Assembly (NCBI GenBank): GCA_041158505.1 | Contig: JBEBBG010000015.1 | Span: 12,642-76,641 of the forward strand | From: Candidatus Parcubacteria bacterium | GTDB taxonomy: Bacteria; Patescibacteriota; Minisyncoccia; Phycocordibacterales; JAACPR01 | DNA: 64,000 nucleotides | Direction of reading: 5' to 3' | Shown here: positions 1 through 64,000 of the stretch, piece by piece | How positions within the stretch are numbered: position 1 is the stretch's first letter | Layout: the number at the start of each line of letters is the position of its first letter | Notes under the pieces: model-generated | The model's database searches: none | Seen by the model: the letters and a program-made list of their open reading frames with translations, nothing else | Told to the model about the DNA's origin: nothing | Program-made: the position numbers and the translations under genes

Positions 1-170
1 ACAGCATTGCGCAGCGATTCACCAATAGGGGCAACGTCTCCCGTGAGAGGACCAATAAAGCCAACCTTAATTGGTCCAGTTTCGCTTGGGCCACTTTTTT
101 GAAAGACAGCAAATACTACGAGAACAACGACGCCTACGAGAGCTGTGATCCATTTCTTTGAATTACTCAT
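1..170 (-). CDS. ABC-transporter periplasmic substrate-binding protein (Leu/Ile/Val-binding type), N-terminal fragment; gene continues beyond window start
   Basis: Reverse-strand ATG at 168-170. Translation MSNSKKWITALVGVVVLVVFAVFQKSGPSETGPIKVGFIGPLTGDVAPIGESLRNA: signal/TM anchor followed by the IKVGxIGPLTG motif typical of LivJ-like binding proteins. Confidence 0.5.
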   Translation of the reverse strand, partial: MSNSKKWITALVGVVVLVVFAVFQKSGPSETGPIKVGFIGPLTGDVAPIGESLRNA

Positions 171-255
171 TACGGTTTTAGTTATGCATGGCTAAATATT
201 TAGTTGCAATAGTACGATTCTGGGCTGATTTTGTAAAATCCGCTTAGCTTACACA

Positions 256-290
256 CAAAAAGGCCGGCCCTTCGGGCCGGCCTTTTGTGT
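256..290 (-). terminator. Rho-independent terminator downstream of rpsT
   Basis: Hairpin ggccggccc-ttcg-gggccggcc flanked by an A-tract (plus strand) and T-tract; the minus-strand transcript ends in a U-run. Confidence 0.7.
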
Positions 291-307
291 TTTGAACGAA
301 ACGTTCG

Positions 308-580
308 TTACTTCGCTGCCTTTGCGCGCTTGATTGAAGCTGCGAGGCGTGACTTTCGTCGAGATGCGGTGTTCTTGGTAATGGTGTTCATCTTTGCAGC
401 CTTGTCGATTGCCTTGTATGCAGCTGCAAGCTGCTTCTCTGCTCCAGCAAAATCCTTTGCTGCAACAAGCTTCTCAACATCTTTGGTTGCTGCCTGAGCC
501 TTTCGGGTTCGGCGGATATTGAAGACACGCTTTTTGTCGGCGTTTCGTACGGCTTTCTTTGCTCCTTTTGTGATCGGCAT
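308..580 (-). CDS. rpsT: 30S ribosomal protein S20
   Basis: ATG at 580 gives MPITKGAKKAVRNADKKRVFNIRRTRKAQ..., a classic S20 N-terminus. The track ORF 308..664 carries a spurious 28-aa N-extension. Confidence 0.85.
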   Translation of the reverse strand: MPITKGAKKAVRNADKKRVFNIRRTRKAQAATKDVEKLVAAKDFAGAEKQLAAAYKAIDKAAKMNTITKNTASRRKSRLAASIKRAKAAK

Positions 581-670
581 AGTGCGGATACTGTACCAAA
601 GAAGCCCAAAAAAGCAAGGTCTCTGGAGCCGCGACAAAACCAGCGCCCTTGCAAAGAAAAACACCCCCGC

Positions 671-958
671 TCACGCGTTGGGGTGTTTGGGTGCACGGAA
701 TCGCTCTTCGCCGGGAAAAACCGGCGGATGGGTTTGGATGGGGCCAGTTTGATGGCCCCCACGAAGCGAACGCCGGGGTTCTACCCTGGCCGAGTGAATG
801 CGGCCATCCGGCACATTCGACGGCAGGATTTCTCCCACATTATCCTCTTCATCCCCCAACGCAAGACTTCGGTTCAGCTGGCGCTCGTGTCGAACGCTTG
901 CCAAAAAGCCGAAGATTGCGAGTGCGAGTCCGTACGCGAAATTGAAAACGTTGCGCAT
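671..958 (-). CDS. hypothetical small membrane protein (TM helix plus Pro/Arg-rich tail)
   Basis: ATG at 958-956 is preceded by GGAGGAGG (reverse complement of 960-970). N-terminus MRNVFNFAYGLALAIFGFLASV is hydrophobic. GC-rich, and both strands are open here, so uncertain. Confidence 0.3.
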   Translation of the reverse strand: MRNVFNFAYGLALAIFGFLASVRHERQLNRSLALGDEEDNVGEILPSNVPDGRIHSARVEPRRSLRGGHQTGPIQTHPPVFPGEERFRAPKHPNA

Positions 959-1042
959 ACTCCTCCTCCCTGTGAGCATACGTCACCTATAGAAAACGTC
1001 AATATGCCTTGAGAACGCCTCCTCGTGTATGATGGAACACAT

Positions 1043-1603
1043 ATGATTGCAAAGCTTCGCGGCACCGTTGATGAAGTTGGCGTCTCATCGCTTATCCTTG
1101 ATGTATCAGGGGTTGGCTACCTCGTCTTTGCACCCGGCAACGTGCTTGCCCACGTGCGCACCGGACAGGCAATCACCCTGTTCACCCACCACGCTATCCG
1201 CGAGCAATCATCAGACCTTTATGGATTCCTCGGGCAGGACGAGCTCTCATTCTTTGAGTTACTCCTCACCGTCTCGGGTATTGGTCCCAAATCAGCACTG
1301 GCAATTCTAAACACCGCACCGATTGAAACACTTCGTGAAGGTATTCAATCTGGTGACGCATCACACCTCACCAAAGTTGGAGGTATTGGCAAAAAGAGCG
1401 CAGAAAAGATTGTTGTTGAGCTCAAAGACAAGCTTGGTGGCTTTACCTACACAGGAGGAACAACTACAGGAAGCGGTGACGCAATTGAAGCGCTGACCGC
1501 CCTTGGCTACTCACTTGCAGAAGCTCGTGATGCAATTAAGCTAGTAGATAAAGACTTGTCGACCGAAGACATGGTCAAGCAAGCCCTTAAAACCTTACTG
1601 TAA
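1043..1603 (+). CDS. ruvA: Holliday junction DNA helicase subunit RuvA
   Basis: MIAKLRGTVDEVGVSSLILDVSGVGYLV...HHAIREQSSDLYGF...LLTVSGIGPKSALAIL is a RuvA OB-domain plus HhH signature. ATG at 1043 inside the track ORF 1025..1603. Confidence 0.85.
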   Translation: MIAKLRGTVDEVGVSSLILDVSGVGYLVFAPGNVLAHVRTGQAITLFTHHAIREQSSDLYGFLGQDELSFFELLLTVSGIGPKSALAILNTAPIETLREGIQSGDASHLTKVGGIGKKSAEKIVVELKDKLGGFTYTGGTTTGSGDAIEALTALGYSLAEARDAIKLVDKDLSTEDMVKQALKTLL

Positions 1604-1607
1604 TCCC

Positions 1608-2867
1608 ATGCTCGAAACACTACTGCGAACTACGCAAAAAATCATTCCAAAGAAGCTCTACCGTGCAGGGCAACCTTTGTATCACTGGTTACTAGCTCTT
1701 GCGGGCGCTGTTCGATACGGCTTTCCGTCGCGACATATCAAAATCGTTGGCATCACAGGAACCAAAGGAAAAACAACAACGAGTGAGCTTGTCGCCGCAG
1801 TCCTTCGAGCCGCGGGACACAAGGTTGCGCTTGCAAATGGTATTCACTTTGTCATTGGTGACACCGAAGAGCGAAACACCTACAAAATGTCGATGCCAGG
1901 ACGTTTCTTTGTACAGCGTTTTATCAAGCGAGCGGTTGATGCAAAGTGCGACTGGCTCGTGCTCGAAATGACATCAGAAGGCGCAAAGCAATTTCGCCAC
2001 AAATGGATCTTCCTTGATGCGTTTATCTTTACCAACATTGCACCAGAGCACATTGAATCACACGGTTCATACGAAAAGTACCAAGAAGCAAAGCTTGCGC
2101 TCGCCGCTTCACTCAAAAAAAACACCAAAGAAACATACCTTATCGCCAACCGCGATGACGAGCTTACACCGCGATTCCTCGCAATTGGGGCCGCACATAA
2201 TCACACCTTCTCGCTTGATGACGTTCGCCCATTTAAAGCAGACCACGGTATTGAGTTGCGTGTTGGTGGCAGCACGGTGTACTCAAAGCTTCACGGCGAG
2301 TTTAATGTAAAGAACATTTTAGCTGCACTCACCTTTGGAAACGCGCTTGGCATTTCTACCGCGGCACTTAAAGAAGGCATTGAATCTGTTGAGCGAGTTC
2401 CTGGACGGACCGAGCAAGTTATCGCAACACCATTTGAGGTCTACGTTGATTACGCACACACCCCAGACTCACTTCGAGCACTCTACAGCTCATTCCCCAA
2501 CCAAAAGAAAATTTGCGTCCTTGGTAACACAGGAGGCGGACGAGACACCTGGAAACGACCAGACATGGCGGAGATTGCAGACGAATACTGCGACCACATT
2601 ATTCTCACAGACGAGGATCCTTATGATGAGGACCCAGACGCAATCATTGCGCAAATGCGCGTTGCCATTGCCGACACGCCTTGCGACGTCATTATGGATC
2701 GACGTAGTGCAATTAACACGGCACTTCGTCATGCACAAAAGGGCGATGTCGTCCTTGTTACCGGAAAAGGTACTGATCCATTCATCATGCGAGCAAACGG
2801 CACGCGTGAACCATGGTCAGATGCAGACGTCGTCCGCGAGGAGTTTGCGTCAATTCACACCGTGTAG
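1608..2867 (+). CDS. Mur ligase family protein (MurE/MurF-like C-terminal motifs, short N-terminus)
   Basis: P-loop GITGTKGKTTT near residue 48; DYAHTPDSLRALY and GNTGGGRDTWKRPDM are Mur ligase central/C-terminal motifs. It lacks the long N-terminal domain of canonical MurE, so the exact specificity is unresolved. Confidence 0.65.
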   Translation: MLETLLRTTQKIIPKKLYRAGQPLYHWLLALAGAVRYGFPSRHIKIVGITGTKGKTTTSELVAAVLRAAGHKVALANGIHFVIGDTEERNTYKMSMPGRFFVQRFIKRAVDAKCDWLVLEMTSEGAKQFRHKWIFLDAFIFTNIAPEHIESHGSYEKYQEAKLALAASLKKNTKETYLIANRDDELTPRFLAIGAAHNHTFSLDDVRPFKADHGIELRVGGSTVYSKLHGEFNVKNILAALTFGNALGISTAALKEGIESVERVPGRTEQVIATPFEVYVDYAHTPDSLRALYSSFPNQKKICVLGNTGGGRDTWKRPDMAEIADEYCDHIILTDEDPYDEDPDAIIAQMRVAIADTPCDVIMDRRSAINTALRHAQKGDVVLVTGKGTDPFIMRANGTREPWSDADVVREEFASIHTV

Positions 2868-2878
2868 CATCGCTACGA

Positions 2879-3910
2879 CTACTCCTTAGTAGTAAGGAAT
2901 GTTTGCAGGGCGCGCACGGTTTGTTCTGCCATCGCCGCAAACGTTTGCGAACGACTCTTTCCCGCAATCTCAGGTTCATAAATAAAACCATACTCAACAA
3001 GCACGGCGGCTGGTTGCAGCGTATTAAAAGCCCCAGTGGCAATTAACTCTTTGCTTTCGATGATGCCGGCACCTTCTGCAGGTAGCGTTGATGGTGTCTG
3101 GACTGTAGCGAGCGCCTGATGCAGGTGCCGCGCGAGCCGAAGGCTCGCGCGGCCATTTGAATACTGCAAAGACGGTGTGTACACCGCAAACCCCTCATAC
3201 TTCCCCGGCTTCTTTGCAGGTCGACCAGGATAATCATTAAAGTGCACATGTAACACAATGTCGAACTGCTGCTCATTTGCAAACAAGTTGATACCGTACA
3301 ACGTGCGCACCACAGGGGCAGCCGCGTCGTTGTGTTCTACGTTTTTATCACTTGTAATATCAAGCACAGGCTCAAGCACCGTTGTCAGCAGTTTATGCTC
3401 TTCTATAAATGCCTCGATTACCTCCTCCTCAGCATCGAGGAATGTTTCCAATGCTGGCACAAACCCCTCGTCAGTTGCGGCAAGCACAACAGTAAAACCC
3501 TCATCGGCGGCAAGTTCGTTTGCAATACGTGCCGCGAGCTCTCGAGTAAGATCAACCTCTCGAAGCATTTTGTACTGTGCACCCACATAGATGTCATCAT
3601 GACCAGGCACCACTAAAACCCTGACTGGCCCCTGCGCTGCCTCAGCACGAACCACGCCAATCACCGAAGCAAACTGCCCCACTTCGCGTGCCTCTGTAAA
3701 TAAAAAACCACTTTCCTGACGTGCTTGCCTGTATCGCACTTGGAGTGCTTCTGTATCCACCGTCTCACGAAAGTAACCACTCTCCTGCAAAGCGTGCGCC
3801 ACCGGAGTCACTGGCACGGCCTCTGGCAGCATATCACTTGGTGTTTGTGACGCCCACGCAGCAGCAAGCACAAGCAAAAGTCCCCAGACGACAAACACAT
3901 CAAATCGCAT
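2879..3910 (-). CDS. N-acetylmuramoyl-L-alanine amidase (Amidase_3 family), secreted
   Basis: True start is MRFDVFVVWGLLLVLAAAWA (signal peptide; ATG at 3910). VLVVPGHDDIYVGA...DLTRELAARI, VLHVHFND...GFAVYTP and AAVLVEYGFI match Amidase_3 blocks. The track ORF is N-extended to 4075. Confidence 0.65.
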   Translation of the reverse strand: MRFDVFVVWGLLLVLAAAWASQTPSDMLPEAVPVTPVAHALQESGYFRETVDTEALQVRYRQARQESGFLFTEAREVGQFASVIGVVRAEAAQGPVRVLVVPGHDDIYVGAQYKMLREVDLTRELAARIANELAADEGFTVVLAATDEGFVPALETFLDAEEEVIEAFIEEHKLLTTVLEPVLDITSDKNVEHNDAAAPVVRTLYGINLFANEQQFDIVLHVHFNDYPGRPAKKPGKYEGFAVYTPSLQYSNGRASLRLARHLHQALATVQTPSTLPAEGAGIIESKELIATGAFNTLQPAAVLVEYGFIYEPEIAGKSRSQTFAAMAEQTVRALQTFLTTKE

Positions 3911-3975
3911 GTCATATTCTATCGCGTGAAGTCGCCCTTGCACCAACCTCAAATGCCTCGTATGCTCAAAAAACC

Positions 3976-4920
3976 ATGCCTGAGCTTCCAGAAGTACACA
4001 CGACCGCGACCGAGCTTCGAAAGCTCGTTGTTGGAAAGACAATCGCTGACGTATGGGGTGGCTACAACTCACCACACTACTACGGCAAAGAACAGGTTAA
4101 AGATCCAGTGTATTTCAAAACCTTTAAAAAAGAGGTTATTGGAACAACCATTACCGACACGGGGCGCGTTGGTAAAAACGTGCTCATACACCTCAATACT
4201 GGCAAGACAATTCTTGTACACATGAAAATGACCGGCCACCTCCTCTACGGTGTGTACACATACAGCACGAAGCAAGCGACATGGTTTGCGACAGAGGAAG
4301 GGCCGCTTCGAGATGATCCGTGGAATGGATTTATTCGACTTGTCTTCTCGTTTAGTGATGGCACACACCTCGCACTTTCAGATTTACGGAAGTTCGCAAA
4401 AGTCACCCTCCTCAGCACAAACGAGTTAGAAACACATCCCGACCTTGCAGTACTTGGCCCCGACCCACTTGAGCAAACATTTTCATACAAAATCTTTTCT
4501 GAACGCCTAAAGCAGCGACCGCGCACACCAGTCAAGCAAGCACTGATGGATCAAACGCTCATCGCTGGTGTCGGCAACATTTACTCAGACGAAGCGCTTT
4601 GGCTTGCGGGCATCAATCCACACACACCGGTCGCAGCGCTTTCTCCAGCAGAAATGAAAAAGCTATTTACCGCTGTTCAAAACATTCTAAAAACAGGTAT
4701 TGATTTTCGTGGCGACTCTACATCTGACTACCGAACCCCAAATGGCCTCCCGGGCGCCTTTCAGCACGAGCACCAGGTGTACCGACGCACAAAAAAACCA
4801 TGCACCAAGAAAAGTTGCACCGGCACCATCAATCGGTCAGTCATCGGCGGACGAAGCGCGCACTACTGCCCCACCTGCCAACCATCCGTCACAAAAAGAA
4901 AAACTCGCAAACGTAACTAA
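3976..4920 (+). CDS. mutM: formamidopyrimidine-DNA glycosylase
   Basis: ATG at 3976 gives MPELPEVHTTATELRKLVVGKTI (Fpg N-terminal Pro2/Glu3 catalytic motif). C-terminal zinc finger CPTCQ. The track ORF starts upstream at 3721. Confidence 0.85.
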   Translation: MPELPEVHTTATELRKLVVGKTIADVWGGYNSPHYYGKEQVKDPVYFKTFKKEVIGTTITDTGRVGKNVLIHLNTGKTILVHMKMTGHLLYGVYTYSTKQATWFATEEGPLRDDPWNGFIRLVFSFSDGTHLALSDLRKFAKVTLLSTNELETHPDLAVLGPDPLEQTFSYKIFSERLKQRPRTPVKQALMDQTLIAGVGNIYSDEALWLAGINPHTPVAALSPAEMKKLFTAVQNILKTGIDFRGDSTSDYRTPNGLPGAFQHEHQVYRRTKKPCTKKSCTGTINRSVIGGRSAHYCPTCQPSVTKRKTRKRN

Positions 4921-4954
4921 GCGAGTATTGTGGAGCGTTCGAGCGCATGCTGCC

Positions 4955-5557
4955 TTATGGATCATCTGGATCGATAATCAAATCAGCATCACCTCTTTCA
5001 ACATCTGGTAGGCCATCCCCGAAAAGTGGTGACGGATAGAAAATGCGAGAACCTGTTGGTATACAACCAGACGGTCGCGAGACAGGTTCTGCATCAAGCA
5101 CCCAGCCTTCATTGTGATTGCTTCCGGTAAACACAATACTCACAATCACATCCTTACCAAACCGGTCAGGGATGTAGAAAATGTTTGACATGAGGGCTGT
5201 CCGCAGCAACGGGCCAATCGTGCTACCAAACACTCCGTGCATCTGAAGCAGCCTGAAAATGATTTCTGCAGAAAGTCGTGCCAGCTCAATACCGCCGATC
5301 TTGGCAAGCATGTCTCGATGTGACACAAGGCTGTTTATACGAATAGACATCACACGGACCGGCTTCCAGGAACGACAAATAACTCCAGGGTCATGAGTCA
5401 CATGACGCATAAACGCATCAGTCATGCGCACAATAGGCAGTGACGCTCGAGGATCATCCTTGAGGACAAATCTGCGAGCAGCACAGAAGGGACGTTGCAA
5501 TGGTTGCAAGTCAAACGTGGAACGCTCAAGCACAAAAGGATCTTTTTTCTTTGCCAT
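4955..5557 (-). CDS. hypothetical protein
   Basis: Clean 200-aa ORF convergent with mutM; no motif I can assign confidently (weak xPSPL-like element near the C-terminus only). Confidence 0.5.
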   Translation of the reverse strand: MAKKKDPFVLERSTFDLQPLQRPFCAARRFVLKDDPRASLPIVRMTDAFMRHVTHDPGVICRSWKPVRVMSIRINSLVSHRDMLAKIGGIELARLSAEIIFRLLQMHGVFGSTIGPLLRTALMSNIFYIPDRFGKDVIVSIVFTGSNHNEGWVLDAEPVSRPSGCIPTGSRIFYPSPLFGDGLPDVERGDADLIIDPDDP

Positions 5558-5601
5558 ACATTAAGACAAGAGTGATTTCCTTGACGCTACCGCGCCACCC
5601 A

Positions 5602-6081
5602 CTACCTGTCAAATAAACGAAAAAGTGCGATTCCGGTGGCAACAGAAACATTTAGGGATTCTTTCATCCCGCGCATTGGAATCTCAATCACCGTATCCGC
5701 ACGCACAAGCGCTTCCTTAGAAACACCTTCCACCTCATTACCAACGATGAGCACAACGCGCTCGTTGGGGACAATATATTTATAGTCCACTGAATCAGTA
5801 GTCTGCTCAAGCGCAAGCAGCTGAAACCCATCTGCACGCAGTGTCTCAAGGATCGGCACAATCTCTGGAACCGATTTCCATACCACTCGCTGCTCGGCGC
5901 CAAGCGCACTCTTCACCACATCTTTCTGCGGCCTTCCAAAACGATCAATCGGCGCAGGTGTATATCCAACCAAGATAATCGTATCAATACCAATCGCGTC
6001 AGCAGTCCGAAACATCGCCCCGACGTTTTGAGCGCTACGAATATTTTCCAAAATAAGGATTTTTTGCGTATTTAGGGTCAT
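5602..6081 (-). CDS. SpoU/TrmH-family RNA 2'-O-methyltransferase (TrmL-like)
   Basis: 159 aa; SAQNVGAMFRTADAIGID...LVGNEVEGVS...IPMRGMKESLNVSVATGIALF are the three SPOUT motifs. Confidence 0.75.
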   Translation of the reverse strand: MTLNTQKILILENIRSAQNVGAMFRTADAIGIDTIILVGYTPAPIDRFGRPQKDVVKSALGAEQRVVWKSVPEIVPILETLRADGFQLLALEQTTDSVDYKYIVPNERVVLIVGNEVEGVSKEALVRADTVIEIPMRGMKESLNVSVATGIALFRLFDR

Positions 6082-6114
6082 TGGGTATAGTATGGCAGCT
6101 ATACTACACAGATT

Positions 6115-6519
6115 ATGGTAAATGTCTTCCCAACACTACTTTCATTTAGTGCTTTCGCCCCACTCCTGCTGCGGGCGTCTCTTGGTATAACTCTGATTGT
6201 CTTTGCACTACAGATGATGAAGAGTAAGCGCATCGGCATGACCGCGTACTTTGAGGCAAATGGCTACCCCGTAGCGGCTGTCCTTCCATTCCTCCTTGGC
6301 CTTATCTCCTTCTTGTCTGGTCTCTTTCTTATTTTTGGTTTCTTTACACAAGTTGCCGCACTCACAACGTTCTACGTGTTCCTCAACATGATGTACATTG
6401 AGCGCCGAGATGAGAAACTCTTTACGTTCACGCAGCCCGCATACCTACTGCTTCTCATCATCGCCACATCGCTTCTCTTTAGTGGTGCTGGCGCCTGGTC
6501 CCTCGACCTCGCCGTGTAG
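6115..6519 (+). CDS. DoxX-family membrane protein
   Basis: 134 aa with four hydrophobic segments; size and topology fit DoxX. Confidence 0.55.
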   Translation: MVNVFPTLLSFSAFAPLLLRASLGITLIVFALQMMKSKRIGMTAYFEANGYPVAAVLPFLLGLISFLSGLFLIFGFFTQVAALTTFYVFLNMMYIERRDEKLFTFTQPAYLLLLIIATSLLFSGAGAWSLDLAV

Positions 6520-6567
6520 CGCTAGCATTTCTGAGCGAAAAATTGTACTCTAGACCACACACCATAT

Positions 6568-6640
6568 CCGCCCATAGCTCAGTCGGTAGAGCAGCAGCCT
6601 TTTAAGCTGACGGTCGCAGGTTCGATCCCTGCTGGGCGGA
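6568..6640 (+). tRNA. tRNA-Lys (anticodon TTT)
   Basis: Acceptor stem ccgccca/tgggcgg, D-arm agctcagtcggtagagc, anticodon loop cuUUUaa, T-arm gcaggttcgatccctgc. Confidence 0.85.
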
Positions 6641-6668
6641 CAAGAACATACAACGTTTCGAAAGGTTT

Positions 6669-7379
6669 TTATATAGCAAGAAGCAACCGTTCGAGCGCAA
6701 TAGAAAAATCGTGCGTACCACGACGTGCCTCGTGCGACACCTCAATGAGTGCGCGCGACAGGTGTAGAAGCTCTGTTTCGGTGTAGTTTTTTGCGAACCG
6801 TTTTGCCTTTCCAAAAGGAAACGTTTTCATTCCTGCGTCATCTGCGTCTTTTGCCCGAACGGCGAGCAGCATACTCTTCACCTGCCAAAAGAGAACACCG
6901 TGGATTTCTTCAACCGCGGCATTACTGAGCGCATCAATGTACCCAACCCACAACCGCTTCTTGTCTCGTTCACCAAGTGCATCTGCAAGTGGAAAGAGGT
7001 TGTACTCGACTTTTTGTTTTTCAGACGCACCTTTACACTCCTGCACCTTTGCAGCGTGCTTTTCTATTTTTTTAAGATCAGCAGCAGTTACAGACGCCTC
7101 AACCCAAATAAATACATTAGGAGATTCGGCGAGCTCTTTGAGCGCCCCAAGCACCATGCTCGAAACATCATCTCGATCAAACACACGCCGAAGCTCCACG
7201 ATGTACCGCTCAGAAAAAAGACCTTGCCCACCAACGAATTCCTGAAACTCAGCATCGCTCCAGTGATCGCTATCAAGCTTAAATCGAGCAGCGTTTGGTT
7301 GGCGCGACAGAAGTGCGTCGACGGTTAGTCGCGCCTTGGCAACCGCTTTTGTCATGTCGCCGTAAATAAAGTAGAGCAT
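6669..7379 (-). CDS. holA: DNA polymerase III delta subunit-like (HolA-like, short form)
   Basis: MLYFIYGD... N-terminus and LFWQVKSMLLAV-type helical region resemble delta; 236 aa is short versus canonical HolA. Confidence 0.45.
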   Translation of the reverse strand: MLYFIYGDMTKAVAKARLTVDALLSRQPNAARFKLDSDHWSDAEFQEFVGGQGLFSERYIVELRRVFDRDDVSSMVLGALKELAESPNVFIWVEASVTAADLKKIEKHAAKVQECKGASEKQKVEYNLFPLADALGERDKKRLWVGYIDALSNAAVEEIHGVLFWQVKSMLLAVRAKDADDAGMKTFPFGKAKRFAKNYTETELLHLSRALIEVSHEARRGTHDFSIALERLLLAI

Positions 7380-7397
7380 ACCTACAGTATATCGTTT

Positions 7398-9776
7398 CTA
7401 TAATCGTTTGAGCTCACCCCAACTCGTCCCCGCCGCTGCCTCAACCACCAGCGGCACACCATGTCCCCACTCACTCGGAAGCACTCCTTCCATAATTACT
7501 TTGAGTTTTGGCACCACCTCGAGCACCTTGCTCTCCGTAACTTCAAACACAAGTTCATCATGCACCTGAAGCAGCAGCTGTACGTCTTTAGAAAGTTGTT
7601 CCTCTTTCAGAAATGCTGCAACCCGCACCATCGCAAGCTTAATAATGTCTGCTTCTGCTCCTTGAATCGGCGCGTTAATTGCCATACGCTCAGCCTGTGC
7701 CCGAATAAAGGGTAGTGATGACTGGATACCCTCAAAGTATCGGCGCCGCCCAAACATGGTGGTTACGTACCCCTGACGCGCAGCAAGCTTTTTTGTGTCG
7801 TCGAGGTACGCCGCGAGTTTAGTGAACGTATTGAAGTACTCATCATAAAACTGCTGCGCCTCCTTACGATCGGTTTTCAAATTTTTCTGCAGTGCAGAGA
7901 CACCCATGCCGTAGAGAATGCCGAAATTGATTGTCTTTGCCTTGGTGCGCATCGCCTTGGTAACCTCGTCGACAGGAACCTTAAAGACGAATGATGCAAC
8001 ACTCGAGTGAATATCATTCCCGTTCGTAAATGACTCAATCAACTTAGGATCACGCGACAGCATTGCCGCAATGCGTAGCTCAACCTGCGAGTAATCAATG
8101 GCAAGCAGCCGCTTCCCTTTTGGTGCCACAAATGCATTTCGAATTCGACGCCCAAGCTCAGTCTTTGTTGGAATATTTTGAATATTTGGATCATGTGATG
8201 CCATACGGCCCGTGGTGCTGCCCGCCTGCAAAAAGGTTGTGTGCAAACGACCATCCTTCCCGAGCTGCTCTGGTAACTTGTCGATGTACGTACCGAGGAG
8301 TTTTGCGAGCTCACGATACTGCATAATCTTTTCGGCAATTGGATGCACGTCGACAAGCTTTTCGAGCACATCTTCTTTGGTTGAGTATGCGCCCGCAGAA
8401 GTCTTTCGCATGCCCGCATACTTGAGCCCCATCTTTGTAAATAAAACTTCAGCGAGTTGCTTTGGAGAATTAACGTTAAACTCCTCGCCTGCAAGCGCAA
8501 AAATTTCTTTCTCAAGCTTCTTAAGCTCAGCTGTGTACTCTTTTGAAAGAGCTTTGAGCACCTTTGTATCAACGGCAATACCGACCTCGTGCATTTTCTC
8601 AAGCACGGGGATGAGCGGCTTTTCAATATCTTCATACACCATCGTAAGACCTTGTTGCTCAATATCTTTGAGGACACGTTCTTTTGCTATGCTCCACGAC
8701 TCCGTCTTTGCACCATGAAGCACGTCTTGTACCGTTGGGTTTGTTGCAGATGAGTTGAGCAACCAAAACGCAAGTGCAATTTCCTTTTGCTCCCGAGGAT
8801 CAATAGCCGCCTGCGACAAAGCTTCTTCTTTACTCGTTTCACCATCGCCAAAAAGTGTGTGCACTCGTTCGATAAGCGAACGAAACTCAAGCTCCCGAAA
8901 GAGCGCCGTCATGCTCGTCAGCGGTGGTGCCTCAAACCATGATGTATTGGGAACTTCAATCGTAACAGGCGCATCTCGCCGAATCGTTGCAAGCATCTTA
9001 CTAAATGCTGCCTCTTCGCGGTGCTCCTCAAGAAGCGTGATGATGCGTGGTGTAATGCCTGCGATTTTCAAACGCTCATCGCTCGCATCAACTGCTTCGT
9101 AGAGCGCCTCGATGGTGCCAAACGTTGCAAGGAGTGTCGTGGCAGTTTTTTCACCAATGCCCGGCACGCCGATGATGTTGTCTGACGGATCGCCGCGAAG
9201 TCCTTTGAAGTCGACAAGTTGTGCCGGCGAAAAACCAAAGCGCTCGCGGACCGCATCCTCATCGTAGGTGACCGTATCTTTAATTCCCTTCCGAAGAGTG
9301 AAGACACGTACCTGCGTGCCGAGCACGAGCTGCATCGTGTCCATGTCGCCCGACGCGATGATAATTTCGTACGAAGGATTTGCCGCGAGCTGCGTCACTG
9401 CCGTACCAATAATGTCGTCAGCTTCAAATCCTTCCGCTTCGTAAATCGGAATATTGAATGCTTTAAAGACATCACGTGCCCGGTTGAGCTGCTTACTCAA
9501 GTTTTCATCGAGGGCTTTTCGTCCTGATTTGTAGTCGGCATACGCTTCGTGTCGATACGTTGGTTTCGGCAAATCAAATGCTGCAACCATAAAATCTGGT
9601 TTGAACTGATTAATGATCGACATCAGCATCGTCGAGAGACCGTAGAGCGCGCCCGTTGGTTCACCTGTCGACGAGGTAAAGTCCGGCAACGCGTGGTATG
9701 CACGATGAATAATCGCGTGTGCATCAAAGAGCACAATTTTTTTATTACTGTGTTTAGGTTGTGCTGGCATAGGCAA
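7398..9776 (-). CDS. polA: DNA polymerase I (5'-3' exonuclease plus polymerase domains)
   Basis: N-terminal FEN-like region (GLRGDPSDNIIGVPGIGEKTA); polymerase motifs RRRYFEGIQSS, NAPIQGAEADIIK, LLLQVHDELVFEV. Confidence 0.9.
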   Translation of the reverse strand: MPMPAQPKHSNKKIVLFDAHAIIHRAYHALPDFTSSTGEPTGALYGLSTMLMSIINQFKPDFMVAAFDLPKPTYRHEAYADYKSGRKALDENLSKQLNRARDVFKAFNIPIYEAEGFEADDIIGTAVTQLAANPSYEIIIASGDMDTMQLVLGTQVRVFTLRKGIKDTVTYDEDAVRERFGFSPAQLVDFKGLRGDPSDNIIGVPGIGEKTATTLLATFGTIEALYEAVDASDERLKIAGITPRIITLLEEHREEAAFSKMLATIRRDAPVTIEVPNTSWFEAPPLTSMTALFRELEFRSLIERVHTLFGDGETSKEEALSQAAIDPREQKEIALAFWLLNSSATNPTVQDVLHGAKTESWSIAKERVLKDIEQQGLTMVYEDIEKPLIPVLEKMHEVGIAVDTKVLKALSKEYTAELKKLEKEIFALAGEEFNVNSPKQLAEVLFTKMGLKYAGMRKTSAGAYSTKEDVLEKLVDVHPIAEKIMQYRELAKLLGTYIDKLPEQLGKDGRLHTTFLQAGSTTGRMASHDPNIQNIPTKTELGRRIRNAFVAPKGKRLLAIDYSQVELRIAAMLSRDPKLIESFTNGNDIHSSVASFVFKVPVDEVTKAMRTKAKTINFGILYGMGVSALQKNLKTDRKEAQQFYDEYFNTFTKLAAYLDDTKKLAARQGYVTTMFGRRRYFEGIQSSLPFIRAQAERMAINAPIQGAEADIIKLAMVRVAAFLKEEQLSKDVQLLLQVHDELVFEVTESKVLEVVPKLKVIMEGVLPSEWGHGVPLVVEAAAGTSWGELKRL

Positions 9777-10203
9777 TGGTTACATCACGCGCATCTTGTG
9801 GCGCGTCATCAGGAACAGAAAGAGAAATGGTTGTTTTGTTCTGTGGAAGCGCATCGGCAATGTGCTCAGGCCACTCAATAAGCATGAGGTTTGTCGTATC
9901 TGCAAGTAGCTCGTCGAATCGCAGCGGCGCAAGCTCATCGAGTGATTCAATGCGATACGCATCAATGTGCACAAGCTGTGCAAAGCGCTGCCCCGCAAGC
10001 GGATACTGCTTCATGAGCACAAACGTGGGACTCGTGACTGATTCGGTGACACCGAGTGTCTGCGCAAACTGTTGTGACAGCGTTGTCTTGCCCGCACCCA
10101 CATTTCCAGAAAGTGCCACGACATGCGCGCCACCAGAAAGTGGTGAGAGGTTTGAAACGATATCTGCCGCCAATTGCCGCATGCCGTCGAGTGAAATCTG
10201 CAT
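9754..10203 (-). CDS. tsaE: tRNA threonylcarbamoyladenosine biosynthesis ATPase TsaE
   Basis: 149 aa, P-loop GNVGAGKTTL, TsaE/YjeE size and motif order; overlaps the polA start by 23 nt. Confidence 0.8.
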   Translation of the reverse strand: MQISLDGMRQLAADIVSNLSPLSGGAHVVALSGNVGAGKTTLSQQFAQTLGVTESVTSPTFVLMKQYPLAGQRFAQLVHIDAYRIESLDELAPLRFDELLADTTNLMLIEWPEHIADALPQNKTTISLSVPDDAPQDARDVTIAYASTT

Positions 10204-10261
10204 GTAGTAAGCATAGCAAACGCACGAGTGACGCGGCAGTAGACAAGGATAAAAGAAAAGG

Positions 10262-10298
10262 GCCGGTCGAAATGAAGCAGAGCTTCATTTCGACCGGC
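10262..10298 (-). terminator. Rho-independent terminator (16-bp perfect stem) downstream of the Pro-rich gene
   Basis: gccggtcgaaatgaag / cttcatttcgaccggc with loop cagag; the minus-strand RNA is followed by CCUUUUCUUUU. Confidence 0.75.
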
Positions 10299-10321
10299 GT
10301 TCCTCGTGTTGTGAAGGCAGC

Positions 10322-11013
10322 CTAGTTGCCCCACCCTGGCCCTTGAGCCCACCAAACGGTGTAGTACCCGTTTGGGTGTACCGAGCCCGAAGGGTGACGC
10401 ATCGGATACCCCTGGGTCGACGCCATCATCGGCGGTCCCGAGGGACGCGGTGCCGGACGACGGTGCTGCTGCGGCGGTGGCGACTGGCGGCGATACTGCG
10501 GTGGTGCGATCCGGCTGGGAGCCGGAGACCCTCCGCCGTTCACGTAGACAGGTGGTCCGACACGCATGCCGGGAGGCAGCTCACGGACAAATTGCCCGTT
10601 GGGCAGACGGTAGCCCAGCAGTTGCGGATTGGGGCACGGTGGTTCCATCGGCATAGACACACGTCTGCAGTGCGGATCGCCAGGCGTACAGGACGACGTG
10701 CGTCCACCGCCGGTGAAGCGACCATCACGCGAGGCAAGCCCCGCCATGGTCGGCGCCGCGACCACCGTGGTGCGATTGACCACGGTGGTGTTGTGGTTGT
10801 GTTGGCTCCGGTCCACGTTCACGTGGTTGCCGTTACCGTTCACGACGACGTTGACGTCGCCATTGTTGCCACGGTTCGACTGACGGGTCGAGGTCTTCTT
10901 GACCTTCTTGTTCGAGCTGTTGCCCGAGAAGAGGTTCAAAAGACCAGCTTCCACCGGGGCGGGGGCCGCGATGGCAGCGGCGAGGACAAAAACGAGAGGA
11001 ATGAGTTTTTTCA
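10322..11013 (-). CDS. secreted low-complexity Pro/Gly/Asn/Arg-rich protein
   Basis: ATG at 11013 gives MKKLIPLVFVLAAAIAAPAPVEA signal peptide, then NGNGNHVNV... and a PPxxRxxP-rich tail ending YYTVWWAQGPGWGN. The region is about 65% GC; the opposite strand is also open (track ORF 10343..11026) and is treated as a shadow ORF. Confidence 0.5.
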
Positions 11014-11149
11014 TGGAGTGGGATAGATCTATTGGGTTTGCTTTCCAATCAATCGGAGAAGCATTTGCCAGAATATTAACACAAAAACAGTGTTTGTCAA
11101 TACAAACAAACCACAATCCCCCATTCTCCCAAAATCCCAAACACACCGC

Positions 11150-12934
11150 ATGCTACAATACAGACCAATGATGCAACGTTTTGCAGATGAAGAATTACGC
11201 GACGAGCGGCTGGCCGAGCTGCACCGCAAGGAAGAAGAGCAACTCGCGCAGATTTTGGCGGAAAAGTACCAAATTCCGTACGCGGATCTAACACGCCTCA
11301 CTATCGACACCGACGGTCTTCGTATTATTCCCGAAGAGGATGCGCGCAAAGCAAAGCTTGCAATCTTTGACCTCATCGGCCAGCGCGTACGCGTTGCCCT
11401 TCTTGCACCCGGTCGCGAGGACACCCAGTCGATTCTCAAAGACCTCGAGACTCGCGGCTACATCATTGAGCCATTCATGGTTTCAACGCAGAGCTTGGAA
11501 CGCGCATGGGAACGCTACAAAGAAATCTCATTTGCAAGCGTCACCAAAGAAGGAACCCTCGACATCTCGAGCCAAGACATCGAGACATTCATCAATCAGG
11601 TGCACAAAATTGATGACGTAAAATCCCTCATCGAAGAGGTGATGCAAATGAAAAAAAGCTTCCGTATTTCTCGGATTGTAGAAATTGTGATGGCAAGCTC
11701 AATTGCGCTCGGTGCGTCAGACATTCACGTAGAACCAGAAGAAGAATTCATTCGGCTTCGATTCCGTCTCGACGGCGTGCTTGTAGAAATTACCTCATTT
11801 GATCTGGACACCTACAACCTCCTCCTCTCCCGCATCAAACTGCTCTCGGGCATGAAGTTGAATATTAAAGAAAATGCACAGGACGGACGCTTTAGTGTAA
11901 AGATTGGCGAACGCGATATTGAAATTCGTTCATCAACGCTTCCGGGTAACTACGGTGAATCAATCGTTATGCGCCTTCTTGATCCAACCTCAATTCAAGT
12001 AAAGATTCAGGACCTTGGTGTGCCAGACAAGCTCATGAAAGTGTTCCTCGAGAATCTCGCGAAGCCAAACGGCATGATCCTCAACACTGGTCCAACCGGT
12101 TCGGGTAAAACCACCACCCTCTATGCGTTCATGCGCTTAAAGAAAACCCCTGAAATTAAAATCATCACCATCGAAGATCCGATTGAGTACCACCTTGAAG
12201 GTATTGTGCAAACACAAGTTGATGCAAAGAAAGGATACGACTTCGCTTCAGGACTTAAGCGATCACTTCGCCAAGACCCAGACGTCATTATGGTTGGTGA
12301 GATCCGAGACCTTGAAACCGCTGAGACAGCGATTCATGCTGCACTCACCGGTCACCTCGTGTTTTCAACACTGCACACCAACAACGCAGCCGGTACGTTT
12401 ACCCGCCTCATTGACCTTGGTATCAACCCAAAGATTCTGACATCAGCAATCAGTATGGCGATCGCACAACGTCTCGTGCGACGCCTCTGCCCACACTGCA
12501 AAAAACCACAACGCATGGCCGGCAGCACACTCACCACCATGAAAAATGTATACGACAGCATTAAAGAACCCGAGGTTCCATGGTCAGAAACAATGTTTGT
12601 ACCAGGCGGTTGCCCCGAGTGTAATAACACTGGCTACAAGGGACGAGTTGGTGTCTTTGAGGCCGTGCTTTCAGATCAGCACGTTGAACAAGCGCTTGAA
12701 ATGAACCCAAGCGAACGTGAAATTAAGCAAGCAGCAGAACCACAGGGTATTATGGATATGGCGCAAGACGGTGTAACCAAGATTCTTAAGGGAACAACAT
12801 CGCTTGAAGAACTTGAGCGCGTCGTCGACATCAGTTCACGCAGTGGTATTGGTGATGCACCAGATGGCTGGGGCAACGATCCCGCAAAAGCTGCGGCAAA
12901 AAACGCAATTGACATCAGCAGTATTGCAGAGTAG
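11150..12934 (+). CDS. pilB: type IV pilus assembly ATPase PilB (GspE family)
   Basis: Walker A LNTGPTGSGKTTTL; HLVFSTLHTNNAAGTFTRLIDLGI; tetracysteine CPHC...CPECNNTGYKGRVGVFE. ATG at 11150 (MLQYRPMMQRF); 11168 is an alternative start. Confidence 0.85.
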   Translation: MLQYRPMMQRFADEELRDERLAELHRKEEEQLAQILAEKYQIPYADLTRLTIDTDGLRIIPEEDARKAKLAIFDLIGQRVRVALLAPGREDTQSILKDLETRGYIIEPFMVSTQSLERAWERYKEISFASVTKEGTLDISSQDIETFINQVHKIDDVKSLIEEVMQMKKSFRISRIVEIVMASSIALGASDIHVEPEEEFIRLRFRLDGVLVEITSFDLDTYNLLLSRIKLLSGMKLNIKENAQDGRFSVKIGERDIEIRSSTLPGNYGESIVMRLLDPTSIQVKIQDLGVPDKLMKVFLENLAKPNGMILNTGPTGSGKTTTLYAFMRLKKTPEIKIITIEDPIEYHLEGIVQTQVDAKKGYDFASGLKRSLRQDPDVIMVGEIRDLETAETAIHAALTGHLVFSTLHTNNAAGTFTRLIDLGINPKILTSAISMAIAQRLVRRLCPHCKKPQRMAGSTLTTMKNVYDSIKEPEVPWSETMFVPGGCPECNNTGYKGRVGVFEAVLSDQHVEQALEMNPSEREIKQAAEPQGIMDMAQDGVTKILKGTTSLEELERVVDISSRSGIGDAPDGWGNDPAKAAAKNAIDISSIAE

Positions 12935-13046
12935 CAGAACAAACGAGCGTTACATAATAAAAAAAAGTAACTGCCTAGTTGTGTATCTACTAAAAGTCGC
13001 TATAGTGGCTCTCAAGTAGTGTCGTTGTTCAGCAAGAAATAAAAAA

Positions 13047-13205
13047 TTTGAAACGGTAGATCTCTAAGCGAGCCATCGAACCGTGCCAATGGTAGACAAA
13101 TAGTTAAGGATAGCCCCAGCAATCACGCGAAAGCGTGAAACCAGGAGCGTCCTTGATTACGTGCCTATAGACAATGTCTATCGCTTAGAGATCTACCGTT
13201 TCAAA
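13047..13205. repeat. 25-bp perfect inverted repeat (tttgaaacggtagatctctaagcga / revcomp) enclosing a 109-bp core with a GNRA hairpin
   Basis: Arms at 13047-13071 and 13181-13205 read directly. The core contains cacgc-gaaa-gcgtg and tagaca-a-tgtcta hairpins. Confidence 0.6.
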
Positions 13206-13251
13206 TATCGCACCCATCGTCCAGTCGTTTACGGCGGTAGGTTGTGCTAGA

Positions 13252-14298
13252 ATGATACCATATCCAAACACTATGTCAACCCCCCAGGAAACAACGGGCC
13301 AAAACAGCACCGGAGAGGCAACCTTCCTCGATCGCGAGCTGCGCCCTGCAACCTGGGACGAATACGTCGGACAGGGGCCAATTAAAGCCAATTTACAAGT
13401 ACTTCTTGAGGCAGCAGCGGGTCGTGGTCACCCCCCAGAACATATTTTATTTTATGGACCACCAGGTCTTGGAAAGACGACGCTGGCGTACCTTATCGCA
13501 AAACACATTGGTGCGCAAATAAAAATCACCTCAGGACCATCAATTGAGAAAGTTGGCGATCTCGCATCACTCCTCACCAACCTAAACACTGGTGATATTC
13601 TCTTTATTGACGAAATTCACCGTCTTAATCGCTCAATTGAGGAAGTTCTCTACCCCGCAATGGAATCCGGCGTGCTCGACATCATTATTGGAAAAGGTCC
13701 GTCTGCACGAACCATCCAGCTTGAACTTCCATCATTCACACTGATTGCTGCAACAACACGCATTGCAATGCTCTCTGCCCCACTACGATCACGATTCTCT
13801 GGCGGCACACACCGTCTTGAATTTTATAGCAACGACGACATCGTCACCATTCTCAAGCGCTCTGCTCGTATTCTTGGCATTGCGCTTGATGATGAAGCCG
13901 CACTTGAAATTGCAAAGCGCTCACGCCACACACCGCGAACAGCAAATTTTCTCCTCAAGCGTTGCCGAGACCTTGCACAGGTACGGGGCACGGCGCTCAA
14001 TCGAGACAGCGTGATTGAAACACTGCACATGCTCGATATTGATGAAAAAGGCCTCACAAAAGCAGACCGGGACCTGCTCTCAATTCTCGTTACCAAATTC
14101 AACGGCGGCCCTGTAGGAGTAAACACGCTCGCGACCGCAATGCACGAAGAATCAGCAACGGTGGAAGAATTTCATGAACCGTACCTCATTCAGCTCGGCC
14201 TTCTCGAACGCACACCCCGCGGCCGCATAGCAACACCTGCTACATACGAACATCTCGGGCTCGATACACCTACACATATTCAAGAAAAGTTACTGTAA
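13252..14298 (+). CDS. ruvB: Holliday junction DNA helicase RuvB
   Basis: GPPGLGKTTLAYLIA Walker A, ILFIDEIHRL Walker B, winged-helix C-terminus. An extended -10 TGcTAGAAT abuts the ATG at 13252, so the in-frame ATG at 13273 (MSTPQ) may be the real start. Confidence 0.9.
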   Translation: MIPYPNTMSTPQETTGQNSTGEATFLDRELRPATWDEYVGQGPIKANLQVLLEAAAGRGHPPEHILFYGPPGLGKTTLAYLIAKHIGAQIKITSGPSIEKVGDLASLLTNLNTGDILFIDEIHRLNRSIEEVLYPAMESGVLDIIIGKGPSARTIQLELPSFTLIAATTRIAMLSAPLRSRFSGGTHRLEFYSNDDIVTILKRSARILGIALDDEAALEIAKRSRHTPRTANFLLKRCRDLAQVRGTALNRDSVIETLHMLDIDEKGLTKADRDLLSILVTKFNGGPVGVNTLATAMHEESATVEEFHEPYLIQLGLLERTPRGRIATPATYEHLGLDTPTHIQEKLL

Positions 14299-14351
14299 CC
14301 TTCGCATGCTAGCTTTTTTCAAGCAAAAAAGTTTGGTATGCTCAAAAAACT

Positions 14352-14882
14352 ATGTCAGGACATAATAAATGGTCAAAAATTAAACGAAAGAAGGGTGCGG
14401 AAGACGCTCGAAAGAGTCAGATTTTTTCTCGATACTCAAAGCTCATCACTAACGAATCAAAGAAATGTAACGGCGATGTTCGTTCTCCAGGGCTCGCGAC
14501 AGTGATTGAAGCGGCAAAGAAAGAGAATATGACCAAGGATGCAATCGATCGTGCAGTAAAGAAAGGAACAGACAAAGATACTGCGTCACTCGAATCAGTT
14601 ACCTACGAAGCATACGGTCCAGGCGGTGTTGCAATCATCATCGATGCACTCACCGACAACAAAAACCGGACAGGACCTGAGATTCGACATATTTTTACTA
14701 AAGCAGGTCTTGAGCTCGCAACACCAGGCGCTGCGCAATGGGCATTCACCCGCCAAAACAACGAGTGGATTCCAAATACCACCACCGAAATTTCAGAAGA
14801 AGATCAGGAAAAACTAGGAGACCTCTTTGAAAAGCTCGATGAGCACGAGGATGTACAGGGCGTATTCACCAACGCCGCGTAG
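14352..14882 (+). CDS. yebC: YebC/PmpR-family transcriptional regulatory protein (short form)
   Basis: MSGHNKWSKIKRKKGAEDARKSQIFSR is the hallmark YebC N-terminus. Confidence 0.8.
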   Translation: MSGHNKWSKIKRKKGAEDARKSQIFSRYSKLITNESKKCNGDVRSPGLATVIEAAKKENMTKDAIDRAVKKGTDKDTASLESVTYEAYGPGGVAIIIDALTDNKNRTGPEIRHIFTKAGLELATPGAAQWAFTRQNNEWIPNTTTEISEEDQEKLGDLFEKLDEHEDVQGVFTNAA

Positions 14883-14905
14883 TGTTGTTGGTGTACAATA
14901 CACCC

Positions 14906-15397
14906 ATGATTGTGCTTGGAGTAGACCCCGGATACGAACGGCTTGGTATCGCCATTCTTCGCAAAGATGCAGGAGATAGACGAGAGACACTCCTCTACTC
15001 AACGTGTTTTCGTACAAGCCCGAAAGACGCACATGCACTACGGCTTGCCCAGATTTTACAGCATATTATGCATATTATCGAGGTACACAAGCCAGACGTA
15101 TTGGCCATAGAAACCTTATTTTTCAGTAAAAACACCACAACGGCACTTAAGGTTGCAGAAGCTCGCGGTACGGTGATTGCGGCCTGTGCAGGTAAAGGGC
15201 TCCAGGTACTTGAATTTTCTCCACAAGATATTAAAATCGCTGTCACCGGAAATGGTTCGAGCGATAAAACGCAGGTCATGAAAATGATCCCCCTGCTCAT
15301 CGCCATGCCGGAGCAGAAGAAACTCGACGACGAGTACGATGCAATTGCAGCAGGACTTACCTGCTTTGCGATGAGCAAAAATATCCACACACGGTAG
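14906..15397 (+). CDS. ruvC: crossover junction endodeoxyribonuclease RuvC
   Basis: MIVLGVDPGYERLGIAIL (catalytic Asp in the GxDPG motif)...DVLAIETLFF...DAIAAGLTC; ATG at 14906 inside the track ORF 14882..15397. Confidence 0.8.
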   Translation: MIVLGVDPGYERLGIAILRKDAGDRRETLLYSTCFRTSPKDAHALRLAQILQHIMHIIEVHKPDVLAIETLFFSKNTTTALKVAEARGTVIAACAGKGLQVLEFSPQDIKIAVTGNGSSDKTQVMKMIPLLIAMPEQKKLDDEYDAIAAGLTCFAMSKNIHTR

Positions 15398-15452
15398 TGT
15401 TGTCAGATATTGTAGGTATGTTACAAAGTGCAGGTATAACTAAGTAAGTATT

Positions 15453-15605
15453 ATGTCACCAGACGAATTTGACCGAGACGAGATGCTCAACGAAGAAGAT
15501 GAACTTCCTGTAGACCTTGATGATGAGGAGCTAGATTTTGACGGCGAGGATCTCGAGGACGAAGTGGAAGACTCATTCGACGACGAAGAGGGGGAGGCAT
15601 TTTAA
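15453..15605 (+). CDS. hypothetical 50-aa hyperacidic protein (below the ORF-track length cutoff)
   Basis: ATG at 15453; translation MSPDEFDRDEMLNEEDELPVDLDDEELDFDGEDLEDEVEDSFDDEEGEAF has 27 of 50 residues Asp/Glu; TAA at 15603-15605 is followed by a strong terminator. Weak SD. Confidence 0.35.
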   Translation: MSPDEFDRDEMLNEEDELPVDLDDEELDFDGEDLEDEVEDSFDDEEGEAF

Positions 15606-15633
15606 CCCAATTCGCACGTACCGCGTGCATCAC

Positions 15634-15672
15634 GAAAAAGCGGCCGAGGCAAAGCCTCGGCCGCTTTTTCTT
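15634..15672. terminator. bidirectional Rho-independent terminator between the acidic ORF and tyrS
   Basis: gaaaaa-agcggccgaggc-aaa-gcctcggccgct-ttttc; A-tract and T-tract flank both sides. Confidence 0.75.
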
Positions 15673-15696
15673 TACTCCCTTTACCCTCCCCGCAGA

Positions 15697-16908
15697 CTAC
15701 TTAATCTGAATCTTCACAAACCGCTTCTTACCAACTCGATACACTCCCGCGGTTACAGTTGCAGCAATATCAACAACCTTATCTCCATCCACAACAGTAA
15801 TGGCGCCCTCTTTTACCAAACGCTTAAAATCAGTCTTTGATGAAACAACCTGCTCATCAACCAATACATCACAGAGCATTGTTCCAACAGAAGCAGTAAT
15901 AACTGGCACATCTTCTGGTACGCCGCCTTTTGTAAAGGCCTGCTCAAAGTTTGCCTCTGCTGCCACCGCCGCAGCAGCACCATGGTACAAGGTCACAATC
16001 TCTCGCGCCAACCTCATCTTGCTCTCTTTTGGATTTTCACCGCCAGCAATCTTTTGCTCAATTATCGCAAGCTCCGCAAGCGACACATCGGTGCACAACT
16101 TAAAGTATTTTCCAATCAGTTCGTCTCGTACGGCCATTGTTTTCCCGTACATATCGTTTGGTGTATCAGTAATCGCAATCACATTACCCCAACTCGAAGA
16201 CATTTTGCGACCATCAGTACCCTCAAGCATTTCAACGGTTAGCACATCTTGCTCAGGCTTTCCAAAATGCTTCTGAATTGCGCGTCCTGCCTTTACATTA
16301 AACAACTGATCGAACCCGCCAAGTTCAACATCTGCGTTAACGACCACAGAATCGTACCCCTGCATAATCGGGTACAGGAATTCTCGAAGTGAAACTTCGT
16401 CACCCCGATCCAGTCGCTCTTTAAAGTTTCGGCGCGCAGTCATTTGTGATACCGAAAAGCTCTCTGCTAGTTGTGCGACCTCTTTAAACGAAAGCTTTGC
16501 AAGCCAGGTACTGTTGTAGTGAAACTCTGCCTGTGACAAATCAATGATTTTACCAACCTGCTCCTTGTACGATGTAAGGTTGCGCGTGATGTCCGCCTCG
16601 GTAAGCATTGGTCGCTTCTCAAGTTTATCTGACGGATCCCCAATGAGTGCAGTGAAGTCTCCAACAATAAACACGGCCTTATGGCCCAATTTCTGGAAAT
16701 CACGCAGCTTACGAAGCACCGAAGCCCTCCCCAGGTGAATATGCGCAGATGTTGGGTCAACACCAAGCTTTACGCGCAACTGCTTACCCGATCGAAGCTT
16801 TTGTTCGAGTGAAGCGCGAACAAACGTGTCTTCGACACCACGCGTAAGAATCTCGGTAATCTGCCGCTCATCAGTACTTACTACTGGCGCTTTTTTCAAA
16901 CCAAACAT
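15697..16908 (-). CDS. tyrS: tyrosine--tRNA ligase
   Basis: HIGH-class motif region (DPTSAHIHLG), KMSSS (KMSKS variant), C-terminal S4-like domain. Confidence 0.9.
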   Translation of the reverse strand: MFGLKKAPVVSTDERQITEILTRGVEDTFVRASLEQKLRSGKQLRVKLGVDPTSAHIHLGRASVLRKLRDFQKLGHKAVFIVGDFTALIGDPSDKLEKRPMLTEADITRNLTSYKEQVGKIIDLSQAEFHYNSTWLAKLSFKEVAQLAESFSVSQMTARRNFKERLDRGDEVSLREFLYPIMQGYDSVVVNADVELGGFDQLFNVKAGRAIQKHFGKPEQDVLTVEMLEGTDGRKMSSSWGNVIAITDTPNDMYGKTMAVRDELIGKYFKLCTDVSLAELAIIEQKIAGGENPKESKMRLAREIVTLYHGAAAAVAAEANFEQAFTKGGVPEDVPVITASVGTMLCDVLVDEQVVSSKTDFKRLVKEGAITVVDGDKVVDIAATVTAGVYRVGKKRFVKIQIK

Positions 16909-16973
16909 GCCGAGATTGTAGCACGGATGGCTGTTTTCGTCCTTTTATTGTATAGTCTGCACACCATACACAC

Positions 16974-19460
16974 ATGAAACGCTGGCAAACGTTGTATAAT
17001 GCAATACTAAGCTACCTTGATTACGCACTTGAGCGCGTAGACCGTTTCGTTGCTTGGGGTGGCGAGCACACAGAACGCATGATTTCTCTCCTAAAAAAGC
17101 AGGGCCTAAAGAAGCTTATTGCGATTGCCGTTATTGTTCTCTTTCTTTGTGCTGGTGGTTTCATGCTCTGGGTGGCAACCTTTGAACTCCCCACCCTCGA
17201 CAACTTTGACGAGCGCCGCATTGCTCAATCAACAAAAATCTACGACCGAACAGGTGATGTCATTTTGTTTGATGTGCACGGCGAGGTAACTCGAACGGTG
17301 GTTCGACTTGATCAGATTGCCGACCACGTAAAATGGGCAACTATCGCAATTGAAGATGCAAATTTTTACAACCACGGCGGCATTGAACCAAAAGCAATCC
17401 TGCGAGCGATTCTCGTGAACCTTAAAAACGGTGATTTGCTTGGCGGACAAGGTGGTTCAACCATTACCCAGCAGGTTATTAAAAATGCGCTCCTCACTAC
17501 CGACAAAAAAATCTCTCGAAAAGTAAAAGAGTGGGTGCTTGCGCCACGACTCGAAAACCTCCTTACAAAGGACCAGATTCTTGAAGTCTACCTCAACGAA
17601 GTACCATACGGTGGTACCGTATACGGCGTACAGGAGGCGTCTCGACGGTTTTTTGGTAAAGATGCAAAAGATCTCACCCTTGCTGAATCAGCCTACCTTG
17701 CTGCCCTTCCCCAAGCACCAAGCCGCTACTCTCCATACGGAAACAACTTAGACCTTCTCGAAGCCCGAAAGAACCGCGTCCTCGACGAAATGGTAAAAAA
17801 TGACTTCATCACTGAAGAAGAGCGTGATACGGCAAAAGCAGAGCAAGTAACCTTCCAAAAACCAGAAAACTTTGGCATCAAGGCACCTCACTTTGTTTTT
17901 TGGATTAGAGAGCAGCTTGAAGAAAAATATGGAACCGAAGCAGTAGAGGCGGGTGGTCTCAAAGTTGTTACCACACTCGATTGGAAGCTACAGGAAGCGT
18001 CTGAAGAAATTGTAAAGCGGTACGCGCTACAAAACGCGACCCAGTTTAACGCAGAAAATGCCGCAGCAGTTATCATCGATCCAGCAACCGGCCAGGTCTT
18101 AACAATGGTTGGCTCTCGAGATTACTTTGATGAAGAAATTGATGGGAACTTCAATATTGCAACAGCTGAGCGTCAGCCAGGTTCGGCGTTCAAACCATTT
18201 GTATACGCAGAGGCTTTCAATAAAGGATACCGACCAGAAACCGTTGTCTTTGACGTCCCAACAGAATTCTCTGCAACTTGTAGCATTGGCGGCGACTGTT
18301 ACAGTCCACAAAATTACGACAACGTTTTTCGTGGACCAATGACACTGCGCGACGCCCTCGCACAATCAGTAAACATCCCAGCAGTAAAAGCGCTCTACCT
18401 TGCAGGTCTGCGAGACTCTCTTGAGCTCGCACGCAGCATGGGTATCTCAACACTCACCAACGTGAATCAGTATGGACTAACACTCGTGCTCGGAGGTGGA
18501 GAGGTTCGCCCACTCGACATGGCTGCGGCGTACAGTGTTTTTGCAACTGAAGGAGTAAAGCACCCAACCACCGGCATCCTCCGTGTTGAAGACAAAGACG
18601 GTGAGGTTCTCGAGGAATACAAAGAGGAATCTGAACGTGTTCTCCCAGAGCAAACCGCCCGACTCATCTCAGACGTACTGTCAGACAACGCTGCCCGAAC
18701 ACCAGCGTTTGGTTCAAGCTCATACCTCAACATCCCAGGTGCCGCAGTAGCCGTAAAAACAGGTACCACAAACGATTACCGTGACGCATGGATTGTGGGA
18801 TATACCCCAACCGTATCAGTTGCCTCATGGGCAGGAAACAACAATAACGAATCGATGGAGAAAAAGGTTGCCGGCTTTATCGTCGCACCGATGTGGAACG
18901 AGATCATGAGAAAAGCAATTGAGCTCTACCCAGCAAACGGTTTCACCCCACCAGCACCAATGGCAGAGGACACCAAACCTGCGATTGCCGGTTTTTGGAA
19001 TACTCCATCTGGAGTTCACTCAATTCTTCATTGGGTAGACCGAAGCAATCCTCTCGGCGGCATTCCTTCAAACCCATCAAGCGATCCACAGTACCAACTC
19101 TGGGAAGCAGGTGTGCAAGCATGGGTTGGTGGTCAGGGTATTCCAGGTTTTGGAGAAGACGTTGATGAAGACGGCAACCCTCGCATATCGTTCGAAATCA
19201 CAAACCCAGGAAACGGAGATTCTTTCGTTGGGAACACAACCATTTACGTTGCAGCAGTTATGCGCGGAGGCCAAATTGCGAACGGCGAAGTATTCATTAA
19301 CGACAACCGCGCAGGTTCACTCGATACCACCTCTGGTTCATTCTCGTTTGTTCCAAACGACACCGAAGGAATTCGTCGAAACAACAACGAGTTGCGCGTA
19401 GTTGTAACAGATACAACAGGAAAAACCCACGAAGATTCTGTTCGGTTTGGAGTTCGATAA
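16974..19460 (+). CDS. mrcA: class A penicillin-binding protein (PBP1A; transglycosylase plus transpeptidase) with C-terminal extension
   Basis: N-terminal TM, GT51 motifs EDANFYNHGGIEP / GGSTITQQVIKN, transpeptidase region, about 150-aa C-terminal tail. Confidence 0.85.
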   Translation: MKRWQTLYNAILSYLDYALERVDRFVAWGGEHTERMISLLKKQGLKKLIAIAVIVLFLCAGGFMLWVATFELPTLDNFDERRIAQSTKIYDRTGDVILFDVHGEVTRTVVRLDQIADHVKWATIAIEDANFYNHGGIEPKAILRAILVNLKNGDLLGGQGGSTITQQVIKNALLTTDKKISRKVKEWVLAPRLENLLTKDQILEVYLNEVPYGGTVYGVQEASRRFFGKDAKDLTLAESAYLAALPQAPSRYSPYGNNLDLLEARKNRVLDEMVKNDFITEEERDTAKAEQVTFQKPENFGIKAPHFVFWIREQLEEKYGTEAVEAGGLKVVTTLDWKLQEASEEIVKRYALQNATQFNAENAAAVIIDPATGQVLTMVGSRDYFDEEIDGNFNIATAERQPGSAFKPFVYAEAFNKGYRPETVVFDVPTEFSATCSIGGDCYSPQNYDNVFRGPMTLRDALAQSVNIPAVKALYLAGLRDSLELARSMGISTLTNVNQYGLTLVLGGGEVRPLDMAAAYSVFATEGVKHPTTGILRVEDKDGEVLEEYKEESERVLPEQTARLISDVLSDNAARTPAFGSSSYLNIPGAAVAVKTGTTNDYRDAWIVGYTPTVSVASWAGNNNNESMEKKVAGFIVAPMWNEIMRKAIELYPANGFTPPAPMAEDTKPAIAGFWNTPSGVHSILHWVDRSNPLGGIPSNPSSDPQYQLWEAGVQAWVGGQGIPGFGEDVDEDGNPRISFEITNPGNGDSFVGNTTIYVAAVMRGGQIANGEVFINDNRAGSLDTTSGSFSFVPNDTEGIRRNNNELRVVVTDTTGKTHEDSVRFGVR

Positions 19461-19464
19461 AACC

Positions 19465-19704
19465 CTAGAGCACCCGCAAAATCTCCGCGAATCGCTCCTC
19501 AATCTCTTTGCGACGTATAAAAATTTCAGCCTTTGCACTACCACTAACACGAACGCGCAAAACCCCGTTCTCTATAGAAATTTCTTTTTCACCAACAGTA
19601 ACTCCGCAAACATCTTCAATTGCCTGCCGAACACTCTTTGACAGTTCACGCTCTTTAAGCCCAAAATGTTCGAACTTCCTTAGGTAAACTTCAATGCTCT
19701 GCAT
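19465..19704 (-). CDS. DUF721/DciA-like small protein
   Basis: 79 aa immediately downstream of dnaN (a common DUF721 position); the GVLRVRVSGSAKAEIF-like segment resembles DUF721. Weak. Confidence 0.35.
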   Translation of the reverse strand: MQSIEVYLRKFEHFGLKERELSKSVRQAIEDVCGVTVGEKEISIENGVLRVRVSGSAKAEIFIRRKEIEERFAEILRVL

Positions 19705-19706
19705 TA

Positions 19707-20807
19707 CTACTTATTGAGCGGCATTACGAGGTACAAGAATGTTGGGTCGTTCACCCCACGAATAACAACTGGTTTGGTACGACCATTAAACATCAAAACA
19801 ATACTGTCTGAGTTAATAGAACCAAACGCATCGCTCACGTACTTGTGATTAAAACTAATCTCCACGGCCTCTCCGCGCAGTGTTGCATCGACAACATTTC
19901 TGTTCTCACCCTTGTCGACATTTTTCGACGTGAGCTCAAAAACACCGTCATCCGGTCGAATAGACACAGTGACCTGATTAAAGCTGTCTGAGAAGAGATT
20001 TGAGAGTTTTAGGGCCTGTACAAGATCCTGTTTGAGCACCGTAACCTCTGTCGTGTTGTCTTTTGGAATAATCTGCTGATAGTCAGGAAAGTTTCCGTCC
20101 ACAATCCTGGTCATAAGGTACACTCCGTCGTGAACAAATGCCACCTGACCACTCTCGAAACGAACCTCGATGTCTGCCTGTACATCATCAAAAACTCGAA
20201 TGATTTCAGCGACGTTTCGATGAGGAATAAGGACACTTTCGAACTGGTCAACCTCCCTCGCTTCAATTCGCTTCTCAGCAAGTCGAAACGAGTCCGTAGC
20301 AACAAACATCAGGTTTCCATCCTTTGGGTATAAGTACACACTCGAAAGCTCTGGTTTCATACTTGAAACCGAAGCACTGTACCAAACCGACTTGAGACCA
20401 TGGATGAGCATTGGGGCAGATATTTTGCAGGTATGCACATTCTCAAGTTGTGGGATTGTTGGAAAATCTTCGTGAGAAAGAGCTTTGATTGTTGTTTCGT
20501 TGTGGCTTGAGGTAATAGTGAGGTTTTGATTTTGAACCTCAAGCGTGATGGTTTCGTGATCAGAAACGTTTGACAGAAATTGAACAAAAAGACCACCAGG
20601 AACCGCAACGACTCCTTCCCGTTCTACCTTTACGGGTACAGACGCTTCAAGACCTAGATCAAGGTTTGTCGCCTTAATATGAAGCTTTGAACCTTTCGCC
20701 TCTAGTAGTACACATGCCAACACTGGCAACGTGGCGTTTTTGCTCGTGATACGATCCGCCTTACTTACCATCGACTGCACTTTTTCCTTCGAGCAAACAA
20801 TCTTCAT
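19707..20807 (-). CDS. dnaN: DNA polymerase III beta sliding clamp
   Basis: 366 aa; MKIVCSKEKV...LPVLACVLLEAKGSKLHIKATNLDLG is a beta-clamp N-terminus; three-domain length. Confidence 0.9.
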   Translation of the reverse strand: MKIVCSKEKVQSMVSKADRITSKNATLPVLACVLLEAKGSKLHIKATNLDLGLEASVPVKVEREGVVAVPGGLFVQFLSNVSDHETITLEVQNQNLTITSSHNETTIKALSHEDFPTIPQLENVHTCKISAPMLIHGLKSVWYSASVSSMKPELSSVYLYPKDGNLMFVATDSFRLAEKRIEAREVDQFESVLIPHRNVAEIIRVFDDVQADIEVRFESGQVAFVHDGVYLMTRIVDGNFPDYQQIIPKDNTTEVTVLKQDLVQALKLSNLFSDSFNQVTVSIRPDDGVFELTSKNVDKGENRNVVDATLRGEAVEISFNHKYVSDAFGSINSDSIVLMFNGRTKPVVIRGVNDPTFLYLVMPLNK

Positions 20808-21077
20808 ACCTGTTGATAATTAATCTTTTAAACCCAACTACTGTCTCTATTAGGACTGTGGATATGTGTATAACCTGCGGATAGTGTTATTTTACAAGCT
20901 TATTTTGTCCCCACCGAACTGCGTTTGTGTGGGGATAGTTTTGAACTTGTTTGGGATAACGAGCAGTATCCTCTAGCTTACCTACATTTATCCAGTTCTC
21001 AAGCAACCGATTTCCCCTAGTAATCCACAAATATCCCCAATACTTTGCCCTAAAATCAACAACTTATCCACATCTTA
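20808..21077. promoter_or_regulatory. DnaA-box cluster in the dnaA-dnaN spacer (oriC candidate / dnaN promoter region)
   Basis: Perfect TTATCCACA at 21064-21072; 1-mismatch boxes TGTGGATAT at 20857-20865 and TAATCCACA at 21021-21029; weaker boxes at 20876, 20951 and 20988. Confidence 0.55.
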
Positions 21078-22436
21078 TTAGAGCATTGCCCTAATCTGAT
21101 TAAGCTGCTGGTTGAGAAGCTGGTCGTTTTTGAGGTCGTTTTTCATCTTTTCACAAGAGTGAATAACGGTTGTGTGGTCCCTTCCCCCAAGCTTCTCTCC
21201 AATTGTTGGGTATGAGGTATTGAAATCCTCACGGAGGATGTACATGGTTATTTGTCGTGGTCGAACTACCTCCTTTCGGCGTGTTTTGTCGCAAATGTCG
21301 TCTGGGTTAATGTTGTAGAAGTCTGCAACGATTTTAATGAGGTCTTTAATTGAGACCATTTTCTTTGGTTTTGCACTGTTTTTAATGAGGTCTTTAACAT
21401 CATTAAGGTTTAGTTCACGGTTTTTAAGCTGGGATTGGCACGCGATAGAGTTAATAACGCCCTCAAGCTCACGGATGTTTCCTTCAATGCTCGTTGCTAG
21501 GTACTCAAGGATGTCGTTTGAAAGAACGATGTTATTTTGAGCCATTTTTGCATTTAAAATCGCGATACGAGACTCTGTGTCTGGTTTTGGAATGTCCACG
21601 ATCATACCCTGGTTGAAGCGTGACTTAAGCCTGTCTTCAAGGCCTGGAATGTATGACGGGTGCTTATCTGAAGAGAAAACAATCTGCTTGTTGTTGTCGT
21701 AGAGGGTGTTGAAAAGGTGGAAGAGCTCTTCTTGGGTTTTATCTTTATCTGAAAGAAACTGGATATCATCCATGATTAAAACGTCGTATTTTCGGTACTT
21801 TTCTTTAAATGCGAGCCCTTTGTTTTGTTGAATAGCGGCAATGTACTCAGAGGTAAATTTCTCTGAGGTTAGATAAAAAACCTTTTTTGATCGATCTTGC
21901 TCTTTGATTTTATTACCAATTGCTTGAATGAGGTGTGTTTTGCCGTGACCGGTGCTTCCGTATATGAAAAGTGGGTTGTATACGATTCCTGGCTGCTTAA
22001 TGATCGCCTGTGCGGCAGCGTGTGCAAGTTCGTTGAAAGAGCCAATAATAAAGGTTTCAAAGGTGTACCGAGGGTTGAGGTTGTCGTCCTTGTTGATGTA
22101 GTAGTCTGACAAAGGAAGCTCTCCCCCATCACGATTTTCTCGTTTGATTGGTTTTGGTTTCTGGTTGCGCGCCTTCTCGATGTTTGCAACAACAAATTCA
22201 ACAGCTCGAATGTCGTCGGTTTGATCGCGAAGTGTTTTAAGGATGGTTTTACCGTATTTGTTGAAAAGCCAGTCTTTTACAAAGGTGTTTGGAACACCAA
22301 CAATTGCTACACCATCATCAATTTTGACTACAAAAGTGTCTTTAAACCAGGTTGCAAAGTTTGCTTTAGATACAGTTACCTCAATAGATGCGAGTGCATT
22401 CTCCCAAAGTGTTTTGCTGTCTAAGGTAACTGACAT
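21078..22436 (-). CDS. dnaA: chromosomal replication initiator DnaA
   Basis: AAA+ GSTGHGKTHLIQAIGN and a C-terminal DnaA-box-binding domain; probable start MSVTLDSKTLWENAL (ATG at 22436). The track ORF extends to 22481. Confidence 0.9.
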   Translation of the reverse strand: MSVTLDSKTLWENALASIEVTVSKANFATWFKDTFVVKIDDGVAIVGVPNTFVKDWLFNKYGKTILKTLRDQTDDIRAVEFVVANIEKARNQKPKPIKRENRDGGELPLSDYYINKDDNLNPRYTFETFIIGSFNELAHAAAQAIIKQPGIVYNPLFIYGSTGHGKTHLIQAIGNKIKEQDRSKKVFYLTSEKFTSEYIAAIQQNKGLAFKEKYRKYDVLIMDDIQFLSDKDKTQEELFHLFNTLYDNNKQIVFSSDKHPSYIPGLEDRLKSRFNQGMIVDIPKPDTESRIAILNAKMAQNNIVLSNDILEYLATSIEGNIRELEGVINSIACQSQLKNRELNLNDVKDLIKNSAKPKKMVSIKDLIKIVADFYNINPDDICDKTRRKEVVRPRQITMYILREDFNTSYPTIGEKLGGRDHTTVIHSCEKMKNDLKNDQLLNQQLNQIRAML

Positions 22437-22549
22437 ACGTTGCAACGGTAAACGTGTGCCTATTATATACTCGAGCGCCAACTGGGAAACTTGTTAAAAA
22501 AACTAGTTTATGTTAAAACGATGTTCACGAGACGAAATAAGTAACGCAT

Positions 22550-22705
22550 ATGTCTGTAACATACAAACCAAAGCGACGAAAGCGAGCAAAGACCCACGGG
22601 TTCTTGGTTCGCTCACGAACCCCAGGAGGAAAGCGAGTACTCGCTCGACGCCGACAAAAGGGGCGAGCAAAGCTCACCGTGTCTCGAAAACGAGCGTCAT
22701 AATAA
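22550..22705 (+). CDS. rpmH: 50S ribosomal protein L34 (below the ORF-track length cutoff)
   Basis: ATG at 22550; [50 protein letters not shown] (51 aa) is a textbook L34 sequence; TAA at 22703-22705. Confidence 0.85.
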
Positions 22706-22706
22706 A

Positions 22707-22745
22707 GGCAAAAACCGCGCTTGGCGCGGTTTTTGCCTTTTTCTT
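22707..22745 (+). terminator. Rho-independent terminator/attenuator between rpmH and rnpA
   Basis: ggcaaaaaccgcgc-ttg-gcgcggtttttgcc followed by tttttctt. Confidence 0.7.
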
Positions 22746-22757
22746 AACTCCACCACT

Positions 22758-23099
22758 ATGCTGAGAAAGAAAGACAGACTCACCACAGAATCTTTTACTG
22801 CTGTTATTGCATCAGGAAAAACATATAGGGTTCCCACGGGCTATCTTAAAGTTATTCCTGGGGATGTATCAGCTTTTGCAATCGCTGTACCTAAAAAGGT
22901 GGTAAAGTCGGCAGTTCGAAGACATCTCATAAAACGACGCGTTTTTAGTGCGTTGCGACCCATTGCTGGTCAGTTCCCTGTGGGACACTATGTGTTTTTT
23001 GTAACTTCAGAGAGTGCTGCTTTTTCGGTCGATGCTTTTACAGAGATGCTGACAGAACTTGCAAAAACGGTTGCCACAAGCCTCCAAAGTCGCCTATAA
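22758..23099 (+). CDS. rnpA: ribonuclease P protein component
   Basis: 113 aa basic protein (LRKKDRL...FAIAVPKKVVKSAVRRHLIKRRV) in the conserved rpmH-rnpA-yidC position. Confidence 0.8.
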   Translation: MLRKKDRLTTESFTAVIASGKTYRVPTGYLKVIPGDVSAFAIAVPKKVVKSAVRRHLIKRRVFSALRPIAGQFPVGHYVFFVTSESAAFSVDAFTEMLTELAKTVATSLQSRL

Positions 23100-23111
23100 T
23101 GGCAAGACGCC

Positions 23112-23870
23112 ATGAAAGAACTCTTCAACACTATTTTCTTTGAACCTCTCTACAATGCGCTTATTGGGCTCATTGACATTATTCCTGGTGGCGACGTTGG
23201 CTTTGCGGTTATTGTTCTTACCATTCTCGTTAAGTTGATTCTCTTTCCCCTCTCAAAAACATCTGTCCGTACACAGCTTAAAATGCGCCAACTCCAGAAG
23301 CCGCTCGAGGAAATTAAAGAAAAATACAAAGATAATCGTGAGGCCATGGGTCGCGCGATGCTTGATTTGTATAAGGAGCACAAGCTCAACCCTTTTTCTG
23401 GTTTTCTTCTCATTTTGATTCAGATTCCCGTTGTGCTCGCCCTCTACTGGGTAATTCTTAAAGGAGGACTGCCGGTTATTAATGAAACTATTCTCTACTC
23501 TTTCATTCCAAAACCAGAGACGATCAACATGCTCTTCTTGGGAATTTTTCATATTGCTGAAGCAAAAAGCGTCGTGCTTGCGGTACTCGCTGCCCTTACA
23601 CAACACTTGCAAGCCCGCTTCTCATTCCCTAAACCTGAACCTCGCAAAGAGGGGGTAACCCCAACGTTTCAAGATGAGATGATGCGTGGCATGAGCGTCC
23701 AGGTAAAGTGGGTTCTTCCTGTTTTTGTTTTCTTTATTTCATTCGGACTCGCCTCAGTGGTGGCACTCTACTGGACTGTCTCAAACCTATTCATGATTGG
23801 TCAGGAGTTGTATATCCGACGGACAATTAAGAAGCCTGCAGAAGAAGAGTCGCAAGCAGTGAATGCATAA
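23112..23870 (+). CDS. yidC: membrane protein insertase YidC (short Oxa1-type)
   Basis: 252 aa, five TM segments, conserved LxxFPL and PFSGFLLILIQIPV helix; conserved synteny after rnpA. Confidence 0.85.
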   Translation: MKELFNTIFFEPLYNALIGLIDIIPGGDVGFAVIVLTILVKLILFPLSKTSVRTQLKMRQLQKPLEEIKEKYKDNREAMGRAMLDLYKEHKLNPFSGFLLILIQIPVVLALYWVILKGGLPVINETILYSFIPKPETINMLFLGIFHIAEAKSVVLAVLAALTQHLQARFSFPKPEPRKEGVTPTFQDEMMRGMSVQVKWVLPVFVFFISFGLASVVALYWTVSNLFMIGQELYIRRTIKKPAEEESQAVNA

Positions 23871-23880
23871 GACCCCCTCC

Positions 23881-25200
23881 CTACCTCGTGCCGCGCGCCT
23901 TGGTGATGTCGACACTCCAGAGTGTTAGATCCTTTTTATTTACAAAGAGAATAAACTCATCACGAGGGCTGACCGTGATTTTGGTGATGTCGAAGCTTTG
24001 TGGAACCTCTTCTTTGTTGATAAGGAGGGCTTCGTATGATTCGTCTTTCAAGTTGACCTTCCAAAGGTTGTCGGCAAACGTGCTTACCCCTTGGTACCAC
24101 GTTTCTGGGTACGCGACGCGCTCCGGTTGATCTGTTGCCCCACAAAAGACTACGTCGGCACTTGTTTGGCTAAAGGTACATTTTTCAGGAAGTGTTTTAA
24201 TACCGAGCCGCTTTGATTGTCCGTTCGTTATGTTGTATGCGTAGAGCTCCAAATCGTTGCTACGTGCAATTGAATACAGCATCCAGGTCTTTCCTGGGTT
24301 TGTGAGTGTTGTGAGCCCTGGTGTGTCTCCAAGGAGCTTCTGGAGGCTCTGGTTGGCACCAATGAGGTAGGCAAAGCCGTTTTCACGAGAATCTGCCTTT
24401 GTTGTGATGATACGGTCAGTGTTGTTTACCTGCTGCACAATCCACTGTGTAAAAGGAGATTCATGCAAAATACGCTTTGCTTGGTCTTTGAGGTCGGCCG
24501 CGATAATAGTGCTGCCCCCTGCACTGTTCTCAAGTACGTAGCTGATGTTTGTTGCCCCAATATCTGCAGACACAACGTTGCGTGGAAGGTATACCCCTTC
24601 AAGTGAGTAGCCGTCCGCAATAATTTGGAAGGTGTCTGGCGATGTCGTGCTCTTGCTTGTTACTTTACCAATGAGTGTTTCAACGGTTTCTTCATCTTCT
24701 GCAACATACTGGACGAGCGCGTGTGTTCCGTCTGGACTAAATTTTGTGTACGAGACCTTAGGGATGGTGGTGTTAGAAAGACGTGTCTGTGTTAATGAGT
24801 TTTCTCGGGCCTCGTAGAGGTGGCCGGTTGCTCGTTCAATGTATCGAAAGGTTGTGATGGTAAACGCCCGGCTTTCCTCAACACCCTCATCAGAGATGTA
24901 TGTTTCAGAAGATCCTGTTGGGCGTTCAAACGCTACCGCACCAGCTACAGGGACTTGCGATAGTTGTCGAACACGGGGAATGCTCGCTGTTCCTGGTTGC
25001 TGTGTTGTGCTGTTTGGAGTCAGCTCCCCTTCTGCGCCGATGCCATTATTAATATCTACTGGGAAAAAGGATTCACTCCGACCGCTGTCGGTATATGTGC
25101 TTTGTGGCGCATCACCCCGGAAGAAAAAGAGCCATAGTAAAAAACCAATAAAGGCAGCAACAATAACAAAGAGAGACCAACCTAAAATACGTTTTACCAT
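23881..25200 (-). CDS. membrane-anchored beta-propeller (TolB/PD40-like) protein; last gene of the T4SS-like operon
   Basis: N-terminal TM (WSLFVIVAAFIGFLLWLFFF), repeated FSPDGT / LYSIA-type beta-propeller strands. Confidence 0.45.
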   Translation of the reverse strand: MVKRILGWSLFVIVAAFIGFLLWLFFFRGDAPQSTYTDSGRSESFFPVDINNGIGAEGELTPNSTTQQPGTASIPRVRQLSQVPVAGAVAFERPTGSSETYISDEGVEESRAFTITTFRYIERATGHLYEARENSLTQTRLSNTTIPKVSYTKFSPDGTHALVQYVAEDEETVETLIGKVTSKSTTSPDTFQIIADGYSLEGVYLPRNVVSADIGATNISYVLENSAGGSTIIAADLKDQAKRILHESPFTQWIVQQVNNTDRIITTKADSRENGFAYLIGANQSLQKLLGDTPGLTTLTNPGKTWMLYSIARSNDLELYAYNITNGQSKRLGIKTLPEKCTFSQTSADVVFCGATDQPERVAYPETWYQGVSTFADNLWKVNLKDESYEALLINKEEVPQSFDITKITVSPRDEFILFVNKKDLTLWSVDITKARGTR

Positions 25201-25239
25201 ATGGAGTTATTATACCTTTAAAAAAAGTATGTGAGCGGA

Positions 25240-25953
25240 TTAACGAACAGGTCCGATTGGAATACTTCCAAATGGAAGGAGTTCAAGCTGCAGGTTGCCC
25301 GTCGCCCCGCTTGTAAGTTCGAGTTCTCTTCCAACGGCTTCTGAGATGAGGAGCTCGTCATCGGTGCTGCGGTGATCGATTTCTGCGACGACTGATCGCC
25401 CTGTGTTTTTATTTGTAATTCGAACAACCTGTGAGGCAAGGTAGCGATTAGCGATACCTGTATCTGCTATTTCTGGGAAGTTTGCAATACGTGCGCTCGT
25501 GCTGTCTGGGTAAGCGATAAAGTATTCTGCCGCTGGAATCCGGTCACGTACCAATTTGCCGCTTACAAGCCCGACTTCATCATACCCGTGCATTCCTCGG
25601 CTATCTCCTTGTGTGTATGCAACACGCTCCCCTGCTAGATTTGTTGCAAAGTAGTACTGGTTAGAGCCTTCTGTTGCTGCCAAGGTGAGGTCTCCTGTTG
25701 CCGCCGGGTTTTTAATCAAGGCGTACTCGGTTCCTCGCTCAAGTAGTGTCCTAATATCTGATGGGCCACCATAGTAACGAACGGTAATACCGCCAGCCAC
25801 CGTTGGTGTCTCTACAACTTCGCTAAATGCCTCACGTTGCTCCACAAAAGGCTCTGGGGCCGGCGTGGCGTCTCTTAGAAGCATATAGCCGATTGCAGCT
25901 AATCCACCAATGATGCCGGCAATACTTGCGATTATCCAGAAACGTTCATTCAT
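25240..25953 (-). CDS. RlpA-like double-psi beta-barrel protein, membrane anchored (putative lytic transglycosylase)
   Basis: N-terminal TM; VRITNKNTGRSVVAEIDHRS...DDELLISEAVGREL matches the RlpA DPBB core (VxVTNxxNGRSVVVRVNDRGP...IDLSxAA). Confidence 0.5.
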   Translation of the reverse strand: MNERFWIIASIAGIIGGLAAIGYMLLRDATPAPEPFVEQREAFSEVVETPTVAGGITVRYYGGPSDIRTLLERGTEYALIKNPAATGDLTLAATEGSNQYYFATNLAGERVAYTQGDSRGMHGYDEVGLVSGKLVRDRIPAAEYFIAYPDSTSARIANFPEIADTGIANRYLASQVVRITNKNTGRSVVAEIDHRSTDDELLISEAVGRELELTSGATGNLQLELLPFGSIPIGPVR

Positions 25954-25956
25954 ACG

Positions 25957-26394
25957 CTAAAAACCAAGGTCCACAATGAAATCTCCAGGACCTCCCGTTC
26001 CCAAGATGAGGTTGAGGACATAAATACAAACAAGGGCTATAGCGAGACCGCCAAGTGCTGCTGTAATTCTGTCTTTTCCTTCTGATTTACCAAACAACGA
26101 CTCGGTTCCCATATATTGAACTCCTCCAACTACAAGCATGATGACCGCAAGAATAATGGTAATACTGACAAGCCATTTGAAAAGCTGAGCCAGCATCTGT
26201 GGCAGCGAACCCCCAAAGTTGACACCGCTAATTGACTGGTACCCACCTCCCCCTTGAATGTTCTGTTGCTCAGGGCTGACAGGCGCTTCTTGTGCATGAA
26301 GCACCGCAACTCCTTGCACAAAGAGCAATGATGCAACACAAAACGCGGTCACTCCTTTTTTAAAATACGGTAACATTGCCTGTTTGAAGTTCAT
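25957..26394 (-). CDS. VirB2/TrbC-like pilin candidate
   Basis: 145 aa: about 33-aa signal peptide (cleavage after HAQ/EA), then two hydrophobic helices (LFKWLVSITIILAVIMLVVGGV and ITAALGGLAIALVCIYVLNLIL) separated by a short loop: T4SS pilin architecture. Confidence 0.45.
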   Translation of the reverse strand: MNFKQAMLPYFKKGVTAFCVASLLFVQGVAVLHAQEAPVSPEQQNIQGGGGYQSISGVNFGGSLPQMLAQLFKWLVSITIILAVIMLVVGGVQYMGTESLFGKSEGKDRITAALGGLAIALVCIYVLNLILGTGGPGDFIVDLGF

Positions 26395-27412
26395 TTTCTA
26401 GGGTTTCATCTCCAACAACATCTAGTGCAAAGTTAATCTTAGCATCTTGTAAGATGTTACTCAGGTGGTTGGTCCCCACATTAATTCTTGAAATACCACT
26501 TTTCGCCTTTCCTCTGTTTGTAAAGGTGAGCTTCGATCCAAGCGTTGGTAGATCAATTGGTTTTTCATTCTCTGTCCAGGAATACTCGATTGAGGCATCA
26601 TCACGGGATGATGCAGAAAAGAAGTAAGGAATAGCTACTAAACCAACCTCCTCCCTGTCAAAACGGAATCGTGAAGTAATTGCTCGTTCAAAAAGGTTTC
26701 CAAAAAGAGGGTTGCTCTCATACACGAGCACGGAAGTGTTTTTTGGTGTGACTTCGATTCTTTTCTGTGCTTGCACGCCCCCATTTACCGTCTCCACCAC
26801 TACAGTTACAAAGAAAGGGGTTGGAGCAAGGTTTCCAACAAAACTAATTGTATCTTTTCCAACACCTGATGCTTGCTGAAGTACTTGCCCATTTTTTTCC
26901 CATGTGTAGACAAGTTCTTTTGAAGAGATTTTTGTCCCACCCGTACGGATGTCTGGAATTGCCGCAATTGTCACAAGGGATTGTGGTGTGAAAAGAGACC
27001 TTCCTTTATAGAGCGGGGGTGTATAGGTGTCTGCTTCAACAAGCAAATCAACTGCCCCTGGAGTAAGGGTTATGCTGTCTTCATATGTTTTTCCATTTGA
27101 ACCAACAACACGAACTGAAACTGTTTGTGTTTGCCCAACTGCTGGTGTTGAAAAAATGAAAGTTCGAAGACCCAGCCCTGACGAGGTCTGACCGTCGCTC
27201 GTGTTCCAGGTTATGGTCGAGCGCCCAAGATCGATTGCGTAATTTTCTACTGTTGCTGTCACACTACTGTTTGCTGAGGGGATGCTTGGGCTTAGGGTGG
27301 TTGAAAGAGATCCGGTAAAAATATCTGGAGCAATTTGAGCTTTTGCGGCAGGTACGCCGAGTAAGAACAAAAACGCCAGTATGATCAAATAAAAAGCGGC
27401 GCGCTTAAACAT
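26360..27412 (-). CDS. secreted protein of unknown function (T4SS-like cluster)
   Basis: ATG at 27412 gives MFKRAAFYLIILAFLFLLGVPAAKA signal peptide; Ser/Thr-rich, beta-rich mature part. The track ORF is N-extended to 27448. Confidence 0.5.
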   Translation of the reverse strand: MFKRAAFYLIILAFLFLLGVPAAKAQIAPDIFTGSLSTTLSPSIPSANSSVTATVENYAIDLGRSTITWNTSDGQTSSGLGLRTFIFSTPAVGQTQTVSVRVVGSNGKTYEDSITLTPGAVDLLVEADTYTPPLYKGRSLFTPQSLVTIAAIPDIRTGGTKISSKELVYTWEKNGQVLQQASGVGKDTISFVGNLAPTPFFVTVVVETVNGGVQAQKRIEVTPKNTSVLVYESNPLFGNLFERAITSRFRFDREEVGLVAIPYFFSASSRDDASIEYSWTENEKPIDLPTLGSKLTFTNRGKAKSGISRINVGTNHLSNILQDAKINFALDVVGDETLENELQTGNVTVF

Positions 27413-27482
27413 ACATCCATTGTAGCAGAGATAAAAGCGTGGTCTCAACTAGTTTGCACGCAGGGTGTTCGTGTTTTCAAAA

Positions 27483-28049
27483 CTAGGCAGCTGTTCTGCT
27501 AGAAACGTACGCATCAATGTTTTGATTAAGTCTTGCAACTTTTTTCGGAACAAACCTTTGAACCTCATCCAAAATAAACCAGAAAGCCTTTACTACTTTT
27601 GTGTGGTGATAGTGAACAGAGAGAATCAAAAACGTGTTGGCGGTGATGACGTCGTTAAAAGGGATGGCATCACTGATTGCAAAAAGTACAAGCATGAGCA
27701 TTATTTTTCGAAGGATAATCTTCTGAGTTATCCTGCTTATCGTGCCGCTTTCTTTTCCAAAAAACCAGAAAAAATTTATAACCCAAGTTAGTATTTTAAA
27801 AATCCAGTAAACAACAACACCAACACCTGTTAACGAAAGAAGGGACGCCGCTATAGAGAGGGTGTCAAAAATTGCATTTATTAAAACAATAAGTGTTGGG
27901 AATGGTGGTAGCTTTGGACGGTTTTCTAGAAGTTGAATAGACGCATCCCGATCAATATCAGTCGCAAATGTTTCTTTAAAGCGCCCCTGAAACTCTCTAA
28001 GGTGACGTTGGCTAGAACGAGCGTGGCGCACTATATTTCCGTCAGGCAT
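27483..28049 (-). CDS. polytopic membrane protein (T4SS-like cluster)
   Basis: Three to four TM segments (TLIVLINAIFDTLSIAASLL, VVVYWIFKILTWVINFFWFF, IMLMLVLFAI). ATG at 28049 (MPDGNIV); the track start at 28064 is GTG. Confidence 0.45.
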   Translation of the reverse strand: MPDGNIVRHARSSQRHLREFQGRFKETFATDIDRDASIQLLENRPKLPPFPTLIVLINAIFDTLSIAASLLSLTGVGVVVYWIFKILTWVINFFWFFGKESGTISRITQKIILRKIMLMLVLFAISDAIPFNDVITANTFLILSVHYHHTKVVKAFWFILDEVQRFVPKKVARLNQNIDAYVSSRTAA

Positions 28050-28053
28050 ACCC

Positions 28054-29925
28054 CTATCGTACACCCTTAATCTCTAGTCCACCACGAAGAGCTTCTGGAT
28101 TTGCCATACCACCAGATGCGCGGAGTTCTTCTTTTGCACGCTTAATTTGCAGCACCTGTGATGGGTCTGAGGTGATGATCTGGTCTTCAGTGTATGAGGC
28201 GATAATTTTAATCGCAATGTGCTTGATGCCAGCAAAGAAGATTCCCTCTCCCACTCCAGACTCAAGGAGAAGATACTTCTCTTCCTCGGTGAGGTTAAAG
28301 GTTTGCTGAATCATATCGATTGCAGTCGGTGATTGTTTCAAGAGGAGCTGGATTGATGAGTTGGTGATGATCGGCATACCGTATGGCGATCGAAGGAAGT
28401 CCTCAACGTCTTGGGTAATGGTAGACATACCGAGATAGTATTTTCGTCCTCGTTTTGCAAGCCCAAAGAGGAACGACGCGGTGTCGTCTGATTTCATCAT
28501 CCACCACGCCTCATCGATTACGAGCAGTCGCTTTTTGAGCTCTTTGCGCACAGCATTCCAAATGAAGTGCGTCACAAGGTACATTGCAACCGGCTTAAGT
28601 TCATCTTCCATGTCTCGAAGCGAGAACACGATGAAGCGCTTGTTTACGTCGATGTTTGTTGGTTTGTTGATGAAACCTGCCCAGGTACCACGTGTGTACT
28701 TTGAAAGCTTTTGAGCCATACTCTCCCCTCCCTCCATGCCGGAGAGCACATACTCGAAGTCAGAAAGAAGTGGTGGTTCAATATTTGAGAAATCACTTTC
28801 GGGAGTAATGTCTTTAAGCGCGTACGTTTCAGAAATCGCGCGATCAACGAGCGCATCTTCCTCAGGGGTGAGTCCACCAAGCATGAGTCGGAAAAGACCA
28901 ACAAGGTTCACAATATTTGATCGGAGCACGTCACCTGCAGATTCATCTGGTGTTGGTGGTGCAAGGTCAAACGGGTTGATGTGGTGATCTGAAGTAAGAG
29001 AAATATTGAAGTAGCGCCCGCCTGTTGCTTCCGCAAGGAATTCATATTCACGTTCCGGGTCGATTACAATGACGTCGGTGTCGAGCATCAGGGTGCGCAA
29101 GATCTCGAGCTTTGATGCGTACGATTTACCAGAACCAGCCTTTGCAAAGGTAACTGAGTTGTAGTTTTCAAGACTGAATCGGTCAAAGAGGACGAGCGAG
29201 TTGTTGTGTCGGTTAATACCAAAGAGAATTCCCTTATCCGAGGTAAGGTCAAACGAGATGAATGGAAAGAGGCTCGAGAGTGGTGCTGAGTTGAGCTTTG
29301 AATGCACGCCGAGAAGATCTTGCCCTGTTGGAATAACGGTCTTAAATGCCTCCTCCTGCTGGAAGAGTGCAGGCTTTACGTACACCAACTTTGCTTCGAG
29401 AATCGACTTTACCTCAGAATCGAACTTGTCGAGCTCATCTTTGTTGTCCGCATAGATGCTGATATAGAGACCAACATCAAAGATTTTCTCTTGTGCCTGC
29501 TGGAGGTTGTCACGGAGAATTTCAAGGTCTTGGTATGCGGTGTCGAGTACAGGATCGCGTACAAGCCCCTTCTCTTCTCGGGTGTGAATCTGGCTCTGCA
29601 CTTCGGCTACTTTCTTTTTAAATTGTCGAAGGATGGTTGCGGTATCGATTGGGTGCACAAAAATCGATACATCAAATACTTTGTCGAGGTTGATGATTGG
29701 TGCAAACCACGAGTCTGAAAGGAAGCGTGGGTACGAGATAACGAAGAACGTGCGCACCATTTTGTCACCAAGGTTGATGTCACGAGGGCTCATCTTGAGC
29801 GCTGAAGGCGCAATCACGTCTTGTAGCTCAAGCACGCCCGCCTCGTAAATTTCTTGTGGAAGAAATGACGTAATGTCAGGTGTTTTTGGAGCTTCCTTTT
29901 TCTTTAGAAAATCAAAGAGGGCCAT
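28054..29925 (-). CDS. T4SS ATPase VirB4/TrbE/PrgJ family, ATPase portion
   Basis: VirB4 N-region RTFFVISYP...FVHPID; Walker A FAKAGSGKSYA; Walker B LLVIDEAWWM; C-terminal TrbE-type domain. Starts at an ATG one codon after the in-frame TAG that ends the upstream ORF. Confidence 0.8.
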   Translation of the reverse strand: MALFDFLKKKEAPKTPDITSFLPQEIYEAGVLELQDVIAPSALKMSPRDINLGDKMVRTFFVISYPRFLSDSWFAPIINLDKVFDVSIFVHPIDTATILRQFKKKVAEVQSQIHTREEKGLVRDPVLDTAYQDLEILRDNLQQAQEKIFDVGLYISIYADNKDELDKFDSEVKSILEAKLVYVKPALFQQEEAFKTVIPTGQDLLGVHSKLNSAPLSSLFPFISFDLTSDKGILFGINRHNNSLVLFDRFSLENYNSVTFAKAGSGKSYASKLEILRTLMLDTDVIVIDPEREYEFLAEATGGRYFNISLTSDHHINPFDLAPPTPDESAGDVLRSNIVNLVGLFRLMLGGLTPEEDALVDRAISETYALKDITPESDFSNIEPPLLSDFEYVLSGMEGGESMAQKLSKYTRGTWAGFINKPTNIDVNKRFIVFSLRDMEDELKPVAMYLVTHFIWNAVRKELKKRLLVIDEAWWMMKSDDTASFLFGLAKRGRKYYLGMSTITQDVEDFLRSPYGMPIITNSSIQLLLKQSPTAIDMIQQTFNLTEEEKYLLLESGVGEGIFFAGIKHIAIKIIASYTEDQIITSDPSQVLQIKRAKEELRASGGMANPEALRGGLEIKGVR

Positions 29926-29928
29926 ATG

Positions 29929-30570
29929 CTAATTGTGTGGTAATGGTTTCTCAACATCACCTGGATTAAAGAGTCGGTAAAAGATTTCAATCACCTCTTC
30001 GGTGCCAAGTTGCACTGCGCGAATACCGCTGCGGACGATTCCAGACCGCACAACGGCGATACGCTGTTCAAGCTGGCTGCGTGCTTCCTCAAAATCTTCA
30101 GTCTTCATGTTTGCGTCTTTTTTGCCACCAAACGGATTGCTTACCTTTTTGCCGCGAACATCAATCGTTGGTGGTGTGTACGGAACTGTAATGTAAAAGG
30201 TCTTGGTCATAATGTTGGTGCGCTCAGTAAACGCTTGGATGAATCCAATGTACTCTTTGATTTGCACGCGCATGAGGTCGTTAATTTGCTCTCGCTCGCG
30301 AGCTTCAAGCATTGCTACGTATGGACGAATGTCGAGACGTCTCGACTGGATGAAGATTTGAACCGAGAAATTGAGCGAGTTGAGAAACTGTTGGAATTGG
30401 AAAATGATTGCACTCTGCTCCTCTTCTGATTTGAGCGCAAAGTTGATTGAAGAGGTCATGAGGATTGCGCGCATTGAACCATCCTTGAGCACAAGAATAC
30501 CGTCACGCACTTCACGCACGGGGACAAAGTCCTGTGTTGTTTTTGAGTTTGCTGCTGCCATATCGTGCAT
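29929..30570 (-). CDS. VirB4-family N-terminal domain protein; same frame as the ATPase ORF, separated by a single TAG
   Basis: VPVREVRDGILVLKDGSMRAILMTSSINFALKSEEEQSAIIFQFQQFLNS matches the conserved N-terminus of Gram-positive VirB4-like ATPases; frame continuity with 28054..29925 checked by coordinates. Confidence 0.5.
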   Translation of the reverse strand: MHDMAAANSKTTQDFVPVREVRDGILVLKDGSMRAILMTSSINFALKSEEEQSAIIFQFQQFLNSLNFSVQIFIQSRRLDIRPYVAMLEAREREQINDLMRVQIKEYIGFIQAFTERTNIMTKTFYITVPYTPPTIDVRGKKVSNPFGGKKDANMKTEDFEEARSQLEQRIAVVRSGIVRSGIRAVQLGTEEVIEIFYRLFNPGDVEKPLPHN

Positions 30571-30605
30571 TCATTATACACGACTGTACGAAACGAAAAC
30601 GTGGG

Positions 30606-31043
30606 TTACTGACGTGTGCGCGGATCAACGTCCTGGAGTGTTTGCAACGTCTCGTGAATATCGAGTCCCCACGATAAATCTTTGAGCTTACTGTTTGTTA
30701 CTTTTGGCACCTCTTGCGTAACGTACTGAATGACTTCGGCCGCTTTCTTCTCAGGTGTTTTTTCCCGTTTTTTCCAGAGGTATAACTTTGGTGAAAAGAT
30801 GAAACGAAACGCTGTTTCGAGGACCACAACAAGCGGCCGATTGTTTACTTGGTAAAAGGCAAAGCCAAAAAAGAGGAGTACTACTGGTAAGCCAATGACA
30901 ATTGCTAGAACCTTGGGCATGGTAGTCCAAAAGATGAAGGCGAACGCCAACCCCGCAGCCGAGTACAGGAACTGTTTAAGGGTGAGTGGTCCAAAAATCT
31001 TATCTTCTACTTCAAGGAATTGTGGTACTTGGTATTTTGCCAT
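30606..31043 (-). CDS. PrgI-family (VirB3-like) small membrane protein
   Basis: MAKYQVPQFLEVEDKIFGPLTLKQFLYSAAG then two TM helices: the PrgI-family signature (VPxDLxxEDKIFGxLTLRQ) and the canonical position immediately upstream of VirB4. Confidence 0.6.
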   Translation of the reverse strand: MAKYQVPQFLEVEDKIFGPLTLKQFLYSAAGLAFAFIFWTTMPKVLAIVIGLPVVLLFFGFAFYQVNNRPLVVVLETAFRFIFSPKLYLWKKREKTPEKKAAEVIQYVTQEVPKVTNSKLKDLSWGLDIHETLQTLQDVDPRTRQ

Positions 31044-31055
31044 AGGGGTACGTAT

Positions 31056-31910
31056 TTAGGCGATTGGCTCTCGGTATGGGTCTGTTGAGCCGTATGTTCG
31101 AGTTGTTGGCGTGGCTGGTGATGCTTCACCACTAACTGTACTCTCTGATGTTTCAAGTTCTAGACGGTTCTTTGCGGCGGTAACTGGCTGACCAAGCTTT
31201 GCTGCAACAATTGGATCAAGGTGTTTTGGTACAAACTGCTTAACTGCGGCAAGAGGCGGCGCTGGTTGCGTTTTTACTATAGGAGCAGGGCTCATCTGGG
31301 GAGCGGTTTTTGGAGTTGTTGGTAGGGTGATTACTTTCTCGATATGTGCTGGTACGGCAGTGTGAGGAGCTGGTGTTCCCGCAAGGAGTATCGGTTTGCT
31401 CTGTGGAATTGGCTTACCCTGGAAGAGCGCAACCGGAGAAACATCTAACTTTTTTGTTGAATAGCGAGCGGTACTTCCCTTTGATGGCAAGGTGACCTCG
31501 TTGTCTTCTTTGACTGCGGCTGCAATATCATCATCAGCCTTTGTGAGCTCGTTTGAAACACGCTCAACATCGTCGATGGTGTCATGAGATTCTGTAATGC
31601 CAACTAGTTTTTCACGAATGTTTCCAAAAATGTCGCGCTCGATATCGGCCGCGATTGCTGCGGCTTGTTCATCTGATACCCGTGCACCCTCTTTGGCGTT
31701 CTCAACAAAGGCATCCGGATCCTCCATGCCAAGCATGGTGACAAAGATGAGGCTCTCAAGTGCTGCCCCTTGATCGATGTGTAGCTGGTACTTCTCGACG
31801 ATGTTTCGAACTTTCTCTTGCCAGTTTGAATTAAGCACAATATCCTGCACTACTGGCGGAAGTGTGTTGAACTGTTCTTTAATGAGGTTTTCTGTTTCTT
31901 GCGAGATCAT
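31056..31910 (-). CDS. hypothetical protein with Pro-rich C-terminal half (T4SS-like cluster)
   Basis: 284 aa, no TM; acidic helical N-domain, then a PxxP-rich spacer. Confidence 0.45.
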   Translation of the reverse strand: MISQETENLIKEQFNTLPPVVQDIVLNSNWQEKVRNIVEKYQLHIDQGAALESLIFVTMLGMEDPDAFVENAKEGARVSDEQAAAIAADIERDIFGNIREKLVGITESHDTIDDVERVSNELTKADDDIAAAVKEDNEVTLPSKGSTARYSTKKLDVSPVALFQGKPIPQSKPILLAGTPAPHTAVPAHIEKVITLPTTPKTAPQMSPAPIVKTQPAPPLAAVKQFVPKHLDPIVAAKLGQPVTAAKNRLELETSESTVSGEASPATPTTRTYGSTDPYREPIA

Positions 31911-31913
31911 AGG

Positions 31914-33980
31914 CTATTCTTCTTTTTTATCACCCTTCGCGGCTTTAAGTGCTTTTATGATGTCGTATTTAACATCACGTTCTGCTTTAGCGAGTTCCTT
32001 TGCAATCGTTTTACCAGCAGCTGTTCGAGCAGGCTGCACCCATTTTAACTTACCAGCACCGCTTCGATTAAGCTGATCCCTATAGGTTTCAATGTAAACA
32101 TTCTTACTCTTATTGTATTTCTCTTTTGCTTCTCGAACGTCTTTCTTGGCAGTAGCGATTGATGCTTTTGAAGCATTAGTATCAATGAGGGTTTGGAGAG
32201 TTGCTTCCTTTGCATCAAGGTCTGCTTTATTTGGCTTAACAATATCATTACTGTCTGATACTTGCCCGATTGCTTCTGCTGCAAAGTTTGTAATTTTTTC
32301 TCGATTACTCTTAATGCTCGATGCATATCCTCCCTTACCCCCTGCAGCTCCAAATGCTTTATCCCCTACACCGGTTGCACTTGCGACTCCGGTAAATGTT
32401 TTTGAATTTCGAGCATCAAATGAGGCGCTGCCAATTCCTCGAGTTGTTTGAAGAGCAAATGCACCAATACGAGATTTTGCAGCCCACTCTTTAAATCCAT
32501 CTTTATCGGCAGCCCAGTTTGCAACGCGTCCAGGGAATTGTCTTCCAGCAAAAGCTGCGGTTCCAATAGCTGCACCACCAACTTTTGATGTAATGTTGCC
32601 GCTAAGTTTTGCAAGCGCTTTGTTTCCCATTGAGTGCATTTGTTTTGCTGCATAGAGGGCTCCAAGAAAGAGGCCAATAACGATACTGTATCGAACTAAA
32701 GGACTTGCTGCTGATGCAACCATTTTTACTATTGTTGATTGGACGCCCGCACTTGCCGCCGAAAAACCAACCTGAATACCAGAGGGGCTTGAAGTTTTTA
32801 CTATATCGAGTATTCCCTCTCCTCCGCTTCCTCCCATAAGCTTAAAGGCGATGAGTAGAAATAGTAGAAAAACAGGCAATGAAAAAGCATTTCCTATGAG
32901 TGAATCCCACCACTCCTGCGACATTTTTTTTGTCATTGGAAAGGCTTTTCCTACAAAACCAATTGGAGACAGAATAAGTAGAAAAACAATGATGAGGGTT
33001 CTCGCAATCAACATGAAAGCCCCAATAAACATCACAATCGCAAGTATGATGACGACCGCAATGGTCATTACAACACCAACACTTACCTGTATGAGTTGAT
33101 CAGTCGCACCGCTGTAGGTACTTTCATTGTTGCCAACTAATCCTGCACTATCCTTGCTTATTTTTAAGGCGTCTGTCTTTTCTAGTATAAAAGAACTTAC
33201 ACTTCTATCTCCAAGAACATTTTCAATGCTCTTCATGACAGAAAGAGCAAATTGGTTTGAGACGTCAACGATGACAGCCGCAAAAAAGAAGCTAAAGTTT
33301 ACGAGTAGGGCGGCAATAATGACATTTTTGAGAGCCTTTTTTGCTTCGCCGCTCTCTGTTTGTAAAATAAGGTTAATAGCGACGTAGAGTAAGATAAAGA
33401 CAAAACCAATGTTTACTAAGTCTCTAAAGATTTTCCATGCTTCATCTACAGACGCTCGAACGTTGCCACCCTCAGCAACCATAGAACTTAGACCGTAGGT
33501 ACTGATATTGATTGCTGTGTCGAGAAAAAAACCAGCAATGTAGAGTGTTAGTGATGCAACCCAGGTAATTGCAACTCCTATAGCACTAATTCCTGTCGTA
33601 AGACCTTTTAAAACAGTGGCAACTGTTTTCTCTAAACCAGATTTTTTAACTGTTTCAACAGCCGCTGCCCCGTCGTTAAATGCGTTTACCGGGTTTAGAC
33701 CTCGACCAAGTGCGTTAAAGAAGCCTTGGGCGCCCTCTTGCCCACTAATGGCCTTATTGTAGGACGCATTTTTGTCTAAACCGTTTAAACGAGATTGTAT
33801 GTAGTCGTCAACTAGTGCGCTGCGCAAGCTTGGCGGAATATTTGCTTCTCCAAAAATTTGCTGGGCTTCTTGTGCGTAGTTTTGATTTTGGGCATTTGCC
33901 GTGCTCGGTGCGTTAACAAAAAAAAGTCCAAGTAATACAGTACACAAAAAAATATGTTGTAAAACTCGACGCGCTCTCAT
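31914..33980 (-). CDS. large polytopic membrane protein, VirB6/TrbL/PrgH-like candidate
   Basis: 688 aa: signal peptide, periplasmic N-domain, at least six TM helices in the central region, Lys-rich cytoplasmic tail. Assignment is by architecture and context, not sequence motif. Confidence 0.45.
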   Translation of the reverse strand: MRARRVLQHIFLCTVLLGLFFVNAPSTANAQNQNYAQEAQQIFGEANIPPSLRSALVDDYIQSRLNGLDKNASYNKAISGQEGAQGFFNALGRGLNPVNAFNDGAAAVETVKKSGLEKTVATVLKGLTTGISAIGVAITWVASLTLYIAGFFLDTAINISTYGLSSMVAEGGNVRASVDEAWKIFRDLVNIGFVFILLYVAINLILQTESGEAKKALKNVIIAALLVNFSFFFAAVIVDVSNQFALSVMKSIENVLGDRSVSSFILEKTDALKISKDSAGLVGNNESTYSGATDQLIQVSVGVVMTIAVVIILAIVMFIGAFMLIARTLIIVFLLILSPIGFVGKAFPMTKKMSQEWWDSLIGNAFSLPVFLLFLLIAFKLMGGSGGEGILDIVKTSSPSGIQVGFSAASAGVQSTIVKMVASAASPLVRYSIVIGLFLGALYAAKQMHSMGNKALAKLSGNITSKVGGAAIGTAAFAGRQFPGRVANWAADKDGFKEWAAKSRIGAFALQTTRGIGSASFDARNSKTFTGVASATGVGDKAFGAAGGKGGYASSIKSNREKITNFAAEAIGQVSDSNDIVKPNKADLDAKEATLQTLIDTNASKASIATAKKDVREAKEKYNKSKNVYIETYRDQLNRSGAGKLKWVQPARTAAGKTIAKELAKAERDVKYDIIKALKAAKGDKKEE

Positions 33981-34041
33981 TACATTCTAGTATAGCAGTA
34001 GAAGATGTATTGACACACCCTATCTGTGAATACATCTTCTC

Positions 34042-35577
34042 CTATGTTCTGTCCCCTAGTATGCTAGATTGCTTTGAAGAATTAGGAAGAAGCTTTGACG
34101 GCGGCTTTGTTAGTTGTTCTTGAAGAGCATCCAAAAGCTCCTCACCCTTCTCGTCGATATTTACGAGGCGTTGCTCTGCTAATCCTATTCGGTTTTCTGA
34201 AACCATTTTGATAAAGCTGCCCGGAATCTCAACGTCCCCGGTGTCTTGATCTTTTTTGCTCAAATATCCGTCGTTCATCTCGTACTCAGCTAGTTGCAGG
34301 TTAATACTGTTTGCTTGAATAGTTTCAATTTCTGCTTGTGCAGATAAGAAGCGGAGTAAATCACTGTTGACTGGATTAAGCCGAACAGCCAGTGTGTCCC
34401 AAGGATTTTTGCTCTCTTGCTCCTGTTGCTTTTGCTGTTCATGAATAGGTACACCATATTCGCTGGCCATGAGATTTTCTACGACGGTGTCACCTTGGCT
34501 GCCTTGTTGAGATTTTTTATATTCATCAATAAAAGACTCGAAATGCATTTGGGATAGATCACTGAGTGCCTGAGGGAGATTTTGAACAAATGCAGGGTTA
34601 CCACCAAAAGCTGTGGTGATGTAATTCCCTGAGCTCTCCACAACCGCGGCGGCCATCGCATCAGCAACACAGTTATCTGCAGCGTCGTATGATTTACTAC
34701 TTCCTCCTGGTTCCCCCGCGTCTTTACGCACAAGTTCCCACACGTACGCGTTAATGGTGAGGGTGTCGACGGGGACAGCATATTCCCCTGTTGCTTGAGA
34801 TGTGTTGCTTGATAAGCCACTTCCTTCCCCTCCTCCAATACCACTGGTGGTTTCTTTGTTACACTCAGTTGTTGCTTCTGTAAGGCTTGTGGGTTTGCCG
34901 TCGCCATCCGCATCACCGGTTGCACGAATAATGTCGCCACCCTGCTCCGGCTTCTCTGGTTCGTTTATAGGAACTTCATTTGGTTCAAATTCCTGAGATT
35001 GACCAGCGTTTCCAAGAGGGCTGCCTCCCGAATTTCCTCCAAGTAAATTCTGGACTGCCTGCGGTACACCCCCCTGTCCTCCTTGCTGTCCTCCGCCAAG
35101 CAGGTTCCCTAACGGGTTATTCCCTCCTCCGGGTAGTTGTGGCAATTGTGGCAACTGCGGCGTACTTCCTCCTTGGTTACCAAGGTTAGGAAGATTCACA
35201 TCTGCTTTTACATCTACTTCACAGGTTGCTTCTGCGCGCTCCCCGTTTGAAACAACGATAACGGTTGCCTTTTTTGTGCCGTAGCTACCGTAGCTGGTAG
35301 TGACCTGGGGCTTATCAACTGTTGTAATATTTACGCCACGCCACCGATACGCAATTTTACTTTCTGTACCTCGAACAGTTGCTCGCCAGATTACTGGCTC
35401 ATCACGTCCAACCTCTGCTTTTGAGGGAGCACAGGTTACTTTAAGCGTCGTTGCTTGAGCGTACCCAAGGTGTGGCAACAGCTGCACAACAAGTAGACCA
35501 CCGAGAATGGTAACAACTAACCCGCTTAAAACGAGCGGCTTGTATAGGATTTTTGTTGTTTTTAGAAATCGTTCCAT
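34042..35577 (-). CDS. membrane-anchored protein with Gly/Gln/Pro-rich low-complexity linker (T4SS-like cluster)
   Basis: N-terminal TM, PQLPQLPQLPGGGNNPLGNLLGGGQQGGQGG repeat tract, globular C-terminal domain. Confidence 0.45.
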   Translation of the reverse strand: MERFLKTTKILYKPLVLSGLVVTILGGLLVVQLLPHLGYAQATTLKVTCAPSKAEVGRDEPVIWRATVRGTESKIAYRWRGVNITTVDKPQVTTSYGSYGTKKATVIVVSNGERAEATCEVDVKADVNLPNLGNQGGSTPQLPQLPQLPGGGNNPLGNLLGGGQQGGQGGVPQAVQNLLGGNSGGSPLGNAGQSQEFEPNEVPINEPEKPEQGGDIIRATGDADGDGKPTSLTEATTECNKETTSGIGGGEGSGLSSNTSQATGEYAVPVDTLTINAYVWELVRKDAGEPGGSSKSYDAADNCVADAMAAAVVESSGNYITTAFGGNPAFVQNLPQALSDLSQMHFESFIDEYKKSQQGSQGDTVVENLMASEYGVPIHEQQKQQEQESKNPWDTLAVRLNPVNSDLLRFLSAQAEIETIQANSINLQLAEYEMNDGYLSKKDQDTGDVEIPGSFIKMVSENRIGLAEQRLVNIDEKGEELLDALQEQLTKPPSKLLPNSSKQSSILGDRT

Positions 35578-36527
35578 ACGTTTCCAAGTTCGTTACTATC
35601 AAAAAGTATACCATTCGATTTGAAGTATAGAGCGAGAGATTTCAGGTGTTCACGTTGTGTGGTTGGAAGCGCGTCGTAGTTTTGTTGTGCAAGGAGGCTG
35701 TAAACAGGATCGTTGCCTGTAAGGAGGAGCTTTGGAAGGTATACAGAGGCGCGGTATAAGTTATTAGTAAAATCAAGATGTGCCGCTACTGCTCCGTCTG
35801 GTACGGGCATCATTGAAAGCTCTTCGGCAAAGCTTTGGTAGTAAGCTTTAAGTGTGTTGACGTAGTCCTCGGGGGTGGTGTTTTTTGAAACCGAAGCAAG
35901 AGCAATTGTGTAACGAGTGTAGGTTCCAGCAAACGCGTTGCCATACTGGCGAACCTTTTCTGTATCGGCGTCACTAACTGTTTGGAGCTCAAAAACAGAG
36001 TATTTGTCAGGAATACTCACCTCTTCGCGGGCCTCCGCCGCAATCTGAGCCGTAAGAGCCGGAATTGTGTCATCTGTCATTTTTCCAGACTGCTTTAAAA
36101 GCAAGTAGTTTGAAATGAGCTTTGAGCTAACGATTTCAGAGAGGCTGCCGGGATTATAAAACAGAGAAGGTGTTGAGCTGCTTGTTGCAAACAGCATGTC
36201 GTCTGGTCCTGGGGTGAGCGGATCTCTGCCGCCGCGTGCTTCTGTCCCATCGAGCGCACCATCGCCGTCAGTGTCGGGGTTATTGCTGTCTGTGCCGCGC
36301 ACGGTTTCCTCCCAATCAAAGAGCCCATCATTGTCGGCGTCTGGGGCAACAAGGGTGTTGTTTGGAAAGATAGTTTCAGCTGTAAGCTCTACTGCTGGTG
36401 TCTCTGGTGCTGATGCTCGTTTTTCCGCGATGGCGTTTTTAATTTGATCAACAGCAATAATCCCTAGGGTAATCACGGCAACGGTTCCAACAATCATGAT
36501 TCGATTTTGATTCGCGCTTCGTGCCAT
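35562..36527 (-). CDS. membrane-anchored protein with thrombospondin-type-3-like Ca-binding Asp repeats; first gene of the T4SS-like operon
   Basis: N-terminal TM; DADNDGLFDWEETVRGTDSNNPDTDGDGALDGTE fits DxDxDGxxDxxE calcium-binding repeats. ATG at 36527. Confidence 0.5.
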   Translation of the reverse strand: MARSANQNRIMIVGTVAVITLGIIAVDQIKNAIAEKRASAPETPAVELTAETIFPNNTLVAPDADNDGLFDWEETVRGTDSNNPDTDGDGALDGTEARGGRDPLTPGPDDMLFATSSSTPSLFYNPGSLSEIVSSKLISNYLLLKQSGKMTDDTIPALTAQIAAEAREEVSIPDKYSVFELQTVSDADTEKVRQYGNAFAGTYTRYTIALASVSKNTTPEDYVNTLKAYYQSFAEELSMMPVPDGAVAAHLDFTNNLYRASVYLPKLLLTGNDPVYSLLAQQNYDALPTTQREHLKSLALYFKSNGILFDSNELGNVWNDF

Positions 36528-36534
36528 ACGTCAC

Positions 36535-36566
36535 CACAGTATACCAAACGTGCGTGGTATACTGTG
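36535..36566. promoter_or_regulatory. divergent promoter with 11-bp inverted repeat carrying two opposed TATACT -10 hexamers
   Basis: cacagtatacc (36535-36545) and ggtatactgtg (36556-36566) around a 10-bp spacer; the -10 hexamers lie 4-8 bp from the ATGs at 36527 (minus) and 36571 (plus), implying near-leaderless divergent transcripts. Confidence 0.45.
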
Positions 36567-36570
36567 CAGA

Positions 36571-37020
36571 ATGATAAAACATGTTGCACAGATTAGTGTT
36601 GGATGTTGCCTTCTCTTTATACTCGCTGTGTCTGGAGTCCCTTTTACAAAGGTTTCGGCTCAGTCAACGGGTAGTACTCCTGTGATTGCACGAGGCTCGA
36701 CGCATATTGGTGATCCATTTGGTGGTCTCATTCAAAAGAAAAAGCCTTGCACGTGCTCATTTAATGAAATGCTTTACGTTAATGATACGGTGACCAAGCA
36801 ACAGCTTCGTATCTTAAACACTCCTGGTATTTCGCGTCCGTATGCGCACTACGTAACCCAAGAGCGAAAGCAGATTCTGGGTACATACACGCCCGGGGCA
36901 GGTATTTGTTTGCAAATTTCTGCGTCTGGCTGTGAGCCTGATCGTGAGGGTTGGCACGGTGAAATCAATTCAGGACCAGGTTTTGGTGTCAGTATGATGC
37001 CAGGAGGCTCTCCTTTCTAG
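36571..37020 (+). CDS. small secreted Cys-containing protein, divergent from the T4SS-like operon
   Basis: ATG at 36571 gives MIKHVAQISVGCCLLFILAVSGVPFTKVSA signal peptide; the mature part of about 120 aa has 4 Cys. Confidence 0.45.
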   Translation: MIKHVAQISVGCCLLFILAVSGVPFTKVSAQSTGSTPVIARGSTHIGDPFGGLIQKKKPCTCSFNEMLYVNDTVTKQQLRILNTPGISRPYAHYVTQERKQILGTYTPGAGICLQISASGCEPDREGWHGEINSGPGFGVSMMPGGSPF

Positions 37021-37031
37021 TTTTGTAGAAC

Positions 37032-37817
37032 CTACGCGCTCGCTAGGCAAAACCAGTCTGCCACACTGAGCGTTTCTGCTCGCCGTTCTGGTGCAATACC
37101 GCAGTTTGTAAGTTTTTCTGCTGCAATTACCCCTTTAAGGTTGCTGCCAAGGTGTTTTCGTTTGTGCGCAAAGCCGGCTTTTACAACGCTAAAGAAAACT
37201 GTTTCTGATATGTGCGCTGTATCAAAGGCGTGTGTTGTCACATGTGCGATATGCAAGATTGCAGAATCAACCTTTGGTGCAGGGGTAAATGAACCGCGCT
37301 TCACCGTTTCTATGTATGAAGGGGTTCCATACGCCTTGACCGCAACTGAGAGAATGCTCTCTTTCCCATCTCTTGCAACGATTCGTTCAGCAACTTCTTT
37401 TTGTACCAAAACGGTTGCGTGGGCTGGCCTTGGTGTCGTTCCTAAGTATCGCTCAAGCAGTGCTCCGGTGATGTAGTAAGGAATATTTGCTACGAGCGTA
37501 TAGGTTGTAGCCTTCGCGCGTTTCAAGAGCGCTCCAACATCAATGGTGAGTGCGTCGCCTTCAATCAGGAGGAGTTTGCCCGATGCGATTTCGTTAGCAA
37601 AGAGTGCCTCCAGTGGTTCAATGAGTTCCCGGTCTTTTTCAACAGCAATAACCGTTGCACCAGTGGCAAGGAGTTTTTTTGTTAGGGCACCTCGCCCAGG
37701 ACCAATCTCAAGAACAACATCGCCAGCGACAACGTGGGCGGCAGTGCACATACGGAGGAGTGCCCCCTCTGAGTTGAGAAAGTTTTGTCCAAGTGATTTT
37801 TTTGCTTTACCAAACAT
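37032..37817 (-). CDS. rsmA: 16S rRNA (adenine1518/1519-N6)-dimethyltransferase
   Basis: KSLGQNFL start, VLEIGPGRGALT SAM motif, NIPYYIT: KsgA family hallmarks. Confidence 0.85.
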   Translation of the reverse strand: MFGKAKKSLGQNFLNSEGALLRMCTAAHVVAGDVVLEIGPGRGALTKKLLATGATVIAVEKDRELIEPLEALFANEIASGKLLLIEGDALTIDVGALLKRAKATTYTLVANIPYYITGALLERYLGTTPRPAHATVLVQKEVAERIVARDGKESILSVAVKAYGTPSYIETVKRGSFTPAPKVDSAILHIAHVTTHAFDTAHISETVFFSVVKAGFAHKRKHLGSNLKGVIAAEKLTNCGIAPERRAETLSVADWFCLASA

Positions 37818-37845
37818 AGTGGGTAAGAAGTTTTTGGTGAGGTGT

Positions 37846-39792
37846 CTACCAGTCTATGAAAATGCTTCGTGCTTGGGCTGCCGCATCGGTTGGCTTGTCT
37901 TCTATATTTTCAAGCAAGTGATCATCGATATCGTGAATAAACTCGGAAGACGTGTTGACCTGCTGTGCTCCAAAAATAGTACGAATACCTGCATACGACA
38001 AGTAGACCTTTTTTCGAGCACGTGTCAGAGCAACGTAAAAGAGTCGACGTTCTTCCTCCCCATCTTCGCGTTTTTCATTTGGTCGGTCATGTGGAAAGAG
38101 TCCTTGCTCGAGACCAGTGATAAACACGTAATCAAACTCAAGGCCTTTTGATGCGTGCACCGTCATAAGTTTTGTGCCACCGTTGTCTGTTTCGAGTTCG
38201 TCTTGATCTGTTGCAAGCGCTGCGTCTTCAAGGAGCTTCTCGATTCCCGTTGGTGCTTCGAGGGCATCGTACTTTTGCGCAAGCGTTGCAAGTTCGCGAA
38301 CGTTTTCGAGGCGCTCAAGTCCCTCTTCCCCTCCTTGCTTAAAGCTGTGTGATAAACCAGAAACTGTAAGGACTGTTTTAATAACTTCACTCGTTGGTTG
38401 CGTCTCAGCTGCGCGCCGGATGTCGTTTAGTATTCTTCTGAAAGAAGTCACGTTATCTGCAGCTTTACCGGTGAGCTCATGCTCGTTCCCTTCGAGCACT
38501 TTGAGCATGGTTACTTTTCCAATACCACGCGTCGGTGTATTAATGATACGACTAACGCTCGAAGTATCTTTTGGGTTGAGTGCTGCTTGTATATATGCGA
38601 GGACATCTTTAACTTCACGTCGGTCAAAGAACCGTGTGCCGAGCACCTGGTACGTAAGCTTGCGGTGGAGGAATGACTCTTCGAGTACACGTGACTGAAA
38701 GTTTGCGCGGTAGAGTACGGCGATTTCATTTGGCGCTATGCCACTTCGAACGAGCTCGTCTACGGTTTCGGTTACAAAACGCGCTTCATCCCCTTCGTCA
38801 AACGCGGTGTAGAGTCCAATTTTTTCACCAGCATCATTATCGGTAAAAAGATTTTTCTCTCGGCGCATCATGTTTTTTTTGATGACTGTGTTTGCCGCTT
38901 CCAGGATGTTGCCGCTTGAACGGTAATTTTGTTCAAGAGTAATCATTGCCGCATTTGGAAAATCTTTTTCGAATCCTAGAATGTTGCGAATGGTTGCGCC
39001 GCGCCAGGTATAAATATTTTGATCGATATCTCCAACGACACAGATGTTGTGGCGATCACCTACGATGCATTTTGCAATTCGGTACTGCACTTCATTTGTG
39101 TCTTGGTACTCGTCGATGTGCACAAACTTCCATCGGTCTTGGTAGTATGCTCGTGTGTTAGCGTCTCGTTCAAGCAAGAGGGCGGTTTCAAGCAGAAGAT
39201 CATCAAAATCAAGCACACCCTCTTCGCGCATCGCCTTGTCGTACTTTGCCCAGACACGCGCGGCCACTTCGGGAACGTGTTGGTACCCCACTTTTGCTTC
39301 GTACTCTGGTTGCGTTACCATGCTTCCCTTTTCTCGTGAGATGATACCCAAAATAGTGCGCGGCTCAATTTGTTTTGGGTCCTCGCCAATTTCCTGCATG
39401 ATTCGCTTTACGAGTGATACAGAATCTGATCGGTCATAAATTTTAAAGTGTCGAGGTAATCCAACTTGTGCGGCATTGTCGCGAAGAATTCTGACACCAA
39501 GCGCGTGAAAGGTTGATACAAAAGGTTTCCCAAGATCATTAATGGGCCGATTGAGCTCGGGATCGTTGGCGAGGAGGTGTAGCACACGCTCACGCATCTC
39601 CTTTGCCGCTTTATTGGTAAAGGTGATGGCAAGAATTTCCTCTGGAGGAGTTCCTGTCTTGACTAAGTTTAATATGCGATGTGTAAGTGTTTTTGTTTTA
39701 CCTGCTCCGGCGCCAGCAAGAATGAGGAGTGGACCATGAGTGTGTACTGCAGCTTCTCGTTGGGCCTTATTTAAGCTGCTCAGATGTTCCAT
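37846..39792 (-). CDS. pcrA: ATP-dependent DNA helicase PcrA/UvrD
   Basis: LNKAQREAA...LILAGAGAGKTKTLTHR Walker A; later SF1 helicase motifs; 648 aa. Confidence 0.9.
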   Translation of the reverse strand: MEHLSSLNKAQREAAVHTHGPLLILAGAGAGKTKTLTHRILNLVKTGTPPEEILAITFTNKAAKEMRERVLHLLANDPELNRPINDLGKPFVSTFHALGVRILRDNAAQVGLPRHFKIYDRSDSVSLVKRIMQEIGEDPKQIEPRTILGIISREKGSMVTQPEYEAKVGYQHVPEVAARVWAKYDKAMREEGVLDFDDLLLETALLLERDANTRAYYQDRWKFVHIDEYQDTNEVQYRIAKCIVGDRHNICVVGDIDQNIYTWRGATIRNILGFEKDFPNAAMITLEQNYRSSGNILEAANTVIKKNMMRREKNLFTDNDAGEKIGLYTAFDEGDEARFVTETVDELVRSGIAPNEIAVLYRANFQSRVLEESFLHRKLTYQVLGTRFFDRREVKDVLAYIQAALNPKDTSSVSRIINTPTRGIGKVTMLKVLEGNEHELTGKAADNVTSFRRILNDIRRAAETQPTSEVIKTVLTVSGLSHSFKQGGEEGLERLENVRELATLAQKYDALEAPTGIEKLLEDAALATDQDELETDNGGTKLMTVHASKGLEFDYVFITGLEQGLFPHDRPNEKREDGEEERRLFYVALTRARKKVYLSYAGIRTIFGAQQVNTSSEFIHDIDDHLLENIEDKPTDAAAQARSIFIDW

Positions 39793-40001
39793 GTGCGCCC
39801 CATAGTACCATACCTCCTTTCGATGAAGGAAATTATGTGTAAAAACAGAATGTGTGAGTCAATTGACAGGTTTTATTGCTCTTGTACCATTCTATGTATC
39901 CCCTTTTAAAGCGGGCGCCGGCAAACGATTGAGTTACGGAATGCGGCGAAAACTGGCTTATTACCTCAGAAAATCAAGATCTCGAACCCTCATCCACGTG
40001 G

Positions 40002-41066
40002 ATGAACGTTCAGAAAACAGTACGAGCAGTGTGTGTGCGATGTTTCCGGTCGCTACGGGCACTACCCCTGCTCCTCGCAATTCCGGTGTTTGCTAACGCG
40101 GGCATTTTCTCTATCGGAGCTTTGTGGAGCATGTCAGACGCAACGGTCTCTTCGGAAGACGTTGTTGTCCAGAATTCCCAGACTATGCCAGTGCTCAAGG
40201 CGGCAACCAATAACGACCCAAATCCTGCTAAGGGTGGTGGAGATATTGTTGTTATTGACGATGTTGCGCTCAAGGCGGCTTCAACCGTTACCGGTGATGC
40301 GGTGAGTGTATACCGACCAAAGTCAGACCAGATTAGCGTGTACGAGGTTCGTGATGGCGACACCCTCTCACAGATTGCTGAGATGTTCCACGTAACACCA
40401 AATACCATTCGGTGGGCGAACAATTTTGAAGGGGCCATCCACCCAGGTCAAACACTTGTTATTCTTCCCGTCACTGGCGTAAAGCACACGATCAAGACTG
40501 GTGGTACCGTGCAGGACCTTGCCGATATGTATAAAGCAGATGCTCGTGAAATTGCTCTCTTTAACGGTATTTCTGTAGATGCAAAACTCACCGCAGGTAT
40601 GGAAGTTATTGTCCCAAACGGCGAAATGCACGTTGAGGAGCCAAAAAAGAAGAAAACAGGCAGCAAATCTTCAAGTGGTGTGGCAAGCAGTGGCGCTGGT
40701 GCGGGAAGTGTTTCAACGTCGGGATACTTCGTGCACCCTGCTCCAGGTGGTGTAAAGACACAGGGTATTCACGGATACAACGCGGTTGATATTGGTGCGC
40801 CGATTGGTACAACCATTCGAGCTGCTGCTGGGGGGCAAGTAATTATTGCTCGTGGTGGAGGTGGTTGGAATGGTGGGTACGGAAACTATGTCGTTATCAA
40901 GCATGATAACGGTACGCAAACACTCTATGCGCACATGAACAGTATCGATGTTGATCAGGGGGCGTGGCTTTCACAGGGTGAAACAATTGGTTCAGTTGGT
41001 AACACCGGACGATCAACCGGCCCTCATCTTCACTTTGAGGTTCGTGGAGGAAAGAACCCATTCTAG
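40002..41066 (+). CDS. LysM-domain M23-family peptidoglycan endopeptidase
   Basis: LysM (VRDGDTLSQIAEMFHVTPNTIRWAN) plus M23 (HGYNAVDIGAPIGTTIRAAAGGQV...YAHMNS...GNTGRSTGPHLHFEV). Confidence 0.8.
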   Translation: MNVQKTVRAVCVRCFRSLRALPLLLAIPVFANAGIFSIGALWSMSDATVSSEDVVVQNSQTMPVLKAATNNDPNPAKGGGDIVVIDDVALKAASTVTGDAVSVYRPKSDQISVYEVRDGDTLSQIAEMFHVTPNTIRWANNFEGAIHPGQTLVILPVTGVKHTIKTGGTVQDLADMYKADAREIALFNGISVDAKLTAGMEVIVPNGEMHVEEPKKKKTGSKSSSGVASSGAGAGSVSTSGYFVHPAPGGVKTQGIHGYNAVDIGAPIGTTIRAAAGGQVIIARGGGGWNGGYGNYVVIKHDNGTQTLYAHMNSIDVDQGAWLSQGETIGSVGNTGRSTGPHLHFEVRGGKNPF

Positions 41067-41084
41067 TTTTGTGTACTTCTCTAT

Positions 41085-42659
41085 CTAGACGCTTTTACGG
41101 TACTGGAGTGCTTCCAAGATATCGGGCAAGGTAATTGCCGAACGATGCTCTAAATCTGCGATTGTTCGCGCGATACGTAGAATCTTGTGTGTGCTGCGTG
41201 CAGATACGTTGAGTCTCTGTAGTGCCTGAATAAACATGGTGTGTATCTCGGGTTCGAGTGTGGTGTGAGTTGATAATGCTTTACCGTGCAACCGTGCATT
41301 CGGAACGCCTTGTCGTTGTAATGCATGCTGCCGTGCCGCTGCAATAATCTCATGTGCACCACCTGTCTCTATTTGTCTTTCATGTGTTGCTGGTTCCAGG
41401 AGTGTTTGGTGTGGAACGTCTTCCATCGATACCCACACATCAATGCGATCGATAATTGGGCCAGATAGTTTTGTTTTGTAGCGCAGTATGTGTGCAGCGG
41501 TGCAGGTGCATGGTTTTTGTGGATGGCCAAGGTAGCCACAAGGGCACGGGTTAAGTGTCGCAATGAGCATTGATGACGCTGGGTATGTTACCGATCCGTT
41601 TGCTCGTGCGAGTGTTATGCAGCCATCTTCAAGTGGTTGGCGGAGCGCTTCTATGGTTTCTCGATCAAACTCTGGAAATTCATCAAGCAGGAGCACACCA
41701 TGATGTGCAAGTGTTAATTCTCCAGGCCGAAGCCATGCCCCGCCCCCAATGATTGCAGCAGCAGAGCTGCTATGGTGTGGTGCTCGAAACGGCCGTTGCG
41801 TCGTTGGTTCTCCCTGCAGAATTCCTGCTGCTGAGTGAATGGTGTGTACAACAAATGCTTCAGCTTCGGTTAGTGGTGGTAGTAGTTCTCGAATTGCGCG
41901 GGCCAGTAGCGTTTTTCCTGTTCCAGGAGGTCCACAGAGTGCAATGTTGTGTTCACCAGCGGCTGCAATCATGGCCGCTCTTTTTGCGGCATGCTGTCCA
42001 CGTATTGCAGAAAGTTCCCGGTCGCTACTTGGGAGTGAGGCTAGCATTGTCTTTTTGAATTGAACAACTTGTTTATCTGAGCTTTCTTCTGCTAGCGGTT
42101 TACATCCTTTGAGGTGTCGTATGAGTGCGCTGAGTGTGGGTACGCCGTATACAATAACTCCATCAACAACCGCTGCTTCCTGAGCATTTTCAAGAGGTAC
42201 GTACAGGTGTGTTATACCTGATTCTTTTGCACGCTGCGCAATGGGCAGTGTCCCACGAACCCCTCGCACCATACCGTTAAGTGAGAGTTCGCCCACAAAG
42301 AGTGAACGCGGGTACTGTATTTGTACGGTTTCTGAGGCAAGTAAATACCCAACCGCAATCGCAAGATCAAACAATGGTCCGTGCTTTCTCGTGTGAGCTG
42401 GCGCAAGTGACACAGTGACACGCTCATTCTTTTGCTTTGGTGGTTGTACCCCTGCGTGTTTAAGTGCCGCGGATACTCGTTCACGTGATTCATCGACCGC
42501 TTTATCTCCCAACCCAATAATTGTAAAAGAGTATAAACCGTTTGCTATATCAACTTCTACATCAACCAGTGACGCCTGAATTCCTACCACGTGTGCACTC
42601 TGAACCTTTGCGAAACTCACCCTGTTGTTATACACGCAGGACTCTAAAGAAACGCTCAA
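41085..42659 (-). CDS. comM: YifB/ComM-family Mg-chelatase-like AAA+ ATPase
   Basis: Lon-like N-domain, GPPGTGKTLLARAI Walker A, ChlI-type C-terminus; 524 aa. Confidence 0.85.
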   Translation of the reverse strand: MSVSLESCVYNNRVSFAKVQSAHVVGIQASLVDVEVDIANGLYSFTIIGLGDKAVDESRERVSAALKHAGVQPPKQKNERVTVSLAPAHTRKHGPLFDLAIAVGYLLASETVQIQYPRSLFVGELSLNGMVRGVRGTLPIAQRAKESGITHLYVPLENAQEAAVVDGVIVYGVPTLSALIRHLKGCKPLAEESSDKQVVQFKKTMLASLPSSDRELSAIRGQHAAKRAAMIAAAGEHNIALCGPPGTGKTLLARAIRELLPPLTEAEAFVVHTIHSAAGILQGEPTTQRPFRAPHHSSSAAAIIGGGAWLRPGELTLAHHGVLLLDEFPEFDRETIEALRQPLEDGCITLARANGSVTYPASSMLIATLNPCPCGYLGHPQKPCTCTAAHILRYKTKLSGPIIDRIDVWVSMEDVPHQTLLEPATHERQIETGGAHEIIAAARQHALQRQGVPNARLHGKALSTHTTLEPEIHTMFIQALQRLNVSARSTHKILRIARTIADLEHRSAITLPDILEALQYRKSV

Positions 42660-42719
42660 AAATAGCTGAAATTACACCCTGTACTATACCCGCGACTCAG
42701 GTATGATGGGTAAACCTAT

Positions 42720-43970
42720 ATGGAACAGCTTAAAGGGCGACTGTATACTCTCCTGCGCTGGAGCGAGCGATATACAAAGACAGATATGGTCTACCTCACC
42801 ACAACTGGGTGGTGGGTTAATCTGGGTAATGTGGTCATCTCGGCATTCGCACTTTTACTCTATGTTGTGTTTGCTCGCGTACTCCCTCCCGAGGTGTACG
42901 GTACGTACCAGTACATTCTCTCTGGCGGTGCACTTCTAGGTGCGCTCACGCTTACAGGAATGAACAGCGCAATTGCGCGCGCGGTTGCACGTGGCCACGA
43001 CCAAACAATCTACACGGCCGCGCGCGCCCAACTCCGATTCGGCTTCGTGCCAGTGCTTGTTGGTCTTGCCGTAGCGGGCTACTACTTTGTGCGCGGCAAT
43101 GCGACACTTGGCACAAGCTTTGCCGTCATTGCAATACTGACCCCTTTGATCAGCATCTTTGGCTCATACGCCGCGTTTCTGCAGGGAAAGAAAGACTTCA
43201 AGCGCAGTTTCACCTACGGCATGTTTTGGAACATTTCTTACTACATTGGCCTTTTGCTTGCTGCGTGGTTTTCTCCAAAAGTCGTGCCGCTTGTCCTCGT
43301 TTGTTTTGGTGTGCAGGCAGCCGCACAGGGCTTCGTTTATTTTCGGGCCCTCAAACACTACAAACCGCAAGAGCCGGCAGATCCAGAATCAATCAAGTAC
43401 GGCAATCACTTAAGTGTCATGAATTTTGGCACCGCGGTTGCTACACAAATCGACACGGTTGTCAGTTTTCACCTTCTTGGTCCAGCAGCCGTTGCGGTCT
43501 ACAGCTTTGCGACAGCAATCCCCGAGCGCCTCGCAAGCTTCTTTAAATTCTTGCCGGCAGCAGCACTCCCAAAGTTCTCAAATAAAACCCCAGAAGAGAT
43601 GCGACACGCGTTTGGTTTTCGCATTGTACTTGCCATTCTCGGAATGGCGGCAGTTGCGGCTCTCTATGCACTTTTTGCACCACTGGCATTTCACATCCTC
43701 TTTCCCGCGTATGCGCACGCCGTTCCCTACTCCCAGGTGTATGCACTTGTTTTGATTGCTTCAATTTCTGGCCTCTTTACCAGCGCGCTCATTGCACAGC
43801 GAAACGTAAAAGAATTGTACGTATACACGGCAGCAACTCCGATTGCACAGGTGCTGCTACAGGTTGCCGGTGCCTTTTTCTATGGCCTGTGGGGTCTCAT
43901 CATCGCTCGCATTGTCAGCCAGTTGGTAAGCGCCGTTGTTGCGTTTCTACTACTCACAAACAAGCGTTAA
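42720..43970 (+). CDS. polysaccharide biosynthesis/export flippase (MOP superfamily, Wzx-like)
   Basis: 416 aa, about 12 TM segments, typical Wzx length and topology. Confidence 0.65.
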   Translation: MEQLKGRLYTLLRWSERYTKTDMVYLTTTGWWVNLGNVVISAFALLLYVVFARVLPPEVYGTYQYILSGGALLGALTLTGMNSAIARAVARGHDQTIYTAARAQLRFGFVPVLVGLAVAGYYFVRGNATLGTSFAVIAILTPLISIFGSYAAFLQGKKDFKRSFTYGMFWNISYYIGLLLAAWFSPKVVPLVLVCFGVQAAAQGFVYFRALKHYKPQEPADPESIKYGNHLSVMNFGTAVATQIDTVVSFHLLGPAAVAVYSFATAIPERLASFFKFLPAAALPKFSNKTPEEMRHAFGFRIVLAILGMAAVAALYALFAPLAFHILFPAYAHAVPYSQVYALVLIASISGLFTSALIAQRNVKELYVYTAATPIAQVLLQVAGAFFYGLWGLIIARIVSQLVSAVVAFLLLTNKR

Positions 43971-44590
43971 GCTCGCAGTGTACCCTCCGCGATATCCCAA
44001 ATATGTGGTGTCCCAACTTTGGCACGAACTGATTCTTTGTGCATAAGAACAAGGTGCTTCTTAATCCGGTTCCACAAAAAGATACTGCGCCATGATCGGA
44101 TAATTGAAATAATGATGTGTGCATCAGGTGCTGCGTGTGCCACATACTTTGGAATAACTGTTGCAGGGTTAAGGTAGAAAAATACTTCATTGAAGACGAG
44201 GATATCAAATGTACCGAGTGTGTCTGGTGGCGTTGCGGCATCACCCACGATAAACGTGCCACTTGGTAAAAAAATTTGAGCCTGGGCAACAGCGATGTCA
44301 GAGATATCAATACCAACATACTTGATGCGGTGTGCATGTGGAGCCAGTAGTTTGGTGAGGCCTCCATTGCCACAACCAACATCGAGAACGCGCAAAACAC
44401 CTTCCGCTGGTAAGCTCTCAACGATAAGCGCTGCCTGGTGCTCGGTATTTGGTTGGTGGTGTGCGAGGCGATCCCAACTCCCTTTTTCAAATTGCCGATT
44501 CCACTGGTCCTTGTCTTGCAAGACGAGGAGGGGGTCTTGTCCGGTAATGATTTTTGCGACAAATCGCTTGATTGTTTTAAGTGACGCCAT
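43967..44590 (-). CDS. class I SAM-dependent methyltransferase
   Basis: VLDVGCGNGGLT motif I. The overlapping track ORF 43954..44619 is in another frame and rejected. Confidence 0.65.
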   Translation of the reverse strand: MASLKTIKRFVAKIITGQDPLLVLQDKDQWNRQFEKGSWDRLAHHQPNTEHQAALIVESLPAEGVLRVLDVGCGNGGLTKLLAPHAHRIKYVGIDISDIAVAQAQIFLPSGTFIVGDAATPPDTLGTFDILVFNEVFFYLNPATVIPKYVAHAAPDAHIIISIIRSWRSIFLWNRIKKHLVLMHKESVRAKVGTPHIWDIAEGTLRA

Positions 44591-44593
44591 ACG

Positions 44594-46198
44594 CTATAGC
44601 ATCGCGCGCAATCGATCAATTGTCCATCGGTGCAACGAAACCGCTCGCGTTAAACGCCACTTAAAGAGGCGTGGTGATGTAGTGCTATCAACTTGCACTC
44701 GCTTAAGACTAAACAGGTTGTCGCCAGGTTCAATTGTTCCCTCGGTAATCGCCCATGCTGCCGTGTACCCCGCTTGCTTTGTGGCAGATTCAACGCGCCT
44801 ATCACGTGCACCGTACGGATACGCGAGCATGGAAATATCGCGACCAAGTAATGCTTGCAGTTCGCGCTTTGCATCACTAAGCTCTGCAGCAAGCTCCTCG
44901 TCTTCACAAAGAGTGAGCGCGTGGTGTGTTTTCCCATGTGCCTCAAAGGTAAACGTTCCGGTTTGCTCTAGTGATTGCACCGCAGCCGCCGAGAGACGGG
45001 GTGTCTTTGCGGGATTTGTGTACGCGTCCATGTTGCTTGGAATAAATACTGTTGCTGTCATGTTGTGCTCCCGAAGCATTGGTAGGACTGTTTCTTCTAG
45101 ATCTGTGTACCCATCATCAAAGGTAATGGCAGTGACGTGTCCAGAAAGCGTTCGTTCTCCGCGGGCATACGCAACGATTTCTTCTAGCGGAACAACCTGC
45201 GTCTTTGCTTTAAGGTACTGCAGCTGCTGCTCAAACGCCTTTGGTGATACTGAAAGTTTTCCCCCGTCATCGTTAATTGCGTGGTACATAAGTACGGTGA
45301 CTTCTGGTCGTTTATCCCAAAGACGTGCTAGTGATCGTACTGCGTAGGCAGCTGCGTAAAGACCCGTTTTAAGGTTTTGTCGTACTACTCGCGCGTACTG
45401 ACGCGTCGCTTCTTTCATAAACATGAGCTGCGAGTAAAGCTTGTATGCTTCGTAGCGAATCGGTGTGAGCTTGTGCGGTGGGTTTGTGATACGAAGCCAG
45501 GCAAATTTAATAAGCTGCTTTGCAATGTTTCTTGCAGGCTCAATCGTCATGCGCTTGATGTACTCAAGCGCTGTGCGTGGCGGGCGTTCAGCGACCATGA
45601 TGCGAATACGGTGGTCTACTTTTTGTTTGTAAATCTTGAAATCCAGCTGAATGTCGAGCGGTACATGCCAGGCACCCGTTAGGGTTCCTTGTGGTAGTGC
45701 TGCCTCAAATGTAATGCGCTCGTGCACTTTTCTAGTGTAGCGGGCACCCGACTTCCGGTTAAAGAAACGGTGCTGGTAGTAGGTCTTAAATGATGCGTAC
45801 AACGTCTGTAGGTCTTCAGAGATGATTCGGTACGGTACGCGGTAAATGTAAACACCGTCTCCGTCGGTTTCAGTGACACGACGAATATCTGCAATGAGTT
45901 CTGGTGTAATAAGTTCGTCTGAATCAAGCGAAAGAAACCAGTCACATGCGGAGGCTTCAACCATACGATTTCGTTCAAGTGCAAAATCGTTGATTGGGTG
46001 TCCAGGATTACTCTGCGAGATAATGGTGCACCCGTATCTCTTGGCGATATCTAAGGTCGTGTCTGTGCTTCCGCCGTCGGCAATGAGTACTTCTTTGAAA
46101 TCTGTGAGACCCCGTAAGCAGCGCTCAAGGAAAGTCTCAGAGTTGTATGTCAGGATACCTACCGTACAAGGAATGGTGCCATTTCGCTGGGATGTCAT
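44594..46198 (-). CDS. bifunctional family-2 glycosyltransferase / polysaccharide deacetylase (NodB-like)
   Basis: N-terminal GT2 (CTVGILTYNSE...LIADGGSTDTT...DSDE); C-terminal NodB block (AITFDDGYTD...ATVFIP). Confidence 0.7.
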   Translation of the reverse strand: MTSQRNGTIPCTVGILTYNSETFLERCLRGLTDFKEVLIADGGSTDTTLDIAKRYGCTIISQSNPGHPINDFALERNRMVEASACDWFLSLDSDELITPELIADIRRVTETDGDGVYIYRVPYRIISEDLQTLYASFKTYYQHRFFNRKSGARYTRKVHERITFEAALPQGTLTGAWHVPLDIQLDFKIYKQKVDHRIRIMVAERPPRTALEYIKRMTIEPARNIAKQLIKFAWLRITNPPHKLTPIRYEAYKLYSQLMFMKEATRQYARVVRQNLKTGLYAAAYAVRSLARLWDKRPEVTVLMYHAINDDGGKLSVSPKAFEQQLQYLKAKTQVVPLEEIVAYARGERTLSGHVTAITFDDGYTDLEETVLPMLREHNMTATVFIPSNMDAYTNPAKTPRLSAAAVQSLEQTGTFTFEAHGKTHHALTLCEDEELAAELSDAKRELQALLGRDISMLAYPYGARDRRVESATKQAGYTAAWAITEGTIEPGDNLFSLKRVQVDSTTSPRLFKWRLTRAVSLHRWTIDRLRAML

Positions 46199-46821
46199 GA
46201 GAGGTGTGGTGTCAGTGCAGCAACAACTGCTGCATATACCTTATCCTTCGATGCTTCGCTGTCAATAACGATACTCGTTCCTGTAGAAAGATTCGGGCTA
46301 CTCAAGAATAGATTGAAATTATGTTCCATAATGGCTAACCGATCGCGAAACGCCGCCTCTCCATCTCGGGCCCGTACAATGTATGAGCGCCCAAGTAAGC
46401 GTTTTGTTCGTGTTTCCTCTCCAAGTTTGAAAAGAAAGAGCATATCTGGCTGCGCGGCCCCTCGCAGTGCGCGCTTCATATGCTCTGCTGTTTCTTTTGT
46501 TTCAAAAAACGACATCGCACTCTGGTAGTGGCCCTGATCAATGATTGCTCGTTTTACACCAGCTGCTTTTTGATACTTCGCATTTGGGTGCAAGACGAGG
46601 TTTGTGAACTTGTACCAGTATGATCGAGGGGCCGCCGTACGGAGTAGCGTTACGAGTAGCTGAAGGGTTTTGTATGGGTGCCGTAGCGTATACAGCACGT
46701 TTCTAAAAATAAGTTCAGACGCACTAGTTATTCGTATTGTTATGAACCCATACTCTTGCTCCAAGCGCTTGGCAACACTGGTCTTCCCCGCACCTGGCAT
46801 GCCGCAGAGCTCAATAATCAT
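46195..46821 (-). CDS. P-loop NTPase/kinase-like protein
   Basis: MIIELCGMPGAGKTSVAKRL Walker A at the N-terminus; 208 aa. Confidence 0.5.
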   Translation of the reverse strand: MIIELCGMPGAGKTSVAKRLEQEYGFITIRITSASELIFRNVLYTLRHPYKTLQLLVTLLRTAAPRSYWYKFTNLVLHPNAKYQKAAGVKRAIIDQGHYQSAMSFFETKETAEHMKRALRGAAQPDMLFLFKLGEETRTKRLLGRSYIVRARDGEAAFRDRLAIMEHNFNLFLSSPNLSTGTSIVIDSEASKDKVYAAVVAALTPHLS

Positions 46822-46826
46822 ACAAA

Positions 46827-47567
46827 CTAGGCCTTTACAAAGGTAACGCCGTACGACTCGGTAAAGAATTGAGTGATTGGATTGAATGGCATTGTTCTAA
46901 ACAGCGCGCATGCAAGCTTGTCTGCTGTGGCAGATTTAAGGAGTGGAACACTACAGGTCACCGCATGTGCCCGTACATTTATAAAACCGGCATCGCGTAG
47001 TGCTTGCACAAATACCTTTGGTTGGATTTGGTTTTGGTGAAGCTTTGAAGGCGTGTAACCGCGCAATTTGTGTTCAATTGTTTTTGGTGTTTTGGTAATA
47101 ACACAACCAGTGCCGTGTTTGCGGAGTGCGCGGTATATTTTTTCTGCCGTTGCTTTTGGATTTCCGATGTATTCAACTGCTCGGCTCGAAAAGAAGCAGT
47201 CTGCTTCTTCATCTGCGATTGGTGCGCTCAAAAATTCTCCTTCTCGCGTTTCGACGAGCGCTTCGGTCGGAAGGGCACTTGTTGCTTTGCGTAACATTTC
47301 TGCAGCAATATCAGTCAGGATAAAGCGTGCTCGCGGATTTGCGGTGTAGAGTATGCTTGTCCAGGTGCCTGGTCCCGGTCCAAGCTCGAGTATTGTCTGT
47401 GCTCGGGCGACACGTGGCAGTGCGTACTGCTCAATAAAACGTTTTGTATCTGCATACTGCTGCTTCGTGCGTGCGTGTTGCATCCACCGACGATTTTCGT
47501 AGGTTCCCGCATCGGCATCTTGTGCAACACGGTTGAAATGCTCCTTTGTCGATTCTAACTCCCCCAT
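46827..47567 (-). CDS. class I SAM-dependent methyltransferase
   Basis: ILELGPGPGTWT motif I; 246 aa. Confidence 0.65.
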   Translation of the reverse strand: MGELESTKEHFNRVAQDADAGTYENRRWMQHARTKQQYADTKRFIEQYALPRVARAQTILELGPGPGTWTSILYTANPRARFILTDIAAEMLRKATSALPTEALVETREGEFLSAPIADEEADCFFSSRAVEYIGNPKATAEKIYRALRKHGTGCVITKTPKTIEHKLRGYTPSKLHQNQIQPKVFVQALRDAGFINVRAHAVTCSVPLLKSATADKLACALFRTMPFNPITQFFTESYGVTFVKA

Positions 47568-47588
47568 AGTGTCTGTATCTGTTACGTA

Positions 47589-47957
47589 TTACCGGTCGTT
47601 TATGTGTGCAACACAGGTTCGTGCTGCTGGGTTTGCTTCTAGCCGTTCGTGCTCGATGGCGTCTCCGCTCACTTCACAGGTACCGTACGTGCCCTGTTCA
47701 ATTTTTGCCAATGCATCTCGTACATCAATAAGTTGCGCCTCAAGTTGCTTTAGTACTGCCGCATTTGTTTCGTATGCTTCAATTGTATCTGCGAAATCAT
47801 TAAGATCTGTTGAGCGATCTTGCGTGTCGGTTGGCACTGCTTCCCAATCGTTTGGATTATCTGGGTTAATACGGCCAATAGTTTGAAGCTCCCCGAGTAG
47901 CTTCTGCTCCTCTGCCTCAAGGCGGCTCTTAAATGATGCGAGTGTTGCTGTATCCAT
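47589..47957 (-). CDS. DksA/TraR-family protein with degenerate (2-Cys) zinc finger
   Basis: ...ALAKIEQGTYGTCEVSGDAIEHERLEANPAARTCVAH: TraR/DksA C-terminal finger retaining only two of four Cys. Probable ATG at 47957 (MDTATLASF). Confidence 0.55.
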   Translation of the reverse strand: MDTATLASFKSRLEAEEQKLLGELQTIGRINPDNPNDWEAVPTDTQDRSTDLNDFADTIEAYETNAAVLKQLEAQLIDVRDALAKIEQGTYGTCEVSGDAIEHERLEANPAARTCVAHINDR

Positions 47958-47976
47958 GTCTGCAGTATAGCAGATA

Positions 47977-49008
47977 CTACAGCACAAGTTTAGCGCTTCG
48001 TAGTCGCTTCTTTACCTCCTGTAGTGTTTGTGGTTTGGTGCCAAAATATACGTACTCCTCATCAATAAAGGTGTAGAAGAAGATAACGTTGCCAGTACTG
48101 TCTTTAATGACTCGAGCATCACTATTTGCAATGACCTGATCAGAAAAGAGGCCTGCGGTAGTGCGCTGTGGAAGCGTTGGGGTCGCCTCTGTAGATGATG
48201 TGCTACTGGTTTCCTGTGTGTTGATTACCGTTGGTTGTGGCTGGTTAATTGGCTTGAGAACTGGAAAGAGGGGCTCGAGGTCTTTTGCCATATTTGCCTC
48301 CCAGTTAAAAAGCGTTGCAAAGACGGTATCGAAGGTGTTGATTTTAAACATCAAGAAAGTCTCGTTGGCAGCAGTTGCGTGCACTCCGAGGAAAAAGATG
48401 TCATCAATAGCCCGCCCAAATGAGCTGTCGATTCGAGCACGAACCAGCGCGAGCAATGCTTCACTTGTGTATGGAACTCCAACAATTGTTTGCACATTTC
48501 CTCCTGCGCTGCCGACCTCCTCTCGTATAATGCTTATTTGCTGAATAGATCCGCGCGGCATTGGACTCTTGAGTACTTGGTCAAGCTTAATGAGCGTATT
48601 TTGTGAGAGTTGTGCCGCAGCAACATCAATCACACCATCAGCTGGAAAGAATCGCTCCGCAGCTTGTGATTTTGGAGGTGGTGTATTTCCGTCATCTCGA
48701 GACAGGAAGGCAAACCCAAGGGTGAGTAATCCGAGGGTAAGGAGTACACCGGCTCCAGCAAGGAGAAACTTGTTCTTTGGTGTCTTAAGAGAGGTTTGTG
48801 CCTCTTCGTGCTGTGCGACGTCGCGCCGGCGTTCTTCTGCCATGAGCATTGAAGCTGTTGATACACTCTGTGATCGAATCGCTTCTTTTACCGCGTCTTG
48901 GTATGTAGTAACGCGACTAAGTACCACTTCTCCATCACTGTCTGGTGGAAGATCTGGCACGGTGTTTATTGGCGCGTCTGGTTGTGGTGTCGGTACAGGT
49001 TCTGTCAT
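47977..49008 (-). CDS. bitopic membrane protein (cytoplasmic N-domain, one TM, extracytoplasmic domain)
   Basis: TM FLLAGAGVLLTLGLLTLGFAFL around residue 90; unknown domains either side. Confidence 0.5.
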   Translation of the reverse strand: MTEPVPTPQPDAPINTVPDLPPDSDGEVVLSRVTTYQDAVKEAIRSQSVSTASMLMAEERRRDVAQHEEAQTSLKTPKNKFLLAGAGVLLTLGLLTLGFAFLSRDDGNTPPPKSQAAERFFPADGVIDVAAAQLSQNTLIKLDQVLKSPMPRGSIQQISIIREEVGSAGGNVQTIVGVPYTSEALLALVRARIDSSFGRAIDDIFFLGVHATAANETFLMFKINTFDTVFATLFNWEANMAKDLEPLFPVLKPINQPQPTVINTQETSSTSSTEATPTLPQRTTAGLFSDQVIANSDARVIKDSTGNVIFFYTFIDEEYVYFGTKPQTLQEVKKRLRSAKLVL

Positions 49009-49028
49009 ACCGACATTGTAGCAGAAAG

Positions 49029-49568
49029 TTACTTGTTGCTACGTCGAATTACCCGCAATCGGTCAAAGATGAGATGTTGCTTTGGGTCTTCGCCAAGGTC
49101 TATAAAGTCATCTGCTGCTTCAATGAGTTTGCTCGAGGTTGATTTCCCGAATGCAACTACTTCAACCTGACACCCGTGCGCAAGCTGTAAGTGCTCAACG
49201 AGCGGTACAAAATCACCGTCTCCTGAAACAAGAATGACGCTATCAAGCTTGGTTGCCATTGAAACAGCATCAATCGCAATACCAACGTCCCAGTCTGCCT
49301 TTTTTGCTCCACCTGCAAAAACTTGCAAGTCCTTTGTGCGTGTTTCAATCCCCGACTTAACGAGCGCTTCAAAAAAGCTGGTTTCATCACCTGCTTCTGA
49401 ACTAATAACGTATGCGATACAACGGACGAGCTGACGACCAGCAAGTGCGGTCTGTACTACCTTTCCAAAATTTACCTTTGCGTGATGTAGGTTCTTGGCG
49501 CTGTGGTACAGGTTTTGTGTGTCGATAAAAATACCGACGCGTTGATCTTTATGTTTAATGACTGACAT
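49029..49568 (-). CDS. NYN-domain (LabA/DUF88-like) protein
   Basis: RVGIFIDTQNLYHS...VILVSGDGDFVPLVEHL: NYN/PIN-like acidic residues. Confidence 0.6.
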   Translation of the reverse strand: MSVIKHKDQRVGIFIDTQNLYHSAKNLHHAKVNFGKVVQTALAGRQLVRCIAYVISSEAGDETSFFEALVKSGIETRTKDLQVFAGGAKKADWDVGIAIDAVSMATKLDSVILVSGDGDFVPLVEHLQLAHGCQVEVVAFGKSTSSKLIEAADDFIDLGEDPKQHLIFDRLRVIRRSNK

Positions 49569-49641
49569 ATAAATAATTGGTTAGTGCCACATCTGTGTGT
49601 GGTTCGTATAAAAACATCTTTATGCTAGCACGAAACGAAAA

Positions 49642-49668
49642 GGCCGCGGGGGCGCTGCCCCCGCGGCC
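49642..49668 (-). terminator. Rho-independent terminator downstream of rpsO
   Basis: ggccgcggggg-cgctg-cccccgcggcc; the minus-strand RNA is followed by UUUUCGUUUCG. Confidence 0.75.
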
Positions 49669-49681
49669 TTCCCTCTCATAA

Positions 49682-49954
49682 TTACATTCGGCTTTTCAAA
49701 CCAAGTTTCTTGATGAGCTTCTTGTATCGGTCAGGATTTTTTCGCTCCAAGTAGTTGAGGTGCGCCTGTCGATCAGAAACCATGCCAAGCAAACCACGGC
49801 GTGAGTGATTATCCTTTGGATTTTTCTTCAAATGCTTTGCAAGTTCATCAATCTTCTTGGTGAGGATTGCTGCCTGCGCATCTGCAGAACCAGTGTCAGT
49901 ATCGTGAACACGGGTTTCCTTAATCACATTCTCTTTCTGTCGCTTCGTTAGCAT
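49682..49954 (-). CDS. rpsO: 30S ribosomal protein S15
   Basis: ATG at 49954 gives MLTKRQKENVIKETRVHDTDTGSADAQAAILTKKIDELAKHLKKNPKDNHSRRGLLGMVSDRQAHLNYL: S15. The track ORF is N-extended. Confidence 0.85.
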   Translation of the reverse strand: MLTKRQKENVIKETRVHDTDTGSADAQAAILTKKIDELAKHLKKNPKDNHSRRGLLGMVSDRQAHLNYLERKNPDRYKKLIKKLGLKSRM

Positions 49955-50072
49955 GGGGCTATTATAACACGCCCGATAGAAAATGCAAGCCATCTCAACC
50001 TTATTTTACTTGCCGTATAAAGAAAATCTTGGGGGTCCGGGGGCCACCAAGAAGGGCAGAAAACGTCTCCGA

Positions 50073-50996
50073 TCACGTTGCGGGGCAGAGCTTCAGTAGT
50101 CGAACTGAGATCAGCTTGTAGCTGAGAACACCCAGTCCGGCACCAATCAAGCCACCGCTAAGGATAAGCAGGACATAGCCCGCTGTTGTCGTGCCGTTTC
50201 CGCCGAGCCAGAAGGCAATGAGACCACCAATTGTGCCGTCGAGAGCGCAGAGTACCCGCTCGCGGCAGTGGATCTGCTTGAAAAGGTACCAGGTGAACCG
50301 GAAAAGTCCGACTCCGAGCACTCTGGGGAAATCCCAGAAGATAGCACGTGGTGTTCTGTAGAGCACGATCAATGCCCCGTACACCATCCACCGGTAGGCG
50401 TTTCCGTAGCCAAGCTTCTCTTCGGAGTAGCCCTCTTTGAGCAGCTGCTCCCGATGTTGCAGTTCTTGCCAATCCGGGGGCGATCCGTCTTCTATGCCGT
50501 ACAGTCTTGCGGGAGGCCACCAGTATTTTTTCTGATGATTGCTACCAATCCACGCCAAAACAACAAATGGTAGCGACAGGACTCCAGTTAGGATCACGAA
50601 GATGCAGAATGCTTTTGCCGCCTGTATCTTCTGAGAGATACCTTCTTCTGCAAGTCCTAGAAACTGAGTAAACATGTTGTTTACCACTTCAAGAACCGCG
50701 AGTGCAAGTACTGCACCTGCGTACATGAAGGGATGTTTCCGGCAGAAGTAGCGGACCACACCCCTGAAGAATACGACAATGCTGTTGATCACGGCCATGG
50801 GAGCTCGTATGCCCGCAAAATGGAGCGCACGCGGAACGATTGTGAGTGCCTGACGGCTCTCGTAACCGAAGTACCCGCCAGCGATGCCGGCGAGGGTGGC
50901 GAGCCACAGGAACTGTGGTGCGACAGAGGCTGCAACAGCAGCGCACAGGGCGCCGCCGATGAAGCATGCAAGGGTGATCTGATAGATCGTTTTCAT
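50073..50996 (-). CDS. polytopic membrane protein of unknown function (GC-rich gene)
   Basis: 307 aa, multiple TM helices, Trp/Tyr-rich loops; noticeably higher GC than its neighbours. Confidence 0.5.
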   Translation of the reverse strand: MKTIYQITLACFIGGALCAAVAASVAPQFLWLATLAGIAGGYFGYESRQALTIVPRALHFAGIRAPMAVINSIVVFFRGVVRYFCRKHPFMYAGAVLALAVLEVVNNMFTQFLGLAEEGISQKIQAAKAFCIFVILTGVLSLPFVVLAWIGSNHQKKYWWPPARLYGIEDGSPPDWQELQHREQLLKEGYSEEKLGYGNAYRWMVYGALIVLYRTPRAIFWDFPRVLGVGLFRFTWYLFKQIHCRERVLCALDGTIGGLIAFWLGGNGTTTAGYVLLILSGGLIGAGLGVLSYKLISVRLLKLCPAT

Positions 50997-51119
50997 TGAT
51001 TTTGTAGGGTGTGGTGAACGGTTGGGTTCGTTTTTAAATTACAGTAAAATAATGATTTTGTCAATTAATTTCGATGTGAGATTTAGGACTGTCTCTGTGC
51101 TATAATATTGTGCGACACT

Positions 51120-52046
51120 ATGGCAGCCAATCAAATTCAGGATTTAAAGCAGCAATTTCTTGAGTATATTGAAATTGAGCGTGGTCGCAGCCTCAAAACC
51201 GTTGAAAACTACGACCGGTACCTAACCCGCTTCCTTGGTCACATAAAAGCAACAAAACCTGCCGATATTACCGAGCAGGCCGTCAGGGAGTTCCGTTTGT
51301 GGCTCAACCGCCAGCCGGGCACAAAGGACACCATGAAGCGTCGGACCCAAAACTACTACCTCATTGCATTGCGCTCATTCCTTAAATTCTTGGCGAAACG
51401 CGGTGTTACCTCCCTGCCACCAGAGCGCATTGAGCTTGCAAAGACAGAAGCGCGCGAGCTCGACCTGATTTCAACAGATGAGCTGCTCAGGCTTTTGAAC
51501 GCTCCAGACACCACCACTCTTCGCGGCCTTCGCGATAAGGCGATGCTTGAACTTTTCTTTTCTACTGGTCTTCGTGTCTCGGAACTTGCGTCACTCCCCC
51601 GAGATCTTGATATTGAGCGTGATGAATTCTCGATTCGCGGTAAGGGAGACAAGGTTCGCGTGGTGTTTGTGTCTGATGAAGCACGACAAGCGGTGAAGGC
51701 GTACCTCGCAAAGCGTGATGATATGGACGATGCGCTGTTTGCACAGGTGCCAAGTAAGGCGGGTAAAAATGTGCTCGCAAAGCGCGGTTCACTTCGCATC
51801 ACACCACGTTCAATTGAGCGTATTGTGCGCCACTACGCCACGAAGTCCGGTATTTCAAAGAAGGTAACGCCACACGTTATTCGGCACAGCTTTGCAACAG
51901 ACCTGCTCTCAAATGGTGCTGATTTGCGTTCAGTGCAAGCGCTCCTTGGTCATGCAAATATCACAACTACGCAAGTCTACACACACGTTACTGACAAGCA
52001 TTTGCGCGACATTCACAAGAATTTCCACGGCAAGCGCCGCAAATAG
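51120..52046 (+). CDS. tyrosine recombinase XerC/XerD type
   Basis: Catalytic-domain motifs HVIRHSFATDLL...LLGHANITTTQVYTHV; ATG at 51120 preceded by an extended -10 TGcTATAAT at 51098-51106. Confidence 0.8.
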   Translation: MAANQIQDLKQQFLEYIEIERGRSLKTVENYDRYLTRFLGHIKATKPADITEQAVREFRLWLNRQPGTKDTMKRRTQNYYLIALRSFLKFLAKRGVTSLPPERIELAKTEARELDLISTDELLRLLNAPDTTTLRGLRDKAMLELFFSTGLRVSELASLPRDLDIERDEFSIRGKGDKVRVVFVSDEARQAVKAYLAKRDDMDDALFAQVPSKAGKNVLAKRGSLRITPRSIERIVRHYATKSGISKKVTPHVIRHSFATDLLSNGADLRSVQALLGHANITTTQVYTHVTDKHLRDIHKNFHGKRRK

Positions 52047-52067
52047 TTGTTAAAAGTAAAAGTGAGA

Positions 52068-52103
52068 ACGCCGCCGACCTTGGAAGGGTCGGCGGCGTTT
52101 TTA
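52068..52103 (+). terminator. Rho-independent terminator after the xer gene
   Basis: acgccgccgacc-ttggaagg-gtcggcggcgt-ttttaaa. Confidence 0.7.
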
Positions 52104-52132
52104 AAGCTTGTCAGGGCGGGTTTTGGGGTTTT

Positions 52133-52651
52133 TCAGCTGCCGAGGGCAACTTGCTTTCCGTCTGGTGCAGATTCCTTGGCTTCTTTGATAGAGCTAAGTG
52201 ATCCATCCATAAGGGCGGCGAGTCGTCCTCGCGGTCTCGTCCGGTATTGCTCCAAGACGTTGATGGGGGCGCTGGTTGGCCTATCACTTTCGCTTTTTGG
52301 CTTGAGTGCTTCGCGCTTCCCCCTCATTTCTGCTGGCGTCACGGAGTCTCCTTTACAGGCGACACAGACCAGAATCGTCAGAGGCGATTCCATGTCGATG
52401 TGCCCAATGAAGGCTCCGTTTGTACTGAATGCCCGATCGGTGAGCATTTTTTTCATCTGCTCGAAACTTCCGTCGTTGCCGAACGTCAGTCTCAGACATT
52501 GGCACTTCCGAGAGCTCGGGTCTCTCTTCTGTGCTGAGTTGATGGTAGCGATTGCTGCGACGATTTTCGCCGTAGCTGTTTCCACCGTTTCGGTCTGAAT
52601 TTCGTGTTGTGCGGGTGCCCCATTGGGGGCGGGATCGTCAGTCAATTTCAT
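52133..52651 (-). CDS. hypothetical protein with two Cys pairs (CQC...CVAC)
   Basis: ATG at 52651 preceded by a perfect SD (ttGGAGGaaagaaaATG on the minus strand); 172 aa; GC-rich. Confidence 0.55.
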   Translation of the reverse strand: MKLTDDPAPNGAPAQHEIQTETVETATAKIVAAIATINSAQKRDPSSRKCQCLRLTFGNDGSFEQMKKMLTDRAFSTNGAFIGHIDMESPLTILVCVACKGDSVTPAEMRGKREALKPKSESDRPTSAPINVLEQYRTRPRGRLAALMDGSLSSIKEAKESAPDGKQVALGS

Positions 52652-52769
52652 TTTCTTTCCTCCAATTCAATTACGTTGTGCCCTGACAAAGAGCTCTCGA
52701 AGCTACTGTACCCGTTGGGCTTTAAAAAAGCAAGAAAGCGTGGTGGAGTTTTGTGCTATGCTATCTGCC

Positions 52770-53537
52770 ATGAAGCTTATCTCATGGAACGTGAACGGCA
52801 TTCGAGCATGGTCAAAAAAAGAGCAGACGCTCGATTGGGTGCTACGCCAAAAACCAGACTTCTTTTGTCTTCAGGAAACAAAAGCAGAACCATCACAACT
52901 TGCTCAGCACATAACGGAGATTCCCGGCTACACCGCCTTCTTTGAGTACTCAAAAGAGCGAAAGGGGTACAGCGGTGTCGCAATCTACACAAAACATGAG
53001 CCTGATCGCGTCGATGAGGGCCTTGGGGTACCACGTCTTGATACGCAAGGGCGCTTCCTTGCACTCTTTTTTGATAAGCTGGTGGTTATCAACTGCTACT
53101 TCCCCAACGGCGGTATGGGTGGTGATGCGTTCACGTATAAGCTCGATTACTACGAAGCCTTCCTGAAGTACATCACAAAGCTTAAAAAGGCCGGCTACAG
53201 CATTATTTTTGCTGGAGATGTGAATGTGGCGCACCACGAGATAGATATCGCACGTCCGAAGGAAAACAAAGATAGCATCGGCTTCTTGCCCGTTGAGCGA
53301 GATTGGCTCACGTGTGTCGAACAGGCTGGGTTTGTGGATACGTGGCGTAGCAAGCATCCTGAAACGGTTCGGTATAGTTGGTGGGACATGAAGACGCGCG
53401 CACGCGAACGAAACGTTGGGTGGCGCATTGATTATATCTTTGTGTCAGACGATTTGGTGCCGAGTATTAAGAAGGTTGATATACACAATGACGTGTATGG
53501 CAGCGATCACTGCCCTGTCTCGCTTGAGATGAAGTAA
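52770..53537 (+). CDS. xth: exodeoxyribonuclease III (AP endonuclease)
   Basis: MKLISWNVNGIRA...FFCLQETKA...YSWWD...SDHCPVSLE: ExoIII/EEP family hallmarks. Confidence 0.85.
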   Translation: MKLISWNVNGIRAWSKKEQTLDWVLRQKPDFFCLQETKAEPSQLAQHITEIPGYTAFFEYSKERKGYSGVAIYTKHEPDRVDEGLGVPRLDTQGRFLALFFDKLVVINCYFPNGGMGGDAFTYKLDYYEAFLKYITKLKKAGYSIIFAGDVNVAHHEIDIARPKENKDSIGFLPVERDWLTCVEQAGFVDTWRSKHPETVRYSWWDMKTRARERNVGWRIDYIFVSDDLVPSIKKVDIHNDVYGSDHCPVSLEMK

Positions 53538-53556
53538 ATGTAAGAGTACTTCTCAA

Positions 53557-55797
53557 TTATTTACCGAGCAGCTGGTTCATGAGCGACATGGTCTTTGGAC
53601 CAACCGCACCGACGTTTTCAAGTGCGTGCTCACGCTGGAATGCCTTCACTGCAGCGCGTGTAATGCTGCCGAAGTATCCGGTGATCTCTTCGTTAAAGAG
53701 TCCTGCTCGCTTGAGTGCTGCTTGTACACGTGACACGTCATCTCCTGCCGCACCCTGTGCAACGGTCTGCGTAATCTCACCTACTGGAACCGCGCTCGCG
53801 ATGGTGATTTTTTTTGTTTCAAATGCAGATTTATTAAATGCGATAGTGCTTGGGTATCCTGCTGCTCGGGCAATTTGTGTCGCATTCTTCACTTGAAGTG
53901 CCTCAAGCGTAATGCCATATTGTCCACCTTCACCTTGTCCTTCTGGATTAAGCTCTATCTGTACTGTGAACCGAACAGAGCCCCTTCCTGAATCAACCTT
54001 CCAATGCTCTGTTGGACTATGTTGTGCTGCTTGGACCTTGTTTACAGGTGTTCCGTCTGAATACGCTGCATCTACAATAAAACCGCTTTGTGTGCCCCAA
54101 AAAGCCCCATTCTTGCCATTAATGCTGTAGGAAATACCGTTTGCGGCAGATGTCCCGCCGTTCGGCAACACCTCACCAACACTATTTGGAATGTACAACG
54201 TTTCTGTTACATCAAGGTCAAACTCAATTGTGTAAACTCCTTTCTGATCATCGTTTCCCGTGGTTTCAATTTGAGTCGACATACTTACTGGTGTAATCAG
54301 TGCTAGGAGTGAATTCAAAAGCGGGTTAACTGTAAAGTAGTCAGAATGAGCACAAAGAGGTTTAAACGGAACTTCTGGGCTTGGTGTATTGTCATCACAC
54401 AATGTTATGCGGTACTGCCCTGCCTGTTGTGGTGCCAAAAGAGTTCCTCGCTCAGCCGCACGCTCAAAGGTTGACTGTCCAATGTTTCCATAATCAACCT
54501 TGATCCCTGTGGTAGATGGATACAAACTAGCAGTAATTTTATTCGGTACGTTAAGGCTTGTTCCCGTGAAGGTGAATGGGACATCACTTCCTGGTGTAAG
54601 CGTCGAACGGCCTCTGTATGTAACACTGAGAGCTTGAGCCTCGCGGCCTACAATGTTGACATTATCACTTCGATGGCCAAAAGGGCTTCGACAATAAAGA
54701 TGCGCAAGCGTGTACAAACCATCGTTTCGACCATCGATAGGCATTTGTGCGGTCACGGTTTTTGTCCCCGTAACCCCCACATTTTCTACTTCAATTTCAT
54801 TACCAGCATTATCATAAATGTATAACGTACAAGAAACGTCCGTTTCTCGCTGGCCTAGTGCAGATGCACTCCACATGAGCTCCACATTAGTCGCCTGACT
54901 AATTTTGTAGTTGTTTTCATCATCACCAGGTCGAAGGTTTACTTTGAATGTATCCTTTGAAAGGATTTCAAAGGGTTTATCACTTCGATCTGTCGCTCCT
55001 GTTTTTGTGTCTACAATTCTAATGTAGTAGCCACTTCCAGGTTCCGGCATTACTGCCTGGCCACCAACCTCAATGTCTCCGTACCATCGAATTGAACCTT
55101 TCTGTGACTCAATCACCTTGCCAATAGTTTGAAACGAACTACCACTTTTCTTTTCAAGGTACGCAACCATACCATCTCGGTGTGGCTCTGGTGTCCAGGT
55201 GATAATATTTTCACTACTAGACATCCATCGCTCACCACCATTTGGTGTAAGGAGCTTGAGTTTTGCTTGTGGGCCCGCGGGCGTGCTGGTTGGCGTTGTG
55301 CCATTACCACCGGTGCTGGTATTTCCTCCAGTGTTCGTTGTTGGCTCTGGCGCAGTAACCTTCGGCGCAACATATCGAAGTGTTGCTCGATCAGTCGCCT
55401 TTCGTCCGAGCTTGTCTGTTACCTGGTACACAAACCCAAGCACACATCCTTCTCGTGCCTTCGGAGCATCTCCAAGCTTGAAGTTTCCTGCAGCCGTTTT
55501 TCCCTGTCCCCATACTTGTCCATCCTTGATACCGCCACAGAGTGCTGGGTTGTTCACCTTAAGTGTGGTCTCAAAAGTTGCACCAGTTCCTGTACCTCGC
55601 CACACAATTGCAGGAACCGCTTCTCCTGTTGTTGCTGTGTGGTTCTGTTGTCCACCAATCGTGATTGATGCAGTTGGTGCCTTAACGACACCTGCACCAC
55701 CACGTTGTGCACTTGCTGCCGTTGGCGCAATTGTTGTGGTGATGAATGCTGTGAGGACGAGGAGGCTGATGAGTGAACGGGTGCTGATGGTTTGCAT
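53557..55797 (-). CDS. large secreted surface protein with C-terminal peptidoglycan-binding (PG_binding_1-like) domain
   Basis: ATG at 55797 gives MQTISTRSLISLLVLTAFITTTIAPTAASA signal peptide; Thr/Gly-rich linkers; C-terminal AGDDVSRVQAALKRAGLF...GYFGSITRAAVKAFQ. The track ORF is N-extended to 55938. Confidence 0.6.
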   Translation of the reverse strand: MQTISTRSLISLLVLTAFITTTIAPTAASAQRGGAGVVKAPTASITIGGQQNHTATTGEAVPAIVWRGTGTGATFETTLKVNNPALCGGIKDGQVWGQGKTAAGNFKLGDAPKAREGCVLGFVYQVTDKLGRKATDRATLRYVAPKVTAPEPTTNTGGNTSTGGNGTTPTSTPAGPQAKLKLLTPNGGERWMSSSENIITWTPEPHRDGMVAYLEKKSGSSFQTIGKVIESQKGSIRWYGDIEVGGQAVMPEPGSGYYIRIVDTKTGATDRSDKPFEILSKDTFKVNLRPGDDENNYKISQATNVELMWSASALGQRETDVSCTLYIYDNAGNEIEVENVGVTGTKTVTAQMPIDGRNDGLYTLAHLYCRSPFGHRSDNVNIVGREAQALSVTYRGRSTLTPGSDVPFTFTGTSLNVPNKITASLYPSTTGIKVDYGNIGQSTFERAAERGTLLAPQQAGQYRITLCDDNTPSPEVPFKPLCAHSDYFTVNPLLNSLLALITPVSMSTQIETTGNDDQKGVYTIEFDLDVTETLYIPNSVGEVLPNGGTSAANGISYSINGKNGAFWGTQSGFIVDAAYSDGTPVNKVQAAQHSPTEHWKVDSGRGSVRFTVQIELNPEGQGEGGQYGITLEALQVKNATQIARAAGYPSTIAFNKSAFETKKITIASAVPVGEITQTVAQGAAGDDVSRVQAALKRAGLFNEEITGYFGSITRAAVKAFQREHALENVGAVGPKTMSLMNQLLGK

Positions 55798-55848
55798 GGT
55801 AAACGGAATGTGCTTTAGGGTAATGCATTTAGTGTAACAGGATTTGTA

Positions 55849-55918
55849 AACGTAAAGGACATTCAGCAAACACAACTGTGGATAAAGGACAGTTATCCAC
55901 ATGGTATGTCCTTTACAC
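55849..55918. promoter_or_regulatory. nested palindrome carrying two perfect inverted DnaA boxes upstream of the surface-protein gene
   Basis: cGTAAAGGACAT...TGTGGATAA(55877-55885)aggacagTTATCCACA(55893-55901)tggtATGTCCTTTACac; a further GTAAAGGACA copy at about 56190. Confidence 0.55.
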
Positions 55919-56200
55919 ATTTTCAAACGAGCATACAATAGGATATGAGGTCGTTCTTCATAAGCACCTTCAAAAATTTTTCGTAAGTGTCTTTTGACTA
56001 CTTACCACCCTTGCATGTCCCGGACTTTTCCGGATTTACACGAAGCGTAGGTGTGGTTCCCAGGCAAAAAACACTTAAAACCGCCTGGATTACAATAAAA
56101 AACAAAAACTCCTCTCGTCTCAACGAGGCAAGCTTCTCCCCAAAGCACGCCTCACTAACTCAATCTGGGCGGTTCTTTCTTTAAAAAAGTAAAGGACAAG

Positions 56201-56230
56201 CAAAAAACCACGCAATTGCGTGGTTTTTTG
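56201..56230 (-). terminator. Rho-independent terminator downstream of cca
   Basis: caaaaaaccacgc-aatt-gcgtggttttttg. Confidence 0.7.
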
Positions 56231-56256
56231 CTTGTAGAACATCTCTCTGTCGTACG

Positions 56257-57729
56257 TTACTCTACGTGATGCTTCTTACGTAGCTGCTTTACTTCCTTTT
56301 CATCTTCGAGAGAAAGCTTTTCTTTCCCTTGTTTTCCAAGTCTTTCAAGATCTTCAAATGGTAGCTGGTTTAGCTCTAGTGCCCGTTTTTCAAGGTACTT
56401 CTCTGTATTTCGCTCTGGTTCTTCAAGGATTTCATCAAAAAGCGTGTACAGTATATGTCCAATCTTTGGTCCCTTATCAACTCCCATGTTCATAAGATCT
56501 GTCCCGTCGATTTTTAACATGGTCACAGAAAGCGGTGCCCGAAGCGCTTCTTCAATCATAGATTGATACTTTCTGAAGCGGTATGGCTCTTCTTTTGGTC
56601 GTCCCGTACCAATTCGGTCGCATTTCCTAAGGTTTACAAGGTCCCAGATATTATCTTCTCCCACTTTTGCAATGATGCGCCGGACAGCAGAAAGTGTGAT
56701 TTGCTCAGGATCAGCAAAAAACATGTGCCAACGCACAAGCGTGGTTACTTTTTGAATGGTTTCACGTGAAAAACGTAGATTTTCCAGAGTTTCACGTGTA
56801 ACTCGCGCACCCACCACTTCGTGGCCAAAGAAAGTTGCCTTTTTCCCTACCATTCTCTTTGTGTGAGGTTTTGCAACGTCATGAAACAGTACAGCAAGGC
56901 GTAGCTCTAAATCGTACCCCTTATCGGCGGCGTGCTGTAAAGCTCGTAGAGAATGTTCAAAAACATCGTATTTGTGAGCCTGTGTTTCTTGTGAAACACC
57001 GACCATACCCTCAAGAGCTTCAGAAACATGACGAAGCAGGCCAAGCCTTTGCATCATTACAAGTCCGAGCATTGGGTTATCAGACATAATAAGCTTTACA
57101 AACTCCTCCCTAATCCTTTCACGTGAAACGTTCCCCAGTAGGTCCCCCATTTCTTCAATCGCCTTTGCGGTATCTGATTCAATAAAGAAACCAAGCTCAG
57201 CGCTAAATCGAACGGCGCGCATAATTCGAAGGGCATCTTCTTCAAAGCGTTCCTGTGGATTTCCTACAGTACGTAGTTTTTTGGCCACCAAATCATCCTG
57301 TCCTTTATAAGGATCAACAATCTGTCCTTTAGAAAGTGCGATGGCATTTACTGTAAAATCACGTCGAGACAGATCGTCCCCTATCTTTTTGCTAAAGGTC
57401 ACCGAGTCCGGATGACGATTATCTGAGTACTTTGATTCAAGCCGGTATGGGGTAACCTCTACAATCTTCATTCGTTCATCATCGCTGCGCGTCTTTACCC
57501 CCACTGTTCCGAAGGTGTTTTCGTAGAAAGAATCAGGAAAAATCTCCTGGATTTCTTCAGGGGTAGCATTTGTTGTGGCGTCCCAATCTTTTGGTTCTCG
57601 GCCCAAAATCAGGTCCCGGACACAGCCTCCTACGAGGTACGCCTCGAAACCAGCGGCCTCAAGCCCCTCAAGCACTTCCCCAACTGGCTTTGGTATGTCA
57701 TACTTGCCTTGCTTCATACGTACCGCCAT
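56257..57729 (-). CDS. cca: CCA-adding tRNA nucleotidyltransferase with HD domain
   Basis: GGCVRDLILGREPKDWD head-domain motif; HD motif (LFHDVAKP); 490 aa. Confidence 0.85.
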   Translation of the reverse strand: MAVRMKQGKYDIPKPVGEVLEGLEAAGFEAYLVGGCVRDLILGREPKDWDATTNATPEEIQEIFPDSFYENTFGTVGVKTRSDDERMKIVEVTPYRLESKYSDNRHPDSVTFSKKIGDDLSRRDFTVNAIALSKGQIVDPYKGQDDLVAKKLRTVGNPQERFEEDALRIMRAVRFSAELGFFIESDTAKAIEEMGDLLGNVSRERIREEFVKLIMSDNPMLGLVMMQRLGLLRHVSEALEGMVGVSQETQAHKYDVFEHSLRALQHAADKGYDLELRLAVLFHDVAKPHTKRMVGKKATFFGHEVVGARVTRETLENLRFSRETIQKVTTLVRWHMFFADPEQITLSAVRRIIAKVGEDNIWDLVNLRKCDRIGTGRPKEEPYRFRKYQSMIEEALRAPLSVTMLKIDGTDLMNMGVDKGPKIGHILYTLFDEILEEPERNTEKYLEKRALELNQLPFEDLERLGKQGKEKLSLEDEKEVKQLRKKHHVE

Positions 57730-57777
57730 TGTAGCAGCATGTAGATATTTTGCGACTTTGGCGTATACTGAGCAAAC

Positions 57778-57852
57778 GCTCTCGTGGTGAAATGGATATC
57801 ACAGCGGTCTTCGGAACCGTCGTTGGGGGTTCGAATCCCTCCGAGAGCACCA
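57778..57852 (+). tRNA. tRNA-Arg (anticodon TCG), CCA encoded
   Basis: Acceptor gctctcg/cgagagc, D-stem gtga/tcac, anticodon loop cuUCGga, T-arm ggggttcgaatccct, 3' ACCA; TATACT -10 at 57766. Confidence 0.8.
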
Positions 57853-57855
57853 AGT

Positions 57856-58110
57856 ATGGCAAAGAAAAAGTTCGTTTGTACCAATATCGTTTGCAAGAAT
57901 CCAAATCTTAACCTTATTCTAAGCCTTATTGCTGTTGTTTGGTTGTGGCGAGGTATTTGGGGGCTTACTGACGCAGTCGTTTTTGCTTCTACCCCGTTTG
58001 ATCTCGAGCACTTACTCGGGTATGGCGTCCCAATCCTCATTGGTATTGCGTACCTATACTTCAACGATTACTCAATTTCAGAGCTCACCCACGGGACTCC
58101 AAACGATTAA
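57856..58110 (+). CDS. hypothetical small membrane protein
   Basis: ATG at 57856 right after the tRNA; MAKKKFVCTNIVC... then two hydrophobic helices; followed by a weak hairpin (58112-58134). The track ORF 57784..58110 overlaps the tRNA and is N-extended. Confidence 0.4.
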   Translation: MAKKKFVCTNIVCKNPNLNLILSLIAVVWLWRGIWGLTDAVVFASTPFDLEHLLGYGVPILIGIAYLYFNDYSISELTHGTPND

Positions 58111-58190
58111 AAAATCCCCCTTGTAGGGGGATTTGGGCGTTGTCCTGATTGCGTATTTAAAGAAAAGCTATATAATTCCTCAGACCACAC

Positions 58191-58261
58191 GCGGGTATAG
58201 TTTAGTGGTAGAACGAGTCCTTGCCAAGGATTAGATGGGAGTTCGATTCTCCCTATCCGCA
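58191..58261 (+). tRNA. tRNA-Gly (anticodon GCC)
   Basis: Acceptor gcgggta/tatccgc, anticodon loop uuGCCaa, T-arm gggagttcgattctccc; TATAAT -10 at 58173-58178. Confidence 0.8.
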
Positions 58262-58384
58262 CCGATACATTATTGTAGTGCCTTAACCATCAGTCGAGCT
58301 GCGTAGCAAACAAGTCCTTAAAGAAAAAGACATAGCACGTATTGGTCAGCAAGGTTGCTGTAAGGCAAATCGAAAATGTCCTAG

Positions 58385-58447
58385 TAATCCCCATATTTTT
58401 CAATAAAATTGTGGAAAACTGTGGATAACTCTGGGGATATGTGTATA
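58385..58447. promoter_or_regulatory. dense DnaA-box cluster followed by an AT-rich tract (alternative oriC or DnaA-titration site)
   Basis: Perfect TGTGGATAA at 58421-58429; 1-mismatch boxes TGTGGAAAA (58410-58418) and TGTGTATAA (58439-58447); weaker boxes at 58386 and 58432; then about 200 bp that looks AT-rich by eye. Confidence 0.5.
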
Positions 58448-58563
58448 AAAGACAGCATTTTTAGACAGTTTTCAAGGCCACTTTTCCTTTAAAAATGGCT
58501 TTGTTGAGCTCTATTTTACTTTTTTAAGACATTGTTTTACAAAATAGCCTTATTTTAGTATAT

Positions 58564-58658
58564 GTTTCACGTGAAACACTACTTGTTTTCATAAAATAAG
58601 CACTTTTTCTTTAATAAAGTTTCATGTGTAACGGTATATGATCGTTTCACTTGAAAAC
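58564..58658. promoter_or_regulatory. three tandem GTTTCACGTGAAAC-type palindromic operator-like sites upstream of the yraN-like gene
   Basis: Perfect 14-bp palindrome gtttcacgtgaaac at 58564-58577; variants gtttcatgtgtaac (58619-58632) and gtttcacttgaaaac (58643-58657). Confidence 0.5.
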
Positions 58659-59040
58659 AAGAAAGGATATTGGGAATTACGGAGAACAAGAAGCTGTTGA
58701 TTTTTTAGAGAAAAGGGGCTTTAAAGTGCTAAAAAGAAACTACAGACTCTTCTTTGGAGAAATCGACATTATAGCTGAGCGGGCTGGGGTTATTCACTTT
58801 GTGGAGGTAAAAACCGTTTCACAAGAAACATTTTCACGCGGAATCAAGCCCGAAGATCATGTTACACGTGAAAAGATAAGCAGAATTATGAAGGTTGCAG
58901 AGTTTTTTCTGGCAAACAGTAATCTTTTTAACAGAAAAACCCAGATTGACGTGGTCTCGATTGTTAAACCTCAAGATGTGTTACACATGAAACCGGTTAT
59001 ATATCTGTTTGAGCACGTTACTCGAGACCGTCTATCCTAG
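58651..59040 (+). CDS. YraN-family (UPF0102) PD-(D/E)xK endonuclease
   Basis: GEQEAVDFLEKRGFKVLKRNYRLFFGEIDIIAERAGVIHFVEVK matches the YraN core (GE.AE...L...G..IL.RN.R...GEIDLIA....LVFVEVK); TTG start at 58651. Confidence 0.7.
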   Translation: MKTRKDIGNYGEQEAVDFLEKRGFKVLKRNYRLFFGEIDIIAERAGVIHFVEVKTVSQETFSRGIKPEDHVTREKISRIMKVAEFFLANSNLFNRKTQIDVVSIVKPQDVLHMKPVIYLFEHVTRDRLS

Positions 59041-59173
59041 ACGATGGGGAATTCTAGTGCTACTATGACGCTACACCACAAGGTTATATATAGTCATTTT
59101 TCTCTATATACGTGCTGTGTCGGTGTACCCATATTCACCCGTGTGCCGTTTACACGGGGTGTAAAGAATGAAA

Positions 59174-59246
59174 CGGGGCGTGGTGTAACGGCTAACATGC
59201 TCGGTTTGGGACCGAGTGACTCCGGGTTCGAATCCCGGCGCCCCGA
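59174..59246 (+). tRNA. tRNA-Pro (anticodon TGG)
   Basis: Acceptor cggggcg/cgccccg, anticodon loop uuUGGga, T-arm ccgggttcgaatcccgg. Confidence 0.8.
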
Positions 59247-59253
59247 CTACAAT

Positions 59254-60126
59254 ATGAAACTGGTAACGCATGAAGGAAGCTTCCATCTTGACGACCTCTT
59301 TGCTGTTGCGACTATTACGCTCCTCTATCCAGATATTGAGATTGTACGGACAAGAGACGCAAGCAAGTTTGGGGACGCTGATTTTGTTGTAGATGTTGGG
59401 GATATTTGTGATCCTGCGACAAACCGATTTGATCATCACCAGCATGGTGGGGCAGGAGTTCGTGAGAACGGTGTGCCATACGCGAGTTTTGGTCTGGTCT
59501 GGAAAAAGTACGGCAAAATGGTGTCTGGGGAAGAGCGAATCGCTGATTTGGTAGATAAAAAGATGGTGCAGCCGATTGATGCAGCTGATAACGGCTTCAA
59601 TATGTACCGGGAAACAAAACCTGGCCTTTCACCTTACTTGCTCGACAACGCATTCAAGGCGCTGACGCCAACGTGGCGAGATCCAGAGACGGTTGATGAT
59701 ACGTTTGCCAATTTGCTTCCACTGGCACAAGAGATTTTGCGTCGAGAGATTAAGAAGGCCCAGTATTTCTTTGAGGACACGGAAATTGTGAAGGAGGCGT
59801 ACCGTGTTGCTGAGGATAAGCGAATTATTGTCCTTGAGCATCCAATGGCGTGGAAATCGGTGATTTCGAGGAAGCGTGAGCCAGTATATGTGATTCATCC
59901 AAATCAGATGACTGGGGAGTGGATTGTGGCATGTGTACGAAAGTCTCCACAGTCACACGAAAACCGAAAGCTGCTACCAAAGGCGTGGGCAGGGAAGCGT
60001 GGTAAGGAGTTAGAGCAAGCAACTGGTGTGCAGGGCGCTGAAGCTTGCCACAATAAGCGCTTCATTGCGACAGCCTGGACACGTGAGGCCGCGATTAAGC
60101 TGGCACAGTTGGCGCTGCAGGCGTAA
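59254..60126 (+). CDS. MYG1/UPF0160-family metal-dependent hydrolase (paralog 1, canonical)
   Basis: ATG at 59254; LVTHEGSFHLDDLFAVATITLLYPDIEIVRTRD...VVDVGDICDPATNRFDHHQHG reproduces the MYG1 N-terminal metal-site motifs. The track ORF 59044..60126 reads through tRNA-Pro and is N-extended. Confidence 0.75.
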   Translation: MKLVTHEGSFHLDDLFAVATITLLYPDIEIVRTRDASKFGDADFVVDVGDICDPATNRFDHHQHGGAGVRENGVPYASFGLVWKKYGKMVSGEERIADLVDKKMVQPIDAADNGFNMYRETKPGLSPYLLDNAFKALTPTWRDPETVDDTFANLLPLAQEILRREIKKAQYFFEDTEIVKEAYRVAEDKRIIVLEHPMAWKSVISRKREPVYVIHPNQMTGEWIVACVRKSPQSHENRKLLPKAWAGKRGKELEQATGVQGAEACHNKRFIATAWTREAAIKLAQLALQA

Positions 60127-60251
60127 AAACTGCAACACCTGCGTTGGGGGGGTATTTCTTCTGGGTGCTAGTGTGGTTTGACTTTTTTATTTTTTGTTGT
60201 ATTCTTGCAACCAAACAGAAAGGGCCGTTACAACAAAACGGCTTTCGGAAC

Positions 60252-61268
60252 ATGACACAAACAAAAAAAGATCCCCGAAAGGTTCGGTGGACTTTGGTAC
60301 ATCCGAGCTTTCACTTCGATGAAGCTTTGGCGGTGTACATTCTCACTCTTTTTGGGAAGGTGCTTTTCCCGGGTATCGAAGAGGCGAGAATTGTCTTCAA
60401 GCTGCGCGATATCGAGGGAATCACCCCCGAGCAGATGAGGTGGAGTGCGGATCGCTTGCTTAACGAGCTTGGTGTGCTTTGCGTCGGCTGTCTTGGTGAG
60501 CGTGGTGCCCTCTTTGATGAGCACGGTGAAAAGCGTGCTGACGGCAAAGCTGCCTGCATGCTTGTCGCCGAGTATCTCGGAGTTGCCAAGCAACACGAAA
60601 TTCGGGATTTGCTCTGCTTTGTTGATCAGTTTGACCGGCAAGGTCATGCTCGCGAGCGTGCTGTGCTCAGAAAGGTCGACCGGTATTCTGTCGGCTTGAC
60701 GGAGTATGATATCCGCGCGCTGCTGCGCAATCAACATCGCAACGGCAGAGACGACGTGTATCTGATGCAGTGGATGCAGAGTGTGATTGATGCCTTTGTT
60801 GAGCGAACGCGCCGATTGATCAAATTGCACGGACTTGTCAAAGGGTGCAACAAAAAGCGCTCGGTCACTGGCGATGGCACGGAGATTCAAGTCTGGCTCA
60901 TTGAGACGGATGAGCACGATGCCCCCACGGTTGCACAGCAACATGGTGCGGGGGTTGTTATCGTCCGGCGCCCGACTGGTCACGCTGTTGTGGTCAACAA
61001 GAGCAAGCGAGCAGATATGTGTGCGGTTGCTCGAGAACTTCGTCAACGTGAAGCAGATGCACAAGGGTGGAGTGTTGTTGAGGGTGATACTCTCGATGGA
61101 GAACACTCTGCTTCGGTTCCCAATTGGGATTTTAACCCAACGATGGGGCACATCTTCAATACTGACGAGCAGAAGGTGTACGACGTGGTGCCGACGGCAC
61201 TCTCCGACGAAGAACTGCTGGACATGGTTGCTGGTCACCTTCGAATTCTCGAGAAGACCAGCCTTTGA
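60252..61268 (+). CDS. divergent MYG1-like protein (paralog 2)
   Basis: ATG at 60252; WTLVHPSFHFDEALAVYILTLFGKVLFPGIEEARIVF...VGCLGERGALFDEHGE parallels the MYG1 motif order; the gene looks noticeably GC-rich by eye. Confidence 0.55.
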   Translation: MTQTKKDPRKVRWTLVHPSFHFDEALAVYILTLFGKVLFPGIEEARIVFKLRDIEGITPEQMRWSADRLLNELGVLCVGCLGERGALFDEHGEKRADGKAACMLVAEYLGVAKQHEIRDLLCFVDQFDRQGHARERAVLRKVDRYSVGLTEYDIRALLRNQHRNGRDDVYLMQWMQSVIDAFVERTRRLIKLHGLVKGCNKKRSVTGDGTEIQVWLIETDEHDAPTVAQQHGAGVVIVRRPTGHAVVVNKSKRADMCAVARELRQREADAQGWSVVEGDTLDGEHSASVPNWDFNPTMGHIFNTDEQKVYDVVPTALSDEELLDMVAGHLRILEKTSL

Positions 61269-61339
61269 GGTTTTGGTTTTTGCCGAAACCGTTTTCTTTT
61301 AAGGTTTAGATGGGGTTTTTATGGGTCTAGTTAGGTAAG

Positions 61340-61368
61340 TTGATTTTTATATAATTATGTGTTATAAT
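61340..61368 (+). promoter_or_regulatory. near-consensus sigma70-type promoter (TTGATT-17-TATAAT with TGn) for the GC-rich OB-fold gene
   Basis: -35 ttgatt at 61340-61345, 17-bp spacer, tgtTATAAT at 61360-61368; GGAGG SD at 61416-61420, 8 nt before the ATG at 61429. Confidence 0.55.
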
Positions 61369-61428
61369 AAAAAAAGAGGGTAAGCAAGACGCGAGCCCGA
61401 ACCTAGTCTCAATCAGGAGGTACTAAAA

Positions 61429-62373
61429 ATGAGCAAGCGCTCTTTGAAATCGCAAAGGGGTCGCCAAAATGGCGGCCAAAACAATCAACCAAACCGAACC
61501 ACCAACACGGAGACTCTCGTCCCCTTCAAGGGAATTGAGGTCTACGTCGAGGCGCGAGGCCGTTCAATCGGCTTCGAGCAGACGGGAGAAAAGAGAAAGC
61601 TTCAGTACGGAGTCCTTCCGGACTTTGGCCACGAGCAAATCAAGCTTGTCGCCCGAATCGACCCCGAATGCGCCGCCCTCAAGGCGGGACGACTGGTCGT
61701 CTTCAACCGCCGCCAGGACCAACGTCTTGATGTGCACATGTCCAGTGCCAACAAGAGCGGACAGATTGTGCACCGCCAAGCGGTGCGTATCTCTCGCTCG
61801 AATGGTGGAACGAAGGTGTCGGTGGACCACACCACCAACAACATCTACGTTGCCTTCCTCAGCTCGGCTGGGGTCTGGATCAAAGCAGTCACGCTGGTTC
61901 GGCAGTCTGGCACGTTCTACGTGCTGATGCAGGACCAGTACACCGTCGAATCGTTCTTGAACGATGACGGCAACGTCACCCTTCCTGGCTTTTTCAGGAT
62001 TCACGGTGGGCTGCCCGACTTCGCTCGGTTGCCTGTTGTCCGCGACTTCTTCGGGGGTCTCGCCGCAGAAGAAAGAGCTACCCTTGAGCATGAGAGGAAG
62101 TATGTCCCCACAGACTACCACTTCTCCGACCTTGGGGAGAACGAACTCTACGTCAAGTTGTGGACCTTACGCCGTAACAACGGCGTTGGAATCCTCAAAG
62201 ATGGAACCCAGGTGCGGCTCTTCTGGGCAGACATTCGGGGTGAAGGTCCGCATGCATTGCGGACGGGACAGCGAGTGCGTTTCGAGCGGCTGGACAGGAT
62301 CTCGGATGAAGCCCGTGCCGCTGCGGGAACGCAGCTGTATTACGATGCTCGTGGCCTCACGGTCATCGAGTAA
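61429..62373 (+). CDS. GC-rich protein with basic N-terminal tail and C-terminal cold-shock/OB-fold-like domain
   Basis: N-terminus MSKRSLKSQRGRQNGGQNNQPNRTTN; C-terminal NGVGILKDGTQVRLFWADIRGEGPHALRTGQRVRFERLD resembles the CSD pattern GFGFI..DG..VFVH.S.I...G...L.EGQ.V.FE; the gene looks distinctly GC-richer than its neighbours. Confidence 0.55.
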   Translation: MSKRSLKSQRGRQNGGQNNQPNRTTNTETLVPFKGIEVYVEARGRSIGFEQTGEKRKLQYGVLPDFGHEQIKLVARIDPECAALKAGRLVVFNRRQDQRLDVHMSSANKSGQIVHRQAVRISRSNGGTKVSVDHTTNNIYVAFLSSAGVWIKAVTLVRQSGTFYVLMQDQYTVESFLNDDGNVTLPGFFRIHGGLPDFARLPVVRDFFGGLAAEERATLEHERKYVPTDYHFSDLGENELYVKLWTLRRNNGVGILKDGTQVRLFWADIRGEGPHALRTGQRVRFERLDRISDEARAAAGTQLYYDARGLTVIE

Positions 62374-62402
62374 ACCGGTTGATTGCCAAAACCTTGCGAA
62401 TT

Positions 62403-62441
62403 CCGCCCCCGAGTTTCGGCTCGTGGGGCGGTGTTTCTTTT
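62403..62441 (+). terminator. Rho-independent terminator after the OB-fold gene
   Basis: ccgcccc-(gagtttcggctcg)-tggggcgg then tgtttcttttt. Confidence 0.7.
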
Positions 62442-62471
62442 TAGGAGGAGAAAAAAAGTTGCGATACAATA

Positions 62472-63446
62472 TTGGGTATGCCAATCACCTCAATTCTCCT
62501 ACCAACACGTCCACAAGTAGATACGCTCGTTGGACTTTTTTTGCTTAAACAGTTTGGTGAGGCGCAGTATCCAGGTATTAAAGATGCGACTGTAATTTTT
62601 AACCAGCAGGACTTAGAATCAAAAGATTGGGTAGCACATGAAACAGAAGGACGTTTGCTTGTTGATATGGGAGGCGGACCACTCGATCACCACGTGCAGG
62701 GTGAGCAGGTTTGTTTGTCGCAAATCGTCGCGAAGCTTTTAGGGCAAGAGAAAAACAAAGCAATTACTAAGCTTGTAGAGCTTGCGCGTCGAGATGATGT
62801 AGATGGGCAAGGAACGCTTTCAGAAGATGCAATTGATCGAGCATTTGGTATGAGTGGTCTCGTCGTTTCCCTTAATCGTGTGTACCATGATCAGCCAAAC
62901 AAGGTGTACGAGTTAGTGACGCCACTGATTGAAGCTCATTACAAAGAACAGGTAAAACGCACAGAAGAACTGCCTAAACTTTTTAATACATTGCTTGCAT
63001 CTGGTGCCGCTCAAAAAGCAACTGCAACACATCGAGGCAAAAAAGTTCAGATTGCGTTGTACTCATCTGATGAACCAAGCCTTGCGAGTTACTTACGCTC
63101 ATTTGCGGGTGGGAATTTTGATGTTCTGATTCAATGTAAAGAAAGTGGACACGTAAACATTCTGACGCACACAAATAGGCGTCCAGATTTGCGCTCGCTT
63201 GCAGTTATAATTCGAAAAGCAGAGCTCATGCTTTCAGGAGGGGGAGACGGCATTAGTGCAGAACAGCTTGCCGCACCTGGGCGACTTGATACGGTGCCGC
63301 AGTGGTACTTTGATCTAGCCACCAATTCACTTCAAAATGGTGGTGTTACGCCTGGAAAAATTCCGAAAACCGCTATTCCTAAAGAAAAATTACTTAATTT
63401 AGTGAAAATTGGACTCGAGGAAAGTATGTGGAAGCCCGTTTCGTAG
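62472..63446 (+). CDS. divergent MYG1-like protein (paralog 3; N-terminal His/Asp-Glu motif lost)
   Basis: TTG at 62472 (ATG at 62478); LLKQFGEAQYPGIKDATVIF and LLVDMGGGPLDHHVQGE align with paralog 2 FGKVLFPGIEEARIVF / LGERGALFDEHGE, but the HPSFHFDE block is replaced by LPTRPQVDT. Confidence 0.5.
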   Translation: MGMPITSILLPTRPQVDTLVGLFLLKQFGEAQYPGIKDATVIFNQQDLESKDWVAHETEGRLLVDMGGGPLDHHVQGEQVCLSQIVAKLLGQEKNKAITKLVELARRDDVDGQGTLSEDAIDRAFGMSGLVVSLNRVYHDQPNKVYELVTPLIEAHYKEQVKRTEELPKLFNTLLASGAAQKATATHRGKKVQIALYSSDEPSLASYLRSFAGGNFDVLIQCKESGHVNILTHTNRRPDLRSLAVIIRKAELMLSGGGDGISAEQLAAPGRLDTVPQWYFDLATNSLQNGGVTPGKIPKTAIPKEKLLNLVKIGLEESMWKPVS

Positions 63447-63471
63447 TATTTCTTTTTGCTATACTTACCCT

Positions 63472-63858
63472 GTGGAAACAAAACGATTTACACGTGTGGT
63501 AGAGCACTTTACCTGTGAGCACTGTGGTGCTGCAAATGATGGTAATGGGTACACAAATCACTGCCACCAGTGTCTGTGGTCTAAACACGTGGACATCAAT
63601 CCTGGTGATAGAGCCGCAACCTGTGGTGGCCTTATGAAGCCAACGGCAATTGAAAACACCAGTGGCGAGTACGTCCTGACGCACACCTGTGAGCGTTGCA
63701 AGCATCAAAAACGAAACAAAGTTGCAGCAAATGATAACTTTGACACTGTTGTGTCACTCGCGGTGTCACTCGCGGATGATTACGCTACAGGTTCCGTAAC
63801 AAGAGCTCCGTTAGGCGCGGCGCAGCAGATGACGCAAACGATGCAGCCTGCGATGTAA
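63472..63858 (+). CDS. RNHCP-domain-like zinc-ribbon protein
   Basis: FTCEHCGAANDGNGYTNHCHQCLWSKHVDINPGDRAATCGGLMKP...HTCERCKH: Cys pairs and a NHC(H/P)xCLWSxHVD block recalled from the RNHCP domain. No ATG; GTG at 63472 is in frame with the track ORF 63409 (TTG). Confidence 0.45.
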   Translation: METKRFTRVVEHFTCEHCGAANDGNGYTNHCHQCLWSKHVDINPGDRAATCGGLMKPTAIENTSGEYVLTHTCERCKHQKRNKVAANDNFDTVVSLAVSLADDYATGSVTRAPLGAAQQMTQTMQPAM

Positions 63859-64000
63859 GGTCGCCACCTAGTATTTCTTTTAGTGTTTTGCCCGTTGCAT
63901 CTTTAATATCTCGGTTGATGTAGTCGAGGGTGAGGGCGTTGATGACGTACCCGCCTGGAGTGCTGCCGGTATTTGTGGTGGCAATGATACCAATGAGCTT
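63796..64000 (-). CDS. C-terminal fragment of an unidentified minus-strand gene running off the window end
   Basis: Open reverse frame from 64000 down to a TAG at about 63796 (…KLIGIIATTNTGSTPGGYVINALTLDYINRDIKDATGKTLKEILGGDLT…); it would overlap the RNHCP ORF 3' end by about 60 nt. Confidence 0.25.

Follow-up and report, generated by a model that had tools for sequence, protein, structure and literature searches.

A conserved DnaA-box cluster within a predicted parS array, probably separate from the replication origin, in a Parcubacteria genome

Does a dense cluster of DnaA boxes next to AT-rich DNA, found tens of kilobases away from dnaA, mark the replication origin of the chromosome, or does DnaA bind there for another purpose? 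The question is raised by the spacer between tRNA-Gly(GCC) and yraN in the 64-kb stretch of DNA analysed here (the window), part of the metagenome-assembled genome of an uncultivated Candidatus Parcubacteria bacterium, which the first-pass annotation described as either an alternative oriC or a datA-like locus. The answer that we consider moderately probable is that the cluster is a conserved DnaA-binding site near the origin but not part of it, embedded in a parS centromere, with the origin itself in the dnaA-dnaN spacer. That DnaA and ParB bind at the locus, with regulatory consequences, is what we infer from the arrangement and conservation of their predicted sites.

The box cluster and its AT-rich flank

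The cluster lies in an intergenic region of 387 bp bounded by tRNA-Gly(GCC), which ends at 58263, and by yraN, whose TTG start is at 58651 (Table 1), in good agreement with the ~390 bp beside tRNA genes described initially, as tRNA-Gly, tRNA-Arg and tRNA-Pro are all nearby. Rightward from tRNA-Gly(GCC) the order is this spacer, yraN, tRNA-Pro and MYG1. The distance to dnaA, put at about 37 kb in the first-pass annotation, is 36 kb when measured to the dnaA start and 37.5 kb to the dnaA-dnaN spacer. All five of the box-like 9-mers reported within 63 bp are present, one of them perfect, two with one mismatch and two with two mismatches to the consensus, and their density is beyond that found in simulations. 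The cluster is the best 100-bp window for DnaA boxes in the entire 64 kb, with a score of 9 as compared to 8 for each half of the dnaA-dnaN spacer, while the top score was 6 in first-order Markov simulations of 64 kb (n=500) and 7 in simulations using the AT-rich composition of the spacer itself (n=500). Core boxes 2 and 3 share one base, and the identical tandem arrangement is found at 20857-20873 in the dnaA-dnaN spacer.

The tract from the boxes to yraN (58449-58650) has a GC content of 28.7%, and no other 200-bp window of the whole sequence is as AT-rich as 58480-58679 (27% GC against a mean of 47.9%, sd 4.8%), so that the AT-rich ~200 bp originally noted by eye is borne out by measurement. 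The cluster thus joins the top box score of the window with its most AT-rich DNA, which gives it the look of a classical origin and counts against the non-origin reading that we favour.

Table 1. Coordinates of genes, predicted protein-binding sites and motif copies in the window
Feature	Position	Strand	Mismatches	Remarks
dnaN	19707-20807	-		
dnaA-dnaN spacer, probable oriC	20808..21077			~10 box-like 9-mers in two opposed groups
dnaA	21078-22436/22481	-		
Second DnaA-box locus, TGTGGATAA-AGGACAG-TTATCCACA	55877..55901			Intergenic, upstream of PG-binding protein gene
CCA-adding enzyme gene	56257-57729	-		
Four parS-like sites in CCA-adding enzyme gene	56758, 56788, 56983, 57115 (56758..57130)		2-3	
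tRNA-Arg	57778			Between CCA-adding enzyme gene and 84-aa ORF
tRNA-Gly(GCC)	58191-58263	+		Left edge of box-bearing intergenic region
Weak DnaA-box-like 9-mer TAATCCCCA	58385..58393	+	2	Orientation opposite to the other four
DnaA box TGTGGAAAA	58410..58418	-	1	
DnaA box TGTGGATAA, core box 1	58420..58428	-	0	Perfect
DnaA-box-like TGGGGATAT, core box 2	58432..58440	-	2	
DnaA box TGTGTATAA, core box 3	58440..58448	-	1	
Motif copy TAAAAGACA	58446..58454	+		Abuts core box 3
Consensus parS TGTTTCACGTGAAACA	58563..58578		0	16-bp palindrome; predicted ParB nucleation site
Degenerate parS-like AGTTTCATGTGTAACG	58618..58633		4	Read from sequence
yraN (UPF0102 endonuclease)	58651-59040	+		Pfam PF02021, E=3e-23
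Three parS-like sites in yraN	58815, 58860, 58979 (58815..58994)		3	

Several further features of the neighbourhood were noted. The TTG start of yraN is aligned with an ATG at the same position in relatives, and an exact-protein look-up of the YraN of the window matched only a 1-kb contig. Between tRNA-Arg and tRNA-Gly there is an ORF of 84 aa (57856-58110), without a Pfam match and hydrophobic by eye, followed by a terminator-like hairpin at 58116-58131. Among relatives, which are introduced below, this ORF is present in L030 and L032 and absent from L002-L004, and its absence accounts for a shift of ~380 nt in parS positions among them. Rfam scans of the whole window at gathering thresholds and of 58100-59300 at E<=1 returned only tRNAs and a sub-threshold Phe_leader on the terminator hairpin, i.e. 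no known RNA in the 387-bp spacer. Near dnaA, rpmH-rnpA-yidC are divergent from it; the spacer between rpmH and dnaA (~113 bp) holds no box with <=1 mismatch, unlike in L005, and DnaA is 452 aa long in the database, from the ATG at 22436, as compared to the 467-aa ORF starting with TTG at 22481. Database matches with 100% identity exist for both DnaA and YraN of the window, namely the proteins RL150_580 and RL150_617 of a Candidatus Parcubacteria bacterium, encoded on a 77-kb contig.

A parS-like array around the boxes and its conservation

Inside the AT-rich tract, 114 bp to the right of the boxes, sits a perfect copy of the consensus parS known from the ParB literature, TGTTTCACGTGAAACA, which the first-pass annotation had missed. 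It is not isolated: the window contains eight parS sites with <=3 mismatches, four in the gene for the CCA-adding enzyme, one intergenic and three in yraN, and all of them are found within 56758-58994, when 0.66 would be expected for the whole window. Those inside yraN may partly reflect coding constraint (e.g. VTREK). Relatives have 6-11 parS-like sites each at corresponding positions, the orthologues of the sites in the CCA gene being kept in L002-L004, L028, L030, L032 and L034, and the block GTTTCAYRTGTAAC at the degenerate parS-like site is conserved as well. Apart from its parS sites the AT tract is poorly conserved in sequence. In five dnaA loci (105 kb in total) we found no parS-like sites. 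Since the sites are clustered, keep their positions and do not occur at dnaA loci, the locus probably represents the centromere-like zone of the chromosome, with the DnaA boxes inside it. Neither parB nor parA was found among the genes of the window, and a search for ParB motifs (GERRxRA, ENLQR) in 484 kb of examined loci gave no match, so a cognate ParB is assumed here; a literature search on parS or ParB in Patescibacteria also returned nothing. A subclade (L028, L030, L032 and L034) shares an inverted repeat, ATGGCTC-N4-GAGCCAT (TGGCT...AGCCA), midway along the AT tract and ~50-70 nt beyond the boxes; the repeat is degraded in the window (58496-58511).

Relatives were retrieved via neighbouring proteins and not via the boxes, with MYG1 (~80% identity) leading to L002-L004 and YraN to L030, L032 and L034 (53-73% identity) and to L036 (44%). 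In the first six of these the core TGKGGATAA-N3-TGGGGATATGTGTATAAARGACA is invariant, and across seven genomes retrieved independently the box core is kept in spacers that are otherwise only ~63% identical, which answers in the affirmative the comparison with relatives suggested at the outset. Core box 1 reads TGTGGATAA or TGGGGATAA in every relative found by MYG1 or YraN, and core box 2 is TGGGGATAT in all of the six, while the N3 between the boxes varies (CTC, CTA, CCT, GAC). In L036 box 2 has become a better box, TGTGGATAT, and box 3 is weakened to TGGGTATAA; because one improves as the other degrades, it appears that box-likeness as such is what is kept. The outer boxes are more variable: TGTGGAAAA at 58410 is present in some relatives (L004 and L030) and degenerate in others, and in place of the weak box at 58385 relatives have a better one (TTATCAACA, TTATACACA or TTATCCACA), lying 4-14 nt ahead of the direct boxes. 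L038 has more degenerate boxes and retains parS-like sites and yraN.

The order of elements is also constant. In the six relatives with the invariant core the block is followed 84-113 nt further on by parS with 0-2 mismatches, then by the second block, GTTTCAYRTGTAAC, and by yraN, and in the wider set of loci such a parS is found 72-145 nt (mostly 84-124) after the boxes in most relatives. An exact search of metagenomes with 21 nt of the block gave 20 further loci, nearly all of them beside tRNA-Gly(GCC), tRNA-Arg or tRNA-Pro, and most with parS at the expected offset; as the search itself guarantees the 21-mer in these, only linkage and parS co-occurrence were taken from them. In ~21 of 24 non-redundant loci, including those with rearranged tRNAs, the block precedes yraN with its orientation unchanged, and the three-box core, parS and downstream yraN occur together in more than 20 Paceibacteria/Parcubacteria (CPR) contigs. 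One subclade (L022, L023 and L026) has lost the intergenic parS and its boxes are still linked to yraN. The distance from dnaA to yraN is 36 kb in the window, 32.9 kb in JAOHFE010000001 and 25.5 kb in Ga0502760_0000045, with the same relative orientation.

What would such a site do? In the mechanism that we propose, the element would consist of the three core boxes at fixed spacing with one or two accessory boxes, and the centromere of 8-10 parS-like sites over ~2.2 kb, the strongest being the one next to the boxes. DnaA would be held on the boxes via its domain IV, with the DNA kept closed. Because the site would be duplicated early, the cluster could buffer free DnaA soon after initiation and so serve as a DnaA sink. 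The boxes overlie a -35/-10-like pair, and DnaA may thereby also act as an operator-bound regulator of the unit reading into yraN. ParB would load independently at the adjacent parS, and the constant spacing between boxes and parS would make cross-talk between ParB and DnaA possible.

A different role for the same proteins has to be weighed, namely that centromere-bound DnaA licenses or triggers ParABS segregation as in Caulobacter, the boxes serving neither buffering nor transcription. Their position within the parS array, with the strongest parS 72-145 bp (mostly 84-124) away in most of over 20 loci, would suit such a role, and DnaA at the boxes of the Caulobacter parS region is needed for centromere translocation (PMC6399470). 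However, boxes that stay linked to yraN after the loss of intergenic parS, as in the subclade mentioned above, are not easily reconciled with it, and no genes for ParA, ParB or a polar anchor were seen in the loci examined. We regard a purely segregational role as unlikely, though still credible, and computationally it cannot be separated from the buffering and regulatory role that we prefer.

Position of the replication origin

In the preferred reading, a non-origin DnaA site in a centromere, the origin lies elsewhere. We analysed GC and AT skew at third codon positions (GC3 and AT3) in 59 genes of the window. Left of 20.8 kb, GC3 and AT3 are -0.27 and +0.06 for plus-strand genes and -0.18 and +0.22 for minus-strand genes, with dnaN at -0.07 and +0.23. 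On the other side of the dnaA-dnaN spacer dnaA has +0.36 and -0.03, the 25 genes on the minus strand at 21-53.5 kb, dnaA among them, have +0.16 and -0.05, and plus-strand genes right of 58.6 kb have +0.07 and -0.17. In a weighted change-point model with side and gene strand as terms, the dnaN/dnaA boundary at 20,942 was the best of 54, separately for GC3 and for AT3; given this switch, an additional one at 58.4 kb was not significant (F=2.0 and F=0.9). The GC-skew analysis called for in the first-pass annotation thus places the sign reversal at 20.9 kb, between dnaA and dnaN, and not at 58.4 kb. Pooling the window with L005, L007 and L035, whose DnaA is 79-92% identical, gave the same picture for these four genomes, with GC3 of -0.16 and -0.20 on the left of the dnaA-dnaN spacer and +0.12 and +0.10 on the right, and AT3 of +0.08 and +0.13 on the left and -0.10 and +0.03 on the right.

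Across the cluster the behaviour is different. We pooled seven genomes, taking 48-64 kb of the window and +/-10 kb around the module in L002-L004, L030, L032 and L034. AT3 is flat here (-0.12 and -0.12 to the left of the cluster, -0.09 and -0.16 to its right), while strand-corrected GC3 rises from +0.04 and -0.01 to +0.215 and +0.19, without reversal of sign. This step in GC3 is not predicted by a single origin at dnaA-dnaN and leaves some probability on origin activity at the cluster. A gene-specific cause is possible, since AT3 is unchanged and the same few orthologous genes lie to the left in every genome.

The dnaA-dnaN spacer also has the sequence layout of an origin. On the dnaA-sense strand, 3-4 G+C-rich bases come after a conserved tandem pair of boxes, TTATCCACTTATCCACA (in the window, TTATACACATATCCACA); next, in three of five genomes (L005, L007 and L035), are DnaA-trio-like repeats of the TAATAGTAATAATAA/CTAATAGTAATAATAA type, and then an AT tract reaching to the dnaN ATG. 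In the window itself, GGAC/trio-like CTA ATA ... and an AT tract lie on the dnaN side of the tandem boxes (20857-20873); the trio run of the window is degenerate (TAA TAG AGA CAG TAG), which we count as a weakness. Boxes, a short spacer and DnaA-trios make up the layout of the basal unwinding system (PMC8287927), and the dnaA-dnaN spacer (20.8-21.1 kb) is, from its skew and layout, the probable unwinding origin of the chromosome.

The boxes at the cluster are arranged differently. They read TGTGGATAA...TGTGTATAA and then the AT tract, i.e. they face away from it, whereas E. coli oriC reads 13-mers and then TGTGGATAA (sequence checked in the single-copy mnmG-mioC spacer) and the dnaA-dnaN spacer of our window reads AT/trio and then TGTGGATATGTGTATAA, both opposite to the cluster. 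The box nearest to the AT tract of the cluster does not have the oriC-type orientation (TTATCCACA-then-DUE, equivalent to DUE-then-TGTGGATAA), and in B. subtilis reversal of the trio-proximal boxes inactivates the origin (PMC6669920). DnaA-trios were sought beside the cluster, as had been suggested, and no run of >=3 repeats exists on either strand of the tRNA-Gly/yraN spacer in seven genomes. Of the DnaA-assembly-plus-DUE layout initially seen at this locus, what stands is that the boxes abut an AT-rich tract, while their orientation is reversed, trios are missing and a parS occupies the tract.

The direction of genes in the window does switch at the cluster. Between dnaA and the cluster, forks travelling from the dnaA-dnaN spacer would run head-on into 26 of 35 protein genes, whereas every gene of the window right of the cluster points the same way as the forks. 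We rejected this switch as evidence for an origin: left of dnaN genes are split 9:9 between the strands, and in relatives both strands carry genes right of the cluster, so the lineage shows little co-orientation. A recent inversion of 21-58 kb as the cause of the skew was also rejected, because one of its breakpoints would have to fall within the dnaA-dnaN spacer and because layout and skew are shared by relatives with saturated synonymous divergence.

How likely is it then that the cluster is a functional oriC, or a second or alternate one, where the AT tract is opened, and that the boxes between dnaA and dnaN serve only the regulation of dnaA and dnaN? Top box score and lowest G+C coincide there, the parS array is centred on it, the switch in gene orientation and the GC3 step of ~0.2 in seven genomes fall on it, and E. 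coli, with oriC ~40 kb from dnaA (PMC8287927), provides a precedent for the distance. We nevertheless consider this quite unlikely. Both skews change sign at the dnaA-dnaN spacer in four genomes, while at the cluster AT3 is flat and GC3 keeps its sign in seven; minus-strand genes at 21-53.5 kb, with GC3 of +0.16, resemble the right replichore and not the minus-strand genes left of dnaN (-0.18); the boxes are wrongly oriented relative to the AT tract, which has no trios and is conserved only in its parS sites; and the orientation switch is not kept in relatives. The alternative-oriC half of the initial proposal is disfavoured on these grounds. That proposal had also linked the position of the origin to conservation of the cluster: origin mapping favours the dnaA-dnaN spacer, and the cluster is conserved in relatives.

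Gene order near dnaA differs between relatives. A type IV secretion-like cluster (T4SS pilin, VirB4/TraG-like ATPase, PrgI; 23881-36527, minus strand) is head-on and adjoins yidC; this region was compared between the window, L005, L035 and L037 and, on the other side, L007/L008. In the relative with 92% identical DnaA, yidC is followed by PPase, trigger factor, ClpP, RNase Y and HU, and this order from PPase to HU is the reverse of that found right of yraN in L036, which suggests that the whole module-bearing segment is inverted between relatives.

A third motif, the yraN promoter region and related systems

Core box 3 is abutted by a further conserved element. The motif TAAAGGACA, i.e. T-AAA[G/A]GACA, clusters together with the boxes, and its copy at offset +12, touching box 3, is present in all eight genomes examined. 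Over 3.3 kb around the cluster in these eight genomes (55854-58454 in the window, and -3000..+300 from the box block in L002-L004, L030, L032, L034 and L036) it occurs 2.27 times per kb as compared to 0.11, a 20-fold enrichment; two copies within the CCA gene may reflect coding (KGQ...KGQ). The same zone contains the second DnaA-box locus at 55.9 kb, a palindrome flanked by three copies of the motif in the form AAAGGACA/TGTCCTTT (zone 55846-55920), and in six of the eight genomes a perfect TTATCCACA stands beside the motif 2.1-2.6 kb left of the cluster. The upstream context of the motif resembles TATAAAGGACA and motif positions are conserved. From the palindrome it is ~80-100 bp to the likely ATG (55797) of the downstream gene, which encodes a 793-aa PG-binding protein.

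These observations, together with a -35/-10-like pair, TGGATA-16 nt-TATAAA, that can be read from the sequence across boxes 1 and 3 in the direction of yraN, raise the question of whether the likeness to DnaA boxes is incidental and the invariant 36-nt block is the promoter or operator of another factor, for example one recognising TAAAGGACA, which would control yraN. The block does stay with the 5' region of yraN through rearrangements, and it ends in TAAAAGACA, a copy of the enriched motif. A consensus promoter/terminator scan found no promoter over the boxes. We consider an incidental likeness very unlikely: three to five 9-mers with 0-2 mismatches to TTATCCACA at fixed phase would hardly arise by chance, variation preserves box-likeness (the TGTGGATAA/TGGGGATAA swap and the trade between boxes 2 and 3 in L036) while the N3 between boxes is free to vary, the tandem TGTGGATATGTGTATAA recurs in the dnaA-dnaN spacer, and perfect boxes are found at the second locus 2.5 kb away. 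Least probable of all, in our opinion, are two DnaA-assembly regions 25-37 kb apart, with the centromere-embedded cluster firing as a second or alternate initiation site, even though this would account for the GC3 step at the cluster and for the weak skew between the two loci.

YraN acting with ComM was described as resolving D-loops of natural transformation (preprint 10.1101/2024.02.06.579203), and if this holds, the DnaA boxes stand in front of a transformation gene. Besides yraN, the window encodes a ComM-like Mg-chelatase/MCM ATPase (41085-42659) and a T2SSE/PilB-type ATPase (11090-12934).

A centromere-associated DnaA site would have practical consequences. Origins of uncultivated bacteria are usually predicted from the density of DnaA boxes and AT-richness, and this heuristic may pick such a predicted site over the origin, affecting growth-rate estimates that depend on origin position. 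The tight and conserved pairing of initiator sites with a predicted ParB nucleation site, in the minimal genomes of a CPR clade (Paceibacteria/Parcubacteria), would provide a compact natural system for the coupling of initiation, DnaA buffering and segregation, and it also exposes a third motif that accompanies DnaA boxes at two places of the same zone.

Judged by its sequence features, the cluster most likely belongs to the known datA/DBC class, joined here to a centromere, so that the datA-like half of the initial proposal is supported in outline, as a conserved non-origin cluster of DnaA boxes. The datA locus of E. coli, which is not an origin, carries about five DnaA boxes, lowers initiation potential, is duplicated early in the cycle and works via an IHF site and hydrolysis of DnaA-ATP. 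It shares with our cluster the character of a non-origin DnaA-box locus, without sequence homology; to our knowledge E. coli has no parS, and datA is not associated with a centromere. The DBCs of B. subtilis, which are non-oriC clusters of DnaA boxes, hold initiation back by binding DnaA and show genetic interactions with Spo0J (ParB)/Soj (Okumura et al. 2012, PMC3245932). Like the cluster described here they are intergenic, contain several boxes and lie outside oriC yet near the origin, and some regulate neighbouring genes; unlike them, our cluster, predicted from sequence in a CPR host, is inside a parS array, 114 bp from a perfect parS, and abutted by TAAAAGACA.

In Caulobacter crescentus DnaA binds boxes in the parS region (Mera et al. 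2014, reviewed in PMC6399470), which is similar to the present locus in the placement of boxes within that region, at a few to tens of kb from the origin, and in the link between initiator and centromere. The phylum and the arrangement of boxes are different, the boxes here are in the 5' region of a gene, and a role in segregation is putative. With the canonical oriC and its basal unwinding system (Richardson/Pelliciari/Murray; PMC6669920, PMC8287927) the cluster shares the proximity of boxes to AT-rich DNA, but its boxes are reversed, trios and a sign reversal of skew are absent and parS lies in the AT tract; it is the dnaA-dnaN spacer of the window that fits this family. Finally, chromosomal parS arrays, as in B. 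subtilis, Myxococcus and Corynebacterium, consist of 16-bp palindromes near the origin, many of them within genes (PMC6399470). The predicted array described here differs from these in being very compact, with 8-10 sites in ~2.2 kb, and in the cluster of DnaA boxes embedded in it.

Follow-up and report, generated by a model that had tools for sequence, protein, structure and literature searches.

A probable origin-proximal parS cluster written into cca and yraN of a Parcubacteria chromosome

A palindrome family around cca and yraN

What might recognise a family of palindromes packed around two genes and three tRNA genes, most of whose copies lie within coding sequence? The question is posed by one locus in a 64-kb stretch of DNA (the window, by which we mean the whole of the sequence analysed), which is chromosomal DNA of an uncultured, ultra-small bacterium of the Paceibacteria/Parcubacteria group, with identical genes on JGI metagenome contigs. 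The initial annotation had seen there an operator array for an unknown dimeric regulator. The evidence assembled below leads to a different and, in our judgement, highly probable reading: that the palindromes are chromosomal parS, ParB/Spo0J loading sites on a Paceibacteria (Patescibacteria/CPR) chromosome.

The genes proposed for the locus, cca and yraN, agree with their Pfam domains, and tRNAs for Arg, Gly and Pro are confirmed:

56257..57729, minus strand: cca, CCA-adding tRNA nucleotidyltransferase, with Pfam PolyA_pol, RNA-binding and HD domains and four parS-like sites
57778..57852, plus strand: tRNA-Arg(TCG), within the array
58191..58263, plus strand: tRNA-Gly(GCC), a conserved neighbour of the DnaA-box block described below
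58651..59040, plus strand: yraN, UPF0102 PD-(D/E)xK nuclease family by Pfam, an intact gene with a TTG start and three parS-like sites
59174..59247, plus strand: tRNA-Pro(TGG), marking the conserved yraN-side limit of the array

Some minor features accompany these genes. Between tRNA-Arg and tRNA-Gly lies an 84-aa ORF at 57856-58110 that has no Pfam match and is followed by a hairpin terminator at 58116-58131; by tblastn it matches contigs of the same organism only (L001, L002), with no match among 80 relatives. Beyond yraN, a mechanically called ORF of 360 aa (59044-60126) crosses tRNA-Pro; the JGI call of a MYG1/UPF0160 protein is 290 aa long and starts at 59254. A gene for a XerC/D-type tyrosine recombinase (51108-52046) lies 6.5 kb from the palindromes, with synteny kept in contigs of the same organism.

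The palindrome family was delimited by searching the whole window for the 14-mer GTTTCACGTGAAAC with at most two mismatches. Ten matches were found, every one inside 56759-58993, with none in the remaining ~62 kb. Dinucleotide shuffling gives an expectation of 0.47 ± 0.66 with a maximum of 2, and none of 100 shuffles reached the observed ten; the density that had been called striking is thus borne out, and the family is a non-random, binding-site-like one. Scored over 16 positions, the window holds the perfect match plus seven further sites with at most three mismatches, against 0.66 expected. Exact half-sites (GTTTCAC/GTGAAAC) are concentrated in the same place, 8 of the window's 15 falling in the one 2.35-kb stretch that contains the cluster. 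Nine of the ten copies are degenerate, with two to four mismatches to the 16-mer, and all lie within 2.2 kb; seven are intragenic (four in cca, three in yraN), and the other three are intergenic or overlap the start of yraN:

58563..58578: perfect consensus parS TGTTTCACGTGAAACA, intergenic, in the most AT-rich stretch of the window
58618..58633: degenerate parS-like site AGTTTCATGTGTAACG, intergenic, with two mismatches in the 14-mer and four in the 16-mer
58643..58658: degenerate parS-like site CGTTTCACTTGAAAAC, two mismatches in 14, overlapping the yraN TTG start codon (58651)
58815..58830: parS-like site in yraN, GTT TCA CAA GAA ACA = VSQET, immediately after the catalytic EVK motif
58860..58875: parS-like site in yraN, GTT ACA CGT GAA AAG = VTREK
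58979..58994: TGTTACACATGAAACC, a parS-like site of yraN that uses the second frame free of stops, VLHMKP
57115..57130: parS-like site in cca, coding strand GTT TCA CGT GAA AGG = VSRER, in the SxERI motif
56983..56998: parS-like site in cca, VSQET, with the 14-mer copy GTTTCTTGTGAAAC at 56984-56997
56788..56803: parS-like site in cca, VTRET
56758..56773: parS-like site in cca, FSRET

The copies listed in the initial annotation are all in the sequence, namely the perfect 14-mer at 58564-58577, the degenerate copies 55 and 80 bp further on (58619-58632 and 58644-58657), and, to within 1 bp, the coding copies at 56758-56774, 56789-56802 and 57117-57129 in cca and at 58816, 58861 and 58980 in yraN; the copy at 56984-56997 in cca had been missed.

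Identity of the 16-mer with consensus parS

The 14-bp palindrome extends to a perfect 16 bp, and the resulting 16-mer at 58563-58578 is an exact consensus parS. The consensus used in ParB biochemistry and crystallography is TGTTTCAC-GTGAAACA, and the Noc site (NBS), related to parS, is TATTTCCC-GGGAAATA (10.1101/724823).

Comparison with related genomes sharpens this assignment. The relatives were represented by 80 cca loci from GTDB species representatives (±6 kb of cca) and by 69 dnaA loci (±10 kb, 705 kb); the closest species-level relatives have Cca proteins 74-77% identical to the one in the window. In close relatives (L003, L004, L006) the parS 16-mer is unchanged and its flanks have diverged, and a homologue of the site at 58618..58633, GTTACAYATGAAAC, is conserved. 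A position profile built from relatives' sites, limited to the 3 kb upstream of cca (n=70), shows G2, T3, T4, C6, A7 and their mirror positions to be near-invariant, with variation mostly at the central CG (CATG, CATATG) and at positions 1, 5, 12 and 16. The description of the palindrome as having an E-box-like CACGTG core fails on this point: the resemblance is coincidental, since conservation runs through both arms in full (GTTTCA..TGAAAC) and nothing varies more than the central CG.

Other candidate identities were considered and rejected. The Noc NBS (consensus TATTTCCCGGGAAATA) has A at position 2 and C at position 7, and the relatives' sites have G2 in 66 of 70 and A7 in 65 of 70, a profile of the parS type. 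A REP/MITE or other mobile repeat does not fit, as the flanks outside the 16-mer conserve nothing beyond AT-richness. Nor does a structured RNA: Rfam at permissive E-values returned only the three tRNAs above threshold, and sub-threshold leader-like matches sit at terminator hairpins.

An operator array for a dedicated, unknown dimeric transcription factor controlling yraN, and perhaps its neighbours, has some appeal in that three sites fall within 95 bp upstream of or overlapping the yraN start and a palindrome suits a dimeric helix-turn-helix protein. Yet the sequence is identical to the ParB site (10.1101/724823), seven of the ten sites fall inside a pair of divergently placed genes across 2.2 kb, and neither the window nor the relatives have a regulator gene next to the array; in relatives the arrays also survive changes of gene order. 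The sites are not confined to promoters; a promoter and terminator scan at the palindromes gave nothing significant, and no sigma-70-like promoter overlaps them. Seven copies in two differently oriented genes over this span, straddling three tRNA genes, argue for an origin-proximal centromere or loading array and against a promoter operator, which we regard as very unlikely. What survives of the original proposal is a dimeric DNA-binding ligand, which is likely; the unknown regulator and the operator give way to the match with consensus parS. Because the lead points to a known element, it need not be pursued as a new regulon. ParB bound at these sites could still repress yraN incidentally.

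Conservation of the array across relatives

The array locus is conserved in relatives whose Cca proteins are 52-77% identical, in the order tRNA-Pro, yraN with its parS sites, best parS, an AT-rich spacer of ~100 bp, DnaA-box block, tRNA-Gly(GCC), tRNA-Arg and cca. Synteny of yraN with the array holds in 51 loci, and arrays persist in relatives with a changed surrounding gene order. They typically comprise 5-7 sites in 0.5-0.9 kb, with one to four in yraN and more flanking it, and usually end with one perfect or one-mismatch site. The density of sites with at most two mismatches in 16 is as follows:

3 kb upstream of cca: 0.39 per kb
within cca: 0.42 per kb
rest of the cca loci: 0.029 per kb
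705 kb around dnaA in 69 relatives: 0.0085 per kb

A different centromere placement is seen outside the Paceibacteria group. In an outgroup dnaA locus (L145, DnaA 42% identical), three parS sites lie at 713-830, two of them perfect and all within 120 bp, ~5 kb from dnaA.

Selection on DNA in the coding copies

The coding copies might be by-products of Val-Ser/Thr-Arg-Glu motifs and of codon usage, with only the intergenic palindrome meaningful. Six of the seven do share the frame GTT-TCA/ACA-CGT-GAA, so that the Ser/Thr-Arg-Glu codon reading suggested in the initial annotation holds for those six, and the copy at 57115 coincides in part with SxERI, a motif conserved in CCA enzymes. That annotation had also named comparison with a codon-shuffled expectation as a way to refute its claim. 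Synonymous codons were accordingly shuffled within each gene, with protein and codon usage held constant (2000 shuffles for the window genes):

cca, window: 4 sites observed, 0.49 expected; 0 of 2000 shuffles reach 4
yraN, window: 3 observed, 0.21 expected; 1 of 2000 shuffles reaches 3
eight other window genes: 0 observed, about 0 expected
80 related cca genes: 107 observed, 9.1 expected
49 related yraN genes: 69 observed, 10.3 expected

Observed counts stand far above the shuffled expectation, the shuffles giving ~8-15x fewer sites in the window genes and ~7-12x fewer in the relatives, so the refutation does not materialise and codon usage fails as the explanation. In the other window genes, observation and expectation agree at zero or about zero. 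Codon choice in the peptides concerned is near-fixed, and relatives that have no site have different peptides there. On these grounds the by-product reading is extremely improbable.

The same pattern can be followed codon by codon. The presence of TGA in one frame of the palindrome leaves only two frames usable, and among relatives the frame GTT-TCA-CGT-GAA-AC accounts for 90 of 107 cca sites and 66 of 69 yraN sites. Inside [VIFLM][ST]RE peptides the codons are GTT in 100%, TCA in 85%, ACA in 100%, CGT in 82% and GAA in 94%; elsewhere in these genes the same codons are used in 29%, 26%, 32%, 23% and 60%, respectively. Alignment columns of cca, read from site-less to site-bearing lineages, change from ISKER to VSRER, from V[ED]Q-N to VSQET (which gains one extra codon), from MTKKI to VTRET and from FPKEL to FSRET, and the relatives with ISKER use varied codons for it. 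After the EVK motif of yraN, 29 of 50 relatives have V-S-[Y/R/H/Q]-E-T encoded as GTT TCA [TAT/CGT/CAT/CAA] GAA AC: the palindrome arms (GTTTCA..GAAAC) are fixed, and the centre codon and its amino acid drift. Selection in the coding copies therefore acts on the DNA itself, and the peptides have changed to fit the site.

The sites differ in how widely they are distributed. Relatives widely share the intergenic founder site and the yraN site next to EVK, and the cca sites and the second yraN site are confined to sub-clades (for the second yraN site, 58860..58875, that of the window, with 4 of 50 relatives), a distribution that suggests stepwise growth of the array.

Position relative to the probable origin

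The most probable replication origin of the window lies elsewhere, between dnaN (19707-20807) and dnaA (21078-22481), with rpmH, rnpA and yidC upstream of dnaA:

20808..21077: predicted oriC, the 270-bp dnaA-dnaN spacer, with at least five DnaA boxes in both orientations

Left of 20.8 kb the plus-strand GC3 skew is -0.05 to -0.39 for nearly all genes, in either orientation; at dnaA it is +0.36, and it is mostly positive thereafter. Among 26 related dnaA loci with both flanks available, 21 show the same GC3-skew sign flip across a dnaA-dnaN spacer with DnaA boxes, the mean passing from -0.10 to +0.11. DnaA boxes and sign flip together make this spacer, at ~21 kb, the best candidate for oriC. 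The parS cluster would then lie ~37.5 kb away on one replichore, which is origin-proximal, as expected for parS; in a relative represented by a 476-kb contig, roughly 28 kb separate dnaA from cca.

Right of dnaA, a long run of minus-strand genes (23881-36527), mostly without Pfam match, is oriented head-on to the inferred direction of replication. It includes a TraG/VirB4-like P-loop ATPase (28054-29925) and is possibly a Patescibacteria type IV secretion cluster or island.

The DnaA-box block beside parS

The perfect parS is accompanied at short range by a group of predicted DnaA boxes, separated from it by AT-rich DNA:

58410..58448, minus strand: tandem DnaA-box block of TTTTCCACA, TTATCCACA, a degenerate TATCCCCA and TTATACACA, 115 bp from the perfect parS
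58449..58562: the AT-rich spacer that separates this block from the perfect parS

The order within the block, TTATACACA-TATCCCCA-n3-TTATCCACA-n-TTTTCCACA, is invariant among close relatives (for example at 5627-5656 in L003 and 4591-4620 in L070). Phylogenetic footprinting of the intergenic spacer, in an alignment of the window with four close relatives, leaves just two conserved blocks, parS and the 45-bp DnaA-box block GTCTTTTATACACATATCCCCAnAGTTATCCnCAG. The block is found in 36 of 80 related loci in constant orientation, with the closest strong parS typically 95-116 bp off. The 200 bp at 58480-58679, centred on the perfect parS, have the lowest GC of the 64-kb window (27%), falling to 23% over 58517-58616.

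Palindromes, DnaA boxes and AT-rich spacer could in principle belong to the replication origin itself. TGTTTCACG was at one time put forward by Ori-Finder as a species-specific DnaA box (PMC2275245), the conserved block lies close to the perfect parS in the most AT-rich DNA of the window, and at the cca-yraN locus gene orientation diverges and the local GC skew passes from -0.10 to +0.11. Against this, in the window and most relatives alike the clean GC3 sign flip falls at dnaA-dnaN, and the spacer there has more DnaA boxes. In relatives the parS/DnaA-box module coincides with a step in GC3 skew, from ~-0.17 to ~-0.03, in which 25 of 28 loci have the higher value on the right and the sign changes in only 5 of 28. 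The sign flip at dnaA-dnaN is the ground on which an origin at 58.4 kb was downgraded, and we consider it unlikely. The skew anomaly at the module in the window is local to cca and the next gene; the step in relatives is seen in L003-L082.

Two further observations concern DnaA boxes of the region. The composite motif TTATACACATATCC[A/C]CAG is common to the dnaA-dnaN spacer and to 58431-58448; an inversion between the two DnaA-box clusters was considered and rejected, as the copies are direct repeats and would not mediate one. At 55877-55901, two perfect boxes in inverted arrangement (TGTGGATAA n7 TTATCCACA) overlap the ATG (55902) of a gene for a 781-aa PG_binding_1 protein, and relatives again have a box pair downstream of cca, as at 7782 in L003 and at 8216/8226 in L073.

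Comparison with characterised parS systems

On the preferred reading, that the palindromes are parS, the cluster belongs to a canonical kind of element, the origin-proximal parS cluster, in a lineage for which it had not previously been described. The founding chromosomal parS is that of Bacillus subtilis, with its protein Spo0J. The B. subtilis consensus, TGTTNCACGTGAAACA, is the same 16-bp palindrome and is likewise present in multiple origin-proximal copies, most of which reportedly lie inside coding sequences. Its sites are spread over hundreds of kb, whereas here ten copies, nine of them degenerate, occupy 2.2 kb with no parB gene nearby. In Caulobacter crescentus the parS cluster adjoins parAB; here it is carried by yraN and cca, between tRNA genes, and the best parS and the predicted DnaA-box block stand a fixed ~100 bp apart. 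The likeness to Caulobacter is in the clustering of parS at distances of a few to tens of kb from the origin and in the DnaA boxes within the centromere region, where DnaA binding enables segregation according to the account of Mera et al. 2014 given in PMC6399470. Many origin-near parS sites are likewise found in Myxococcus xanthus (22), in Streptomyces coelicolor and Listeria innocua (20-23) and in Pseudomonas aeruginosa (four, clustered near oriC). Those dense arrays are mostly near-consensus and have larger spans; the present one combines a single consensus site with degenerate satellites and has grown by recoding two genes. Two of its features are worth recording: the extent to which it lies within coding sequence, where recoding can be demonstrated, and its fixed pairing with a DnaA-box block.

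A possible analogue of the block at 58410-58448 is provided by the DnaA-box clusters (DBCs) of B. subtilis, which lie outside oriC in oriC-proximal positions and act with Spo0J/Soj in the control of initiation (PMC3245932); the DBCs differ in not being described as coupled to parS at a fixed distance.

Search for ParB and ParA

A scan of the window and related loci for ParB/ParA motifs (GERRxRA, KGGxGKT) found none, and tblastn with B. subtilis Spo0J and Soj gave no match in the window, the 80 cca loci or the 69 dnaA loci. Of the two queries, Spo0J was the one checked, and it is 100% identical to the database Spo0J. No ParBc domain was found by Pfam among 40 window ORFs, and ParB is absent from the 7 kb to the left of the window on the JGI contig. 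In all, neither the window nor ~1.5 Mb of related loci yielded parB, an absence that is uninformative since the DNA searched amounts to just a few per cent of each genome. A protein-database search with Spo0J matched only Bacillus proteins and is likewise uninformative for this lineage. The literature search found no paper linking ParB/parS to Patescibacteria or Parcubacteria.

Proposed mechanism

The sequences themselves show the match to parS, the clustering, the position near the origin, preservation of the array through the class and selection on the DNA. Binding of ParB to these sites, and all that would follow from it, we infer by analogy with studied ParB proteins (PMC7333895, 10.1101/724823). 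Nucleation by ParB dimers would take place at the consensus site and less strongly at the satellites; the dimers would then switch to CTP-bound clamps that slide or bridge over the neighbouring few kb to form one partition complex. Such a complex would engage ParA and/or load SMC and so segregate the newly replicated origin region. The three tRNA genes are likely roadblocks to ParB sliding, and our own suggestion is that sites on both sides of them may provide more loading and a continuous partition complex.

A broader proposal, which we put forward tentatively and think rather less probable than not, is that the Paceibacteria centromere is a class-wide composite in which ~100 bp of AT-rich DNA separate a founder parS from a tandem DnaA-box block, the whole lying between tRNA-Pro and tRNA-Gly. 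DnaA and ParB would act on the same ~250 bp, and the array would grow by recoding its neighbours, yraN first and then cca in one sub-clade. Were this so, DnaA might license segregation as in Caulobacter, or DnaA titration might be coupled to ParB. How parS clusters arise is an open question in a review of ParABS (PMC7333895), and a module of this kind would offer a traceable natural example of such an origin.

Implications

The parS assignment locates the predicted centromere of an uncultured lineage with reduced genomes, for which we found no published work on ParB or parS. The locus is also a clear case of a binding-site array imposed on coding sequence, visible as changed amino acids and fixed codons, and the conserved physical coupling of parS with DnaA boxes provides an opening on crosstalk between replication and segregation. 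For annotation, parS clusters can anchor calls of the origin region and centromere in Patescibacteria MAGs.

Follow-up and report, generated by a model that had tools for sequence, protein, structure and literature searches.

Which proteins do the three genes downstream of a proline tRNA gene in a Candidatus Parcubacteria bacterium encode, and could they act together on RNA ends? A preliminary description of the 64,000-nucleotide stretch analyzed here (GCA_041158505.1 JBEBBG010000015.1:12642-76641; hereafter, the window) read these genes (P1, P2, and P3) as a tandem array of progressively divergent MYG1/UPF0160-like paralogs, the last lacking the N-terminal metal site, and proposed an RNA-end processing module that took in the nearby YraN and CCA-adding enzyme genes. 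All three ORFs are present on the + strand, and the motifs quoted for them all occur in the translations. The features of the locus are as follows:

56257..57729, − strand: CCA-adding enzyme/poly(A) polymerase family protein with an HD domain (ORF; context only)
58651..59040, + strand: YraN/UPF0102 PD-(D/E)XK endonuclease (Pfam PF02021, E 3e-23)
59174..59247, + strand: tRNA-Pro(UGG) (ARAGORN; Rfam tRNA, 64 bits; sequence and four-way alignment)
59254..60126, + strand: P1, MYG1/UPF0160 family protein, 290 aa (Pfam, solved MYG1 match, invariant columns)
60252..61268, + strand: P2, two-domain DHH/DHHA1-fold protein, 338 aa, a fast-evolving "type A" member
61269..61290, + strand: terminator-like hairpin and T-run, immediately 3' of the P2 stop (consensus match only)
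61340..61368, + strand: sigma-70-like promoter match, the best in the region (10/12, extended -10), upstream of X (consensus match only)
61429..62373, + strand: X, conserved 314-aa protein of unknown function, between P2 and P3
62472..63446, + strand: P3, two-domain DHH/DHHA1-fold protein, 324 aa, a "type B" member
63409..63858, + strand: RNHCP-domain zinc-ribbon protein, directly 3' of P3 (Pfam PF12647, E 4.7e-26)

The array is not contiguous: gene X (61429–62373), which lies outside the DHH-like family and is unrelated to P2 and P3, splits one from the other. The promoter match upstream of X suggests two transcription units, tRNA-Pro–P1–P2 and X–P3–RNHCP; terminator-like sites in the region were, in total, not above shuffled controls. 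The tRNA-Pro(UGG) gene, in which CCA is not encoded, ends 7–10 nt before the MYG1 start codon. A scan against Rfam yielded no more than the three tRNAs and, below threshold, two leader matches. PADLOC models matched none of six proteins (P1, P2, X, P3, RNHCP, and YraN), and a PHROG scan of the same set without YraN gave a single marginal match, to RNHCP. The RNHCP ORF as listed overlaps the 3' end of P3, and its true start may be later. In locus L001, the ortholog of the CCA-adding enzyme carries PF01743, PF12627, and PF01966.

By sequence, P1 is a bona fide MYG1, as first described. It matches Pfam PF03690 at E 1.2e-67 (229 bits; cut-off 22.1) over profile positions 1–318 of 318, and the solved human MYG1 exonuclease (24ah) at E 4.8e-34. 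Both the MYG1 motif I (H-x4-H-x-D-[DE]) and motif III (D-H-H-Q) are present, as THEGSFHLDD...NRFDHHQ, and all residues invariant in a 35-sequence family alignment are retained (H6, H11, D13, D47, D60-H61-H62, D109/D112, and H266). Human MYG1 is a 3'-5' RNA exonuclease whose activity depends on the DHH motif, and RNA is its preferred substrate (PMC6582341).

The same Pfam UPF0160 model, suggested at the outset as a check on all three proteins, does not recognize P2 or P3; neither has any Pfam match at E<=1, PF03690 and PF01368/PF02272 included. PF03690 is likewise absent from 90/90 type-A and 33/33 type-B relatives, and PF01368/PF02272 gave no match at E<=1 in these relatives (PF01368 in 0/90 and 0/33). 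As reported, P2 and P3 do align with each other, showing full-length similarity in BLASTP (E 9e-18, 25% identity) and in hhalign (probability 99.7%, E 9.5e-26). P1 shares one 28-residue local match with P2 (E 0.002) and has no pairwise match to P3; similarity between P1 and P2/P3 at the HMM level was not found. Profile–profile comparison with MYG1 gave probabilities of 76% for the P3 family, 90% for P2 and P3 combined, and 94% for the 90-sequence type-A profile. This last alignment (hhalign E 1.6e-7) covers 151 columns with motifs I–IV in register, and for both families the match is limited to the N-terminal domain. HMM-versus-sequence comparison gave a marginal link (E about 1e-3 in a 400-sequence set), and a MYG1 HMM built in this analysis scored P2 and P3 at E 0.01–10. 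Among PDB sequences, type-A and type-B profiles retrieved only spurious His-tag or REV1 matches, and the MYG1 profile retrieved MYG1 itself and nothing more.

AF2 models of P2 and P3 were confident, and both proteins are predicted to adopt the two-domain DHH + DHHA1 fold. Their best fold matches, in PDB fold libraries without the solved MYG1 entries (24ah and others), are DHH/DHHA1 phosphoesterases, namely NrnA, NrN/NrnB, PggH, GdpP, RecJ, PPX1, and family II pyrophosphatase; Cdc45 also appears among the matches, and the top entry, 6mtz, is by sequence not a MYG1. P2 and P3 belong to an unnamed family of the DHH/DHHA1 phosphoesterase superfamily and are remote relatives of MYG1, that is, a new family inside an already known superfamily. 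Their proposed kinship with MYG1 thus survives for the N-terminal metal-binding domain, and membership in UPF0160 does not. Types A and B, like MYG1, measure about 300 aa and are predicted to be metal-dependent phosphoesterases with two domains. Type A also has in common with MYG1 an unusual motif I, H-x3-H-x-D-E, and the same succession of motifs I–IV; unlike MYG1, it has DEH for DHH and Gly for the motif II Asp, type B is without the motif I histidines, and similarity in the C-terminal domain is undetectable by sequence. The combination of an N-terminal metal-binding domain with a C-terminal DHHA1-like alpha/beta domain, together with the motif III DHH of type B, is that of classical DHH/DHHA1 enzymes, whereas type A replaces two canonical metal ligands. 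Literature searches found no description of the family, of DHH–2H fusions, or of the RNHCP domain.

The substitutions follow subfamily lines. P2 (VHPSFHFDE...FDEHGEK in translation) has a motif I of H17..H21-x-D23-E24, an invariant G79 where the motif II Asp would stand, D89-E90-H91 as motif III, and D128 as motif IV. P3 (LPTRPQVDT...LDHHVQGE) has a motif I reduced to P-T-R-P-Q-x-D17, followed by D65, D72-H73-H74, and R107-D108-D109, and a C-terminal domain with H227, R248, E251, W278, D281, N285, and N289-G-G. The corresponding signatures are HxxPHxDE / Gly / DEH for type A and PxRPQxD / Asp / DHH for type B; across the four N-terminal motifs these read HxDE / G / DEH / D and D / D / DHH / D(D), respectively. 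Alignments of 33 type-B and 90 type-A sequences show every residue named here for P2 and P3 as invariant, and each of the two proteins keeps every invariant residue of its own subfamily. The DEH and PTRPQxD sites are invariant over hundreds of diverged sequences, and PTRPQxD is kept in 33/33 aligned type-B sequences from many Patescibacteria lineages. The missing motif I histidines of P3, correctly noted at the outset, are therefore a family trait of type B and not the mark of a degenerate paralog.

A core comprising the motif I Asp, the motif III Asp and last His, and the motif IV Asp is common to P1, P2, and P3. The auxiliary metal ligands differ: MYG1 has the full set; type A keeps both motif I histidines, with Gly for the motif II Asp and Glu for the first motif III His; in type B the motif I histidines are gone, but the motif II Asp and the full DHH remain. 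Read from the alignments, these variants look complementary and not like decay. Since each subfamily holds to its own variant without exception, P2 and P3 most likely retain metal-dependent phosphoesterase activity and are not decayed copies. The pattern amounts to a natural experiment on exchangeable metal ligands of the DHH active site.

Searches with P2 and P3 returned 351 clusters at 50% identity and 116 clusters at 90%, respectively; the superfamily is common in Patescibacteria, with outliers in Chloroflexota. Among representatives from the P2 search, 127/149 carry H..H.DE with G...FDEH, and a minority carries P..PQ.D with D...FDHH. A neighbor-joining tree (Poisson-corrected distances, 100 bootstraps) gives type-A proteins as the first relatives of P2 in 99/100 bootstraps, and the type-B clade that holds P3 excludes P2 in 91/100. 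P3 is 40–90% identical to type-B proteins but only about 22% identical to P2, and GC3 is 0.56 in P2 versus 0.35 in P3. As far as these comparisons reach, P2 and P3 are not recent duplicates; their split into type A and type B is ancient, contrary to the stepwise local divergence first proposed. Two further groups were recognized: a "type C" paralog, clearly degenerate and without DHH, adjoins type B in many genomes, and "type D" relatives in Chloroflexota have a classical HxxPDxD motif I and match PF01368 weakly, below the cut-off (E 0.003–0.02).

Evidence on substrate comes in part from fusions. The type-B homologs include 26 (of 116) that are 450–541 aa long and whose extra domains carry paired HxT motifs; 8 of the 26 have precomputed Pfam assignments to LigT_PEase, 2_5_RNA_ligase2, or tRNA_lig_CPD, and a direct scan gave LigT_PEase at E 1.8e-12 and tRNA_lig_CPD at E 5.9e-6. 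These 2H domains, N- or C-terminal and with two HxT motifs, resemble LigT/ThpR and the cyclic phosphodiesterase (CPD) of Trl1. The P3 ortholog in a syntenic close relative (locus L002) is 497 aa long with an N-terminal 2H domain. Unlike the 2H end-healing enzymes, P3 in the window is without a 2H domain and starts directly at its DHH-like domain; tblastn with six 2H domains found no 2H gene in the 64-kb window. Over 50 type-B loci, counted as independent although phylogenetically they are not so in a strict sense, a 2H cyclic phosphodiesterase is fused in 10 and adjacent in 2, or about a quarter of type-B genes. In the available account of the fungal tRNA ligase Trl1, the CPD is joined with kinase and ligase in one polypeptide. 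The type-B fusions similarly place a cyclic phosphodiesterase and a second end-modifying module in a single chain, but the partner is a DHH-like phosphoesterase and not a kinase/ligase or an HD/DxDxT phosphatase.

Neighborhoods of the same 50 loci are variable. A second paralog neighbors type B in 18/50, being type A here and in loci L010 and L021 and type C elsewhere; this suggests that the paralogs work together. MYG1 lies within 67–2322 bp of type B in 5/50, in differing arrangements. An RNHCP gene neighbors type B in 4/50; it lies 12–46 bp downstream in L001, L002, L004, the distant L021, L040, and L042. None of the named partners is adjacent in most of the 50 loci. A place for the CCA-adding enzyme in the proposed module is not supported, its gene being on the opposite strand and its adjacency to P2/P3-type genes not being seen outside the window's own clade. 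What remains plausible of the RNA-end module rests on the 2H fusions of P3 orthologs and on the recurrence of MYG1 beside P3-type genes.

With moderate confidence, we read the locus as an orthodox MYG1 accompanied by anciently diverged type A and type B phosphoesterases acting on RNA 3' ends. Beyond the observed family assignment, fold, conservation, phylogeny, fusions, and neighborhoods, we infer for P2 and P3 the following catalytic competence, substrate, order of reactions, and physical interaction. P2 and P3 would hydrolyze phosphoesters at RNA or oligonucleotide 3' termini. A 2H cyclic phosphodiesterase would first open a 2',3'-cyclic phosphate, and the type-B enzyme, acting directly after it, would remove the resulting 2'/3'-phosphate or the terminal nucleotide; the MYG1 encoded next door would trim as a 3'-5' exoribonuclease. 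The paralogs may cooperate, possibly as hetero-oligomers. Patescibacteria (CPR), which account for much of bacterial diversity, have tiny genomes with many conserved genes of unknown function. One superfamily without a Pfam, NCBIfam, PADLOC, or PHROG model is delimited here and tied to the DHH/DHHA1 fold, to 2H domains by fusion, and to MYG1 by neighborhood. The inferred activity, if true, would open a first way into the function of MYG1-type enzymes in bacteria and hint at how RNA 3' ends are healed or recycled in reduced genomes.

It is possible, if somewhat unlikely, that types A and B are instead the Patescibacterial equivalents of NrnA/NrnB/Orn or of pAp phosphatase, degrading 2–5-nt RNAs, pAp, or 2',3'-cyclic/3'-nucleotides for salvage rather than mending the termini of tRNAs and other long RNAs. 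As for a housekeeping enzyme, the genes occur widely, usually alone and in variable neighborhoods, and 2',3'-cyclic nucleotides could just as well be what a 2H domain opens; Patescibacteria are not known to synthesize nucleotides de novo. However, no type-A or type-B member belongs to PF01368 by sequence (0/90 and 0/33), and such turnover does not obviously explain the recurrent adjacency of MYG1, RNHCP, and tRNA genes.

Processing of DNA ends, by a RecJ-like single-stranded DNA exonuclease or phosphatase working with YraN in recombination or natural transformation, seems improbable. YraN is found within 10 kb of type B in 7/50 loci, at a distance of 39 bp in L041, and in Chloroflexota it lies upstream of type-D relatives on the same strand in many loci, some directly adjacent (about 150–270 bp in four loci, 1–3 kb in others). 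A preprint on Proteobacteria describes YraN as a single-stranded DNA endonuclease that resolves transformation D-loops (bioRxiv 10.1101/2024.02.06.579203), which speaks against its earlier placement in an RNA module; the adjacency points to DNA as much as to RNA. Genes for dprA and topA near the type-B gene in L005, and RecJ and Cdc45 among the fold matches, fit the same picture. Yet 2H substrates are ribose 2',3'-cyclic or 2'-5' phosphodiesters, which cannot form in DNA, so the fusions argue for RNA or ribonucleotide substrates; MYG1, the other recurrent neighbor, prefers RNA (PMC6582341); in the window a tRNA gene separates YraN from P1–P3; and the function of YraN is taken from Proteobacteria, and from a preprint.

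The reading of P2 and P3 as RNA 3'-end phosphoesterases can be extended to a Patescibacteria-specific repair pathway, in which hetero-oligomers of types A, B, and C with complementary incomplete metal sites would, together with 2H, MYG1, and RNHCP proteins, convert tRNAs ending in 2',3'-cyclic phosphate to 3'-OH ends for the CCA-adding enzyme; in this full form we regard it as doubtful.

That one or both of P2 and P3 are non-catalytic, as ligand-sensing or scaffold proteins (a ChrB_C-like oxyanion or phosphate binder, or a pseudoenzyme partner), is very unlikely. ChrB_C (PF09828) is the sole Pfam family touched by the relatives: its match spans the N-terminal domain and occurs in 10/90 type-A members at E<=1 (best E 1.1e-6), in the type-D protein of L074, where it exceeds the curated cut-off (28.6 vs 25 bits), and weakly in one type-B member. 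P2 and P3 themselves have no such match. No hydrolase activity has been reported for ChrB, a transcription factor that senses chromate (PMC3817168). Type A is without the bridging Asp and one His, the degenerate, DHH-less type C stands beside type B in many genomes, and DHH-fold pseudoenzymes such as Cdc45, itself a fold match, are known. Against this, the core Asp and His residues are invariant in types A and B at only about 25% sequence identity, an active-site pattern from which neither P2 nor P3 departs, and both proteins are without a DNA-binding domain.

Barely credible, finally, is the idea that MYG1 was triplicated locally in tandem and the copies then diverged step by step, P3 losing its N-terminal metal site and having its activity altered or abolished: the shared strand and close spacing, the drop in identity along the array, the SFHxDE match of P1 with P2, and the P2–P3 similarity agree with it, but the subfamilies of P2 and P3 are distinct and each is widely distributed, the tree contradicts it, PTRPQxD marks all 33 type-B sequences, most of them without MYG1 or P2 nearby, P1 is without HMM-level similarity to the other two, P2 and P3 are far apart in codon-position GC, and an unrelated gene interrupts the array.

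That gene, X, encodes a protein with an N-terminal tail rich in Gly, Gln, Asn, and Arg and is without a match in Pfam, NCBIfam, PADLOC, or PHROG. Genes upstream of type B in L005 and L008 were considered with X as conserved partners and rejected, since they are similar neither to each other nor to X. Orthologs 38–72% identical to X occupy the same position in loci L001, L002, and L004, and in L042 the type-B gene is preceded upstream by an ORF that weakly resembles X. The GC3 of X, 0.69, is the highest among the window's long ORFs (mean 0.47).

The locus holds one MYG1 gene and two members of a separate, previously unnamed superfamily of DHH fold. A preliminary description had presented these as three progressively divergent tandem MYG1/UPF0160-like genes (here P1, P2 and P3); the observation is real and beyond chance, and the motifs quoted for the three genes are all in the sequence, but it was mis-described, in part because the array is not uninterrupted: a conserved, unrelated gene, X, splits P2 from P3. 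A hypothetical protein in a "Candidatus Parcubacteria bacterium" MAG is 100% identical to P2, which places the window in the Patescibacteria. The features are as follows.

56257-57729, opposite strand: CCA-adding-enzyme-type gene, upstream of the YraN-RNHCP stretch; followed by tRNA-Arg and tRNA-Gly on the + strand
58651-59040, + strand: YraN/UPF0102
59174-59247, + strand: tRNA-Pro(UGG)
59254-60126, + strand: P1, 290 aa
60252-61268, + strand: P2, 338 aa
61269-61290: terminator-like hairpin directly 3' of the P2 stop codon (consensus match)
61340-61368: promoter-like site upstream of X, the region's best (consensus match)
61429-62373, + strand: X, 314 aa, an ORF absent from the preliminary description
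62472-63446, + strand: P3, 324 aa
63409-63858, + strand: RNHCP-domain protein

P1 is unambiguously MYG1: it covers the whole of Pfam model PF03690 (E 1.2e-67), matches the solved human MYG1 exonuclease (E 4.8e-34), and lacks none of the residues invariant across 35 aligned sequences. P2 and P3 had no match at E<=1 in Pfam or NCBIfam. By sequence comparison these two are homologous to each other; BLASTP aligns them end to end at 25% identity (E 9e-18), hhalign of the two families gives 99.7% (E 9.5e-26), and their HMMs match reciprocally at 1e-22 to 1e-62. They are MYG1-like only as remote homologues. P1 yields a single 28-residue match to P2 (E 0.002) and none to P3, and HMM-versus-sequence scores between MYG1 and P2/P3 are marginal. 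Profile-profile comparison with MYG1 gives 4.7% for a small P2-only alignment, 76% for the P3 family, 90% for P2 and P3 combined, and 94% (E 1.6e-7, 151 columns) for a 90-sequence profile of type A, the subfamily that includes P2; the alignments place motifs I-IV, the N-terminal DHH-family metal-site motifs, in register and are limited to the N-terminal domain. By profile, P2 and P3 thus do resemble both UPF0160 and each other. AlphaFold2 models of P3 and P2 are confident (pLDDT 91.8 and 86.4); both show two alpha/beta domains, the N-terminal one bearing a long helical insertion.

No account of the P2/P3 superfamily was found in the literature. A phmmer search of 1.84 billion representatives with P2 returned 351 proteins at E<=1e-3, and a search with P3 returned 116 clusters, the named ones all from Patescibacteria. 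Motif surveys and alignments distinguish four types:

Type A (127 of 149 representatives; includes P2): motif I H-x-x-P-H-[LF]-D-E; motif II G-V-G-G-G (Asp to Gly); motif III F-D-E-H
Type B (includes P3): motif I P-[TN]-[RK]-P-Q-x-D; II D-x-G-G-G; III F-D-H-H; IV R-R-D-D
Type C: motif I P-P-I-D-K; motif II I-D-[IL]-G; without DHH
Type D (about 275 aa; Chloroflexota and some Patescibacteria): classical H-x-x-P-D-x-D motif I; V-D-x-G-G-G; F-D-H-H

Of the curated HMMs, ChrB_C (PF09828) rather than MYG1 comes closest, because 10 of 90 type-A proteins match the former (best E 1e-6) and none of the 90 matches the MYG1 or DHH model. Type-D proteins match PF01368 (DHH) and ChrB_C weakly, one exceeding the ChrB_C cut-off. 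In ChrB, a regulator, ChrB_C senses chromate; it matches the N-terminal domain of some type-A and type-D relatives and may itself be an oxyanion-binding domain of DHH origin.

The progressive local divergence initially proposed is inconsistent with the phylogeny. In a neighbor-joining tree of 74 sequences (Poisson-corrected, 100 bootstraps), the P2 clade nests inside type A, its first relatives being type A in 99 of 100 bootstraps and P2 falling outside the type-B clade in 91 of 100, and P3 lies deep inside type B. P3 shares 40-90% identity with type-B proteins of other lineages, as compared with ~22% with P2. Given these separate clades, and a type-B gene that occurs without MYG1 or P2 in more distant genomes, the locus is best described as an assembly of anciently separate paralogues.

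Residue equivalences from combined hhalign alignments identify four core positions that show little or no variation in any active-looking subfamily: the motif I Asp (P1 D13, P2 D23, P3 D17), the motif III Asp (D60, D89, D72), the last His of motif III (H62, H91, H74), and the motif IV Asp (D112, D128, D109). The auxiliary ligands of types A and B, as aligned, complement each other: type A shares with MYG1 the motif I His pair, which type B lacks; type B shares with MYG1 the motif II Asp and the first His of motif III, for which type A has Gly and Glu, respectively. The ligands of the two-metal centre in RecJ-type enzymes and family II pyrophosphatase come from these positions. From this conservation we infer that types A and B would each assemble the metal centre with a different set of ligands and still be catalytic. 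Type C, which retains the motif I and II Asp and has KY for DHH and NKNN for RRDD, is probably catalytically dead and looks like a pseudoenzyme partner of type B. The type C paralogue (335-440 aa) adjoins the type-B gene, mostly upstream, in many Patescibacteria (loci L017, L018, L022, L027, L035, L038, L039, L041, L044, L046, L048, L049, L053, L054, and L056).

Domain fusions bear on function. Among 116 type-B homologues, 26 are 450-541 aa long and carry an extra N- or C-terminal domain with the pair of HxT motifs that marks 2H phosphoesterases, matching LigT_PEase (E 1.8e-12), 2_5_RNA_ligase2, and tRNA_lig_CPD; the P3 orthologue in L002 (L002:8152-9645), a syntenic relative, has such a domain at its N-terminus (ETHVTL and LPHVTL). 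Since 2',3'-cyclic phosphates occur on ribose only, the fusions point towards substrates that are RNA or ribonucleotides.

HMMs built in this analysis were used to scan the neighbourhoods of 50 independent type-B loci:

2H fused: 10/50, and a separate adjacent 2H gene in 2 more
Second superfamily paralogue: 18/50, mostly no more than about 1.2 kb away (2.4 kb in L021)
MYG1: 5/50, at 67-2322 bp, in varying orientations
RNHCP gene: 4/50, 12-46 bp downstream
YraN within 10 kb: 7/50

The second paralogues are mostly type C; those of L010, L021, and the window score strongly as type A. Fusion and adjacent second paralogue do not overlap among the 50 loci (hypergeometric P about 0.006, phylogenetic non-independence ignored); L002, of the window's own clade, has both.

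The RNA-end-processing module put forward in the preliminary description, as a putative role of the locus proteins, gains independent support from the 2H fusions and the recurrent MYG1 adjacency, though the case for YraN as an RNA factor is weakened. The best-supported mechanism is one in which a 2H domain would open a cyclic phosphate, the DHH-like domain would remove the leftover phosphate or terminal nucleotide, and MYG1, a DHH-dependent 3'-5' RNA exonuclease (PMC6582341), would trim. A DNA-related role for the superfamily is kept alive by the neighbouring YraN, reportedly an ssDNA endonuclease acting on transformation D-loops (preprint 10.1101/2024.02.06.579203); the substrate preference suggested by the 2H fusions argues against it. 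No known defence or phage families are involved at the locus. Many Chloroflexota contigs (L071, L073, L076, L077, L080, L082, L087, L089, and L090) also have YraN upstream of a same-strand type-D gene, as its immediate neighbour in several (~150-270 bp in four, 1-3 kb in the others), and the YraN linkage therefore crosses two phyla.

The order YraN, tRNA-Pro, MYG1, P2, X, P3, RNHCP recurs in L001, L002, and L004, three related contigs from metagenomes, with X at the same position. X matched no family and has an N-terminal tail rich in Gly/Gln/Asn/Arg; an ORF weakly similar to X (L042:7519-8553, E 2e-10) is located between YraN and a type-B gene that carries the 2H fusion. GC3 is 0.50 in P1, 0.56 in P2, 0.69 in X (the highest among the window's long ORFs, 0.47 +/- 0.08), and 0.35 in P3. 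Because terminator- and promoter-like consensus matches total no higher than in shuffled controls, two transcription units, tRNA-Pro-P1-P2 and X-P3-RNHCP, are only a suggestion.

Between the tRNA-Pro(UGG) discriminator base and the MYG1 start codon lie 7-10 nt, a spacing kept in four genomes (window 59174-59256; L001:4934-5016; L002:4905-4988; L004:924-1004). If co-transcribed with the tRNA, the MYG1 mRNA would be almost leaderless after tRNA 3' processing. CTA follows the window's tRNA-Pro, so that CCA is not encoded; CCA is present in L004. The RNHCP-domain zinc-ribbon gene (PF12647), for which no literature was found, lies directly 3' of, or overlaps, the type-B gene end in the window's clade and at three distant loci (L021:4442-4801; L040:9180-9578; L042:10921-11265). 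Upstream of the CCA-enzyme gene, a 793-aa ORF (53557-55938, - strand) has a Thr/Gly-rich N-terminal region; the L001 and L002 orthologues end in a peptidoglycan-binding domain (PF01471), and the product of the ORF is probably secreted or cell-surface.

Follow-up and report, generated by a model that had tools for sequence, protein, structure and literature searches.

We conclude, with a probability of roughly one half, that a 314-residue protein (p314) encoded on the chromosome of a Candidatus Parcubacteria (Paceibacterota) bacterium is the product of a resident CPR gene and may serve as an RNA-binding or chaperone partner of neighbouring enzymes that act on RNA ends. The gene and its upstream neighbour, par2, occupy positions 60252-62441 of the 64,000-nucleotide stretch of DNA that we analysed (the window); p314, its expression signals and the neighbouring tRNA-Pro, MYG1, par2, par3 and RNHCP genes all lie on the plus strand. 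The initial annotation had described this segment as a GC-rich, self-contained and possibly horizontally acquired insertion in an array of MYG1 paralogs.

p314 combines a beta domain with a divergent cold-shock domain

The p314 reading frame (61429-62373, stop codon included) is a compositional outlier and encodes a basic protein (pI 9.7). An AF2 model built with a 50-sequence alignment has a pLDDT of 90.7 and a pTM of 0.85; a 4-sequence alignment gave a pLDDT of 56.7, which was too poor for use. Codons 1-30 (61429-61518) specify a disordered tail rich in Q, N, G, K and R (pLDDT 52-65), which, with a pI of 12.0 and 6 K+R against 1 D+E, bears out the basic N-terminal tail proposed earlier. In P0002/P0003 this tail is extended and RGG/QN-rich; distant family members lack it. 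It is followed by an all-beta domain (codons 31-180; 61519-61968) with 14 strands at pLDDT above 90, for which Pfam gave no match across 50 members, and PDB and BFVD searches no credible match outside the cold-shock domain (CSD). N137, Q159, F163 and Q168 are nearly invariant. Codons 181-235 (61969-62133) form short helices (DSSP helices 186-217) and a linker, and codons 236-314 (62134-62370) a divergent CSD with an OB fold.

The C-terminal OB-fold block, suspected from the letters alone, is found in the model as a five-stranded antiparallel beta-barrel superposable on CspA/CspB, the arrangement that defines a cold-shock OB fold of about 65-70 residues. The 50-sequence family profile matches cold-shock proteins in the PDB at E 2.3e-9, and 12 of the 50 members match Pfam CSD (best 2.1e-9). 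The window protein by itself gave no match in a Pfam scan, falling below the CSD threshold; the 4-sequence profile reaches E 0.08 against the CSD at best, and a BLASTP comparison of the last 80 residues of p314 with B. subtilis CspB produced no alignment. Homology to the CSD is visible only at the level of profiles or structure. The RNP1 sequence is NGVGIL (versus KGFGFI), in which neither Phe is retained, and that of RNP2 is VRLFW (versus VFVHF), with aromatics kept at two positions; W245 is equivalent to Trp8 of CspB, and the family consensus for RNP1/RNP2 is rgvGvgi / vrvhW. Because both motifs are degenerate in the window clade, RNA binding by p314 is plausible but unproven.

Compared to the bacterial cold-shock proteins CspA/CspB (PF00313), p314 is far longer (314 versus approximately 67 residues), carries its CSD at the C-terminus, preceded by a basic tail and a beta domain of 150 residues, and has replaced the RNP1 aromatics. 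Classic Csps are acidic, whereas p314 is basic. Multidomain CSD proteins (Lin28, CRHSP-24, Y-box proteins, and Unr) are among its top structural matches and likewise join a CSD to basic or RGG-like disordered tails and extra domains. However, these proteins are eukaryotic, their zinc knuckles and additional CSDs are unrelated to the p314 beta domain, and no homology to p314 was detected outside the CSD.

Scans of p314, par2, and par3 against Pfam, NCBIfam, PHROG, and PADLOC returned no significant match. Of 1.84 billion searched, 51 representatives belong to the p314 family at E ≤ 1e-3; every named member comes from Parcubacteria, Paceibacterota or Andersenbacteria and is annotated as a "hypothetical protein". 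Just 4 proteins came back when the 50-sequence alignment was used for a profile word-index search, and a GTDB scan with alignment A1 found no relative. A 250-residue CSD protein near a par gene in locus L008 was rejected as a member, as its CSD is N-terminal. The family layout is an optional basic tail, a beta domain of approximately 150 residues, a short helical linker and a C-terminal CSD. By these searches the family is small, undescribed and restricted to CPR bacteria.

Orthologues of p314 are 71, 47, 50, and 40% identical to it, and a dN/dS of 0.15-0.30 indicates purifying selection. Synonymous sites are saturated, the closest orthologue pair already having a dS of at least 1.2. Its dN is the highest at the locus (0.197, compared to 0.017 for MYG1), corresponding to approximately 10 times faster evolution. 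An RNA-binding protein that is abundant and belongs to the core would not usually evolve so fast, which counts against the partner model.

Conserved signals indicate a separate transcription unit

The gene is set off from par2 by a terminator-like hairpin with a T run (61269-61300; 9 pairs plus T tract in the scan), which folds at -12.5 kcal/mol (z -3.05) and is conserved in sequence in L001. Downstream lies the sigma-70-type promoter TTGATT-17-TATAAT (61340-61368), whose extended -10 carries TG at 61360-61361; with 10 of 12 matches it is the best site in 6 kb. The -35 element and TGTGTTATAAT are invariant across four loci (the window and L001-L003) while the nearby spacer diverges. The promoter in L006 is near-identical (TTGCAT-17-TGTTATAAT), and similar extended -10 promoters can be read upstream of the distant members in L012, L013, and L014. 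A Shine-Dalgarno sequence (AGGAGG, 61415-61420) is located 8 nt 5' of the ATG within a 5' UTR of approximately 55 nt, and the block CCTAGTCTCAATCAGGAGGTA is conserved in L001, L003, and L006. On the 3' side, an intrinsic terminator (62398-62443) consists of a GC-rich hairpin (62398-62436, core 62403-62431) followed by GUGUUUCUUUUU. The simple terminator scanner did not list this hairpin; a 77-nt stretch that includes it (62374-62450) has a folding energy of -29.8 kcal/mol (z -2.4), and an equivalent hairpin with a U tract is present 3' of the orthologue in six loci (L001, L002, L003, L006, L010, and L005).

The promoter, ribosome-binding site, terminator and self-contained organisation claimed for p314 from its sequence thus all hold up, and together the conserved signals indicate that p314 is transcribed alone, as a monocistronic unit. 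They also suggest that it is probably highly expressed. The next gene, par3, has a -10-like TACAAT 9 nt 5' of its ATG, apparently part of a promoter of its own; at this distance the mRNA would be leaderless or have a very short leader. Given the strong terminator between them, p314 and par3 would not be obligatorily co-expressed, a separation that also weighs against the partner model.

par2 and par3 form a family separate from MYG1

On its 5' side, the locus has a conserved backbone in which tRNA-Pro(UGG) (59174-59247; ARAGORN and Rfam) directly precedes MYG1, a position shared with L001, L006, and L015-L017. The MYG1 gene itself (59254-60126) encodes a true MYG1/UPF0160 DHH-type exonuclease (Pfam PF03690, 2.6e-67; PDB MYG1 24ah, 4.8e-34), with orthologues 97, 89, and 88% identical and a dN/dS of 0.013-0.05. 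It lies outside the GC-rich segment, 1.1 kb upstream. MYG1 is a 3'-5' exonuclease that prefers RNA, and its hallmarks are a catalytic DHH motif and a conserved C-terminal histidine (PMC6582341).

The flanking genes par2 (60252-61268, 338 residues) and par3 (62478-63446, 322 residues) are paralogs of each other (25% identical, E 9e-18) and belong to a CPR-wide family that we call par. The par2 protein is a divergent, fast-evolving member, with orthologues 76-56% identical, an N-terminal HxxFHxDE motif and FDEH where DHH is expected; its positional counterpart in L015 has 367 residues (E 1e-6). The par3 protein is conserved and near-universal in many CPR lineages, being 40-47% identical to members across Patescibacteria, with invariant motifs D / LLDxGGG / FDHH / RRDD / SGH. 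Residues D70-H71-H72 and H225 are invariant, and their equivalence to the DHH motif and C-terminal His residues of MYG1 is putative.

The likeness of par2 and par3 to MYG1 consists of collinear N-terminal motifs, (H)xxD...DxGG...FD(H/E)H, and an hhalign alignment limited to 53-58 N-terminal columns (E 0.0024 and 0.037). Unlike MYG1, par2 has DEH in place of DHH, and the motif-I histidines are missing from par3; neither protein matches PF03690 at E ≤ 1, none of 60 par-family members has a Pfam match to MYG1 or DHH, and a 60-sequence par profile found no MYG1 chain at E ≤ 10 in the PDB, although such chains are present there. On motif order and the E value of 0.0024, par3 has a putative affinity to DHH proteins, and this basis at the sequence level is a further point against the partner model. 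By sequence, par2 and par3 form a separate, unnamed CPR-wide family that resembles MYG1 weakly. The label "MYG1-like" for par2 is backed by no family model, and the supposed MYG1 array contains a single MYG1 gene.

On the 3' side, an RNHCP zinc-ribbon-domain gene (63472-63858; Pfam PF12647, 4.7e-26) belongs to the downstream backbone and follows par3 in L001-L003, L018 and four metagenome loci. Three tRNA genes, a CCA-adding enzyme gene and a UPF0102/YraN nuclease-like gene are found within the same locus.

The GC excess is synonymous and shared across the family

The segment 60252-62441 is indeed GC-richer than its surroundings, at 53.9% compared to a window mean of 47.9%. This places it at the 97.7th percentile of equal-length windows, with only the 8.7-11 kb region being richer. 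The p314 gene reaches 57.4% GC, and its GC3 of 0.689 tops all 61 open reading frames of the window (mean 0.467, sd 0.075); par2, MYG1, and par3 have values of 0.56, 0.495, and 0.348. Since GC1 and GC2 are ordinary, the excess is synonymous, with both C3 and G3 raised. It is not confined to this genome: in 10 of 12 loci no neighbouring gene has a higher GC3 than the p314-family gene. In a further 16 loci, of which one (L023) is a CSD-only match, its GC3 is above that of par3 in 15, so that an excess over neighbours is seen in about 25 independent lineages or loci carrying the family.

A gene or genomic island taken up recently from a GC-richer foreign donor would fit the compositional outlier, and tRNA genes are close by. 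The gene content between MYG1 and RNHCP also varies. In L015-L017, where MYG1 is 78-80% identical, p314 and par3 are absent from the interval, which instead holds a par2-like gene alone (L015 and L017) or a TruD-like gene (L016); because such relatives exist, we regard the slot as variable. In its atypical composition, nearby tRNA genes and variable content, the slot resembles a tRNA-associated genomic island. However, the unit missing from those relatives (p314 and par3) differs from the GC-rich unit (par2 and p314), and five related Parcubacteria/Paceibacterota contigs (L001-L004 and L006) share the order MYG1-par2-p314-par3. The slot also differs from such islands in having no integrase, with 9 kb separating it from the closest recombinase gene (51108-52046). 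No att-like or direct repeats were found flanking the segment, and tblastn searches of phages and plasmids gave no homologue. The dS values are saturated and yet the GC3 excess persists in orthologues and in distant members with other gene neighbourhoods, which argues that the composition is not a transient relic of a donor. Recent foreign origin is, in our view, hardly credible and is largely refuted, and what survives of the proposed insertion is the variable content of the slot.

We instead consider the GC excess of the p314 family to be a maintained synonymous-site trait, as the recurrence across loci indicates, and no relic of recent foreign origin. One candidate cause is selection acting on expression or on properties of the mRNA. 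The pattern is not shared by rpsO of the window (GC3 0.49) or HU of L006 (0.36), so expression-linked codon selection is not demonstrated, and translational codon bias as a simple cause is unconfirmed. A 336-residue antisense reading frame across par2 (60228-61238) was rejected as a source of the composition, its frame being broken in orthologues; it is a shadow ORF arising from the rarity of TTA/CTA/TCA codons.

Recurrent neighbours and possible functions of p314

A recurrent neighbour of the family is par3, which lies directly 3' of the p314-family gene in 8 of 12 loci, including loci with members only approximately 22% identical (L005, L010, and L018). Conversely, a full-length p314-family member adjoins par3 in 15 of 80 sampled par3 loci, in three arrangements (upstream, downstream and divergent) and with members only 20% identical; MYG1 and RNHCP adjoin par3 in 5 and 4 of the 80. 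The four loci without par3, which are a point against the partner model, comprise three near clpB and one with neither gene.

Long forms make up 26 of the 120 par proteins listed. When L006 and L018 are added to these 26, the two HxT/S motifs that mark 2H phosphoesterases are present in 24 of 28 long-form N-termini, some of which are recognised as PF02834/PF13563. Such LigT-type domains are fused N-terminally to about a fifth of par3-type proteins, and a 2H phosphoesterase gene adjoins a par3-type gene in L008. These fusions tie the partner of p314 to RNA 2',3'-cyclic-phosphate or 2'-5' chemistry. The par3 of the window is a short form without this domain, and none of the window ORFs was found to encode a 2H protein.

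Our preferred model is that p314 would bind single-stranded RNA via its CSD and basic surfaces, and would then work, in high abundance, as RNA-binding or chaperone partner of the enzymes encoded around it: par3 (DHH-motif, often fused to 2H domains), the 3'-5' exoribonuclease MYG1 and the RNHCP zinc-ribbon protein. In a bolder version, which we put forward only tentatively, p314 would be the RNA-recognition subunit of an unrecognised CPR-specific system for RNA end healing or turnover, with par3 as a cryptic DHH-like phosphoesterase alongside MYG1 and RNHCP.

It is also conceivable, if rather unlikely, that the adjacency to par3 is meaningless and that p314 is a stand-alone stress-type RNA chaperone, a CPR analogue of cold-shock and Y-box proteins that is strongly transcribed and acts globally on mRNA or rRNA. 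The genuine CSD fits this reading, as do the gene's own strong promoter, 5' UTR (50-90 nt) and terminator, the presence of three distant members within three genes of clpB, and HtrA-like Trypsin_2 genes near family members in several loci. In groundwater ultra-small prokaryotes, moreover, csp genes rank with the most highly expressed genes, an observation that the authors ascribe to sample preservation (PMC9938205). Without a functional tie, however, adjacency to par3 in three arrangements, among members 20% identical, is hard to explain, and the additional conserved beta domain of 150 residues implies a function beyond simple RNA melting.

Cold-shock domains bind ssDNA too, and with a basic protein, a UPF0102/YraN nuclease-like gene at the locus and HU genes near family members in L006 and L018, p314 could act in replication or repair as an ssDNA-binding or nucleoid-associated protein. 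We judge this improbable, as the recurrent partners are RNA enzymes and RNAs (2H fusions, MYG1, CCA-adding enzyme, tRNAs, and RNase Y). A component of a conflict system, either anti-phage defence or toxin-antitoxin, might be expected to show the highest dN of its locus and to sit in a variable interval, and yeast MYG1 is reported to be linked to antiviral attenuation (PMC10089162). This reading is very improbable: a PADLOC scan of six locus proteins gave nothing beyond E 0.05, p314 is under purifying selection, and the near-universal presence of par3 in many CPR lineages is untypical for defence genes.

Discussion

A methodological caution follows from this locus: a GC3 spike in a single gene next to a strong promoter resembled a foreign island, yet it is a conserved family trait. 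If the end-healing system is real, it would replace RNA-processing factors missing from reduced CPR genomes, and the raised GC3 of the whole family would stem from selection for expression far above that of the catalytic partners. Our literature searches on RNHCP, and on 2H phosphoesterases with CPR, found nothing relevant.

Many genes in the small genomes of CPR/Patescibacteria lack annotation, and RNA processing and recycling in these organisms are poorly known. The analysis defines two unnamed families: the p314 family, which joins a beta domain to a CSD, has no Pfam model and comprises about 50 clusters at 50% identity, and the widespread DHH-motif par family. Their recurrence beside MYG1 and RNHCP offers a concrete, testable gene set for RNA metabolism in CPR bacteria.

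Compositional bias of the p314 gene

The segment at 60252-62441 had been read in the initial annotation as a GC-rich, possibly foreign island inserted into an array of MYG1 paralogs. Windowed statistics bear out the GC enrichment (53.9% against 47.9% for the window, the 97.7th percentile of equal-length windows), and gene-by-gene values place the excess mainly in the p314 ORF (61429-62373, + strand). This ORF has 57.4% GC and a GC3 of 0.689, the top value among 61 ORFs with a mean of 0.467 (sd 0.075); C3 and G3 are both elevated, while GC1 (0.616) and GC2 (0.416) are ordinary. GC3 is slightly up in the upstream gene par2 (60252-61268, + strand; 0.56) and not raised in the flanking genes MYG1 (0.495) and par3 (62478-63446, + strand; 0.348). 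Neither rpsO in the window (0.49) nor HU in the syntenic locus L006 (0.36) has the p314-type pattern; HU, RNase Y and ClpP in the distant locus L018 are intermediate. The window holds a second compositional outlier, a 274-aa ORF (10322-11146, - strand; 60% GC, GC3 0.67) without a Pfam match, flanked by tsaE and a gene for a T2SSE-type ATPase.

Recent horizontal acquisition is not supported. The order UPF0102, tRNA-Pro, MYG1, par2, p314, par3 is kept in five related contigs (L001, L002, L003/L004 and L006), usually with an RNHCP gene next after par3. Even the closest orthologue pair is saturated at synonymous sites (dS 1.2-1.3), and despite this p314 has the neighbourhood's maximal GC3 (0.62-0.70) in every syntenic locus. 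Distant family members in unrelated contexts are GC3-rich too: 0.72 versus 0.34-0.49 in L010, 0.55 versus 0.29-0.40 in L012, 0.64 versus 0.20 for par3 in L018, and 0.67 in L019. In another 16 metagenome loci, one of them (L023) a match to the cold-shock domain only, the family gene exceeds the adjacent par3 in 15. Since the excess recurs both in syntenic loci with saturated dS and in distant members, it is a maintained property of the p314 gene family. No att-like repeats surround the segment, and searches gave no phage or plasmid homologues and no defence-system matches.

One part of the earlier reading holds, in that the slot itself is variable, but the variable unit is not the GC-rich one. 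In the nearest GTDB genomes (L015-L017; MYG1 78-80% identical to that of the window), p314 and par3 are missing between MYG1 and RNHCP, the interval being occupied by a 367-aa par2-like gene only (L015, L017) or by a TruD-like gene on the opposite strand (L016); the GC-rich unit is par2 plus p314. The L016 gene (7559-8821, - strand), which stands in place of the par genes, has a product of 420 aa in which a GxKD motif of TruD type was read by eye. Elsewhere in the window, a 307-aa ORF without a Pfam match (50073-50996, - strand; GC3 0.61) adjoins a tyrosine recombinase gene (51108-52046, + strand; Phage_integrase, 2.9e-41), followed by an Exo_endo_phos gene at 52623-53537. Compared with the flagged segment, this region is possibly the stronger candidate for mobile or foreign DNA. 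Mid-window (25957-31043, - strand), T4SS_pilin and PrgI-family genes point to a cluster for type IV secretion or a pilus-like structure.

p314 is a variant cold-shock-domain protein

A word-index search among 5.8 billion clusters returned only three p314 homologues, while an exhaustive HMMER profile search of 1.84 billion proteins gave 51 representatives at E<=1e-3, most of them between 260 and 340 aa long and sharing roughly 20% identity with p314. Named members belong to Candidatus Parcubacteria, Paceibacterota or Andersenbacteria, and all are annotated 'hypothetical protein'. In a public Candidatus Parcubacteria MAG, a 77-kb contig of which matches the window, par2 is RL150_619 and the RL150_621 annotation is limited to the last 148 aa of p314; the full 314 aa are present in a JGI entry (P0177) of the same 90% cluster.

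The p314 sequence alone matched no family library scanned, and BLASTP against CspB gave nothing. AlphaFold with a 50-sequence alignment produced a confident model (pLDDT 90.7, pTM 0.85) with a disordered tail of pI 12 (residues 1-30), an all-beta domain (approximately 31-180), short helices (186-217) and a small barrel (approximately 236-314). For the beta domain, neither PDB nor BFVD gave a credible match, and Pfam has no model. The cold-shock motifs in the p314 clade are NGVGIL (RNP1) and VRLFW (RNP2), so that the canonical aromatic surface is kept only in part. p314 is a new architectural variant of cold-shock-domain protein, from an unnamed CPR family. Together with the basic character of the whole protein (pI 9.7), the domain supports the earlier reading of p314 as a putative nucleic-acid-binding protein.

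The sequence features named in that reading are all present, the expression signals among them: a TTGATT-17-TATAAT promoter with TGn (61340-61368, + strand), the top-scoring site in 6 kb; an AGGAGG Shine-Dalgarno 8 nt upstream of the ATG; and, 3' of the stop codon, a GC-rich hairpin followed by a U tract (62398-62436, + strand), within a 77-nt region (62374-62450) that folds at -29.8 kcal/mol. p314 is in this sense a self-contained unit. The -35 and extended -10 are invariant in orthologous spacers that otherwise diverge, and the terminator recurs in another six loci, some of them distant. par2 too is followed by a terminator, though a weaker one.

One MYG1 and a separate par family

The supposed MYG1 array contains a single true MYG1, at 59254-60126 (Pfam 2.6e-67; PDB MYG1 4.8e-34). 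A longer, 360-aa mechanical ORF (59044-60126, + strand) was rejected as it reads through tRNA-Pro (59174-59247); the true start is the ATG at 59254, in agreement with the orthologues. MYG1 stands out for its conservation: it is 97/89/88% identical to its L001/L003/L006 counterparts (dN/dS 0.013-0.05, synonymous sites saturated), and the CCA-adding enzyme (90/80%) is under much weaker constraint.

par2 and par3 are mutual paralogs (25% identity, E 9e-18) in a separate unnamed family with more than 185 matches, all from Patescibacteria where named. par3, which shares 40-47% identity with most members, represents the mainstream type, and par2 a divergent, clade-specific copy. D15, D70-H71-H72, D106-D107 and H225 are invariant, and the motif order D / LLDxGGG / FDHH / RRDDxxG / SGH might distantly recall DHH phosphoesterases. 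None of 60 members matches Pfam MYG1 or DHH, the family profile found no MYG1 or DHH chain in PDB, and hhalign aligned par with MYG1 over approximately 55 N-terminal columns only (E 0.0024-0.037). About a fifth of listed members (26/120) are long forms of approximately 500 aa. Adding those of L006 (10152-11645) and L018 (1250-2779) gives 28 long-form N-termini, 24 of which carry two HxT/S motifs approximately 90 residues apart; several match PF02834/PF13563 (2H phosphoesterases), a domain that Pfam detects in some only. In L008, a separate LigT-like gene lies next to a par gene in divergent orientation. A 336-aa antisense ORF spanning par2 (60228-61238, - strand) was discarded as a shadow ORF, being broken in orthologues and caused by an absence of TTA/CTA/TCA codons. 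The short motif TAGTATTTCTTTT occurs just 3' of both the par3 and RNHCP stop codons (63442-63458 and 63867-63883).

Linkage to par3 and a proposed role

par3 lies immediately downstream of the p314-family gene in 8 of 12 distinct loci, including contexts where members are only approximately 22% identical: PK, family gene, par3 in L005 and L010, and family gene, long par3, RNHCP in L018. Among 80 par3 loci in JGI metagenomes, a full-length family member is adjacent in 15 (upstream in 8, downstream in 6, divergent with MYG1 between in 1), MYG1 in 5, and RNHCP is next in 4. In a rare family, survival of the adjacency through rearrangement is good evidence that the genes are functionally tied. Even so, p314 and par3 form separate transcription units, with the p314 terminator between them. 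A -10-like box (TACAAT or TATAAT) lies 9-10 nt upstream of the par3 ATG in the window (62463-62480), L001, L003, L005, L006 and L010, with no Shine-Dalgarno between box and start in any of these six, which suggests that par3 mRNA is leaderless.

Most likely, p314 would be an abundant RNA-binding or chaperone protein. Single-stranded RNA would be held by the cold-shock domain, the basic tail and the basic surface of the protein as a whole, and the conserved beta domain would contact par3 or some other partner. p314 would act alongside enzymes of RNA ends, namely par3 (alone or together with a 2H cyclic phosphodiesterase), MYG1, which is a 3'-5' exonuclease preferring RNA (PMC6582341), and RNHCP. 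The main rival is that p314 is a stand-alone stress RNA chaperone. Three observations weigh against the partner model: the degenerate RNP1; the fast evolution of p314 (dN 0.197 versus 0.017 for MYG1; dN/dS 0.15-0.30); and clpB, instead of par3, beside some relatives (within three genes in L012, L013 and L014, with neither gene in one further locus). A Trypsin_2 (HtrA-like) gene adjoins the L014 member and, in L001, L003 and L006, lies close to the window-type cluster. The partner model, which we prefer, has the recurrent par3 linkage on its side. At the window locus the gene for the CCA-adding enzyme and three tRNA genes are present as well, and p314 sits in a recurrent gene neighbourhood, uncharacterised and probably devoted to RNA metabolism.
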